Part shown: in pieces, positions 1-64,000 of the stretch
How the letters are laid out: each line of letters opens with the position of its first letter
Numbering within the stretch: position 1 is the stretch's first letter
Origin: Moniliella sp. 'wahieum'
Lineage: Eukaryota
Assembly: GCA_003971905.1 (NCBI GenBank)
Contig: RSEE01000020.1
Coordinates: 372,001-436,000 of the forward strand
Length of the DNA: 64,000 nt
Direction: 5' to 3'
Program-made: the position numbers and the translations under genes
The notes under the pieces: model-generated
Databases searched by the model: none
Seen by the model: only the letters and a program-made list of their open reading frames with translations
Told to the model about the DNA's origin: nothing

Positions 1-1448
1 TTGCTTCCTCCAAGTCTGATGCCAGTCCCAGCCATGATGGCTCTAGTACGGGTGCGAGTGCAAGCGCGAGTGCAATCCCAAGTCCCAGCGCGAGCGACAA
101 CCCATCCAGCCTGCCTGTACCAAGCATCAGCTTACCCTCCAGCCTCCCGGTTTCGGACTCCCTCAGCAATTTCTTGCCCCCTCTGTCCAGCTCTCTTCTA
201 TTCTTGCCATCTCCTCCACGCTAACTTCAAGCGTGCTCCCGACCTCCAGTTCGTCATTGCTTGCCTCATCCAGCAGCATGCCCACCAGTTCCTCGCTTCC
301 TTTGAGTCTGACACCCTTTTCGTCCGACATTCCAAGTTCGCTTCCGTCGTCTGCCTCGTTGGTCTCCTTCTCGGCGCCCAGCATTCACACTGTCACGACA
401 GGTGCAGAGGCTTCATCTTCGTCGGCCTTGCCTTCCGCCACCTCTACCAACAATCATACGCCTTGGGTGTTGGGCCCATTGTCGGAATTGCCGTCGGTGG
501 GCAGTGGGGCTGGTTGCCGTGATTGCGATCCTAGCTTGTCTCCTGCGTCGGTCCAAGCGCGAACGGGATGCCAACAATCCCTTTGACAATCCCTTTGACA
601 AAGACCTTCTCCGTCGTCAGAGCGCACGCCTGCCCGACACTTTCCTCGATGACACGGATGCGTCGCCCGAGATGATGCAACACAACCTGCAAGACCCAGC
701 AGGCCGCACAGACGAGTACGGCCGTCAAGATGAGTACGGCCACATGGACGAGTACGGCCACCCAATCCAGGCGACCGAGCAGGGCTATGGAGGTTACCCG
801 CAGTACCCGCAGGCAGCCTATGGTTCCGACCTCGCTTCGGGCCCTGAAACGTTGGGTGCACACAATGTGAATATGGCGGATCCTTATGCCCATTTGGACC
901 GTGCCCGCGGGAACGACGCATACGACTCGAGTGGCGGCTACGACTATACCGGCCGCCGTGGCAACCAAGAGTACGGTTCAAATGCGGGTCAGGACTATGG
1001 GGCGCAGTACTCCAACGCCGACCATGGGTACGGGGCGTACGGTTCGAGTGCTGCCCTGGCCCCAGCTGCCACCTCGGGCAACCTCGCACGGAGCCGGTCA
1101 GATGCCTCCCAAAGTTCAGGCACCAAGCCCACCAACTCCTCTGAGCGCGACTCAGCTGCGTGGGACGGGATGATGACGGATGGTCCGATGCCCAACCCGT
1201 TTGATCGGTACGACGATGGTCCGCAACAACAGTCGTACGAGTACGACTACTCGTACAACCCGCATGCTACGTTCCCGCATGGGAATGCATTCGGACGATG
1301 CGTACGGACACTGATCGTCCCCACTCCCCTCCTTTCCTCTTGCCTTTGTTCCTCCTTTTTCATCCACTTGCCCCTCGCTATATCCTTTCCTCCTTTTTTC
1401 CATTTTGTTGCCTCCCACCAGCCTGCAGCTCGGATGCTCTGTCGCTAG
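1..1448 (+). CDS. Ser/Thr-rich single-pass membrane protein, Wsc/Mid2-like cell-wall sensor architecture (5' end outside window, frameshifted)
   Basis: Ser/Thr-rich tract (ORF 233-586), hydrophobic segment IVGIAVGG..AVGLVAVIAILACLL followed by basic RRSKR, then a Tyr/Gly-rich cytoplasmic tail with NPFD motifs (ORF 402-1448); probable intron near 1302-1430. Confidence 0.6.
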
Positions 1449-2340
1449 ATGATACCCCAACCTAGCGTCATTCCTCGTTCTTTAAATCCCTCCCCCTTCC
1501 CCGCCTTGCTCTTTCCACATACCTTTTCCATATTGATTTTTTTGTCTCAGACCCCCCCCCCCCCCCCACCCACCTTTCGGCCCGGGCTCTTCTCTGATTG
1601 ATGCTCCTATCCTTGGCTGCTGGTGGCCGTTGCTCACGTCGCGCCTCCTCGTTGCCTTGCGCTTTTTGTGAGGGAGGGGTGGAGCCCCGGTTCCGCCCCT
1701 CTCCCGTCCTCCGTTTCTTGGATCGCATTCACCCACCTCTCCATCCGGTCATGGCTCGTGGGTTCCTGCCGATTTCTTGTTCTTCCCTGCCGACCTACTA
1801 TTGCGTGTTGGCTTGGTAACATATAAAAACCCCTTGAAAAGGTACACGTCACGCCAGCGCCCTTGCCTGTAGTGATGATGGGAAGGGCAGGACAACCAAG
1901 CCATGGGTGCTGCTCGCATGGTGGAGGGACTCCGATTCGGGTGTAGCCAGATAGGCCTGTCCTGGGAGGGGTAGCACAGAACTGCCGCCTGTATAACGAC
2001 TGCGGATGGGGGTATGGATGCAGTCTGGTTGGGGAGCCAAATGGACAGAAGGCATGCATCTGCTCCAGGGCGGACGCGTGACGCTTGAGGCCCGAAGCGC
2101 CATACAAGTTTCAAAACATGCCCCGGCCACTTCGCGCCTCGCATAAGAGCTCGCCCCCCACGTCGGTGCAAAAATCCGCGACCCGTTGAGCATTCCGCCC
2201 ATCGCTGGTTCCGCCATTTTTTTTCGGGCGGCTCACGACAAAGCAGCCCAAACGGGGCCAGAGGCGAAAGCCCCGCTGCTGTGCCTGTCCACCTCGGGCT
2301 CCCCGCCACCACCTCTTCTGCGCTGGCACTGGCACACACC

Positions 2341-4875
2341 ATGTCCGAACCTACGAGGGTGTACCTCGTATCCAACGCTGGTGGTACCGGTGGCGCCACC
2401 GGCGGCGACAATACCGGCTCGTCTTCGTTGGCGGATCTGCTGCACCAGCGACCATCGAATGCGCGGCGCAAAAGTCGGCCAGGGCAACGAAGCAAGATGA
2501 GCAGATTGCTCGATCCAGTTGTTGCAGGACTTTGAGTTCCCCGAGGCAAGTCACAAGGTCACTTCCACCCACGACGGCCAGCACATTGTCGCTACCGGCA
2601 CGTACAAGCCCCAGATCCGCGTATGGGAGTGCGACCAACTCAGCCTCAAGTTTGAGCGGCACACGGATTATGAGAATGTTGATTTCTTGGTATGTCTCTC
2701 CTCTCCTCCTCTTCTCTTTCCTTTCCTTTTCTTTGTTTCTCCACCCCTATGTCGATTCCCCGATCCTCATTCCCGTTTTGGTTTGGTTTGGTTTTGGCTA
2801 ACACTGGGTATGCAGATGTTGTCGGACGACTGGACGAAGCAGCTTCATCTCCAATCCGACCGGCACATTGAACTCCATTCCCAGGGGGGCACCAAGCGCG
2901 AGTCCGCATTCCCACCTTTGGCCGTGCGCTGGGCTACCACTTTCCCTCGGCCGACGCGCTGATTGGCGCAACGGGCAACGAAGTGTACCGACTTAACCTG
3001 GACCAAGGCCGATTCTTGGCGCCGTTGGTGCTAGAAGGCAGTGGGCGTGCCAGCGGAGCCGAGTCCGAGGTGATGGGGGTCAACAGTGTCGATGTCAATC
3101 CGGCCCATGGCTTGGTTTCCTTGGGAACGGAGAGTACGACGGGGATTGTGGAGATGTGGGATCCCCGGGCGCGCAGGCGAGCGGGCGCTTGAGCGCCGCA
3201 ACGCGGACGTGCTAGAAGCTGCGTGGTACCAGGCCAAGTCGCGTGCGCTGCCTGGTGTGATGGAGGATACCGAGATGCCCACCCAAGCGGGTAGCAACAC
3301 CATCCCTTGGCCATCACCGCACTGAAGAGTGCGCAGGACGGATTGAACTTGGCCGTGGGCACATCGACGGGCCATACGTTGTTGTATGATTTACGAATGG
3401 GACGGGCGTACGCAACCAAAGACCAAGGGTTTGGCATGCCCATTCATTCCCTCTCCTGGCCCGGCGACCAGGCGGTCAAGTCTTTCTACTCGGGCGGTCG
3501 CTCGTTGGCCGACATGGTTCGTGGCGAACAGGCAGAAGGAACGGTGCTCAGTGCGGACGCCAAGGGGATCAAAGTATGGAAGAAGGAGAGTCCAGGGGAA
3601 AATGTGGTAACCGTTACGCCACCAGTGGGGGCCAACGGAACGTCGTGCGACCTGAACCATGTGCACCACATTCCCGGATCGGGCTTGATCTTAGCTGCGG
3701 TCGAGGCTACGCAGATGGCCGCTTGGTATGTGCCTGCATTGGGCCCCGCCCCGAAGTGGTGCAGCTTCCTCGACACGTTGACCGACGAAATGGACCATGA
3801 GGAAGTGGCGGGCAACCGTCGTGGTGTGTATGAGAACTTTAAGTTTGTCGATCGGCGGAGCTGGAGCGTCTCGGTATGGACGGCTTGATCGGTACCGACC
3901 TACTGCGGCCGTACATGCACGGCTACTTTGTTACCTTGGGCTTGTACGAAAAGGCCAAGCTGATTGCCAACCCAACCGCCTACGACGATGCGCGCGAACG
4001 TGCGGTCAAGGCGCGCTTGGACAAGCAATCCCAATCCCGCATCCGCCAAAACCCTCAGCCCGAAACCAAAGCGCAAGTCAAGGTCAACCAATTGCTTGCC
4101 GACAAGGTCCAGGCCAAACAGTCCCGCAAGGACCCGCCGCACCTACCCTCTTGGCCGACGACCGATTCAAAGACTTGTTCTCCAACCCTGCGTTTGAGAT
4201 TGATCAATCCAGTCGCGAATTCCAGCTGCGCAACCCGGGTGCGGTGCCGCAAGCGGCACCCAGCACGACACGAGAACCGTTGGTACGGCGCGACCCTTCG
4301 ACGCGCACCAGGACAGCGGTCGAGGAAGAGGCTATGTCCTCGTCCGAATCGGAGGACGAGGATGCATTTGCGTTTGCTCATCGGCCCGAAGTGCCCTCCG
4401 AGGGGGAGGAGATGGAGAGGACGGATCGGGGTGCCCAGCTGCGCGATTCGGACGAGGAAGGGGATGCGTTCAGCCAGGGTGGCAGCCGCAAGAAGACGTT
4501 CCAAGAACGGATGCGGGCGCGGCAGACGTCCCAGGCCGACTCGTCTACCTTTTGGCGTGCGTCCGAGGCGGAAGGGATGGAGTGGGAAACGGGCGAGGAA
4601 GGCAAGGAGGTGTCCTGGACGCCTGTGGGGAGGCGGCAGAGGACGAGTACGACTCGGACGAGAAGGCGTCCAAGAAGAACAAGAAGAAGAAGGCCGGCGC
4701 CGAGGACAAGGGCGAGAAGAAGATCAAGGAAAAAACATTTGGTGCAGGCCTTTCCAAGGGCGCCGGCGCCGAGGAAGGAGTGGGCCTCGAAGGCCTCACC
4801 CACGACGACCGGTTTGGTCGCTCGCGCCGCCGCAGCACGGCCCGCAGTGCCAGCAAGAATGCCATGCGCGGTTGA
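2341..4875 (+). CDS. ENP2: Ribosome biogenesis protein Enp2/NOL10 (WD40 repeats plus NUC153 domain)
   Basis: LQDFEFPEASHKV, ATGTYKPQIRVW, LSLKFERHTD, YRLNLDQGRFL, LGPAPKWCSFLDTLTDEM, LRPYMHGYF, DDRFKDLFSNPAFEID, RSASKNAMRG*; intron ~2690-2815; several frameshifts. Confidence 0.93.
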
Positions 4876-5490
4876 ATGGCGTGCCGATTCGAAAATGCCA
4901 TTTAACTCTTGACCAACATGCTCATGTAGAAGAAACATCATGTACATCCTACATGCTGGACCGCACGCGGAGAGGGGAGAGAGTAGGGAAGACAGGAAAG
5001 GGACAGGCACCACCTCGCGTACGATGATGGTCGGACCGAGAGTCTATGGTGGAGGCCAGTACAAAATGCAGTGACTTACATGCCTGTACATTACTTTGGG
5101 GGTTACTGGTCGGTCACTGGTCACCGGTCACTGGCCACTGGCCACTTGATCTTGATCGGTTAAAGACGCTACGCCAAGCTGCCTATGCTTGGCTCGGCAG
5201 CCCAGGGGCACGAGAAAGAATGAACAAGAGACTTGTTATACGAGATCCAACAGGGGAAGCAAGGGGGTAGGGGGGGGGGGGGGGGGCAAGAGAAGAACGG
5301 GGGGACGGATTTAGGCAGAAAAAGAACCAGAGACAGTGTAAGTTGGGTGGGGTGTTAAGTGTTAAAGTGGTTGCAGTTGGTTGGTCGTACACGTGCGGTG
5401 GTACACTTGCTTGTTGGGGAGAGAAAAAAAAACGAGGCGATTTTTGGGGAAAAGAAAGGAGTTGAACTCAACAGTCAATATCAGTTCAGT

Positions 5491-8400
5491 TCAGGCGAAC
5501 TTAGTACTTAAACCTGAACCGCGGGCGCCGGGATGGGACGAGAAGCTAGTACTCGGCGCCAAAGCGGGGCGGGAAGCCAGCGCCTTGCACGCCCACAGCA
5601 GGGTAACGCGCCATCTCCCCAAATCCGTACGCCGCCGGCGCCATGTGAGCTGGCGGGGGCAAACGGGTGAGGAGGCGGAACGGGAGCCTGGTGCGGCGTA
5701 CCGGTAGCGCTCATCGGCATACCCGCCGTAGGCGGCATCATGCCCCCCCGACCCGCCGCGACTGCAGCGGCCGTCACGGCGGCCGGAGCAGCGCCGGCGG
5801 GAACACCAGGGTACATGCCCATCATGCCCGGCATCGCGGGAGCCATGCCACCCATGAAAGCAGCTTGGTCGTACTCCGGCCGACCGAGGGCCATCTGGTG
5901 CATGGGCGCGGCGGGGTACATGGCGTACCCCCCGCCCATGTGAGGCGGACGCACAGGTACCGGTCCGCCAGGCGCACCGTGGCCGTGGCCACCGTGCCGA
6001 CCATGGTGTCCGTGTGGCCGTGGCCATGGTGCTGCGGCGGGTGAGCACGCGTAGAACCGTGGAGGTCGTACGACTCGCGCTGGAGCTTGGACTGAATGCG
6101 CTTGCCGTACGGCGTGTTGCGGATGACGGGCAAGATGGGGCGAATGCATTCGACCAGTTGCATCCGCTGCAGCGGCTCCGAGTAGTCCAGCGCCGTCTGC
6201 ACCACTAGTTGGCAAAGCTGTCCCGCAGCAACTTTTCCAGTCGCGAGCGGTCCAGCAGCTCGTCAATCAGTTGCTTGCGCGTCTCGTGCTCCGACACGCG
6301 AATGCACTTCTCCATCACGTTCGAGCTGAACTTTTGCACAGACAGCGCACACACGTTGCCAATGAACTGAGAAATGACCGCCTCGGAGCAACGCGGGTCG
6401 TTGAGGTCCAACACGTACTGCACCACGTAGTTGCCAAACGGATCCTGGACCAGCGTCAGCGCATCGTACGTGATCTCGGTGACCAACTGCATCCGCTGCG
6501 CGTCCGACGCATGGTCAATGCAGCGCTGCAGGACACAGCAACCGTGACGGTGGGTAGCCACCTCGACGGTATGGGCAGCGACAGCATTGTAGATGAACTG
6601 GTTATCCTCCGACCCCAAGCGGTTGAGGCACTTTTGAATAACATGGTTGCCATTCAAGTCCTTGATCAGCGTTACCACGTTCATCGACAGCGCCACGATG
6701 ATCGAGTGAATCTGCCGCGGGGTCGAGAGGAATCAATCGTCTTTTGCACGGCCCGGGTGCCGTGCATGTTGAGCGAGATGCGCACCAGCTCGCCCGCGAC
6801 CGATTCAACAATCAAATTGCGCTGCTCGTCCGAGCAGTACTCCAGCATCTTCTGGCACAGGTAGTTGCCAAACGGATCCGTCATCAGCTCGGCAAAGTGC
6901 GGGAACGTCTCGGCAAAGATCATGTCGCGGTGGGCCAGGTTGCCGTCCTCCAGCTTCTTTTGCAGGTACCGGCATCCGTGCTGGTCCTTGCACAGGGCAA
7001 AGATTTCCCCCTGCAAGTCCTCCAGCTTGGTATTGGCATCCAGCTCGCCCTTGCGCGACTGCTTGAGCCCAGCCGCAGCGGCGGCGGCCGCCGCCGCAGC
7101 AGCCGTCGAAGCAGGCGGCAACGTATTCGTCTCTTGACCCAGAACCGAAGAGAACTTGCCCTGATGAGCAAGGAGCGTCGAGGCGGGCGAGCCGGCATTA
7201 GGCGTAAATGCATCAAAGTAGCTCGAGCTAGGTCGCATGCCCATCTCCGACGTGCGACCGGACGGTCCATTCCCACCGTTCGCACTGGCCGGCGGCGCAC
7301 CTGTCGGACGCCGCACCAGGTGTGTCGAAGCCAGTGTAAACGCCAAACCCGCCCGCCGGGCCGGCCGACTGATTGCCCCCGTACAGTCCGGAAAAGCCAG
7401 CTTGGTCAAACCGGCCCGCATTCGAGCCAACCGACGTGCGCGGTTCCGTCGGCGTGCCACGCCCTGACGCAGGCGACAGGTCCCCCCTGACCCGACTGAG
7501 ACGGGGTACCCGTGGGCGCGCTGAGGATGCCCGAGGGACCCGTGGGCCCCGCCACATGCGGTGAACCGGGCGCAAGACGGTCGAGGCGGTCCGCGTGGTC
7601 ACGCATGACGAGCATCGGCCACTCGGACGTTTGGCCACGTGCCGCCTTATTCAACGAGCCCGTCGAGTCGGTCTGCGTCAGCGGGGCCAAGTCGAGCGCA
7701 GCGTTGGCAGACAGACCCATGGGGAAACTGTCACGCCGCCCGGGGACGGGGTCAAACTTGTCGTCGTCTTCGAGGTGGTACTTCTTGACAAAAGCCGACT
7801 CGGCATCCAGCTCATCGTCCAACAAGTACGTTTCGTTGAAGACCGAGGGCAACGTCGCCCCGCCTTCGGGCGCATGCCCAGACGGAGGAGCGTCACGCTT
7901 GCCCACCACGGGGGACGAGGCGCGCGACGTGTTGTTCAACACCGTTGCCCCGGAGCCCAAGCTGGACCGACCAATCGCACCGGGAGAGGCAGAGCGGCCG
8001 TCCGAGTTGTCCAACTGAGGCGGAACTGTTGCGGAGTAGGACGGGTGCCCGGCGTACCAGGGGGATGGGTAGGCGAAGAAGGGCCAACGTTGAGTCTGTC
8101 AAAGGCATACACCAAATCGGCCCGGCTGCGAGGCGCGCGGCCCTTGACCACAGTCGCTCCCAGCGCAGCAGGGCTCAGATGGCCACTCGCTGCGCCCGTC
8201 CGATTTTCGTCGCCGCTCTGGCGGCGCGAGTGGGGCATGGACCGAAGACCGGGCACGTTGCTCCCGTGCAAGCCCTCCTCGGGGTCGTCGGCAAAGAAGG
8301 GCAGCTTGCCGGGACCTTGGGGAGACAGTGCGAGAGCCCGGGGTGCGCAGGCTCGAGGCGCGCGAGGTGGACTGCGCACGGAGCGCATTCTGTTCCTCTT

Positions 8401-8861
8401 GCTGCTTGCGCTCGAGCTGGGCCATGTGCTGCTCAAAGAACTGGCGGTGGATCTCTTTCTGGCGAGCATGCTCCAATTTCTGTGGAGGGAGATGGTGGGA
8501 GTCAGTAGCAGGACCGACGAATAGAGGCACCGCAGGGGTGGCGGCGCCCGAATGGACGGGGGGGGGGGGCAACGTACCAGAGCGATTTCGTCGTCCGAAA
8601 GGCCCATGCTCTTGTGTGCCGACCGGTCCGGCTGCTCGGCAGGGAGGGAGGCGGCCGAGTCGGCCAGGCTGGCGGCGGGTGCCGAGGAGGCAGGCAGGGC
8701 AGAAAGCGCGCGGGCATAGTCGCTGGAGGCGGGGGAGCCGGAGAAGGCCGGAAGGATGGCAGGCACGGCCGAGGCAGGGGCGTGGTGATGGGGGCGGTGG
8801 GGGCGGTGGCAGAGGCGTTGGCGGAGAAGGGGGAGGCGGTGCCGGCGTCGCTGGTGCTCAT
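5491..8861 (-). CDS. Pumilio (PUF) RNA-binding protein, Puf4/Mpt5 type
   Basis: PUF repeats LCKDQHGCRYLQKKL, MTDPFGNYLCQKM, NMHGTRAVQK, DLNGNHVIQKCL, THRHGCCVLQRC, QDPFGNYVVQY, QKFSSNVMEKC, IRNTPYGKRIQSKL; long low-complexity N-terminus; intron ~8576-8480; C-terminal limit approximate. Confidence 0.9.
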
Positions 8862-9399
8862 GGCGAGGAGGGGTACAACACGCGGGATGGGTAGTGTACA
8901 GCGGCTGCGGCGCTACTCGATACAGCAGGGGGCGGAGGGTAGGTAGAGTACAGAGCGCACCGGCTACAGCCACGGTGCATGAAAGGGGGGGGGGAGGGGG
9001 GAGGAGAGGAGGTGGAGGTGGTGGGGGGGGAAGAAGAGGTGGCGCGGTGGGGCAGGCGGGCAGGGGTGGGTGGTGGGTGGGTGGGGGTGGAGGGGCCGAG
9101 TGCTGGCTGCTGCCGGGCGGGCGGACACGCGCGTGGCGCCCAGCAAAAATTCGTTCCTGCCGCCTCTCTGCGCTTCCGCCCGCCGCCCGGCTCCGCGCCA
9201 GTCTCCCGCCCGCCGCGCTAGGGTTGCCACCACCCACCGGCCTCCTGTCGGCCCAGGCGTCGTATAACTGGCAGCGGTCCAGCCCCTCGCTCAGTCCTCA
9301 CGGGACACGGAAGCTACCTGGCAACTACTGGCAAGTGACAACTGGCAAGCGGCAACGGCAGCCGCTGCCCATCTATTCATTCCCCTCGGCATCACTGCC

Positions 9400-10211
9400 G
9401 CCTTCGCGGCACCCCCCGGCGCATACGGCGTAAAGCCCTGCCCCTGCGCTTCCGACAGCACTTCCGTGTGCAGAGGCAGCACCGGCGGGAACCACAGCGG
9501 CAGGTCCGGTGGTCCACCAGCTCGTTGTCTGCATACCATCCCAGCCGTCAGCACATATCTCCGCTCGCAAGAACACACAAGCCGCACACAGCCGTAGGAC
9601 GTACCCGTGTTCGGGTGGATCAGAAACGAGAGTGGCCTGGAGGCACAGAACCATGTCAGTCGCCAAGGGTCTCCCCCCAAGAATGCTAATCATTTCACTG
9701 GAATAAAATTCAAAACCAAATGCACGTACCCACGATGGATGGTGAGGAACGCCCCAGAGCGCCCAGCTCTTGGGGGTGAACACGTTGACCTCAAACATGC
9801 CCTTCTGGTGCGGGCCAATGGGCCGGTGCCAAAAGCGATACACACGCAGGCTGGGAAACTCCTTGCGGATGCGCTCCCGCAGCGCAGCGCCACCGCCCAT
9901 TGCGCGTCGGCGGGCAGCTGGTCGTACGGCTGCCCTCGTCAAACGGAGTAAAGTAGATGTGGAGGTCGTAGCCGTTGCGCAACGAATCAAAGGGGGGCTG
10001 GAAGGAATCATACCAGTCACTGTGGTCCTTGCTCTTGTTTCCCTTGGCCGGGGTAAAGGTGGTGGGATTGAGCACGCTGCGGCCATCAGCACTCTTCACC
10101 TCGGGCAGCGGCTGGCTGTTGGGCTCGTCGAGCGCAGCGAGGAGCGGGTGGGAGCGGGGCGCAATCGGGGCTGCAGCGCCTCGTCTTGGCGGGGAACGGG
10201 GTTGGGGCCAT
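9400..10211 (-). CDS. DOPA 4,5-dioxygenase family protein
   Basis: GYDLHIYF, LRERIRKEFPSLRVYRFWHRPIGPHQKGMFEVNVFTP, LSFLIHPNTG; ATG at 10211; two probable introns; 3' limit approximate. Confidence 0.85.
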
Positions 10212-11635
10212 GGCGAGGGTGGTGGGGGGGAGGAGGGAGGGGCTGGTGGAGACGAGGGAAGAAAGGGTATGTATTTGGTCGGGGGAAGCACATGGTGCAG
10301 ACCCAAGTTGGGTACGATGCACATGGCAGGCCAGCCACGGAGTGCAGCCGCTTGGGACCCACAGCCGATGGCATCTCGCCGCACCCGGCCCGGCCCAGAC
10401 GGACGCATGTCGAACGGATGGCGCCAGCCAATCGCGTATCGCCGGCAGGCTGCCAAAGCGCGAAAGTGCCGTCAGCGCCGCCAGCGGTTAAGTCCGGACG
10501 ACCGGTGCAAAACGCTCCGGAAGACGCGGGGTCGGAGCCGGGAGCATGTAAGACAGGTGACGTCATCTCACCAGTGGGCTGAGCGCTCGCTGAGCTCAGC
10601 GCGCTTTGCTCAGCCGCTGAGTCAGCAACGAGGTTTACCATCCGATGCTCGATGGCAGATCACATGATCTGTCACATGATGTGTGGGGTGCTCGGCGCCT
10701 GCGCGCGGGGGGTTGAATTTGAAACGTGGCCCGGGAGCGCCCGGGAAAAGGCAGTGCCTGCCAGTGCGTGCTAGGCTAGCGCCGGTTAGTGCCGCGCTCT
10801 GGGCGCCACCGCTCTTCTCTCACTCGCGCACCAGGCGGCACTCCGAGTTGGACAATGTCTCGAGACGGCGGCTCTAGATTGCCCGTCCACACCTGCCCGC
10901 GTCAACGCTCAAGAGCTGCCAGATCGCAGGACCACTTGCCGTGGCGTTGGTTGACATGGGCGGCATTCCCGGTGTTGGCCATCTGCCTGCTGCTACCGGT
11001 GGGCGTCGCACGTTGTCCCCCTCCCCTTACACATTCCATCTCATATGGCGCGACTCCTGACCTGTGACCAGCACATGCTATGAAAACACTATCTAAACAA
11101 CAGAATTATGGACTCTCCCTGACGTAGTAGGCGTGCCGTCCCCCATTCAGGACTTGTACGCATTTCTTGTCCAGAGGTATGGGGTGATGCTCGAGAACGA
11201 GATGAGCAATAATTAATAATTGTTAAAAACTCATCGGATCACGCGCGAATGAAGCAGAAGCTTCAAGCTCTTGTTGCCACATGGCATGAACTACTACTGG
11301 GCACACACCTTGAAAACAGCTTTTGAAGAAGTGCTCTCAGTGAGCATCCCGACCCGAATTCTTGACATATACGTATACCACCGCAACTCGCACTGTAAAT
11401 CCAAAGGGAGAGGGCACTGTAATAAAGGAACGAAGAGGCCCATTTTGTTCCTCGAATGACAAAATGTTCAACGTACATTCAACGTTCAGCCAGAACGCTC
11501 AGCCGGTGAGGCTCGGCGTTCAACGTACGCTCAACTACCCAATTAAAGTGAAGATCGTGGTGCCTGCGGCCGCCGCACCAATGAACAGAGGGGACAGCCA
11601 AACCCCCCTGCACACCTACGCCACGCTTACTCCAA

Positions 11636-14600
11636 ATGGATGCCCCATCACATATCACCTACGCCACCATCTCTCTCCCCCTCTCCCCTTGCTGTCAGGC
11701 CTCAGGCCATAACCCCCCCCCTTCAGAGCCATCATCACCTTCTCTACTGGTAGCCCCCTTGCTCAATGCGCCGCCGCCGCGCCTCTGGAGGCGTAGCCCC
11801 CTCTCATCCTCCATCGCGGCTCCATCAACAGCTCCTGGGCCTACTGAGGGCGAGGACGACTGGTACCTTGCCCTACTCGGGTCCAATCGAGCCTCCTTCT
11901 TCAGATGCGCCGCGTTTTTCATTCCCATCCATCCTCCCGCACCTCCACCACGCGTCCGTCGCTGCTGACGCGGCGGAGTTCAGGAGGGCGCTTTCGCTCC
12001 ACTCCTCCCTCAGCCCCACCCCATCATCTCCACCTCGCTCCAGTACCCAGCACCCTCCAGCACTCCCCGTGCCACCTCGTCGGCTCTCCTCACCCAAGTC
12101 GGGCCCCCGCCCCTCGCGGCCGCTACACTACTCCTTTGGCCTATTTCCGGCTCCGATGTCTACATCGACGGTCCATCCAGTAGCCTGTCAGGCAATGCCA
12201 AAGGGGCCCATCAAAAAACTATCCCTCTCACCCCGTATCTTGCTCCAGATCAAAAGGCCCCAACGGAGGCCACAGACGTTCGGCGCAGCTACTGCAACCG
12301 TCGCACCCTCTTCGTTCCGGTTCCGATCACAGTTGGCACTCCCCGCGACAGCGAGCGCTCCACCTTGACCATCCCGCCAGCCCCATGTTCGAGGAAAGCT
12401 CGGTCGAGGCGAGCAGCGCAAATGCCACGCCGCAGCTCACCACTTCTTCCGTCCAGGGACGAGGGAGGGCAACGATGGATACCGCCGTTTTCGTATCCTG
12501 CACCGACGACGACGACCCTCGACGCGCTGGACCGGCAGGACCACTTTTTCCTCGTGACTGCCAAACCAACTGCCCAGGTGGCAGATTCTACCGTGGCGCT
12601 CAACGTGCGGCCCCCGCCTGTTGTTCCCCGGGGGTCCGAGACCAGCCGCTTTTCCGACTCTACTACGCGGACTGTCCCCACTCCGTCGCCTGTTCCTGTC
12701 AGACCTTCGCATGACGGGGAGGGTCCCATCTTCAGTATCACCGTCACGGATCGTTTGCGTTGAATTCTACGCGCTCTGCTGGTGACCATCTGTCATCACG
12801 ACGCTCGCCTCCTTGCCTTCTGATCCGCCTGGCTCTGTCTTTCACCACCGCGCTATAGGGGAGAGCAGGGGCAAGGAGGAAGAGGAGCCTGGTACCCCTC
12901 TCACGCCCATCACGCCCGACGTAAGATCCTGTACGCCCTTCTTGTTTGGGTCTAGAAGGGCTGGGATGGAGCCAGGCGGAACATGGGGTGGTCTAACACT
13001 GGGGGGATGGGCACCGCGCGTGCCGCAATGACTTCGTTGGCAGCTAAAAGCCTTCCCCCCGGAGCCGGGGAAGAAGTTCCGCCCCTGCAAGAACAGATCC
13101 TTGGGCTGAGTCTTCGGACGTGGCAGCCACTCCTACGGCTTCTCGTTATACCAGCGAACACGGGGTTGGGCTGCAATTATCTCCTCGTCCATCCAGCCGG
13201 GCTGGACTCATGTTCCATCCTCGGCCCGGTCTGCGGATCAGTCGGAGCATGCCGCTCCTTGCAGCTGCTAACCAACACCGCTCAGCCTCCTCGGTGGCCC
13301 ACCAGTACCCCGGCACCTCGCACAGGCCAATCTCTTTCCCCCCAGACCCCCACCTCGTCCTGCTGCTCGCTCTGACACCAAAGGCAGCACGAAGGAAGCG
13401 AAACGGCCATACGCTCGGCGACTCTCCGGCCGCTGTGCGCACCGTCGATGTACAAACGTACTACGCTTTACAACCTTACCCGCGACAGTCGCACCGGCTG
13501 CGGCGGAGCGATTGGGTCTGACCCTCGGCCCCGATGGGCGACTGGTCCCGCCGCCATGGGAGGGCAAGTACTGTGGTCCACCTCGGTTTCGCAACTTGCC
13601 CCATCCGGACCCGAAGGGCTGGACCAAAAAGTCAGCGCGTACTACGCGTACTAAACCACCCCGTGGACGACTTCCCTCCATTCCGCCTCCACGCATGGAG
13701 GAATGGTTGGATCACGATGCGGACGTTGTGGGGGTGGATCGGCCTTGGCCTGAGCAGCCTGCAACCCAAGGGCCTTGGGAGCAGGATCCGGAAGAACCAT
13801 CGGTCCCTCCCCCAGCTGCCCCTCCCAGCTCCGCCCAGGTTAACCCGACGGAACTCTGGGGGAAGCAGCGACGGACGTAGAGGAGCACGATTCAACACAG
13901 CTACTGGCCAACGCGATTCGTCGCTTATGCGGCTACAAGCTGCTTTCCAGACCCCTCATTCCGAACGGGAACCCAGGCTGACCAGTGATCCGCCACCTGC
14001 CGTCCGGATTGCCAACGACACGACGCTGGGAGAGAGAAAGGGCACTCAGCACGCCGTCCATGGGACAGCCTGGTCCAGACAAGCGGTCTCATCTCACCGA
14101 GGCCGAACTATTTCGTCCTGATGGTTCTGCCTCGGTTCCGGCGTAACTGCATCTGCAGGCGGTGATGACCGGCCCAGCTCACAGAGCAGCGGCGGTGCCC
14201 AAACCACCACGTTGGCACTCACTACTGAGGAACCTCCATGCCCGGGCGTGCTCCCAGTACGCCTACCGTTAGCAACAGCAGTCCAACCACACACACTCAT
14301 TCTGGTGACGGGGGAAGTACAGCCCGATCTCCTCTTCATCGACCGTTGCCCTTGAGGCCGAAGTCGTCGCTCCGATCCTCAGCCTCCTTAGGCTCGACCC
14401 CATTCTCCCACCCACACTGTCCGTTGAACAGACCGACGTCATCGCCCTTGGTACCCTCGACGAGCAGGCGTTTGGACATGCAGCCTGCCCAGCCCCGGTC
14501 GGTACGTTGGAACCGAATGGATGCAGGTTCGATAAAAACTATGCTGGAGACGCTGACCCCCACCTCTCCCTTTCTTTTCACCAGACGTCCGCGGGAGGAC

Positions 14601-16272
14601 TATACCCGCTTGAAAGGGGTGGTCCTACCCACTGCCCGTTTCTCTCCGCTCCTTCTTCGTGCTACCGCAGACCCCATTCTTCCCGAGTGGGGGCAAGCAT
14701 CCGTGGAGCGGGCTCGGAGCGTGACCGAGGAAGGAGGGCACGAGGCGCCCAAAGTGCCGACTGAAGAGACGGCCCATCCAAGCTCCACCTTGGTCCCATC
14801 CCGGTCCAACTTACCAACCGCGCCCATAATCGCCTTGGCCAACCGCCTCCCTGGATCTCCTAACAACCAACTTCCTCGCCTGGTTCGCAGCACCGCCTGC
14901 CCCCATTGCACCCCCTACCATTCCTCTTCCGCCACACCGATCTTGGTTTCGTGGCCGAGCCGTGTGCCGAGGTGGGCACGTCGGTGCTGCGGCCCGAGAT
15001 GAGAGCGGTACGGAACGCGTTCCAACCGTTTCCGTACGTTCCTCGCTCGGCTCGGTACCCAGCACCGTACGACCAGGTACGCGGGATACCGGACCGTGGT
15101 AGAACATTGTACCACCCTCAGTCCATCTACCGCCGTCCCAACCCCATCACTTCTTTGTCCCACTTGTCCTCTTCCACCCTCTCCCACCCTCTCCTGGCCC
15201 CACTCAGCACCCAAACCTCCCCTCCTCGTCCTTTGTCCTCCCCTGCCCCGCTCCATGGAAACTTACCACTCCCACTAAATCTTATCCCTTCTCTTCCCCG
15301 CGCCGCTGCCAGCACAGCGCACTGCCCCTCTGCCTTCTCGCCCGCTTCCTGCGCCCCACCCGTCCCACCCCCGACCTTGACGTCTGTGCATCCCGATCGC
15401 ACTAGCCTCTCACCTCCTTCCCTCCCCCCGTCTCACCGGACCTCCTTCCCCTGCCCCTGTCTCACCGGACCCTCTTTCCCCTGCCCCCGTCTCACTGCAC
15501 CCCCCGCCCCGCCTCCCGCCTCTTCCCCCTCACCCTCCGCCCCCCCAACCCACCCAGTCCATCCGATCCACCCAACGCATCTGACCCACCCAACCTATCC
15601 GACCTACCCAATCCATCCCACCCACACGCCCCCACCGCGTTCCTCACCCCCTTGGCCGCGTCGCGCTGGTCGCCCGTTGTGCCGCCCGCGCTGCTGCGCA
15701 CGAGCCAGTCGCCCTTTCGCCCGCCAATTCCTACCCTTCCAGCGCGGGACTGGAGCTTGCTCCGTGCTTCGTCTCGCTCGCTCCAAGCTTTGTCAGTTCC
15801 TGCTACCCTTCTCCTCGTCTTCCTCCTCCTCTCTTCCTTCTCTTTCTCCTCTTCCTCGTCCTCGCTCACGCTCCCCAGTGTCGCCGCAGCTTGGTACCAC
15901 CCCCTGGCCCAGCGCCACGCGGGATGCTGCGGCGACAAGTACGTCCGCGTCGGTCTCGTCGGTCGCGCAGCGTCTGTCCCGCTCCCAGTGCCGGTCCTCG
16001 GTCGGGGTCTTCGGAGGGTTCATCATCATCATCATCATCTTCTTCCTCTTCTTCTTGGGTGGGCTCCCACCGACGGTTCATCGGTCCCACCCGACACTTG
16101 CTACCTTCATTGGCCCCAGCACGCGTGCGAGATTCCCCACGCCTCTTCTTCTTCCTCCTCCTCCTCTTCGTCCTCGTCGTTTCGCACCGCCTCGCCTGCC
16201 CCACACCCGCGCCCATGCCTATTCCTGCGCCTGTGCCTGCCCCTGCCCTGCGCCCATGTCTACGGGGAGTAG
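11636..16272 (+). CDS. One or more hypothetical Pro/Ser-rich proteins, fragmented
   Basis: Chain of same-strand overlapping ORFs with protein-like segments (EDDWYLALLGS, GRLVPPPWEGKYCGPPRF, FRHTDLGFVAEPC..YHPQSIYRRP); no recognisable domain. Confidence 0.3.
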
Positions 16273-16922
16273 CCAGCTCGATCCAGGTCACCAGGTATGA
16301 CAAACTAAGGCGTCCGAGGAGTGTACTGAGTAGGTGCGTGTGAGGGCCAGCTACGAGGTACGAAGGGCAAGGTAAGGTAAGGCAAAACAAGGCAAGACAA
16401 GGCAAGCCGAGTAAGGGTGCTATATATACAGCAGGAGGAGAAGATATGCATATGTATGGGTTTTGCCAACGGGCTTGGCTGGGCGGGTTTGGTTTCAATG
16501 CTTGGTTGTGGGTAAGATGGGGAAACAGCGGTGGGGGATGGATCAAACTGCCTGCACGGTCCCAGCGCACTCTGTCGTGAAGCTTCAAGGTCCGTCCGGG
16601 CCTATGCACGGCGAAGAACGGGGACGCCAGAGCAGAGGGAGGGACCAGAACAGAGCAAAACAGAACAGAACAGAACAGAACAGAACATAATGCAAGGTAT
16701 AAGAAACAATGGTAGGGATGCCAACCTTGGCCGATCAGAAGGATGCTGGACACGAAAACAAGCAAAACAGAGAGCATATGAGAGAATGAGCAGAGACGAA
16801 GCCAAAATGGGGCTGGTGCGGGCCAAGGCTGGTGCGCGCGCGCGGGCAGAGGGGAAGGGAAAAGGGGGGATCATCGATCCCTATCACGGTGCAGTATTAG
16901 CGGCGGGAGGAAGAGGGGACGT

Positions 16923-18223
16923 TTAGCTTGCCAGTCCGCCGTTCGGTCGGGGCAAGCGACGAGGAGGCGATCGAGTAGCGCAGTCCGGCTGCGCGGCACT
17001 CCGCTTGTTCCTCGGGTTCAAGACGGGGTAGATAGGGGGAGGTATACCCTCCCCGCCCGGGCACAGTTGCGCTTCCAAACTGTCCAGCCGCCATTCGAGC
17101 GCGGCCGAAACCCCGTGCCCGCCCATGTCGGCATCGGGCGATAAGAGCAGTCTTCTTCGCTCGGGCTCAGGCTGGTGGCAAAGGCGTCCAGTTGTCGACG
17201 GACGTGCGGGGCAAGGTGTGCTGGTGCTGGTGCTGATGCTGATGCTGGCTGTTGGTCTCGGGCCATGAGTACTTTGCGCGTCTCCTCTTCCAGCAGGGCA
17301 AACACATTGCGCAAGTGAGCCCAGCAGGCAGCATTGTCCATCGTGACGGCAATCTTGTTTTTGGTGAATGTGATTTCTTTTGCGACGCAGCTCAGCGCGG
17401 CGGACGAGCCAGGAGGCGCACGGCCAAACCGGTGCGGAACAGGACAAAAAAGCGATGGTCCCACGCTAGCGGACTGAACTGTTGCGCCAACGTCATGCCG
17501 TCTAGCCCGGCACGTTCGCCGTCCCACAATTGACACGACACGTGGGCTTGTGCCTGGGCCACACGCGGATCTTGCTCGTCCGGTACCAGCCCGGACGAAG
17601 TGGAGGGCGAGAGGGAAGCACTGGGCGTGGCAAGTGCCATGCCCGAACAGGGGAGACCAGCAAAGTGGATCAGACACCATTGGCGGTACGTCCAGACCTG
17701 GGCGCTGGTATCGTGCTGCCGGAGCAGCTGGGTAGTAAAGTCGAGTTGGCGCTGGGCCAGTTGGAGCCAGAGCGAGCGGGCCAAGGACGGATCGGGCGCA
17801 AGAAGCAAGCGGGTAGAGAGTTCAGAAACAATAAAGCGGCGGTGGTGCCAGAGGTAGTAGAGGTCCGGGTGCTGGCGACACGCGCGGTCGACCAAGTCGA
17901 GTTCGGCACGTAAGCGCGTCTCGACGGCCGACGGCACAGGGAGGTGGAGGAAAGGGTCGCTGTCGGCGCCAGGCGGGGGGGGGAGGAGGTGAGAGGCACA
18001 GAGCAAGCGGGCACGGTACGTCCACACGCGCTCATCGGCACTGGCGGCGGCGAGGGCGAGGTGGCGGGTAAGCGCGAGGGCGCGGACGCTGAGCTCGCGC
18101 TGGACCAGGAGCGCGCGGAGGAGGGCGAGTGGGACGGGGTCGGCGGGGGCGGACGCGGGGAGGAGGCCGGCCCAGGTGGGACTGGCGGGATCGGGGGGGG
18201 CGAGCGAGGCGGGGGGGGGACAT
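16923..18223 (-). CDS. Protein prenyltransferase alpha subunit-like protein (FTase/GGTase-I alpha, RAM2-like, divergent)
   Basis: Five PPTA-type W-x-Y/H-R/L helices: VWTYRARLL, LWHHRRFIV, VWTYRQWCL, AWDHRFFVL, CWAHLRNVF, several preceded by ELDL/QLDF/EITF motifs. Confidence 0.75.
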
Positions 18224-19046
18224 GGTGGTGGGCGGGGGGGAGCACCGAAGCGGCGGGCAGCGAGCCAGGGAGCCAGGCGCGCTGCCAGCGCACGCGGGGT
18301 ATAAATAACAGCGGACGCGGCGGCTTTTTCTCCGCGGGCGCGAGTGTGCTGGGGTCTGCGGCGCCCCGCGCAGCACTGCCCCCGTGCGCAGCTGCCCCGC
18401 CGATCAGCACGGCTGATGACGTCACGCGGTGGTGCGCTGCCTCAGCACAGCGTGGCGGTACGCGCTAGTACGCAGCCGCAGCACAATGGTTGGTGCTACG
18501 TATCCCCACGCGCCTTCTCTGGCCTGTGCTTCTCGATCGCCGCCTCAGCCAGCCAGCGCGACCACAACCACAACCACCGCCCGCCTGCCTGTGCCCCGCG
18601 CTGTCCCATCCCCTCCCCATCCCCAGCCCAGCCACGCCCCACCTCTCCACGTGCTGCCCCACGGCGTCTCATCCCACTCGTAGTATTGCACCCACCTTCG
18701 CCTCTTTCCTTTCCCCCTGTTCCCTTTTTCCTCCCCTTTTTCCTCCCCCCTATTTCCTGCCCCCCCTTTCCTTCCCCTGCTCTCCGCTTCCTCCAGCCGC
18801 CTCGCCTCCACCATCCCGTCTGCATCATCCATCCTAGCATCCATCACTGCATCACCCCCGCAGCAAACCACACAACGCACGTCCATAGCCGGTACACACA
18901 CCTCATCGCATCGCCATTAGTAGTTGGCGCGTTGGCTCCCAGTAGGCGCGTCTCTTTTTATTTCTGCACCCGCGGGGGTGGGGGGGCACTGCAGCTGTTG
19001 GCATGCGAGCACGCGGTCCCTTTTTTGTCCCAGAGAGCACCCGCGC

Positions 19047-20274
19047 TCAGCCGGAGCCCTTCTTCTTGCCCTCGCTGTACTTGCCCATCTTGGCCCACAC
19101 ATACCGACCCGACCGTCCCAGGCCGGCAGTATAGATGCCCTTGATCGACTGTGCCCACGCCGGTTGACGCACAATCGCCCCGATCTGCCGGCGCAGTAAC
19201 CTGTCCACCTGCGGGTCCGTCACTACCCGGTGCCAAAACGCTGCTGGCGCCGGCAGCGACGGTGCGCCATAGTGCGCTGCGATGCGAACGGCCAAGTGGC
19301 GTGGTAAGAGCGCGGCTAGGCGGGCACGCACGTCGGGTTGTCATCTTGTTCCCACAGCTCGGACCCTGCCCCGCTCTCTGCCGGTCCTACTGCTTGCACC
19401 ACCTGTCCCACCCCGGTGCGATCTGTGCCAGCAAGGGCGCATACATGGCCACCAACTCGTCTCGTTGGCCCTGCACAATGTTGCGAACTTTGTTTGCGTT
19501 CTCCCCGCCCGGCACGTCCATTCGCCAGTCGCCCGTGTAAGATAAGCCGACAATCGAGCCAATAGCGTGTCTAGCGTAAACCGCGGTGGAAGCAGCAGTA
19601 ACAGTGCGGCGCGCACAGCGCTCCTCAAGTTGGCCACTTGCGCCACATCCACCGAGTAGCTCGGCACGATCGTCGCCACGGGCTTGTGCATCCGGCCCGA
19701 CACATACAGCGTCGTCCATTCGCGTAGATCGGCAATCAGACCGTCGAGGGAAATCACACCGTACTTGGCTTCGGTCCCGGCAAGCCGGACGTAGGGGTGG
19801 TACCATACCCCTGCCCCGGCGCGCTGCACCGAAGCCAGGACGGAGCGCGGACTCCACCGCGCCAAGGTACTGTAGTCTTGTGGCCGGAATTGCATCATAG
19901 ATCGGTGCCAAGCCACGGGATCGCGCACGGCCAACACGAGATCTACCATCTTGCCCTTCATATCGGCCCCGGTCGCACTTTGCGCAAACACACCCGACCA
20001 TACGCCATCGCAAACGCCGGCTGCAACTCGCCCGGTGCCAGTGCGTCGACCATGGCGCGCAAGGGGCGTGGGTGGCGTCCTGGGCGCCGCTGGAGCGGGT
20101 CGGGGCGCAGGTGCTCAGAGACGCAGCGGGCTTATTGGGCAGGACGAAGGGTGGCGGCGTAGGCGCCGGAGCATGCGGAGAGGGGATAGGGATAGGGATG
20201 GGGACAAGGATGAGGACGCGCGCATGGGAAGTAAGTGGCGTAGCAGCAGAGCCGGAAGGTTGGGTGCGCGGCAT
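19047..20274 (-). CDS. TAM41: Mitochondrial phosphatidate cytidylyltransferase Tam41/Mmp37
   Basis: AYGSGVFAQ, MVDLVLAVRDPVAWH, GAGVWYHPYV, KYGVISLD..DLREWTTLYVSGRMHKPV, GLSYTGDWRM..GENANKVRNIV, QSIKGIYTAG. Confidence 0.92.
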
Positions 20275-20686
20275 GCGAGCCAGCGTGCGAGATCGAGAGA
20301 CACGACAAAGACAGAGACAGAGACGAAGACGCAGACGCAGACGAAGACGAAGACACCAGTCAGACCGAGACGGAGGCCCAGGCGGAGGAGGAGGAACTGC
20401 TCGGGGGTCGGATGGCGACGCACTGCACCATGGCACCATGGCTCCTTGGCCTGCCGTCTGCCCAGGTGGCTGCGCCGGGAAGATTTCAATGGGTCTGATC
20501 GATCTGATCCGTGCCGTGGGCTGAACATTAGTTGAATTCAATCGTGTTCCGTCCGGCTGACCAAGCAGAAGCTGACAGGCCAGTGACGTCACGTCACGCG
20601 CGTCCCGACAGGCAGGCCACTGCATTGCACTTTGAACATTTCCACTCGACACATCGTCGCGTGAGCGTGGTCTGTGACATGTGACA

Positions 20687-21176
20687 CTAGAAGACCACCG
20701 GGCCTACGGCCCGGTCAGCTGGGCTTCGCCCCAGCTTGATGCTTGGTGCACATCGCCATCTTAGCCACCGGTCCGCCTTCGCCACGTAGCCACCGGTCCA
20801 CCGTTCCACGCTGGAGGGTGCTTGGTCGCCACCTTAGCCACCGTTCCCCCGTCGCCACCGTAGCCACCGGTCCACCGTTCCACGCTGGAAAGCGGAATAG
20901 TATTCACCACTACGCCTCGGGCGGAATTTTATCACCCATGCGCATCCGCCTGGCTGCGCCCGCCTGGAACGCGCCGGGTGAAACGTGCCAGGTGGCATGC
21001 TTGTGTAATTTTACGTAAAGTAAAAAGGGGGTCTGCGTTATGAATTTGTAGATGCGCATCCGCCTGGCTGCGCCCGCCTGGAACGCGCCGGGTGAAACGT
21101 GCCAGGTGGCATGCTTGTGTAATTTTACGTAAAGTAAAAAGGGGGTCTGCGTTATGAATTTGTAGATGTAGATAGA
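20687..21176 (-). mobile_element. Non-autonomous Helitron (~490 bp)
   Basis: Minus strand: A|TCTATCTACATCTAC 5' end at 21176; GC-rich hairpin ACCGGGCC-GTA-GGCCCGGT 6 nt before a terminal CTAG|T at 20687; no TSD; 3' ~130 bp shared with 47135-47253. Confidence 0.75.
20938..21165. repeat. Exact 114-bp tandem duplication inside the Helitron
   Basis: 20938-21051 is identical to 21052-21165 (ATGCGCATCCGCCTGG...TATGAATTTGTAG). Confidence 0.95.
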
Positions 21177-23447
21177 TGGGATGCCTGGGATGGGCAGTGG
21201 GCAGCGCATGATGGATGGTGGATGATCGATGATGCGCACGCGACGCCTGATGCGGCGGCTGCGCTGAAAAAAAATATAAATCGGCAGTGCTCTGCTTGGC
21301 GCCGGGCGCAGGCGGGTGCAGGAGCAGACTGCAGTGGCGCGTCGGCCTGCGCCGCTCGGCGGCAGGGTGCGATGCGCGCGATGCATGATGCGTACTACTC
21401 AGTCTGAGTACTCAGTACGCCTGTCCCACATGTGCTGCGTCCTGGAGGTGCCGGTGAGCTCAGAAGACGCTCCGGCTCAGGCTGCGCTCAGCGCTGGTAC
21501 GGCGGTCCTGGCGCCGACGACACCCTGGCTGCGTGCGTCGCCCTGTCGATAGTCGGTAGAAGAAGCGCGTCTCAGTGGTGAGGCCGGTGAGGCCTGAGGA
21601 TGTGTACTGAGTACCCCGTGAGCTGCGTGAGATGCCGTGACATGTCAGCCAGCCAGCAAACCACACGCCTAAGCCTAGCCAAATTCCAGCCCAGCCGCCG
21701 CTCCTCCGCCCCGAGCTCAGCCGCCCGTGTTTTCTTTTTTCCGTCTTCCCGCCCTGCAGCCTCTGGGGTGGCCGCGTCACCCGTTGCCACCCACTCATCC
21801 CTTTCCTCTTCTCTTCTCCTCGTCTCCGCTTCCCCCCCCCCCCCCCCCCTCACCGCCATCTCCGTCTCCGCCTTGCCCGGGTCGCCCTCCCCTCCCCCTC
21901 CCCTCTCACTCATTCTGTGTGGATCAGTGTGTGTGGCGTACTCAGGTTGTCCATGTGGCGTTTTAACCACCCCCCTGACCATGCGTCGCACCACTTTCCT
22001 TGTCCCGCCTTACGCCGCCAGTCTCCATTTCTAGCAGCAGCAACATCCCCACGCCTTGCATCGGACACGCTGGCGCACATGACGGCCCGTCTGCCTTTTG
22101 GCAATGCGAGCTGTTGTCTCACGCTCCCGTCTTCGTCTCGTCTTCGTCTGCCTGGCCGGACTGAGCTACATGCGGGGCGAATGGGAAGGAGCGTATGCCG
22201 GCTCATGTCGAGGTTGCTTGCCTCACTTTTTCTTTTCTTTTTCTCTTTTGATCCACACGTCTCTTTCCCTCTGCCCGCCCGTTGGAAACGCAAGCGGGAG
22301 TCCGTTCTGGCTACCAGCAGGTCGGACCTTTTCTGCTGCCTGCATACAACGTTTGTAGGTGCAGGGCCACCAGATGCACCCCGCCGCCTCAAAGCCGACA
22401 CCTTGTTTGGTCCCTATCCATTCTTTACCGCCCGCACTCCCGTTTTCCCTGCAGCTGGATCCGGTTCGACGCAATGGTCGAGCATTTGGCGTAGTTGCGT
22501 CCGACGCATCCAAGCAGGACGCTGGTGATGCTTGCGTCGCACCTTTTTCCTACGCCATCGTTGCCCCGCGCTGGTGTGGTCTACGACGCTCACCTACCTC
22601 TCTCCTGGACGTAGCCCCGCCTGGTCTGGCAGGCCCAGGACGAGCGGCGGAGGGGCAGAAGAGGGGGGCAGCGGAGACGGAACCGTTCAATTTGAACTGC
22701 AAGATGCGGCTCTGCCATGGTCTGGCGGTGCACGCCAACTCGGGGTGCTGGTGAGGCGGTGCTGGTGCCTGTATGTACTACTCCCTTCTGTGCTGCGTGC
22801 TCACTGGATGTGTTCTGACGGTTTGCGGATGGGGGATGGGGCATGGGGCTTGGGAGATGGACGGGGGAGGGTGATCATCTTGACGGGAGCAAAGGAGGCG
22901 GGATGCCAGGCCAGGAAGAGGAATGGCTGCGCGGCAGGCAAGATGGCAGGCGGCACGGTTGGACCAACAACACCCAACTTTACTGCTTGGCTTTCTGTGC
23001 GGGGGAGGGGGCGGCGGCGGAAGTGGGGAGGGCGGAATGGGCAGACGATGACATAAGCGGGGCCGCGCGCCCTGCCAGCGTGGCTGCGCAGTGGGGCGGC
23101 GGGCGAGTGTGGGTGGGCAGTGGCGCGGTGCGGGCGCGGGCGCTGTGCTGTGCTGGGCGGGGACGCTGGGTGGGCTGGATGCGCCCGGGTTGCCTGCCTG
23201 AATGCCCCTGTCTGCTGCTTGTCCGCATCCGCCGCCGCGCCCTCCCTCGCCCTCTCCCGCGCCCTCTCCCGCGCCCTCGCCCCGCCCCCCGCCCTCGCCA
23301 CCCGCGCCCGCCGCCCCTCGCCCGCGCCCCCGCCCTGCTGCTGCTGCTGCTGCCGCCGCCGCCCCCCCCGCCGCTGCGCTGCTGCCCCCCTCCGCGTTCA
23401 CGCCTGGCGTCCGCTCGGGCGTGCCCCGGCATGGCCCCCGCGACACA

Positions 23448-28942
<5,495 letters not shown>

Positions 28943-29408
28943 TCGCTAAATGGGCGTTGATGTGCCGCTGGGTCTGGTCTGGTCTGGTTTGGTCTGGTCT
29001 GCCCTCTGTCCCTGTCTGTGGTCGGTCGGTCGCCCGTTTGGCGCGACGAGCTTTTGGATCCTTCATCCTTCCCTTTCGCGCTCGTGTACTTGTTTCTCTC
29101 TATCCGCTTTGTGGCCCCAGTGCCCGCCTGGAGGAGGCGGGATTGTTGTTCGCTTGCGTTGGCTGGGGTCGCCTTGTAAGCTAATCTATATTTAAACCCC
29201 TGTACTCCGCCTCGCGAGCCCAGCTGATGCAATGATGGACTGGTTAGAAACGTAGAATTCGATCGTGGACTGAAGGAGCGCGGCGCGGGCCGCAGGTTCC
29301 CGTAACGATTTCCGTAACGATTTCCGTGACGATAACGATGGAGAAGAAGGGGGGAAGAGAAGAGAGGAGAGAGAGAGGAACAAGAAACCATCCGAAAGAC
29401 GAATGAGA

Positions 29409-29724
29409 TTACTTCTTCTTCAGCTTGGCAATCGCCGCCTTGCGCTCGGCTTCCTCCTTCTTCTGCTTGGCTTTGAAGGCGAGGTCCTGTCAGAACAGAG
29501 TCAGTGCCCACGGCCAAAGGTAAAGGGGAGAGCAGGGTGCGCTGCAGAACACGTACGTCGTCGTCCTGCGTTGGGACGCACAGCAAAAGAGCACCGGAAA
29601 AAAGGCAAACAGGCATGGTCAGCTCACACAACCACGCGGGAGAGAGGGAGGACACGTACAAGTTCCTTGCCTGCTTCTTGGGCTGCTTAAGAGGCTTGGC
29701 CTTGCCGCCTTGGCGTCCGCTCAT
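29409..29724 (-). CDS. TMA7: Translation machinery-associated protein Tma7
   Basis: MSGRQGGKAKPLKQPKKQ / DDD / DLAFKAKQKKEEAERKAAIAKLKKK*; two introns flanking a 9-nt exon (29565-29557). Confidence 0.9.
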
Positions 29725-30217
29725 GGTGGAAGTGGAGAGAGATGGAGAGGGTGAGGGTGAGGGGAGGGAGCAGGAATTGGGAAAAGCCAGCCACGGAAGA
29801 AAAGGAATGCCGGCGTGCGTGGCGGCCAACCGGGGGCGAGCGAACTGGCCAGGCCTGATTGATGTGTGATGTGATGCATGGATGAGGCCACAGGAAGAGA
29901 AGATGACATAAGCCCGCGGGGGGGACTGGCCCCGTGCCGCGCCGGGCCCGAAGGCACCTCCGCTTCGCCTCGTCGCCTCTGCCTCTCCGATCTCCCCCCG
30001 CCCCCCAGCCGAGCCCAGCCAAGTCGAGTCGAGTCGAGGCGAGGCCACCGAGTCCCGCCGAGCCCAGTCGAACGCCGCCCGCCGCCCACCGCGAATCCCA
30101 GTCGACGTTCGTTGCGCTTCTGCGTCGCCTGCCTTGCCCCTCGCCCCACCTGCTTCACGACCTGCACGCACCCACCCCCTTCCCCCCGCTTGCTTGCCTC
30201 CGCCCCACCCCCCCGCC

Positions 30218-31574
30218 ATGTCCTCTGGTGCCCCGCGTGTATGTGTCGCTTCCTGGCCTGGGCTGCCGCCTCGGCGTGTGCTGACTCTGTCTGTGTCTGT
30301 GTCTTGGTCTGCCAGTCTGTTCCCCTCACCTGCTCCGGCCACACGCGTCCGGTCGTGCACATTGACTTTAGCGACCTGCAGGAGGATGGCACGTACACCC
30401 TCCTCTCCTCCTGCAAGGACGGAAAGCCGATGCTGCGCGACTGGCTTGGCGATTGGGTCGGGACCTTTCTCGGCCACAAGGGCGCCGTGTGGTGTGGCAA
30501 ACTGAGTGGCGGCGATGCCGCGCGCGCCGTCACGGGCAGCGCTGACTTTACTGCCAAAGTATGGGACACCTACTCGGGCGCCTGCCTCCACACCTTCCCG
30601 CACAACCACATTGTGCGCGCCACCGCAATCGACATTGCAGGTGACCGTATCCTGACGGGCGGGCACGAGAAGAAGATTCGGTTGTTTGATCTCAACAAGC
30701 CCGAGGCCGAGCCTACCTACTTCACCTCCCCGGCTGCTGGCGACGGGCTGGCGCACAAGGACGTGGTCAAGTACCTGGTTTGGGACCGCTCAGCGACGAA
30801 AACGTAGTGATCAGTGGCGGGGACGACAAGGTGATCCGGTGGTGGGACCTGCGCAGCCAAGGTGCCACCCGGGAAATCACCTGGACCAACCCATCACCTC
30901 GATCCAGCGTACCCCGGGTAAGTTGGGCGAACTGGTCTCGGTCACGAGCGGTAACGACGCCCTGTTCTACAATGCTACTGAGTACGTTCTTTTTTCCTCT
31001 TGCCTCCACCCCCTCCCTTCACCCTCTCCCCTTAACTTGCTTCCAACGTCGCTCGCCTTGGATGATCGTTGACCCCGTGCCATCTTCCTCTCTGCTTCTC
31101 TCTGCTGCATCTTCCTCTCTGCTTCTCTCTGCTTCCTCCTTCCCCTTCCCTCTCTTCAGTGGCCAATTGGTCAAGAAGTTCACATTGGCCGAAGCCCCCT
31201 CGAGTGCATCGGTTCAGCCAGTGGTGGCGGACCGGTTCATCACGGGCACTGTGGGTGATGGGTGGGTACGTGTGTACGATTGGGAAACGGAGAGGGAGAA
31301 CAACGGGACCTGTTCAAAGGCCACCATGGTCCGGCCCATATGGTCTCGTACTCCCCCGACGGCCAACTTGCCGCCAGTGGCAGTGAGGACGGTACCATCC
31401 GCTTGTGGCAAACGTTCCCCGGCACTCAATATGGTCTCGGACCTCCTAACGGTCCCCTTCTCTCAACATATTCAATCCCCTCCCCCCTCCCCTCCCACTC
31501 CCCCTCCCATCTGCCAGCTCTGGTGTGGGTCGAGCGAGCAGCTAGAGAGGGTTCGTTTGCCTGGCCAAACCTGA
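30218..31574 (+). CDS. STRAP/Unrip-like WD40 protein (serine-threonine kinase receptor-associated protein)
   Basis: [92 protein letters not shown]; several introns. Confidence 0.9.
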
Positions 31575-31899
31575 CCACAAGACGGTTCTGTTCGTTCACG
31601 TTGGCTGATCCTGGCCATGTTCTAGGATGCCCGCTTCCTACGGCCCTACGGGTCCTTGGATATCGGCGGTTGGAGAAACCTATCTTGACTGTCACAGGGG
31701 GAATAAGGAGAAAAGGTCGACTTCACCTCGTAGGGAACGGGAAGGGAAAACGGGTGAGATGTGGGGAAAAAAAACATATTAGCTGATACATTGAAAGGAA
31801 ATGTGAGAGGCCAACGCATGTTCAACCGCCGAGAGGACACGCGGGGAAGCGCAGCCCAAGCAAGGTAAAAGCATGTTGCACGAGCAAGTGCCTCTCTGT

Positions 31900-33791
31900 T
31901 TAGAACCGACTCAGATCACGGCCAAACATCATCTTAAGGAACCAGCCAAACGGCACTGCCAACCGGTTGCGGTTGGAGGACATGAGGGAGTAGGCACTGC
32001 GCCACAAGGCCCAAGCTGGCGGGCCCTTGACCATGTTGAGTCGACCGCGCCAGCCACGGTTTTGGAAGATGGCCGCGTGGGAGCCCAACGAGGACATCTG
32101 ACCCTTGGACTGGAACACAAACGGTTGCGGCTCGGGCGCACGGCCGCGGAGCGCCTTGGAGGTATCGTCGGTAGGCTCATAGGGCATGTCGCAGGCACGT
32201 ACATGACCCAAGTACCCATTGAGTTGGGCAGCAACGTATTTGGCCTTGGCCTTGGCCACCTGCGCCGTAGCCGGCAACCAGTCGCCCTGGATCACACCAG
32301 CGTCCCAATGACGAAAATGTCCTCGTACGCATCGTACTTGGGCACCACCTTACCCTCCGCATCCGTCGTAGTCAGACTAAAGTCGGGCTTGACTTTTTCC
32401 AGCTGGGTCATCTCGGCACCCTTGGGCGCCTTGAGCGCGTGCAGCCGGTCGTCCGTCAAAAGCGCACCACCACGGCTGTCCTTGGCGACACCTTGGATGC
32501 TGCGCGTCAGCGGGCTGGCGGTGACACCGGTACTCCAGACCAGCAAGCCGAAGGAAATGTCGCCATCCTCCTTGATGTGCAAGACACCGGGCGAGACACC
32601 TGTAATGTGCCGTTCCAAACGCACGTCCACCCGACCCGAGACAAAGTGCTCCCGTGCATACTCGGCCAGCTCGGCATCAAACGAGCTCAGAATCGTCTTG
32701 CCCGCATCAACGAGGATAAGCTTGATTAACGGAACCAAGGTGGGGTAGCGACGACGAATGTCGACGTGCACCAAGTCGGTCAACTCACCAATCAGCTCAC
32801 TGCCCGTTGGGCCACCACCCACCACAACCCACGTCAAGAGCTTTTGCTTGTCGGCAATGGACAGTCGGGTTGTTGGCCTGTTCGAGACAGGAGATGAGAC
32901 GCCAGCGAATTTGACGACCATTGTTGACGTCCTTGAGGAAAAGCGCGTTGGCTTTGACACCGGCGTCTGGAACGTACGGTTGTAACTCCCCATGGCAAGG
33001 ACGAGCTTGTCAAACTTGAGGATGGAAGTGGAACGGGTGGCGGGAGGCTGCTCTACTGACGCCAACGACGAACGTGTGGTCGACATGTGCGCAGTTTGCT
33101 GCGACATGGGCTTGGCAGGCTGGACGGGGTGTAGGTGGGGGAGAGGTAAAGGAGGGAACTCCAAGCTGTTGTTGTTCCTCAGGCGGCAACAACGGATCCA
33201 TCTCACGGAACGTAGGGGGATGCGCACTCGCAAGCTCGAGAATCTTGTTGTCAAGGTCCACTCCGTCGACCCACGCGCGGTGGAAGCTGAGTTTCTCGGA
33301 TGAAGTGACGGGCTCGGTCACCGCACGGAACTGTACAGCACACGGTCAGATATGGGTCGACCACAGTGCACTGGGCACCCAACGAGCAAGGAAAACAATA
33401 CGCACATCCAACGTGCCCACCGCGGCCTGGGCCAAGAGCGGTGTCATGGTAAGTTGGGGTTGGGAGAAACAATGTGGACCTCGTACTTGTTAAAGTCGAG
33501 TTCTTGCTGCATGATCTGGCTGCCCCAGCCGGTACCGACAATGACCAGGCGTTGCTTGCCGTTGCGCCCCATGCCCTTGCGCTGTTCGGGCTTGGGCCCG
33601 GCGCCATGACCAACAATCGTTGTTGTCGCAGCAGCGGACGGGCGGGCGTGAAATGAAGGAGGAGCAGGGGCAGAGGTGCTGACGAAGCGGCTAGTAATAC
33701 CAACTAGTGGCGTGCGGCGTGCACTGGCACCGGCAGCGAGACTGCGGCCTTGGGCGTGCATGGCACGGCGAGCAACATGGCCGGCAGTCAT
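31900..33791 (-). CDS. Type II (alternative) NADH:ubiquinone oxidoreductase, mitochondrial (NDE/NDI-like)
   Basis: Presequence-like N-terminus; LVIVGTGWG, FDKLVLAMGS, VVVGGGPTGSELIGEL, LLVWSTG, VIGD..LPATAQVA, LWRSAY..MFGRDLSRF*. Confidence 0.9.
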
Positions 33792-35135
33792 GGCGGAAGT
33801 AGGGGGGTAAGGAGAGGGAGGGAGTGGTGGTGACAAAGAGGACAAGGCAAGCAGGACGCACCAGGCGAAGGCGAAGGCTGGAAGAAGCGTCTTATATCGT
33901 TTTTGAGCCCGTGCCCCGTCAAAAACCAGCGTCACGCATCACGCATCACGGGCCACAGCCACCGCGTCACCGGTCACCGGCACCCCTCCTACGCCGTATC
34001 ACGCATTTGACGTCATGCATCATGCATCCTGGACATCATGCCTCGTACCAGGCAGCCACCCGTCTGTCTGTTCGGTGATCGATGAGAAATTGTGAATCAT
34101 GCACTGGCGCCATGCGGCGTCTGGCCGAATGCATCATACATGTGTCATGCATCATGCATGGGCGTCATCGGTGATCGTGGGTCACCGGTCGCTGTTGGTT
34201 TGGGCGGCCGAGCATGGGGCACAGCGCCAGTCTTGCATCGCCACTGCCCGGCTCCGCCGTCTAACCTAGGGAGTGTGCACCAGTGCGGTGCGTCGGCGGA
34301 GGCCGGAAGCAGAGTGTATTATCTTGGACGGATTAATAACAAGGAACAGGTAACCAGTAACGTAACTAGGCCGGGCCTCTCCTTTCGTTTTGCCTCTCCC
34401 CCGCCTCTTGGCGCACATTTTCCCTCCCGCTTTAGCTTTTCAGGCGGGCCCGTTTTGCCCCCGGCTTTCAGGATCCCACAGCCCACCACCGTCAGGCTCG
34501 TCGTAACAAATAGCTCCTGCGACGCCCAGACCCTCAGACTTCACACGGAGAAAGAAAAGAAAGCAAACAGGAGAAAGGGGCTACCTGCCGTTTGGATGAA
34601 AGCGACGGAAATGTATAGAGGGGCTGACAACATATCTTGAGAACGTCCGGGATCAACCTACCTTTCTGGAGCCGCCGGGCCGGATCAGGGCGTCGATGGC
34701 GGGTGGCACGTGGGGATAGAGGGAGGTACAACCGGGTAGCTGGGACGCTGATATCAGAGAGTGCTTTGTGGTACAGGCACGGGGAAACCGACAGTAGACC
34801 AACCCGTTGTGGCGCTTCTCTATATGCTCGAGCCCCCGCGGTATATCGCCTTTGGCGGTCACTGGTCAGCTCACCGGTGATCATCTGACCAGACCGAGAG
34901 GCCCGCGGCGACAAAAGGGTTACAAATGCTGGCCCAAGCACGCTACTCTTTCCTTGGCACCTTAGCGCTTGCTATGCATCGCAGCTGCTTCGCTCTGCGC
35001 CCACACACAGCCAAAAGATCACACTAACCAATGGTGGCATGGCTGCCGCGGACCGATGTTGGGGGTAAATATAAACCGCAGCCGGTACTGATAATGCATG
35101 ATCATCGATCACGCATCGCCCATCACTCATCAACA

Positions 35136-35177
<42 letters not shown>
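35136..35177. repeat. (CATCGT)n microsatellite
   Basis: catcgt repeated about six times. Confidence 0.85.
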
Positions 35178-37829
35178 ATCATCGGAGATCGGTCCCGGGC
35201 GGGACCCATGCGTGAAACACAATCGCAGCCGCCTAGCCAGCCTGGCCGTGCCAAAGGGCGGCCTGGTGTAACCAAAGGAGGCCCGCCTCTGCAAGCTAAC
35301 AATACGGCCCTTCTTTTGCTGGATCATATTGTTCTGTGGGTGATGATTACAATGATTGATCTTTCCAGGGCCAGGCGGGAGGCACATTTCGAAAGACAGC
35401 TAGCTGTATTACTATACTTTTCGCGGCTATGGCGTTCCCTCACGCGGCGACCTATCATTTGGTTTACCTTTCGCTGCGCGTCCATTGCGCGTTCTCATCG
35501 ATCGCTCAGACCTCACCCTGGCTTACCGGCCCTACCAGGCCCTGTACTCCGCCCGTCATTCCAGCACTCTTTCGGTCGGGTGTACCTTTGTGGCGCACGC
35601 ATGCGCGACTGGCTCCTCAACCGGGCAGTACCAAACAGCGACAAGGGCTTGAGGGCTTGGAGAGCAGGGGGGGTGCGTGTGGTTCAGCCTGGACGTTGAA
35701 CGTTGCGCGTTGACGACGAAGGTCGATGCCGATGGCGGCGCGAGCATCTTTAACAAACCGCATGCGCTTCTCGCGTTTGAACCTTTCGGATCTGACAACA
35801 TCAAACTCTGATCCTGTCCTGGAGCCAGCACAGGGGCAGTGTCACCCGTGTCACCAAGTGGCTTGCAGGAATACACAAACCCCAAGAAATCACACCTGAC
35901 ATATTCTTAAATACAACTCGTACGCATTACAAATCTCTTTTGCGTTTCCTCAGACATACCTCGTACGCGTAATGTTAACGAAAAAAGCAAATGCAATTGA
36001 AGCGCCATTAAGCGCATTAAGCAGAAGAAGAGAGGGGTGGTAAATGAGGTAAACATAGGCCCGACTGCAGTGTGTCTGTCATTTGCACGTCACGCGCGTC
36101 ACGCGTCACTAGCCATTAATCATAACTCGTTTTCATGCGATATGCTTACGCGCTGTGCTCTACCTAACGTCTGTGACATATATATCCGGATCCTGATGCC
36201 ATTAACAAAAGGAGATTAATAACGGTTGGGCACGGGGTGCGCGTCACCGAATGACCGGTAGCCATCGGGAGAGGACGAGAACGGAGATGGAACCCAAACC
36301 AAATCGACAGAGGCGAATCTCAATGCACATACCAATAATACCTTCTCTTTTAGATCTTAAAGTTCTTTTGAATCTTATCGATGTAAGTGCGTTACTATAT
36401 GTTCGCCAGTGGCTATCTTTTGTGCATTCCTGTATCTCCAACCCCCGGCCCCCACACCAGCCGGGTGCCGACCTGTTCCGACCCCAGGTTAGCCGGAGCC
36501 GGCACACCCGTCACTGAGTGCTGAATATTACTGAATCTGATAACCTCGTATAGTAATTCAGTTCCGACGGGTGAGCTCGACAAGGGAAGGTGAAAAAGAG
36601 CCGGTGAGCCCGTGAGTCGGTGACACAAGGGCCACCCACTTCTTGCCACTGAAGTGCGGGGAAGGCTCGCTCGCTGACACTGGCGCCCTCCCGCGGCCAC
36701 TGCAGAGCAGGGCAGAGCTAAGAGAGGGACGATCGATGAGCTGATCTTTTGGCAGGCGCCGCGACACTATATCTATAGAACGGGTGGCACGTGCGCGTGA
36801 GAAAGGCCAACTGTCGAAAAACCTTATATGCGAGGCTACGTACCACGCACCACCGCATCCACAGTATCGATCTCCGGACATCGTAACCGCTACCGGCTCC
36901 CGGCTCCCGGCGCTGTTACTGTTACCCCCTGCTGCCCCTCGATCAATTGCGGCGAGTGTGTGGGGCTCCGCATTCTTTGCAGCACACGTCTATCTCGGCA
37001 GTTGCAATGATAACGCGGTGGCCACACCTCTGCTCACGGATATCTGTAACCTGGTGCGTGACCGCTGCGGGACCGCTGCGTGACTTCGGTATTCAGTTGC
37101 GGCAGGGAAACAGATGAATAAGCGGCTGCTATACATAGCCTGCAGACAAGTGTATGGTATGGACGTGGGCCCATCCAATATTCACCGAACGCTCTAAATC
37201 CATCTTCTTTCTCTATCTCGCTTGTAGACACAGACACTCGCCCGGCATTCAGCTGGCCGTTCAGCCGGAGACCCGGCCCGAAATGGCACACCCTCCCCTC
37301 CCCTGTCCGTACGTCAGTCCATCCACCGCGCTGCCACCGTACATGGATCCATTCATATCGCTTCGTACATAGCTAATCGAAAACGCTGGTTACAAGGTTC
37401 CGGATAGATATGTGAGGACTACGTACAAAATTCAAGGTGGGCAAGGCCCACAAGATTGTGCACAAGAAATTTCGATTAGCTATATTATAGACAATCGAGG
37501 CACCCCAAAGGAGAGGCTATACCTCTCGCTGCTGCATCGCTGTGTGTCAAAGCCATTTTGTTGCGATGTAGCCTCATGTGACGGGCACTGGCCTCTCAAT
37601 CAGATAGGCATTTCCCACCGTGCTCTGTCACTATAGAAAGTAATAGTAAATGTCACCATATCGTCGATTGTCCTATCGCAACTGTGGTTCCCACTGCCTC
37701 GGACGGAAGAGAGGGTAAAGTGCAAGGATGGAATCTCTCCCTCATCGGCCTCATCCGCCTTTGGGTCCCGGGGGCAAGGGGGATTTCTCTTGCGTGGCCA
37801 GGGGGGGAGGGGGGGACAGACATAATAGT

Positions 37830-38400
37830 GTGGCTCTAGTGGACCCAAGTACTTGCGCCGCCGCCCAACCACGCAGTCGCCCAACAAAGCCAACGGGATT
37901 GATGGTGTTCCACACCGATTTGGGGGTTGGCACGGCGAAAGGCCCCCGCGGCCATTTTCGCTTCGTATACTACTTCTTCCGTAGAATCATAGTGGATCAG
38001 GTTGGTTTGGAGCCCGCTCCACAGCGACATTTTCACGTAGCGGGAGTGGCATGGTACGAACGCGTCCGGTCAGGGAAAGCAATCGCGGGCGAACTGGATG
38101 CCACCACACGACCCGACGTACCATGGCATCATTTTGCTGGAATTTGGTAGATCCTAGTTGGCACAGGCAACCGAGGACGTCATCACACATCCCACCCGGT
38201 CCCAAATGTCAAGTTGGACGCGACGTGCGCGACGTCTTGCATTCCTTGTGCACTGTTGATATGTATGCGACCTCACCTGCCGTGCCCGGTACCACTACCT
38301 GCCATGTCCATCAGGCAGTTCAATCCGACATGGTGGAAGCCTTGGCGCACACAACGCACATCGGCTTTGACTGCCGCGTGCACACAGCCGCACGCACCAG
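37830..38400 (+). pseudogene. Possible degenerate transposase C-terminal fragment
   Basis: FVYYFFRR....HFHVAGVAWYERV resembles the YFF..H..A.V.WY pattern of fungal CACTA-type transposase C-termini; interrupted by stops; lies in a gene-free, lower-GC region. Confidence 0.3.
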
Positions 38401-40518
38401 GCAACCGCTTGGAACATCACTTCGTCGATCACAAGCACGATCCGCTGTCCGTCTGTCCATCTGTCCTTCCAAATTGAGAAATCGGCAGTGCTCCTCCCAG
38501 CTCAGAGTTGAGCGTTCAACGGACAGGCAGCACACTGGACGCTGCGCCTCTGGCATCACAGGGCTACACTCCGAGATGAGAGATCAGAGATAAAGAAGAG
38601 TTGACATGCGCCGACCAACGGGAGCGCGCGCGTACAGCTTTACGTCCGTGCTTCTATCGCCAGAACCTCAGTAGGAGGCCTGGCGGAGGGAAGCCAGGAG
38701 GCCGCGGAAGCAGCGTAGCACCGACCAAACAACCCCTCACTTATAACCCATTCACCCCTTATACGGGACCCGGGACCCCCCAAAACTTTCGACCTCCTGC
38801 CTCATGCCCGTGCCACCTTACCATCATCGACAACTCCACCGTCCCCGCACTCTCCCACAAGGGCGGCCCGTTGCGTAAATATGCATCCCAGAACGAAGAC
38901 GGTTGAGGCGGGATGGCCTGCTCTGGCATCCCTGCGGCACTGGAGCGTGCCTTTTGGTTGCGAGCAGGCGGGGCGGGGGCACACCCTCTTCCCTCCCTTG
39001 GGTCCTTAGCTGTTACGTTCGTCTGTGGGACGACAGGGACCATTTTTCCTGCGAAGGCGCCTTCCCGCTTCCCCTGAACATTCCCCGTGGGCACCTTTTT
39101 TCGTTGACGATTTACGTGGACGTTTACGCTTCCTGTAGATGCTTCATGCCGCCGACATGGTCCGTGGCCACTGACGAGCAAACGCGGGTGAGCGCCTGGA
39201 GTGGGCTGCAAAGTACCGCGTGGGCGATTCGCAAGAGACTACGGGCAGGAGACAGACAGTTACGGGAGAGACGTGGGCCGAACGAACGAGGTTGGGATTG
39301 TTGGGTAAGGTATAATGGAGAGTCGTATGGAGCCGGCGGAAAATATGTGGATGAGGGAGGAGGAGGTTTTGCTCACTGTGCCTAATAGGCATGCGCTTGG
39401 GAGACGCATTGTCTCCGGTGCTGCTCAGGACAGACCAACTGAGGCGAGACCAGACGGGATGCGAGTTGCCACGGCCGCTAAAGAATGTGGCTTTTTGTGA
39501 TCTGTGGGTGGACATTGGTCTGTTGTGTAGGATGTGCAGCCCACGAAGGAACTATATGGGTGAACCGTTTATTGGTATGAAGAACGGATTTGAGAGAAGG
39601 CTTGTTGGTAGGCTCATGTAGTTCATATGCTTGTGCTCTCTCCATAGATTACATTTGCATTTTGTGGGTAGGTGTCGTTTGACGGGCAGGGCCGTGTTCG
39701 ACAATAGCGTCCTTGAGTAGGTATGGGTATACACCCTTCTTCTTCTCATGCATGGAGATGAGTTTGGCATTGAGGCCGGGGAGGAGAGTGAATCGTAACG
39801 GCAACATGGAAGAAGTTCCTTCGGCAGCCATATAAGGTTTCGTTCTAAGGGGATTCGCAAGGTTTCGTAGGTCCGTCACGGACAGTGCATACTAAAAACT
39901 GATAATACAGTCCCCAAAAATGAAGGCATCGGGCAGGCATGCACACTTCCAGCGGGTCTTCCCAGGACGCCAGACCAAAAACTACCTCTTTAATTCCAGT
40001 TTCTCCTCCACTTCCGCGCTCTGGCTCTGCCATATACCCCTTGTCGCTCTCACCATCTAGTCACATAGATGTCGTAACTCAATTCCTTCCTTCTGTCCAA
40101 TTGTCCCGCCGACACCCATCACGGAGATGCTTTCTACGTACATTATTATAAGTTGTGATGAGACGAGTGGCCCTCTGCTTCGCGCGACGTTAGGCAGAAC
40201 AATTCCATTCACCTTCATGAGATACAAGAGAATTCAAGTGGGTGGTGATGCAGGATATGCGCACCAACAGGATGCTATTGGCGTACAGAATAAGGCCAGA
40301 GGGCATCCAGGCCGAACAGGGCAATAAAAAATGGACACGTCGCAGGTTCATGATGACGAGAATGTGAGAGGGCACAACAGTGAGAGTGATGGGAACGATG
40401 AGGAAAAGAAGGTCCGAACAGGGGGGAGAAAGGGGCCTGTAAGTGGGCAGGGAAGGGCAATGAATAGGACAGAACAAAGGGCAACAAAACCAATTTTTGA
40501 CAACCCCATCCATCATGT

Positions 40519-41621
40519 CTAAACCATGGGGGAAGGGGGCGTAGAAGGAGAGGACGAGACCAAGTCCGTTTTGGAAGGCGCTTGGTCTGCTCGGTCCCAA
40601 GGGAAGGCATGCGGCGGCGCGGTAAATGGATTGGGGTGGACCCATCCTGAAGACGAAGCCATCGGGGTCGGCATATCTCCCAATGTCTCCACGGTCTCGT
40701 GCTCCTCCTCCTCGTCATCAAACGGTGACTCGGAAGTAATGGGGGCGTGGTGGGTGGGCCGCGGAAGTAAGTCGGTATGCATTTGCAATTCGGCAACGTT
40801 GATCGAGTGGCTGCGCTCCTTCTTGGCAACGGGTGAATGCTTCTGTTCCTCAGCCTCTTCGGCAGGCTTGGTACCGAGACCCTTGACTGGCTCCTTGCGC
40901 AGCCGCTTAAACATCTTTTTCACCCCCTTTTGCATCACCTCCCCCAAGTCCACCACATCGTCCCTTGGATAAAGTGGAACAGGCCCAGCGGCAGAGGCTT
41001 GGTCACCGGACCAGGCTGCTGCCTGCTGCTGCTGCTGTAGCTGCTCGGTCCCTGCTTGCGAAGCCAGCAATTGGGCTCGAGACGTCACACCAATCGAGAT
41101 AGACTGGGAACGAGTCGTCCGACGGCCGGTACTGGGCAAGGGGCAGAAGCGAAGAGAGGAGGAAGTGGATCTCCGTTCACGTTCGCCTTGCTCGGACGAA
41201 CTGGTCTGGGTGGGATGGAAGGGCGACGATGCAGCGGTGGAGTGGGTAGAGTGGGTGGAGGTGGTTTGGACCGACGCTCGGGTGGACACGTCGCTCTGCT
41301 CCGATACGGCCGAGCCGCGATGCGTTTCAGTCGGGGACACTGGGGTGGGGATCCAGCCATCTCCAAACGAGGCATTGGGGCCGCGTGGGTCGACGGAGAG
41401 CACCTCGGGACCACGGATGGTGAGTGGGCCGGGGGTGTTATCCGGGCGGCGGCGGTAGGACTTGCCGAGGGGGGTGTTTGTTTTCTTGGCGAGCGATCCA
41501 GGCGCTTGGGGACGAGGAAGGCGTCTTTGAAGCGGTTGGGCTTGCGCGTCTCGCTCGGTGGGGCGCCGCAGCAAGCGGGGTCAAGGATGCTCTTGAGCGC
41601 GGGCTGGGAAACGGTGGACAT
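40519..41621 (-). CDS. Hypothetical Ser/Pro-rich protein
   Basis: ATG at 41621 (MSTVSQPALKSIL) joined by a frameshift to a 351-aa ORF with LRFCPLP..RSQSISIGVTSRAQLL; coding-like composition. Confidence 0.6.
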
Positions 41622-43588
41622 GGTGGGGGCGAGAGGTGGAGGGGCAGGGGAAAGAGGGAGGGGGAGGGGGGATGAGGAAAGGATGAAGGAGAGAAGGTAT
41701 GGAGGTAGTGGTGGTGGTCGGCCTGCTGAGTGCACCGCACTGAGTGTATTGTGTCGATGGGGTTCGCGAGTCTGGCCACGCTCCCCAACCTGGGACCCAC
41801 AGCAAGGGGCGGCAGGGGCGGCAGGGGGCGAGTGTGGCCGCACGCGCAGCGGGCTTAACAGCCCCGCGCAGCTTAAGCCCGCAGCCCCACGCATTTTTTT
41901 TCGGGAGCAGCGCACACTTGCCTGCGGCACTGCGCCCAGCCAGCGCTGCCCTGCGCTGCCGCCGCCGCATGACATCACCGCACAGCCGCTTACATACGCA
42001 ACGCTCCACGTCACACACGTCACACCCCCGCCGCCATCGGCGCATTGTTTGTGCTAGCATGCTTATGTGTACAGATAACCCCACCAGGTGCATCAGGTCC
42101 AGGGCACAGTGTCGGTCGCCTGGGGAAATCCTTGCTCATTCCACACTATACTCGCTACATCACTCAATCGTCAGGCTGTGAGGCCTGGCCGCTCCCAGCC
42201 CCCCACGCGTTACATTCCCCCAATCCCCCAACGCCGCTTACGGGGAAGAATGGGTGCCGCGAGCTTGCTGGGGACCACATGGGCCACCCACGATGCATCT
42301 CCAGCAGACCTCTTCTCTTTGCCTGTTGGGGTGTTATAGGTGGCTTGTATAAGCATCTTTATGCGGTGGTGTGGGTAGGCAGAGGAGGTGCTATCCATGG
42401 CCCTTTTCGGGTGCCCCCAATCCTTCCTCTTGTGGTCTCCCCCTTGATTGATGATCGATCATCTTCACACTCCGGATATTTTGCCTCATGTGGTGCCTGT
42501 GGGTATCAACATCCTGTTGTTGCAAACAACCCGATCGAGGGGGGTTAAGGTAATCGTTGGCCTCGGTGGCCGCCGCTCAAACGTTGGGGGCGCAATCAAC
42601 GAATGAGAGGAAAGTGTGTGGAGCCGCATCATATTCTAGCCGGAGAAGTATACGCAGATGACTAGACGTTTTCAAGGGGACCTGCGAGCCACCCTATTTC
42701 CCCGACCGGAGCTTGGCAGAGGGGAAGGCGACAGTGTGCGCTGCGCCCTGCTCGGGGTTCTCTTCAAGCTAATACAGCAGGGTAATACGTCGGAAGGAGG
42801 CTGCATATGGTCGCACACCCCGGAAGGTGGTACCCGAGGGTTAGGAACCGCCAAAAGCTTGTGGAACGCCGGGAGAAAAAATGAGGCGCTTCGACCGCTG
42901 CAGAAGGCGGACTGCGACAAGAAAGCAAAGTGTCAGGGACGCGCTCCAGCGCCATTCCCCCCCTGTGTGCTTGACGATGCGTGGGTACTAAATGCCACCA
43001 AGACGGCCAACAAATGATGTTTGAGTACTGGAAACACCTTGAGGAGAGGAGTCACATTGGAGATAATGGCGCATCGCTCATATGTCTATACCACATAGGC
43101 TTCATCGTAGTATCTAGTCGCGCTATACATCCGGTTTGGAAGCAAATGGCGTGCGCCAGAGGGTCCCGGCCTGCTGGCGATTCCACTGATATCTTAATTG
43201 GATTGGCATGAGCACTGAAGCAGTGCAGGCCGGGTGAACGAGCATGCCAGTCGATAGAGAATCGGCGTTTCTATGTCATGATCCCAATACAACAACAGTG
43301 AGGGAGGGGGTGGGGGCGCTTTCTTTTTTGTACAGTACACCCCGGTCTTGCAGCGCCCTGGAGGCTTTGGGGATAATATCCTACGTATCCTCAGTCAGCA
43401 TCTCGGCTCTCGGTTTCTCGTCCAAAAGTGGTGTTGTAGTCCAATACGTCTCCCAGCTACCAATGCCGATACTATGACCCAGAAAATCTCGGTGTGCAAC
43501 CTCACGGGGGGTGTGAAAAATTAAAATTTCGCTTAGATGACCACATCACCCAAAAATGAGTAAATTTTTCCGAATATTACCTTCGGCA

Positions 43589-43820
43589 CTTTGGCCACAT
43601 GAGGTCAAGCGCTTTGGCCCAAGAGGTCAAGCGCTTTGGCCACATGAGATCAAGCGCTTTGGCCACATGCGTTCAAGCGCTTTGGCCACATGCGTTCAAG
43701 CGCTTTGGCCACATGAGATCAAGCGCTTTGGCCACATGCGCTCAATGGCTTTGGCCACATGCGCTCAATGGCTTTGGCCACATGCGCTCAAGCGCTTTGG
43801 CCACATGCGCTCAAACGCTT
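43589..43820. repeat. Subterminal tandem array, 10 x 23 bp (consensus CTTTGGCCACATGCGCTCAAGCG)
   Basis: Ten head-to-tail copies with a few variable positions, ~60 bp inside the left TIR. Confidence 0.95.
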
Positions 43821-44076
43821 AGCTGTTGATTGGATGCGTGCTTGTAGGCTTTCTAACCGGCTGGTTGGATGGGGCTGGCATCGATCCAGAACTACTAGAT
43901 TTATAGGCAGGGTAGGTATTTCTTAGGTATAGAATGCATTCGAAGATCGCTGGGAAGCGATGACACGGCAACCACGGTTAGGTGTGACGTCAGACGGAAG
44001 CACCACAACATAGTAGAGCAGTGAGCGGTACAGAAAGTGGCAGGTTAGTATGAGGGGAGCGCGCACTAGGGAGACG

Positions 44077-44768
44077 CTGGCCAAGTCAGCAGCAGCATGG
44101 GGTTAGCGAGAGACACAGAAAATGTGCGACGGACTCACAGGTCAGGCGATCAAGAGGGCCAGTAGCGAGGTCAAGCGGGATGAAGGCGGAATGTACACTG
44201 GTAGGGCGAACAAGGTTAGGAACAGCGTTGGCATATAACAGAGAAGGGACGTACGACGGCGAAAAAGGTCAGATGAGTCGAGGCGAACAAGACGAGACGA
44301 ACCAACCGTGGGATTCCGTGCATGCAGAGCAGCTGGGTAGATAGTGTCAGTGGCAGGACAACTCCAAGCGCGAAGTACGGGGGACATACGATGGCAAGGC
44401 AGGCCAGCCAAGCGAGAGGACCTCAGGCGAGGCAAAATGGAACCAGACGGACAAGGCCGAAGGTGAGCGAAACGGTGCATGCACATCACGCATGCTACCC
44501 ACAAGGTCAGCAGAAGTGTGGGGAATGCGAAGGAAGCGGGCACGTACGATGGCGCTGCGGATCAGGTGAAACGAGGGCAAGATGGCCACCGAGGGGGTGT
44601 CTGTGTAGGCGGGGTCAGCAACAGAGCGCTGGTGGGCAAGAGAACACATACGACAAAAGCAATGCAGACAGTGAGAGGGGGCCGGGGCGAGAGGCAGAGG
44701 GGGCGTTCACCAGCGATACTGACGAGGCGAGGGGACGGAGTGTGGCGGGAGAGGGAATGGAGACGTAC
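44077..44768 (-). other. Array of six canonical short introns without a continuous ORF (spliced non-coding or pseudogenic unit)
   Basis: Donors GTACGT/GTATGT/GTGAGT at 44768, 44651, 44547, 44389, 44254, 44138; YAG acceptors at 44719, 44601, 44495, 44333, 44198, 44077; CTRAC branch site in five of six. Confidence 0.7.
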
Positions 44769-45752
44769 GGCAGCAATGCAGACCAGGCGCGGAGAACCGA
44801 GCGATGGGGACGGGACTAGCAAGGCGGGCAGTAAGCAGTGCAGGCAACAACGATGGTGATGTTAGTGGTCAGGGGAAGAAGATGGTGCTGTTGCGCCGTG
44901 GCACAGCAGAGCACTCTGAGATGTGTTGGCTGCAGAGATGGGATACTGGTTGCTGCGGGCGCAATGAGAGGGGCGGTGGTGAGGAGACAGGATGCAACCA
45001 CAGAGGAGCAGGAGGTTAAAAGGAGGCGCGTGTGGCGCAGCCACATTCTGTGCGCACAGACCAATCTGGACCACGCCAGGGGCCTAGGTAAGCTATTATA
45101 TCTGTCTATTAACGCCACAACACTAGCGGCCCCCTGCAGCAGTGTTCAAGGGTCTAATCATCAATCAAGCTTCAAGAGCGCTCTCTTGAGTTTGCCGATT
45201 TGAGACTTGCTGTAGTACTAGTTGTCTCTGTTGCGACGGTGACTGGTTACTGGCTTCGCCGAACGCGACGCACTTGCAGCTTCTCTAGCCCCGAGGCTCC
45301 GCGGGCTCCGAAGACTGCTGATGCGCGCGTACCCGCGTAAGCCAACGACGAATAGCCTTGTCCAGTATAGCCCTCTCGTCCTTTCCTACCACCAACGCCT
45401 ATCTCTCGCCCGCAATCGATCGTTTACGCTACTGTCCCAAACGCTTCAGCATTCATTGCGGTCTCCATAGCCGGGTGAATCGCTATACAGGTCACGATTA
45501 TCCTCACTTGATCCATACTAGTGGCCTACGGTGTTACATCAAGCTTCAAGTGAATGGGCACCACATGACTTCTTATGTTCACGCACGATGCACCAAAGTC
45601 CTTGCGCAGGCCGAATGAATGGTCAGTGCTATATCACTGGGAGGAGCTCCTCTAAGTCTTCGGAACTGCGTTCAGGTCCGGGAGCAGCATCGAGCAATGC
45701 GGATACACGTCCGCCGGGCCGCCTGCAACGTTTAGCTGACTCTGCAGCGTGT

Positions 45753-47062
45753 TCACATATGTGGTGGCATCTGGTGGTGTGTTCGAAGACAAGTTGTTAA
45801 ACTCTTTTTCCACCTCGTCCACTGGGCCTGGGCTGTTCGCTCAGTAGTGTCGCTGCCGTTCTGCGTGAAAACCTGAAGGCGCGCCATGGCAATATGGACA
45901 AGGGCAAATTTTTTCACAGCGCACGCTGGAAACCGCTTGAGATGAGCCGGGAGCGTGTTGCGCATGTTGCCCAACTTCCCCCAGGTCTCACGAATGTAGC
46001 CGTCCAGGTTGAACACCGTCCTGTCGGCCTGCGTTGGATGAGGGCCTTGATGGCGGTACTGGAAATGGGTTAGGAGGGGTTAGCTGCAATCCTGGACACA
46101 TAATGAGAGATTATGCGCACTCGATGCAGTAAATCATGCCGCAGAGTATTCCAATGAGGAGTCAGGACCTTCTTGAGCTCATGGAGAAAGTTGTCCATAC
46201 GTCCTCTCCAAGCGAGGTCAAGAGGTATGCACAGGAGTTGCCGCTCGCGCGGTTGCCGTAGCAAGTGGGACACGCGCGACCACAGGTGGGCATTGCTAGT
46301 AATGGACGCATTCGGGGCGCACCACACGATGATCGCAAGGGCAGCAACCCACGTCTGCAGGCATTGAAGTTAGTCCTATAATAACCAATGAAGAATATGA
46401 GGCGAGCATACCTTGTTTGCATCCAAGAACGACCGGTAACCCTGGGGGCTCGCATTGGCAGACGCCATCAAGTTCTGATAATGAGTCTCCATTCTAGTCT
46501 CGATGCGTTCCATACGATCGTTCATGTGGTTGACAGCCCCTACGAGCATACGCAACGTCGTCACAATCTGGTCGGTATTAGACCCTTCCTGTAAATCTCC
46601 CTCGTTGAAGAGGGAAGGGACGGCTGGAAATGATCCTTCCCGTTGGGCCCTGGGCATCGTATCATCGCCGTTGTCGAGCAAAGTGTCGATAGTTGGAAAC
46701 ATCTCGCCGAAAGTGCTCATCGCGCTGTTCCCATCGTTTTCGGTATCAGGAGCCGGAGTTTCCCCCTCCGTTACGGCCTCCTGGGTCATATCATCATCCA
46801 CGTCGATGTTTCCTGTGGTGGTCATGTCCAAGGCATTGTTTGCATCCTCGCCATGGTACTGGGCTTGGGTTAGAATAACATTATTCTCAGAGGGAGCTGT
46901 CCCTTGCTGCGACAGTGTTGTCGGCCGCGCCTGGCGTGTCGCCCTCGCAGCAGAAAGCGCTGATCCAGGACGGACAGAAGGTGTGCCCGCCCCTGCCAAC
47001 GAGGTGCGGCGCCGGAGAGGAATCCGACTGGGGGTTCCTCTTCTGACAATTGGAGGGGCCAT
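45753..47062 (-). CDS. Transposon second ORF (~400 aa, unknown function)
   Basis: ATG at 47062 (MAPPIVRRG); introns 46411-46355 and ~46120-46060 splice in frame (..DANK|TWVAALAIIVW..LLHR|YRHQGP..VFNLDGYIRETW); acidic disordered N-half then helical C-half; may run ~100 nt further through a frameshift. Confidence 0.7.
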
Positions 47063-47134
47063 TGTCGGTACAGTTGGTAAGCTGTATAAGCACAACGGTG
47101 TTGGTTGGGAAGGAAGTTGTAATGCGCTTATACA

Positions 47135-47253
47135 CAAGGAGGACCACCGGGCCTACGGCCCGGTCAGCTGGGGCTTCGCTCCAGCTTGATGCTGCGTCGC
47201 CACCTTAGCACCTTTTCCACTTCGCCACCGTAGCCACCGTTCCACGGTCGCCA
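47135..47253 (-). mobile_element. Helitron 3' terminus, same family as 20687-21176, nested in the CMC element
   Basis: Same ACCGGGCCTACGGCCCGGT hairpin, second AGCTGGGGCTTCGCTCCAGCT hairpin and GCCACC repeats; minus-strand end CTTG|T; 5' end not located. Confidence 0.7.
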
Positions 47254-47986
47254 ACACCGACATAGAGAAATAATATAACCGATGCTTGCTGGCTGCAGGG
47301 GGCGTGGAAGGTGGCACGGGGCAGCTGATGTTAAAAGTGCACAGGGCGAATCGAGGGATAATATAGGACCGGATGGTGAGAACCGGAGGGTCCTGATATC
47401 CTGGCGATCCCTCTGGTTCCTTAACCTTGGTGGCGCATCCAACAAGCAACCCCCGCAAGATGAACGGTTATTAGGTTTAGACGCAGGGTTCCCCCTGTCC
47501 CAGCCTTACGCTCTGTCAATGAAATAGACGCGATCTAGGGATATTGTGAGAAGAGCCGCATCAGTATGGTCTGTGTGTTTCGACCAGGGTCTATCGCGCC
47601 CCGTGCAGTTCAAGGAGCTCCGATGTTGTAACCATTAATTCAATTTAACTTTGCGTTTTCTTTTCCCAAGATGCATGATCTCCGCATCCCTAAGGTATAG
47701 CCTCTGTTGTTTTGATGCATCCTTGTATTAGGCGTGTCGTTGGCTGGTGGCGTATTCGACCACCACACGACCAACACTATAGTGCTATCGCATCACCCAT
47801 TAGGGTGGCCATCTGGACTGCACTCTCATCAGATAGGGGATCACGAATGTAATACGCCTTGGAAGAGCATCAAAAAGAAGCGGGAGAGCGTGCGTCTCTG
47901 GTCTGTATGGGACAGGGGGGGCAAGGTTTAAGGTTGGAGGGCCGCGATTGTCTGTCGGGCCGGTGGCAAGAAAAGCACCCACACCA

Positions 47987-50900
47987 TGCATCATGTACAA
48001 CCCATCGCCCATCCTTACCAAGTCGCCACCGCCATGCTTCGACCTCGGCTCAGTGGTGCCGCCCGATGGAACAAGCTCGCACACGTGCACAATGGGACAG
48101 AAGCATCTGCTACCTGTTTCCTCGGCCTGGTCCACGGTGCAGCAGAACGGGAGGTTGCTTTCCAGTGCCGTGCTTGCCAGTTCGACCGATGACCCAGTTT
48201 GATGCACTCAAGCACGCGAAGGTGCGCAAGCACATCCATAACGTGGTGCTGGGTGCGAGGATGGGGGCTAGTCACGCCCACGCCATTGACGAGGTGGCCG
48301 AAGATGCGAGCATGCCCCCCCAGCCACCTAACGCACGCTCGCCTTCCCCTGCTTCCCGTGCCTCTTCACCTGTAGACACTACCATGGCCGAGGACGAGTT
48401 AGGCCAGACGCAGCCCAGTGTTTCCTTTGAACCGCCTTCAAGAGCCCACGGGCGTGTCCTTTGCCGCCGTGGGCGCGTGCACCCGCTCGGCGCCTCGAAT
48501 GAGCGTGTCGAGCAAATCCGCAACCAAGAGACTCTCGAGCACTTGCTTTGGGCCAAGGTGATGATGTGATCGGCGACGAAGATGACTCGAATGGACTGAT
48601 GCCGAGGATGACCTCGACTGGGACAGGGAGATGATGGGCGCAGGGTCGAACGCCACGGCGCACGCAGCCGGATGCATGCGTCTTCCGCCACAGAGAACGG
48701 CAGCATCACGGCTGGCGGCCCAAGCCTCATGCTGCTGAAGCAAGGATCAAGCTTATGGAACGACTGGTGGCCAATCCCCAGCGTCATGGCCTGCCGCAGG
48801 CGTCTTTGAGTCACCAATGGTACGTCACATGTCACATTCTTGCTCTCTTGCTCGTTTGAGTGTGACTGGTGAGATTAACCTGCCAGCCGCAGATCTGGGC
48901 AGTTATGAACGTGTTCTATGGCTCGGTATTCTCCTTCTCAAGGCGCCAGGCCCGGGCAGCATTGCTCTTGATGCGGCTCGCCCGCTGCTTGCAGTGCGCC
49001 ATACCTACATGGCACAAGGTGTCGCAAGTGCGGAGGAAACTCAACGGGCCGTTCACATCTGTTCCGAAGTATGTTGACTCTTCTCTGAGCGAGACGTACT
49101 TCAGTCCATTGGATGAGATCGCACGTCTGGCGTATGGCAACACCCGCTTGCGGAGCGTGATCGAGGACTTGCCAGTGAAGCGAGCTGTGGTGCGCAACGT
49201 ATCAGATGGCCAACGTTTCTATAAGGTCATGTCACGACAGCCGACTGCTGTCAACAGCTGCGGGAGAGTATTTTGGTTGGACGAACCCGCGGCTGTGAAG
49301 AGGCAGAGACCTGACACACAACCTCCCCATCCCCAGCGGATCGTTCTTGTCCAAGGATGGCACATTGAAGCTGACTCAAACGCTCCTCGGCGTGTAATGG
49401 CCCGTGTGAGAGACATGGTTCTGGATGATGGTGCTGGAGGCGCCGCTGGCATGATACGGCAAACATATCGTGTGTCCCCTACAGCTGAACAATCGGTTGT
49501 TCCACTCGACGATCTCACGCCCTTCAAGGAACAGGCCTACCGTCGCCTGTCATTTCGCGACCAGTCTGGTGACGTTGTGGCGCAGAACTCGCTCCGCGCC
49601 ATGTCTAAGGAGCATGGTGCCGACCGCGTTATCTTTGCACCCATGATGGCTTGGTGCGACGACGCGCGCGTTTTCAGCCACAGCCGGCAGCGTGCGGGTG
49701 CAACAGTCATCTACCTGTCCTGGGCCGGTCTTCCTCAAAGCCACCTGTTCGCGGATGAGGGTACGAGTTTGTTCATGGTCAAGCTGGGAACTGATGAAGT
49801 GCGCGCGTTTGAGGCCCTTGTGCGCCAGGTCCAGTATGTCTTTGTTACTAAGCTATCTTATATATATGTCACCGCTGACTGGCATTTCTGCTCAGGATAT
49901 GGGGAAAGACAGGCATCAAGGGGGCCGACGGAATATCAGGCCGCCCGATTGTCCTCCTTGTTCATGCTGTGGTAGCGGACAACCCAGCGGGAAACCACCT
50001 TGCTGCCCGTGCCCTCAGTCCTAGCCCCCTGTGCTGCCGTATTTGCGGGGCCAATTTCCAGAACCGCGGCCATGCTGACCAAATTCTGCATGTGCTCACA
50101 GGAGGTGTGAAGCGAAGCAATAAGCAGATCCAAGCGAACCTCGAGAGGCAGGTGGATCACGCTATCCTGGGCAATAACGCTGCATACGACCGGGAACGCG
50201 CCGCGACGGGCGACAGGGACCCCAACGTCCACCGACTCTGCTGCTCCTGTGTCGCCGACATGGACATGTTCGAGAATAAGGGTGAGAAGCAGCCCATTCA
50301 CACTCGCCCGTCCCGGAAGGGATTTGCTTTGCCTAAGACAAGGGCTAGGGTCATTGAGCTGAACCAATCCGAGGCGGACGATCTGCGACGGAAGAGTTTC
50401 TTGATGTGCCCGGCGCTGTCCCTGCCGCAGTTTGATGTGGCGGACTGCTTTCCCCTCGACTTTCTTCACACCTTCCTCCTCGGAATAGGGAAGGACCTGC
50501 TAAAGTTGGTGGCGACAAGGGTGAAGCCTAAGGCGAAGGAGCAATTGGCGATATTCATCAGCGGTCTCAACACGGAGGGTATCCCTGGCGCAGAGGGCAC
50601 CAAGATCCGAGCTAAGGGTTTGATGGCTAACCTAAAGACTGGGGTTGGGAAAGATGTGCGCACTATGCTTGTGGCTCTCCCATTCGCGGCACTCCCTATC
50701 CTTGAGACCGGAAAAGAGGCCAACAATGAGAAGGAGTTCACGTTTCCGATTCCGCTTTATGATGCTATCGTCGCGGCAGCCGACCTGCATGGTTTGCTTT
50801 CCAGGACATGGTACCCGGCAGCCGGGCAGGCCAGGGCCCAGTTCATGGTACGTCCCACAGCCTTGATTGATATACGGGTTTAGACGCTGACATGCCTGTT

Positions 50901-52191
50901 ATGGCTGGAACAGTACCGGGTGACCCAGACTGCATACCGACTGATCGAACGCCTTTCGAGACTCGGCCCCGACAGCGCCATGATCGCGACGCGACCGAAG
51001 CTCCATCTCCTCCTGGCGCATACGTCTGATGCGCTCGAATTGTTCGGCCCTCTCCAGAACACGGACGCTGCCAGATTCGAGGGTCGCGTGAAGCACATCC
51101 GTGCGTCCGTTGCCCATTGCAACTTCCAGAACCTCCCGCGTGACACCTTGTACAACGTCATGGTCGCCGAGAAGATTCTGCACCACTCTTCACCGGGGTA
51201 TGATGTGTCTAGTGACGGCTCGGTGGTGGCTCGGCCTGGAGCTCCTCCCGGGGTGCTGGAGCAAGGGAAGGAAGAGCCCGACTACGACTCTGATGGCATG
51301 GCGATTCCACGAGTGGTGCTGGCCCCAGCCAAGAACCAATCCTCGGTGGGTTGCAACAACCTCACCGACGAGGAGCTGGGTCGTTTCCAGTTGGCGGACC
51401 GTGTCAAGGTGCGGGCGCAGTACCTGGTGGGCAAGGCGGCTGTTATCGCTACAGGGGAGATGATCCGTGTGGGGATGAACGTGACGATCGGCCAGAAGTC
51501 GGCCGAGTACAGCGCGTCCGCCGACTTTGTTATTGGCAAGATCCTCCGGATTGGGCGCGACCCGTTGGATGAGAAGGCTGCCTGGGTCGGGTACAGGCCG
51601 TACATCATCACGGGTAGCACGCATCGCTCAGGCTGCCGCATTGTCCGCGAACTCGATGATGGTGATGCTCCAGAAGAGTTTGCCCTATTGATGGTGAGCA
51701 CCGATGAGTGCTGAATCCGGCTGCGTGACAATTGCTCATCAAGTACTGACACTGGGACATTGTGACCACAGGATGTTGGCAGCGAGGCGCCTCTCCAGCA
51801 CGCCTGCACCAAGAAGTGCATGATAGAGCAAGACGGCGAGAAAATACTGGTGCACAACTACGAGAAGGACCCAGTCTCGGGGGAGAATGAGGCGATGGAG
51901 TACTTCATCCCGGCGGCTTCTCATTTTAAAGCCAAGAATGGGAAGCGGCTGGTATTGAACGAATACGCTATGCGAAGTCCACCACACCACAAGCCGCACA
52001 TGGACTTGAGGATCAGCTGGAAGTCCCCCGAACTGAGCGCCAACGCGCTGAGCAAAGACGTGGCCCAGAGGATTGCAACGAACGGTGCCATGCACCTGTG
52101 GGACAAGCGCGCCAAGAAGAAGACACCTGCCGTGGCCGCTGTCGGAGGAGGGGGCAACAGCGGCGACTCTTCGGACAGTGATAATGATTGA
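47987..52191 (+). CDS. CMC/EnSpm-type DDE transposase
   Basis: N-terminal CxxC..H..H finger (FQCRAC..KHAKVRKH); AWCDDARV (D), VVADNP (D), CCRIC, DFLHTFLLG, RPKLHLLLAH..LFGP..RFEG (E), QHACTKKC..H..LNEYAMRS; introns 48820-48892, ~49835-49896, 50848-50913, 51694-51771. Confidence 0.88.
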
Positions 52192-53867
52192 TGCGAGAAC
52201 CAAATGGACATATGCATCGCGCGATGAGGATGAGTATAGGTTTGGTGTCAGTAGTCAGTCGTCAGTAGCCAGGCCATAGGGTGGTGCGCATCCCGGACCC
52301 ATCAGCCGGAACCTCTCGAGACGTGAGATGGGGCGGTGGGCGGCGCTTTGACATGATGCGCATGCGCACATAAGCTTCTTTTGCCGGCGAACGAGCCAGG
52401 TGACGGGTGACTGTCATGCGTCCCATGCGCACGGGCATGGCCGAAGCGAAGGGGCGGTTATGGAGTAAGAGGCCAGACGGTGAGGCGTCGGTTGCAGCCC
52501 CAAATGGATGTCGCCACAAGCGTCGGGTCTCTGCCACGGCCTCCTCAGCCCCACTCCGCTTATCCAGCCGATCTACCCATTTTCCAATCCCGCCATGACC
52601 CATGTTTCAATTTTTCACACCCGCCCGTGCTGCCTGTGAAATCGGCCGCACTGCAATACGGAGGGGAACCGCGGCGAGGCGTTTGCAGGCGCCGCTGCCT
52701 TGCCGGCGGGAAAAGCGGGGTTTAAAAAAAACGTTATGTGAAGAATAAATCGAAAGACGATACGTGGGGCCCGCACCATGCATGCACCATGCTTAAAACG
52801 TTTTCTAATGTGTTGAAAGCAGTTTATACTTTCGCGAGACCGCCACTGGGGTGCTGGGCATGTTGGCCACATAGGTGGTGGGAAGCAAACGGGATCGAGG
52901 GACAAGTGGTGATTATGCAATGATAATGATGTTAATGATTCATAATCGGCACGCGATCGATGGCGTCGGGCGTGAGAAAAAACCAGGTGGATGCAGAAGA
53001 GGTGGCTGTGGTGGGGCAGGCGTGTGGACCATTTTTTTTTGGGCACGATTAATTGATTGAGAGGGACAGGGACTAGTGATCGATGGACAAGGCATGGAGA
53101 CGATAGGGAGAGCCAACGCGCAGCGCAGATGTGGATACACACCACGGGCGCGTGTTGCGATCGGCTCGTTCGGTATAGCGGTTGCGTGGCTCCGGGGCGG
53201 CCACAGGAGCTTTGCGCCTTAGGAAAAAAGCTCAAGCTGAGCTGAGCGCCTGGCCGCGCTCTGCCCGCCCGCCGGACTCAGCGGGTGGGTGCTGAGTGCT
53301 GGCTGAGCGTTGAGTGGGCGTGGCGTGAAAGGAAGGGGCGGTGAGAAAACAAGCGAGAGGGCCGTGGGAAGCAACACCCAAGGCAGGCGCGCCTTTGGTT
53401 GGGTGGAGTTGCTTTTGCGGGGGGGCGAGATAACGGCGGCAGGCGCACTGGGCCAGTGTGTGGGGCATGTTGGAGCCCCGTTTTTTAGGCTCCTGGGGCG
53501 GCAACGCGCCAGTGTGCCTGCCAAGGGCGGTGCGAAAGTGGCGCCGTGCAGCGGCCGAAGCAAACGTGGCACGCGTCAGCAGGGGTCCGCCTGGCCAGCG
53601 ACTGGCGCTGTGCCGCATCTGCGCCGTCTGCTGCGCCGCCCGCTGCGCCGAGGTACGCTCTGCGCCGCTTGGGCCCGCGCTCGGCCACTGGGCCAGTGTA
53701 TGCCAGCGCACGGGCCCAGCACCCCCACCAAAAAAATAAGCGGGCAGCCGATTGCTTCCTTCGCTCCTCTCTTCCCCCGCTTTATCTGTGGCCTTCTCCT
53801 TTTTCTCGCCCCCCCCTCCCCACCACCACCAACACCACCACCCGATCTGACCAGCACAGAACGGACG

Positions 53868-56800
53868 ATGGCAGCCCACAACCCGTCGGTCGTCGACCCC
53901 TTCGTCAGCGTGCCCGCCACGCCCAGCGTTCTCACCGGACATGCCATTCCCACCCTTGCAAAAATCCGCCAGAACATGGGCGGCGCTGACGATGGAGAGC
54001 CCCTGCGCAAGCTCATGGTCGCCAATCGCGGCGAGATTGCTATCCGCGTCTTTCGCACTGCTCACGAGTTGCCATGTCCACAGTCGCCATCTACTCCAAC
54101 GAAGACCGCATGTCAGCCCACCGCTGGAAGGCCGACGAGGCATACCAGGTCGGGGCAGGCCTCTCGGCTGTTGGTGCCTACCTGGCGATCGATGATATTA
54201 TCCGCATTGCTCTGGACCACGGGGTTGACATGATTCAGATGTATTCCTTTTTCCTTCCTTGATCGACGGTGGTGATGTGGCTAACTTCCATCCCCTCTAG
54301 CCCGGGTATGGTTTCCTGTCGGAGAACGCCGAGTTTGCACGCAAAGTCGAGGCTGCCGGAATTGCTTTCATTGGCCCGCGTCCTGAGACGATCGATGGAT
54401 TGGGCGACAGGTCAAGGCTCGTGACCTGGCCCGCCGGGCGGGGGTGTCGATTGTGCCGGGTACGCCTGGCCCGATTGAGAGCTACGAAGAGGCCAAAGAT
54501 TTCATCAAAGAGGCCGGTTTCCCTGTCATTATCAAGGCTGCCATGGGCGGTGGTGGCCGCGGCATGCGTGTTGTTCGCAGTGCCGATGAATTTGAGCAAG
54601 CCTTTTCGATGGCCAAGTCGGAAGCCAAGTCGGCCTTTGGTGACCCAACTGTGTTCATTGAGCGCTTCCTTGACCACCCCCGCCACATTGAGGTTCAGCT
54701 CCTGGCTGATGGCGAGGGCAATGTGGTTCACCTGTATGAGCGTGACTGCTCAGTGCAGCGCCGGCATCAAAAGGTGGTTGAGGTCGCTCCGGCCTCCAAC
54801 TTGCATGAGAAGGTGCGCCAGGCCATCTTGAATGATGCGGTTAAGCTGGCCAAGACGGCGGGCTACCGCAACGCCGGCACTGCCGAGTTCCTTGTTGACC
54901 AGCAGAACCGCCACTACTTTATCGAAATCAACCCACGACTCCAAGTCGAGCACACCATCACCGAGGAGATCACGGGCATTGACATTGTCGGGGCTCAGAT
55001 TCAAATCGCAGCAGGTGCGACATTGGACGACCTGGGACTGACCCAGCAGACAATCCAGAAGCGTGGTTCGGCCATTCAATGTCGTATCACCACGGAGGAC
55101 CCGACTCAGAACTTCCAACCTGACACCGGCAAAATTGAGGTCTACCGCTCGGCTGGCGGGAACGGTGTCCGCCTTGATGCCTCCAGTGGGTTTGCCGGTG
55201 CGCAGATTACCCCCCACTATGACTCCCTCTTGGTCAAGGTCACCTGCCGTGGAGCGACGTACGAAGTGACAAGGCGCAAGATGCTTCGTGCGCTGGTCGA
55301 ATTCCGTATCCGGGGAGTCAAGACCAACATCCCTTTCCTTGTCCGCCTCATCACGCACGACTCCTTTGCCTCGGCCAACACTTGGACGACAATGATCGAT
55401 GACACCCCCGAGCTCTTCAACCTGGTCCAGAGCCAGAACCGAGCCCAAAAGCTCCTCGCTTACCTGGGCGATATGGCGGTCAACGGTACTTCAATTCAAG
55501 GTCAGATGGGCGAGCCAGGGCTTAAGACGGAGGTGGAGATCCCGCCCTTGACCAACCCAGATGACCCGACGAAAACAATTGACACGGCGGTGCCGTGCCA
55601 GGAGGGATGGCGCTCCATCCTTCTCCACGAGGGTCCTGAGGCATTTGCCAAGGCAGTGCGAGCCTACAAGGGCACTCTGATTATGGATACGACGTGGCGT
55701 GATGCACACCAGTCTCTCCTGGCCACACGTCTGCGTACGATCGAGATGACCAACATTGCCAAGACCACCTCGTACGCGTTGAAGAACGCGTTTTCCCTCG
55801 AGTGCTGGGGGGGCTACGTTCGATGTTGCCATGCGTTTCTTGTATGAGGACCCTTGGGAGCGCTTGCGCAAACTGCGCAAGCTTGTTCCCAACATTCCCT
55901 TCCAGGCACTTATCCGTGGTGCCAACGCCGTCGGTTACACGTCGTACCCGGACAACCTGATCTACGAGTTTAGCAAGAAGGCGGTTGAGAACGGCCTGGA
56001 CATCTTCCGTGTCTTTGATTCGCTCAACGACCTAGGCAGTTTGCGCTGGGCATTGATGCAGCCAAGAAGGCGGGTGGAGTGGCGGAAGGTACGGTGTGCT
56101 ACACGGGCGACGTGGCCAACCCAAAGCCCACCCCAAGTACACGCTCGACTACTACATGCACCTCGTCGACGAGTTGGTCAGACGGGCATTCACATTCTCG
56201 GTGTCAAGGATATGGCTGGTCTGCTGAAGCCGCGGCGGCCCGTCTGCTGATCGGCACCATCCGCAAAAAGTACCCCGACTTGCCCATCCATGTGCACTCG
56301 CACGACACCGCGGGGATTGCACTAAGCTCCATGCTGGCTGCTGCTGAGGCTGGAGCTGATGTGGTGGATGTTGCGATCGATTCCATGTCGGGTCTTACGT
56401 CACAGCCTTCGATGGGTGCTTTGGTCGCCGCTCTGGAACAGACGGGCCTTGGACCTGGGATTCGACATGAGGACATTATGGCGCTCAACCTCTACTGGAC
56501 CTCGGTGCGCCAACTGTACCAGTGCTTTGAGCAAGAAGTCAGGCATCGGACTCGTCCGTGTTTGACCACGAGATGCCTGGTGGGCAATACACCAATCTCA
56601 TGTTCCAGTCCATGTCCCTCGGCTTGGGAAGTCGTGGAGTGAAATCAAGAAGGCCTACATTGTAGCTAACAAGCTCTGTGGCGACATTGTCAAAGTTACT
56701 CCATCCTCCAAGGTCGTCGGCGACTTTGCTCAGTTCCTTGTTGCCAACAAGTTGACCAAAGCCGAGGTGGAAGCGCGTGCCGACAAGCTTGACTTCCCAA

Positions 56801-57523
56801 GCTCAGTCATTGAATTTTCCAAGGCTACGGCACCCCACCCCACCGGGCGGGTTCCCCGAGCCGTTGCGGACCAAGATCTTGCGCGGCAAGCCCAAGATCC
56901 AAGGGCGCCCTGGCGCAACGATGGCGCCAGTGGACCTACGCCAGATCAAGAAGGACTTGACAAAGAAGTACGGCAAGACGATCACCACGGCAGATGCGAT
57001 CAGCTATGCCATGTACCCTAAGGTGTTTGAGGAGTTCCATGCCTTTTTGGACCAGTATGGGGACCTGTCCCACCTTCCGACTCGCTACTTCCTTAGCAAG
57101 GCCCCCGTCGGCGAGGAGATTCACGCCTACATTGACCGTGGCAAGTTGCTCATCATCAAGCTTTTGGCGGTGGGAGCCGTCAATGCAGACAAGGGCACGC
57201 GCGAAGTGTTTTTTGAGCTGAACGCCGAGCCCCGCTCCATCATTGTCGAGGACAAGAGCGCAGCCGTGGAGACCGTGCACCGTGAGCGGGCGCGTGCGGG
57301 CGAGGCAGGTGAGGTGGGATCCCCGTTGGCTGCGGTGGTGGTGGAAGTGCGAGCGCAGGAGGGCCACCAGGTCAAGGCAGGCGACCCCCTGGCGGTGCTG
57401 AGCGCGATGAAGATGGAAACCGTTGTTTCCTCTCCCGTTTCGGGCAAGGTGAAGCGGATCGTAGTTGAGGCAGGCGACTCGGTCTCGGCTGGCGACTTGC
57501 TGTTTGTTGTGGGCCACGAATAG
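53868..57523 (+). CDS. PYC: Pyruvate carboxylase
   Basis: [76 protein letters not shown], biotin site SAMKMETVV; intron ~54238-54300. Confidence 0.97.
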
Positions 57524-58471
57524 TTGTTTGTTTGTTGCCCCCTATGATCATGCAGATCATGCACTCGTGCATCATCAGATCTCAGATCGCAGATCTCAGC
57601 GTTCGCCCTCGCTACTTTCCTATGTCCCTCCTATCTTCTACCGTCTACATTGTCATCTCACTTGATCCACAAAAAAAGGCGAGAAAGAGTCAGAACTGGC
57701 CTCGTTCTAACCTGCGTTTATGCAGTATGTTATAGAGCACGGCTGGTATAGGCGCATTGCAGTGGGGATGCAACGTTAGTAGAAACCGTGTCTGTAGATC
57801 GCCCGTAGGCGCGGCGGGCGAGCAAAAGGGTAGGATCAGTCCGTTGGTGGAGAGCTACTCAAGACTCAAATGCGTTAGATAGGGCATTAGTATATCATCA
57901 GAAAGGCGCAAGGTCCCCGTTTCTAAAAGACTCAAGCCAATCAATCGCGTTGTTGAATCATATGCAAAAGATGTCGACACCACACACTTCATACGCCTTT
58001 CCAACCCGTCGTCCCACCACAAGGTTGCGTTCGCTTTGTGTTATGGCAGCATTTCGTTATGGCCCACCTCCTCCACTGGTTCTCGTTGGGAGTGCTCCTT
58101 AGCGCGTACTACGAGATTACCATCAGATTACCTCTTCCACATCCATAGTACCTCGAGCATGTCTCGTTCCCTGTCCTCCCAGTCGCGTATTCTCAAGGTC
58201 GAAGAGATGGAACAAGGGCACGGAAGAGCCCACGTACAATGGATTGGTCCTAGCGGCTCGCTTGCGGCCCAGCTTCACCAACGGTGGATTCGCCACTACA
58301 AAGACAAGTGCGTCAGACTTCAGGATGCAGTAAATCCATACCTATGCGACGGGACGGTGGAGCCTAGAGCGGGGGGAGGAGGGAGATGAGAGATATAGTC
58401 GGGCCACAGGGGGAGGATCCACGTGAGCGACCAGTGGCCACCGACCAAGGTGCCAAGCGGGGCGGTACCCA

Positions 58472-60892
58472 TCAGGCCAAGTACTAGTACAAGTCCTTCT
58501 GACCCTCGACGCGCTCAAGGTACTCCTTGTCAATCAACACGTCGATGGCTTTCTTGATGTCGGGAACGGCCGGCTTGAAGCGGGTGAGAATCTGTTCAAT
58601 GACCGCAGAGATCAACAGGTTATGCTTGAGTTGTTTGCGTGCTTTCATGATGCGCACAATCGCGGCTTGGATCTTGATTTCGCGCTCCTGCTGCACACTC
58701 TGCAGCACCTCGTTGCTCTCTTGTTTCTGCTCCGTCTTGATCGGTACGTTCAGGTTGAACTTGAGCTTCTTCGATTTGAATGCGCGGTTGATCTTGAACT
58801 TCTTGCCTCCGTCCATCGGAAGCACCACCTTGGCCTTACTCAAGAGAGTGAGGTTGGGCTTCAGCAACTCATCGGAAATGTCCGTCGCGGAACGGATCTC
58901 GTTGTACGTCAGAGTCGCGTCGGCGCCTCGTTGAACGCCATCAAAATGGCCGCCTGCCAGGCCGAAGTCATGAGAGTGTACTCTTGATCGAAGCACTTGG
59001 CCGTCAGCTCGGCCCGGGACATGTTCCACAGATAATCCAACTTGCGTCCTTGAAAGCGCTTTTCCGTGTAAAACGTATTGAACTGGTTGATGTACCGCTG
59101 CAGGCTCTTGGTGGAATAAAGCCAGAGTTGGATTTGGTCAGGGGCCAGTGCACACTGCTCAACACCATCGCACTAAAGTCCATCTTGGGCTTAGGCACAC
59201 CCAACTCGACCGAGTATTCAGTAAAGCTATTGTTGAGCTCTTTGCTGAGATTGACGTCTTGGAACATGCGCTGCAGTGCACTCGTGTACTCAAACCCACA
59301 GGCCTCCTTAAGCTTGGTGATCATGTACAACTCGGCATCGTCTGATGTTGACGTCTGCTGCACTAGCCGGCCAGCGAGGTGCTTCGAATAGAACTTCTGG
59401 AACACGTCCTTGTCGGTCAGGTACTTGAAGATGACCATCACATCGTCCAAATCTTGTTCGAGGCGGCCCTCTTGATGGCCCTTGACACCCTTGTTGAGGA
59501 GCCGGTGTGTGTTGGGCGACTAGAGCAGGGACTTGGACAGACTCGTGCCGGTGACCGCGTTGGAGTTGACAAAGCTGGAGCATGCTTTATCCAAGGCGGC
59601 ATGCATCTTGGCCTCGTTGGCAAAGCACTCTTTGACGATACTGACACATGAATCGTGGACATCAAGGATAGCCTTGAAGTAAACATCAGCATCGACCTCG
59701 CCACCCTTGGCGAGACTTCGGTTGCTTCAAGCCCCTTGTTCTGACAAAGTGTTCAAACTTGACCCGGAAGTTGGGAAGGAGATGGACCACGTTGCAGAGC
59801 AACCGGTACATCCGCGTCAGATCGTCCTTTTGATCACGGCGAAGAAGGTCATCAAAGATGCCATCAAAGCGCCAACTTGGTCTGCCAGCAAGGCTTGGTA
59901 GCAGTTGGATTGCAATCTATACTCAGTCGTGGCATGGAGGTAGCGTTGCACCCGCTCCTCCTCCTCCCGCAGACGCACTTCAACCTTCTTCATGTAGTCC
60001 GTTACCCCATTCTTGGCGATGTACTCGGCCGACTCGGCCTGGTAAAAGCGCGTTGTCTCCTCAAGGAAGTACTCTTCAAAGCCCTTGCTGTACACGATCA
60101 GATCAGGTGGTCGCGCTTCGTCCTGGGTTACGCCGAGCGTGACAAAGCTGCTGATGACCGTCTTCAGCATGCTCGTGTCGACAATCTCGCCGTTGCGCTG
60201 CCGTTCCACTTGACGTAGGAGGGCATTGGTAAGCTTCAACTTGTCGTGCTGCTGCAGTTGGCGGTACATGAACTCCTTCCATTGAATCAAGGCAACCTGC
60301 ACGCGTTGGGGGGAGGTGAGTATGTCAGGGAACAAGGTCGAACGTCGAGACTACCAAAGGAGGAAAACAGAGGGAAGAAGACATACAACATAGATAGTGT
60401 GTACATCAAGGCTGCCATTTGCCTTCTGGTACGACACCCAGCGCCGGTTCAGGTAAGAGCAGAGGTGGTTGACGTACTTGGCCCCGTCGGTATACCGCTC
60501 CCATTGCTTGCGGTAGTACTGCAGCAATTGTTCGTCCTCCAATTCCTCGGCGCCCGCGTAGATCTTCCGTACGCGGTTCTCCAGGTACTCAACGATCTTG
60601 AGATACATTTCCTTCCCGAGCATCTGCACACCCGCCCGTCCGTACGGTCGCTGGGCCGGTGGGGCAAAGCCTACGCCAGTACAGTAGTTGTAAATTCGGG
60701 TGAAGAGATGCGAGTAGTCGTTGTGGCTCACCTCCTCGGTTTGGGAAACCATCTGGACAAAATTGCAGCGTGGTTAGGACAGAGGCGGCGCGGATCAGCA
60801 CAGGGACATACCAGACGTTCAATGCCGCTCTCGACAAAGCGCCAGACCTCATCAGGTCTGTGCTCATGCGGATGTGCAGGAGCGCAGGTCAT
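58472..60892 (-). CDS. CUL1: Cullin-1 (SCF scaffold, Cdc53/Cul1)
   Basis: IYNYCTG, YLNRRWV, QRNGEIVD, FKYLTDKDVFQKFYSK, KLKEACGFEYTS..RMFQD, NLNVPIKTEQK, neddylation motif AIVRIMKARK, LIDKEYLER..DLY*YLA*. Confidence 0.93.
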
Positions 60893-61426
60893 GGTCAGTA
60901 GACGCGGGGGGGAGGGATGCGTGCATGAAGGACATACGAGGCCAAGTTGGAAAGACCGGCCATGGCCATGGTGCCAGGGTGGGGATGCGGGTGTGGCGTG
61001 GGGAGGAGCGGGGCGTGTGGAAGCACGGGCAGCGAAGAGAACAGCGGAGGGGTGCGTGCGTGCCAAGGCCTTGTCGGGAGAGAGCTGCGGCAGGGGCTGG
61101 ATGGTGACGGTGGTGGCGGTGGCGGTGGTGGTGGCGATGGGAATGGCTATGGTTGCCGACGCACTGAGGAGCGTCGATGGGGCAGAACGCCGAGGCGCGG
61201 CGCTGGCTGGCGTGGCCCAGCAGCCGGATGACGTAACAGAGCACATGGGCAGGGCGCCAGTGTCGCTGTGCCTCCGCAGCGCCGAGCAGGCAGCATGCAG
61301 GCCGCATCACCGGTGGCCACCGCTCACCGCATCGCAGCGCGCCTTCAGCCAGCGTCCCCACCGACCTCACCGCCATCCACCGCCGCCCACCGCCGTCCAC
61401 CGCCGTCCCCGCCGCCCACCGCCGCC

Positions 61427-61868
61427 ATGGCCGACATGTCTGAGGACGACCCCTGGAGGCGCTGCACCAGCGCATGGTCACCACCGGCGCCTGGGATCGC
61501 CTCATCGAGAAGATGCGTGCCCTGCTCACCGCCACGTCCCGAGGATGATCTCGCGGCCTTTGCGCAAGGTACGTGCTCGGCTCTCTCCTTCCTCCCTCCG
61601 CGTGCTGCGTCTCCACACTCTGCTAACTTTCTATGACCCCTAGGCGAGCTGAGCCCAGCCCAGCGTCGATCTCGCTGCGCTCGTGGAGAGGATAACACCC
61701 GAAGCCGTCGGTCCGTAGACCTCCCGCTCAAGTTGGAACTGGAATGGGGATTTTTGGTACTGACACTCGTCTCTCGTCTCTCCAGACTCGGTCCCCGAAT
61801 CGATTCGGACGACCATGCAAGCATCCATTATGAAGTTCCTCCAGGACAACCTTGAGCTGGAGACGTAA
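61427..61868 (+). CDS. SUS1: Transcription and mRNA export factor Sus1/ENY2
   Basis: Spliced and frameshift-corrected product LEALHQRMVTTGAWDRLIEKMRALL..LAALVERITPEAVDSVPESIRTTMQASIMKFLQDNLELET*; introns 61569-61643 and 61711-61785; no single ORF in the track covers it. Confidence 0.82.
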
Positions 61869-62383
61869 CCCCGATGTGCGCGACGACCATCTTCGTCCTG
61901 GCCCGCCCCGCCCGTCTCGGTCTTGTCAAGCCCAGCATCCCCTAAAAGGGCCAAAAAATGTACTTTTACTGCCATCATAGCGTTTGTTTTGGTGTCCCCC
62001 GACCGCATCTTGCCCGCGCCGGTAATTGGGCTGTTGAGAGGGGCCTGTTAGATGAGATGACGTTCTGGGCCCCCCATGCCTGCTTGGGGTCGTGGGCTGG
62101 TGTCTGTCGAGCGCAGGGGATGCGGCCCATCAAAATGGGGAGCGACGTGAGATGGCTCATAGTCTTACGCCAGAGCTGCCTCACGCTGCGTAAAGTCGGT
62201 GGGCCACTGAACCGGGGAGGGGTACACGTGGGATAGATTCGGCGGGCCGTGCGAGGACTACGCGACTACGCGTCGCAGTGTGACGGGCGAAACTAAATAA
62301 AGACCCACATCGCGCAACCCTGGTTCCAGCTGCGCCCTTCGCCAGCCGGCAGCGCTCATCTCCCAATTACCACCACCACTCCC

Positions 62384-63750
62384 ATGCCACGCCTCGCCAC
62401 GTCTGAGCAGCAGCACCGCCACCTCGCCCCGCCCATCGGCAGCCGCCGCTGGACCTGCTCATCTGGTACAAGCCTGTGCCCATGGACACGCTCTTGCTGC
62501 CAACAGCCTGCCCTTGCCTCCGCAGGCGCAGGTGCCCCGTGCCAACCCAGCCGAGGTCAGGGTGGCAATCGGCACCACGGCACTGACGGTTGCTCAAGAC
62601 GGCTGCGGTGCTGTGGATCCTGGACGACCTTGCGATTGGGTGGCACCTGTTCAAGGAGGGTGCTGCCATTGCCTTCGTCGTACAACTCATGGTCGACTTG
62701 CTCCGCAGCTGGGCCATCCTAGCCCTGGCTGTCATCATCCGCCGCACTCCCAGTCGGCACATGTGCTGCTCTCTCTGGCCCACTATTACCATCCTCACCA
62801 TCTTGTCGTTGGGCGAGATCGGTCGTTCGGTACGCTGCGCCCTGTCTGCTCTTTTGCTCGTATCGTTACTCATGCTCTGCAGTCGTATCCCAAGTCATGT
62901 ACTCCAAAGCGCGTAGCCGCTGGCACAACACGAGAAACTGGAACTCTTGGAGCTGGAAACGATGGGACTGCTCTTGCTTGACTTGCTGTGCTGGCTGTGC
63001 TGCCACGTCATCTACCTTCTGGGCGAAGCCCCCTCAACGAATTCCTCACTACCGAGATCTTCCCCGAACAGGTCTATGTGATCCTTCCACCAGGAAACTG
63101 CTCGGCCAACGCCCTCCTCCCCGCCCCAACACCCCGCGTCCTCCCTCACAGAGAACTCCTCTGGTTGCCCCACCACCCGCTGTTCCTTCCCCTGACCCAC
63201 ACCGACTCCGCCCCCCCAACCCCGGCAAACGGTCCAGCCCGCCCCAAGCCACGACAACCTTCCCCCCCACCGCCCCACAAGACCATAAGACACCACGCAG
63301 CCTGTCACAGGCACCCTGATTGACGCCCCGCCGTCGTACACCCCTATCGATGAGACTCTCACTTCGGCTCCTGCCGCTTCGACGACCGCAACCGAAACGG
63401 AGAGCATGGCTGAACGTCTTCCCCACGCGCAGAGCAGAGACGGACAGCGGCGATGGAATGGGACTGGGAGGACCAGCCGTTGCAAAGTTCTGAGTCGGAC
63501 CCCCAAGCTGCTTGGGGAAACTAAACCCGTCGCACCCGTGCGCATGTGCCTTCCCCTTCCTCAGCCTCGGCCTCTGCCTCTTTTTCCTCCTCCTTCTCTG
63601 CCTCCTTCTCCTTCTTCACTTCTTACCGTCTTGGTCCGCTTCATCCTCCAAGCCACGCATCTTCACGACTCCTTGTGCGGCAGACTTGACGTTCACCCCA
63701 TCGTCGCCATTGCATTGTATTGGCGTCATGAAACTGCCCGCTTTTGCTAG
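62384..63750 (+). CDS. Hypothetical membrane protein, fragmented
   Basis: ATG at 62384; hydrophobic segments AAVLWILDDLAIGW..AIAFVVQLMV and LLLLDLLCWLCC followed by a Pro-rich tail; 3' limit uncertain. Confidence 0.4.
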
Positions 63751-64000
63751 CCATTGAACAACGATCCTACCATCGAGTTTCCACTCTGGCTGGTGTTCCC
63801 TTGTCCCTATTGTCACTATGGCCTGAACTAGCAGAGGAGGCTGTGGAGGGTTGAGGGTTGAGGATTGAGGTTCGGTGTGTCGGATTCAAACTCACATGGT
63901 TCCCTTGACTTGGTACCACTGCAGTAGCGTTGGAACATTCAAGGAAGCTGTCGGGATGGGAGAGAGATTCAGCTGTGTTGGCTGGGGGGGGCATTACCCC

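What the first reader, a model, noticed from the sequence alone, without database searches (positions are those of the whole stretch)
44077..44768. Periodic array of six spliceosomal introns with no ORF, carried inside the transposon
Seen: on the minus strand, six canonical introns of 50-62 nt recur every 104-158 nt, separated by exons of 67, 53, 105, 78 and 59 nt. Five donors follow similar exon ends (GCTGCC, TTTGTC, GCCATC, GCCATC, GCCGTC), suggesting tandem amplification of an exon-intron module. Splice signals are well preserved, yet the joined exons give no continuous ORF: one is open and hydrophobic (LLCMHGIPRLVRLVLFASTHLTFFAV), and a related one has two TGA stops. A TATAA lies upstream near 45100. 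Inference: either a transposon-encoded multi-spliced non-coding RNA, possibly regulatory (stalled spliceosomes are known to trigger siRNA against transposons in Cryptococcus), or a decayed repeat membrane-peptide gene. The ORF track does not reveal it.
Basis: partly seen in the sequence, partly recalled or inferred. Interest (0 to 1): 0.8.

Follow-up and report, generated by a model that had tools for sequence, protein, structure and literature searches.

The report
Six-intron non-coding unit in transposon
A 9-kb fungal-type DNA transposon carries, beside its end repeats, a pyrimidine-rich stretch with six textbook short introns and no convincing protein frame, most likely a multiply spliced non-coding RNA, though its expression could not be checked here.

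Summary
Six GT..AG segments of 50-62 nt lie on the minus strand exactly where stated. Five have the window's preferred donor GTAYGT, five a CTRAY branch site, and all six a YAG end. A donor+branch+acceptor pattern hits 5 times here against 0.22 per shuffle (0 of 2000 shuffles reach 5).

They lie in a 1.1-kb pyrimidine-rich domain that begins just after a TATA-like box. The domain sits inside a 9,127-bp element (43503-52629) with CAC...GTG inverted ends. That element also holds a 23-nt x10 subterminal repeat and two intact spliced genes. One gene is about 1,026 aa and Plavaka/EnSpm-like by language-model features only. The other is an orphan of about 396 aa.

One frame does stay open through all six joints (152 codons). 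This is expected for the composition (1487 of 2000 shuffles reach it), it has no ATG before exon 4, and no frame has a coding signature. The modules are weakly alike (z 2.65), which suggests an old tandem amplification in which little but the splice signals survived.

Best reading: a multiply spliced, probably non-coding transcription unit of the transposon. No RNA data, whole genome or second copy could be obtained, so transcription, splicing and function remain inferred.

The parts
43503..43526 (.). Left terminal inverted repeat of the element; begins CAC
   Evidence: (pair I7). A 14-nt core occurs exactly twice in the window, in inverted orientation (0 of 100 shuffles give 2 matches). It is the only inverted pair with at least 19 of 21 matches in 33.5-53.5 kb, against a mean of 0.05 in 20 shuffles.
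43589..43820 (.). Subterminal tandem repeat, 23 nt x 10.1 copies, found at the left end only
   Evidence: 9 matches, all here, none elsewhere or inverted.
43951..45085 (-). Pyrimidine-rich domain (about 69% C+T on the minus strand); putative primary transcript
   Evidence: Composition. Stop-codon density drops sharply from about 45086 downward.
45093..45100 (-). TATA-like box (TATAATAG) just upstream of the pyrimidine-rich domain
   Evidence: Read directly. Its function is not tested.
44816..45046 (-). First ATG-initiated ORF of the putative transcript (76 codons plus TAG), ending 48 nt before the first donor
   Evidence: No Pfam family, no homologue, ambiguous codon score of -0.02.
44719..44768 (-). 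Intron 1, 50 nt, GTACGT...CAG, no CTRAY branch site
44601..44651 (-). Intron 2, 51 nt, GTATGT...CTGAC...CAG
44495..44547 (-). Intron 3, 53 nt, GTACGT...CTGAC...TAG
44333..44389 (-). Intron 4, 57 nt, GTATGT...CTGAC...CAG
44198..44254 (-). Intron 5, 57 nt, GTACGT...CTAAC...CAG
44077..44138 (-). Intron 6, 62 nt, GTGAGT...CTAAC/CTGAC...CAG. The module alignment places a mutated copy of the older donor motif 11 nt further downstream.
43951..44066 (-). Possible seventh, weaker intron (GTGCGC...CTAAC...CAG, 116 nt), or a decayed seventh module
   Evidence: Read. It would leave a 10-nt exon, so it is doubtful.
45753..47062 (-). Gene A: orphan ORF of about 396 codons in three exons (introns 46411-46355 and 46120-46059, both phase 0), upstream of the array on the same strand
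   Evidence: No Pfam or NCBIfam family; Atlas gives nothing.
48905..52191 (+). Gene B: ORF of about 1,026 codons in four exons (introns 49834-49895, 50848-50913, 51694-51771); putative transposase
   Evidence: Atlas features are nearest Plavaka (PF18759) clusters: score 0.96, 21 of 30 hits. No HMM hit and no sequence homologue.
52605..52629 (.). Right terminal inverted repeat (reverse complement begins CAC)

Best explanation
The six segments are genuine U2-type spliceosomal introns. They belong to a separate transcription unit of about 1.15 kb on the minus strand of a 9.1-kb cut-and-paste DNA transposon with CAC...GTG ends (EnSpm/Plavaka-like). The unit is pyrimidine-rich and is preceded by a TATA-like box. 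It lies between the element's accessory gene A and the 23-nt subterminal repeat array at the left end. It probably arose by tandem amplification of one exon-intron module. Since then the splice signals and the last few exon bases have been kept while the rest has drifted. It shows no coding signature, so its product is most likely a multiply spliced non-coding RNA of about 0.6-0.8 kb, possibly carrying a short upstream ORF. The selected property would be the act of splicing (loading of spliceosomes and junction complexes), serving control of the element's own expression or silencing. Shown here: the signals, their statistics, the transposon frame and the lack of coding evidence. Inferred: transcription, splicing, selection and function.
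For: All six segments were found at the stated places. Five of six donors are GTAYGT, the form used by 9 of 12 hand-picked introns in this window that join long open frames. Five of six have CTRAY 9-18 nt before a YAG. The combined pattern gives 5 hits against 0.22 expected, and 0 of 2000 shuffles reach 5. YCGTAYGT occurs 8 times on the window's minus strand, 5 of them here. The domain starts right after a TATA-like box, and its composition changes abruptly at both ends. A spacer of about 650 nt with ordinary composition separates it from gene A's stop. Both genes of the element read through 2 and 3 predicted introns without a stop over about 396 and 1,026 codons. This copy is therefore little decayed, and the state of the array is that of a working element. 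The modules resemble each other weakly: the summed local exon scores give z 2.65, with 0 of 300 shuffles as high. The shared exon ends (RTC before the donor) are not a splice preference of the 12 reference introns, which points to common descent. Against coding: the 152-codon open frame is matched or beaten in 1487 of 2000 shuffles and in 1061 of 2000 random excisions. Codon scores are -0.10 to -0.18 in all three frames with no frame standing out, and exons and introns have the same base composition.
Against: There is no RNA evidence of any kind, because no RNA run was listed. There is no second copy and no relative of the element, so conservation of the splice signals is argued only from the seven internal modules, and their alignment is anchored on those same signals. 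The search pattern was defined after the fact. Intron 1 lacks a branch consensus. Three of the six introns (50-53 nt) are shorter than the shortest of the 12 reference introns (57 nt). The codon model is small, and held-out long host ORFs score only about 0, so it separates coding from non-coding poorly. A stop-free frame does cross all six joints. It could be joined in frame to gene A through a donor-like site at 45924, or to a short upstream ORF through one at 47156. No function can be read from the sequence.
Confidence: 0.5

Rival explanations
1. Relic without present function. The array would be a captured or element-derived gene piece that was amplified in tandem, as subterminal regions of CACTA-type elements often are. 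It would be drifting, with splice signals still visible but no longer used or selected.
For: No coding frame, no homologues and no family. It lies next to another tandem array. A seventh module and an upstream module have lost their donors, and module 6 has a mutated copy of the older donor motif. Intron 1 lacks a branch site.
Against: The modules are so diverged (mean column identity 47%) that neutral drift should have removed most donor, branch and acceptor signals, yet 5 of 6 keep all three. The copy is otherwise intact, so a useless 1.1 kb has been carried by a working element.
Confidence: 0.2
2. Coding exons used by alternative splicing, following the En/Spm logic in which tnpA is assembled from many small exons near the element's end. 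A donor in or before gene A would splice to the acceptor before 44815, and the stop-free frame would supply about 135 C-terminal codons of a basic, low-complexity accessory protein.
For: One frame is open through all six joints and lacks its own ATG. The donor-like site at 45924 lies in gene A's frame and joins in frame, as does the one at 47156 after a short upstream ATG. The position beside subterminal repeats matches where tnpA exons lie in En/Spm (passages of PMC2613891).
Against: The open frame is no longer than chance, and frame compatibility has a 1-in-3 prior per donor. The required introns of 1.1 or 2.3 kb far exceed anything seen in this window (57-93 nt). No frame has a coding signature. 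Similar module parts fall in different frames, since exon lengths are 67, 53, 105, 78 and 59. Gene B lies on the opposite strand, unlike En/Spm.
Confidence: 0.12
3. The array is the intron-laden 3' untranslated region of gene A. Six exon junctions downstream of the stop codon would mark the mRNA for nonsense-mediated decay, a brake on the accessory protein.
For: It is on the same strand as gene A and directly downstream of it. No strong terminator could be identified in the spacer.
Against: About 985 nt separate the stop (45753) from the first donor. A TATA-like box and an abrupt composition change at about 45085-45100 suggest a separate start. A spacer of ordinary composition lies between them.
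Confidence: 0.1
4. The array is not RNA-level at all. A 15-nt direct-repeat motif (consensus about GCCRTCGTAYGTCCC) would be a DNA site for an element-encoded protein, like the subterminal motifs of CACTA elements, and the intron-like look would be incidental.
For: The conserved block extends into exon bases that splicing does not need. The copies are direct repeats near one end, and asymmetric subterminal repeats are described for CACTA elements (passages of PMC2613891).
Against: This does not explain a CTRAY plus YAG at the correct distance after 5 of 6 copies. The motif is absent from the rest of the element and from the other end. It lies 570-1270 nt from the end, behind the 23-nt array.
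Confidence: 0.05

Closest known systems
Multi-exon tnpA region of En/Spm and other CACTA transposons (passages of PMC2613891 read)
   Same: A run of small exons and introns lies near one end of a CAC-ended cut-and-paste element, next to subterminal repeats. It is poorly conserved between families. The element has a large transposase gene plus a second product.
   Different: tnpA encodes a 67-kDa DNA-binding protein and shares strand and promoter with the transposase. Here no coding frame is supported, the putative transposase is on the opposite strand, and a separate accessory gene A already exists.
Intron-bearing non-coding transcripts (miscRNAs) of Cryptococcus (passages of the review PMC5851062)
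   Same: [quoted passage not shown]
   Different: Those are host loci defined by RNA-seq. This one is on a transposon, is unusually intron-dense for an otherwise intron-poor window, and has not been shown to be transcribed.
Spliceosome-coupled RNAi (SCANR) substrates of Cryptococcus: transposon transcripts with poorly spliced introns (Dumesic et al. 2013, seen only as cited in PMC5851062)
   Same: A transposon-borne, intron-containing transcript in a fungus with short introns.
   Different: Those substrates are marked by inefficient splicing. Here 5 of 6 introns carry the local consensus. The organism's RNAi status and small RNAs are unknown.
Introner-like elements of fungi (recalled from memory; no paper read here)
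   Same: Short introns that multiply, here by tandem copying of a module.
   Different: Introner-like elements are near-identical copies spread through many genes and fold stably. These introns share little beyond the signals (z 2.25), do not fold, and have no look-alike elsewhere in the window.

Membership tests
U2-type GT-AG spliceosomal introns of this genome | 5' splice site matching the local consensus | tested here: met
   Five of six are GTAYGT and one is GTGAGT. Nine of 12 hand-picked ORF-joining introns of the window are GTAYGT.
U2-type GT-AG spliceosomal introns of this genome | Branch site CTRAY shortly before a YAG 3' end | tested here: met
   Five of six have CTRAY 9-18 nt before the end, and all six end in YAG. 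Intron 1 has no CTRAY.
U2-type GT-AG spliceosomal introns of this genome | Length within the local range | tested here: inconclusive
   The array introns are 50-62 nt; the 12 reference introns are 57-93 nt (mean 73). Three of the six are shorter than any reference intron.
U2-type GT-AG spliceosomal introns of this genome | Actually removed from RNA | not testable with these tools
   No RNA run was listed and no whole genome is held.
CMCT-clade DNA transposon (EnSpm/CACTA, Plavaka) | Terminal inverted repeats with CA(C)...(G)TG ends | tested here: met
   The arms are 43503-43526 and 52605-52629. It is the only pair with at least 19 of 21 matches in 20 kb, against a mean of 0.05 in 20 shuffles. 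The family criteria come from passages of PMC12730594.
CMCT-clade DNA transposon (EnSpm/CACTA, Plavaka) | Target-site duplication of 2-5 bp | tested here: inconclusive
   Both flanks show CT next to the ends. A 2-bp match has a 1-in-16 chance, and a 3-bp duplication is not present.
CMCT-clade DNA transposon (EnSpm/CACTA, Plavaka) | Transposase recognisably homologous to the family (Pfam PF18759 Plavaka or PF02992) | tested here: not met
   No Pfam hit for any gene B exon even at E up to 5. HMMER against 1.84 billion proteins gave 3 weak repeat-like hits. Only Atlas language-model features point to Plavaka (0.96, 189 of 256 features, 21 of 30 hits), which is a lead and not a test.
CMCT-clade DNA transposon (EnSpm/CACTA, Plavaka) | [quoted passage not shown] | tested here: inconclusive
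   A C-x2-C followed by H-x5-H is readable in exon 2. That stretch has a weak C2H2-finger match (E 0.048). The spacing differs from the published motif, and the catalytic residues were not assigned.
CMCT-clade DNA transposon (EnSpm/CACTA, Plavaka) | Several copies or evidence of mobility | not testable with these tools
   No genome is held. There is no relative in the metagenome, genome or viral collections and no second end in the window.
Protein-coding gene (including a tnpA-type accessory gene) | ATG-initiated frame through the exons, longer than chance | tested here: not met
   The open frame is 152 codons with no ATG before exon 4. Shuffles reach or exceed it 1487 of 2000 times.
Protein-coding gene (including a tnpA-type accessory gene) | Coding signature or homologues | tested here: not met
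   Codon scores are -0.10 to -0.18 in all frames, but the model is weak. No Pfam family for six ORFs on both strands. No homologue of the 76-aa ORF.
SCANR-type RNAi substrate | Suboptimal, poorly spliced introns and matching siRNAs | tested here: not met
   Five of six introns have consensus signals. siRNAs and the RNAi machinery could not be examined with these tools.
Introner-like elements, mirtrons or snoRNA host genes | Near-identical intron copies, stable intron hairpins, or snoRNAs inside the introns | tested here: not met
   Intron interiors give z 2.25 only. Fold z-scores run from -1.10 to +0.62. Rfam gives nothing at the gathering score or at E up to 5 beyond three chance-level rows.

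The most novel reading that the evidence does not exclude
The transposon maintains a dedicated 'intron cassette'. This would be a transcription unit whose only conserved features are splice signals, multiplied by tandem copying. Its job would be to engage the splicing machinery on the element's behalf, either by making the element look gene-like so that it escapes splicing-coupled or intron-sensing silencing, or by tuning its own dosage through splicing-coupled decay. That would be a mobile element using splicing itself, rather than any product, as its regulatory device.
Probability: 0.15. Interest if true: 0.8.

Novelty: new variant of a known kind. Interest (0 to 1): 0.5.

Why it matters
Transposons with multi-exon accessory regions are known, and so are fungal non-coding RNAs with introns. 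A transposon-borne unit in which six consensus introns are nearly the only thing preserved would be different. It would offer a compact natural test of what splicing itself does for or against a mobile element, through RNAi triggering, decay or licensing of expression. The test is simple: delete 0.7 kb. The array also shows introns being multiplied by tandem copying of an exon-intron module in an otherwise intron-poor stretch of genome. Without RNA data it remains a well-supported sequence observation with an inferred function.

Tried and rejected
RNA evidence: no RNA holder was listed for 43850-45300.

Whole genome: none is held.

Relatives of the element:
- Gene A exon 1 and gene B exon 2 against metagenome contigs gave none.
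- Gene B exon 2 against prokaryote genome contigs and viral contigs gave none.
- Word-indexed protein searches of gene B exon 2, both 'longer' and 'near', gave none.
- HMMER of gene B exon 1 against 1.84 billion representatives gave 3 weak hits, two of them with 8 and 21 matched stretches, taken as repeat-like.

Protein families and folds:
- Pfam and NCBIfam on all gene A and gene B exons and on six ORFs over the array gave nothing usable.
- The single-sequence AlphaFold model of gene B exon 2 had pLDDT 34.5 and was not searched further.
- Atlas on gene A exon 1 gave a best score of 0.75, which is meaningless.

RNA families and structure:
- Rfam gave 0 at the gathering score over the window, and 3 chance-level rows at E up to 5 over 43400-45400.
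- The mirtron or hairpin idea is rejected, because the six introns fold no better than shuffles.
- snoRNA hosting is rejected, because the introns are too short and Rfam finds nothing.

Other checks:
- A module profile (nhmmer) finds only the seven modules it was built from.
- BLAST of the array and of the spliced product against the rest of the window shows no similarity or antisense target (E 0.16 or worse).
- TRF does not see the modules as a tandem repeat.
- The bacterial-type promoter and terminator scan gave 0 hits and is not relevant to a eukaryote.
- Earlier findings of this scan gave nothing for this genome or sequence. Two notes on Naegleria transposases do not bear on this.
- Literature searches for Plavaka, for stalled spliceosomes and for CACTA tnpA turned up no description of a transposon-borne array of introns without an ORF. 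That covers only these three searches.

Full report
**What is there.**
On the minus strand, a scan for fungal-type introns returns six segments at exactly the stated coordinates: 44768-44719, 44651-44601, 44547-44495, 44389-44333, 44254-44198 and 44138-44077. They are 50, 51, 53, 57, 57 and 62 nt long. The exons between them are 67, 53, 105, 78 and 59 nt. Three donors are GTACGT, two are GTATGT and one is GTGAGT. Five introns have a CTGAC or CTAAC 9-18 nt before the 3' end; intron 1 has none. All six end in CAG or TAG.

**Is it more than chance?**
- A combined donor + branch + acceptor pattern hits 5 times in 44000-45000, against a mean of 0.22 in 2000 dinucleotide shuffles of that kilobase. 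The maximum was 4, so no shuffle reached 5.
- Donor hexamers alone number 6 against a mean of 1.7.
- I wrote the pattern after seeing the introns, so these figures flatter the result.
- Even so, the window as a whole is intron-poor. The pattern hits 49 times on both strands together, and the two other bins with 4-5 hits are alternative donors sharing one acceptor.
- From the rows I hand-picked 12 introns whose removal joins open frames of at least 59 codons on both sides. Other rows were left out, for example 18384-18445, which joins 156 and 78 codons. Nine of the 12 use GTAYGT, and they measure 57-93 nt with a mean of 73.
- The array therefore uses the local consensus, but its introns sit at or below the short end of the local length range.

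**Setting.**
The array lies in a domain of about 1.1 kb (about 45085 to 43951) that is 69% pyrimidine on the minus strand. Exons and introns are alike in this respect. Stop codons become rare from 45086 downward. The domain starts just after the TATA-like box. Its last possible acceptor is followed by a stretch that looks A+T-richer on reading (not measured), and then by a 23-nt x10 tandem repeat at 43589-43820.

An inverted repeat bounds a 9,127-bp unit, with arms at 43503-43526 and 52605-52629, both beginning CAC.
- Its 14-nt core occurs exactly twice in the window, in inverted orientation.
- It is the only inverted pair with at least 19 of 21 matches in 33.5-53.5 kb, against a mean of 0.05 in 20 shuffles.
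- Both flanks show CT next to the ends, which is at best a 2-bp target duplication.

Inside the unit are two genes.
- Gene B (plus strand, 48905-52191) has about 1,026 codons, and its frame stays open across three predicted introns.
- Gene A (minus strand, 47062-45753) has about 396 codons, and its frame stays open across two predicted introns.
- Neither has a Pfam or NCBIfam family. No sequence relative of the gene A and gene B exons that were searched turned up in the protein, metagenome, prokaryote or viral collections.
- Language-model features of gene B exon 2 are nearest Plavaka transposase clusters of Basidiomycota (0.96; 21 of 30 hits).
- A C-x2-C...H-x5-H stretch in gene B gives a weak zinc-finger match.

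Passages of PMC12730594 give CA..TG termini and 2-5 bp duplications for the EnSpm-Plavaka-Transib group, and CAC..GTG for EnSpm. The transposon setting is therefore supported by structure. Family membership is only a lead, because the HMM test failed.

**Coding or not.**
In fact one frame stays open through all six joints for 152 codons. This carries no weight as evidence for coding.
- Shuffles of the spliced domain reach or beat 152 codons in 1487 of 2000 trials. Removing six random segments of the same lengths does so in 1061 of 2000 trials.
- The frame has no ATG before exon 4.
- A codon-usage score trained on six coding pieces of the window is negative in all three frames (-0.10 to -0.18), and no frame stands out.
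- That model is weak. Held-out exons of genes A and B score +0.17 and +0.40, but five long host ORFs score only about 0.
- The first ATG of the putative transcript opens a 76-codon ORF ending 48 nt before the first donor. It has no family, no homologue and an ambiguous score.
- ORFs on the opposite strand also have no family.

**Module structure.**
Aligning seven exon-plus-intron modules gives 47% mean column identity. The shared block runs from the last exon bases through the donor, with a second block at the branch site.
- In module 6 a mutated copy of the older donor motif lies 11 nt downstream of the GTGAGT now available.
- Module 7 and an upstream stretch look like copies that have lost their donors.
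- Summed local scores among the six exons exceed all 300 shuffles (z 2.65). Intron interiors give z 2.25, with 7 of 300 shuffles as high.
- The shared exon ends (RTC before the donor) are not seen at the 12 reference introns. They are better read as common descent than as a splicing requirement.
- Exon lengths are not multiples of three, so the similar parts fall in different frames. This argues against amplification of a coding repeat.

**Inference.**
The element copy is essentially intact, so the array is in the state carried by a working element. Modules this diverged should have lost most of their signals if nothing preserved them. I therefore take the introns to be real and the splice signals to be under selection.

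I take the unit to be a separate, TATA-driven, multiply spliced and probably non-coding RNA (confidence 0.5). About 650 nt of ordinary composition separate it from gene A's stop. What the RNA does is not readable from the sequence:
- It has no Rfam match.
- Its introns do not fold.
- The spliced product has no look-alike or antisense target in the window.

My mechanistic guess is that splicing itself is the selected activity and acts on the element's own expression or silencing.

**Rivals.**
- An unused relic (0.2).
- Coding exons reached by long-range alternative splicing, as for tnpA of En/Spm (0.12). A donor-like site at 45924 in gene A's frame and one at 47156 both join in frame to the acceptor before 44815. 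However, each has a 1-in-3 prior and would need introns of 1.1 or 2.3 kb.
- A 3' untranslated region of gene A that invites nonsense-mediated decay (0.1).
- A DNA-level protein-binding repeat (0.05). The motif is absent from the other end and from the rest of the element.

**Comparison with what is known.**
By position, the closest known thing is the multi-exon tnpA region of CACTA elements (passages of PMC2613891). By kind, it is the intron-bearing non-coding transcripts of Cryptococcus (passages of PMC5851062). These introns look well formed, so that link has no support here.

**Limits.**
No RNA run was listed, no genome is held and no second copy was found. Transcription, splicing, conservation across copies and function are therefore all untested. 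Spliced proteins could not be searched as wholes, only exon by exon.

Noticed in passing
window 43589-43820: A 23-nt unit is repeated 10 times in tandem, 63 nt inside the left inverted end. It has no copy at the right end or elsewhere in the window. It is probably the element's subterminal repeat. Each unit contains short palindromic cores.
   Followed up: partly
window 48905-52191 (+) and 45753-47062 (-): Two intact spliced genes of the element have no sequence relatives in any collection searched. The putative transposase is recognisable only by language-model features (Plavaka-like). This would be a very divergent or unsampled lineage of the EnSpm/Plavaka group.
   Followed up: partly
window 47209-47248 and 20740-20878: A 40-nt motif just upstream of gene A is 85% identical to one of four clustered copies about 26 kb away, outside the element. 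Next to those copies lies a perfect 114-nt tandem duplication (20938-21165).
   Followed up: no
window 45924 and 47156 (minus strand): Two donor-like sites would join in frame to the acceptor before 44815 and extend into the array's stop-free frame. One lies in gene A's reading frame and one follows a short upstream ATG.
   Followed up: partly
window 26600-28100: Long runs of 6/12/18-nt GCTCAA/GCCCAA-type repeats lie inside overlapping long ORFs of the plus strand, probably a low-complexity coding region.
   Followed up: no
window 34000-53000: A block of about 19 kb has lower G+C (0.51-0.59, apart from one kilobase at 0.66) than the rest of the window. None of the ORFs of 200 or more codons tested there has a Pfam family. 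The transposon occupies the right half, and the left half (34-43.5 kb) is unexplained.
   Followed up: no
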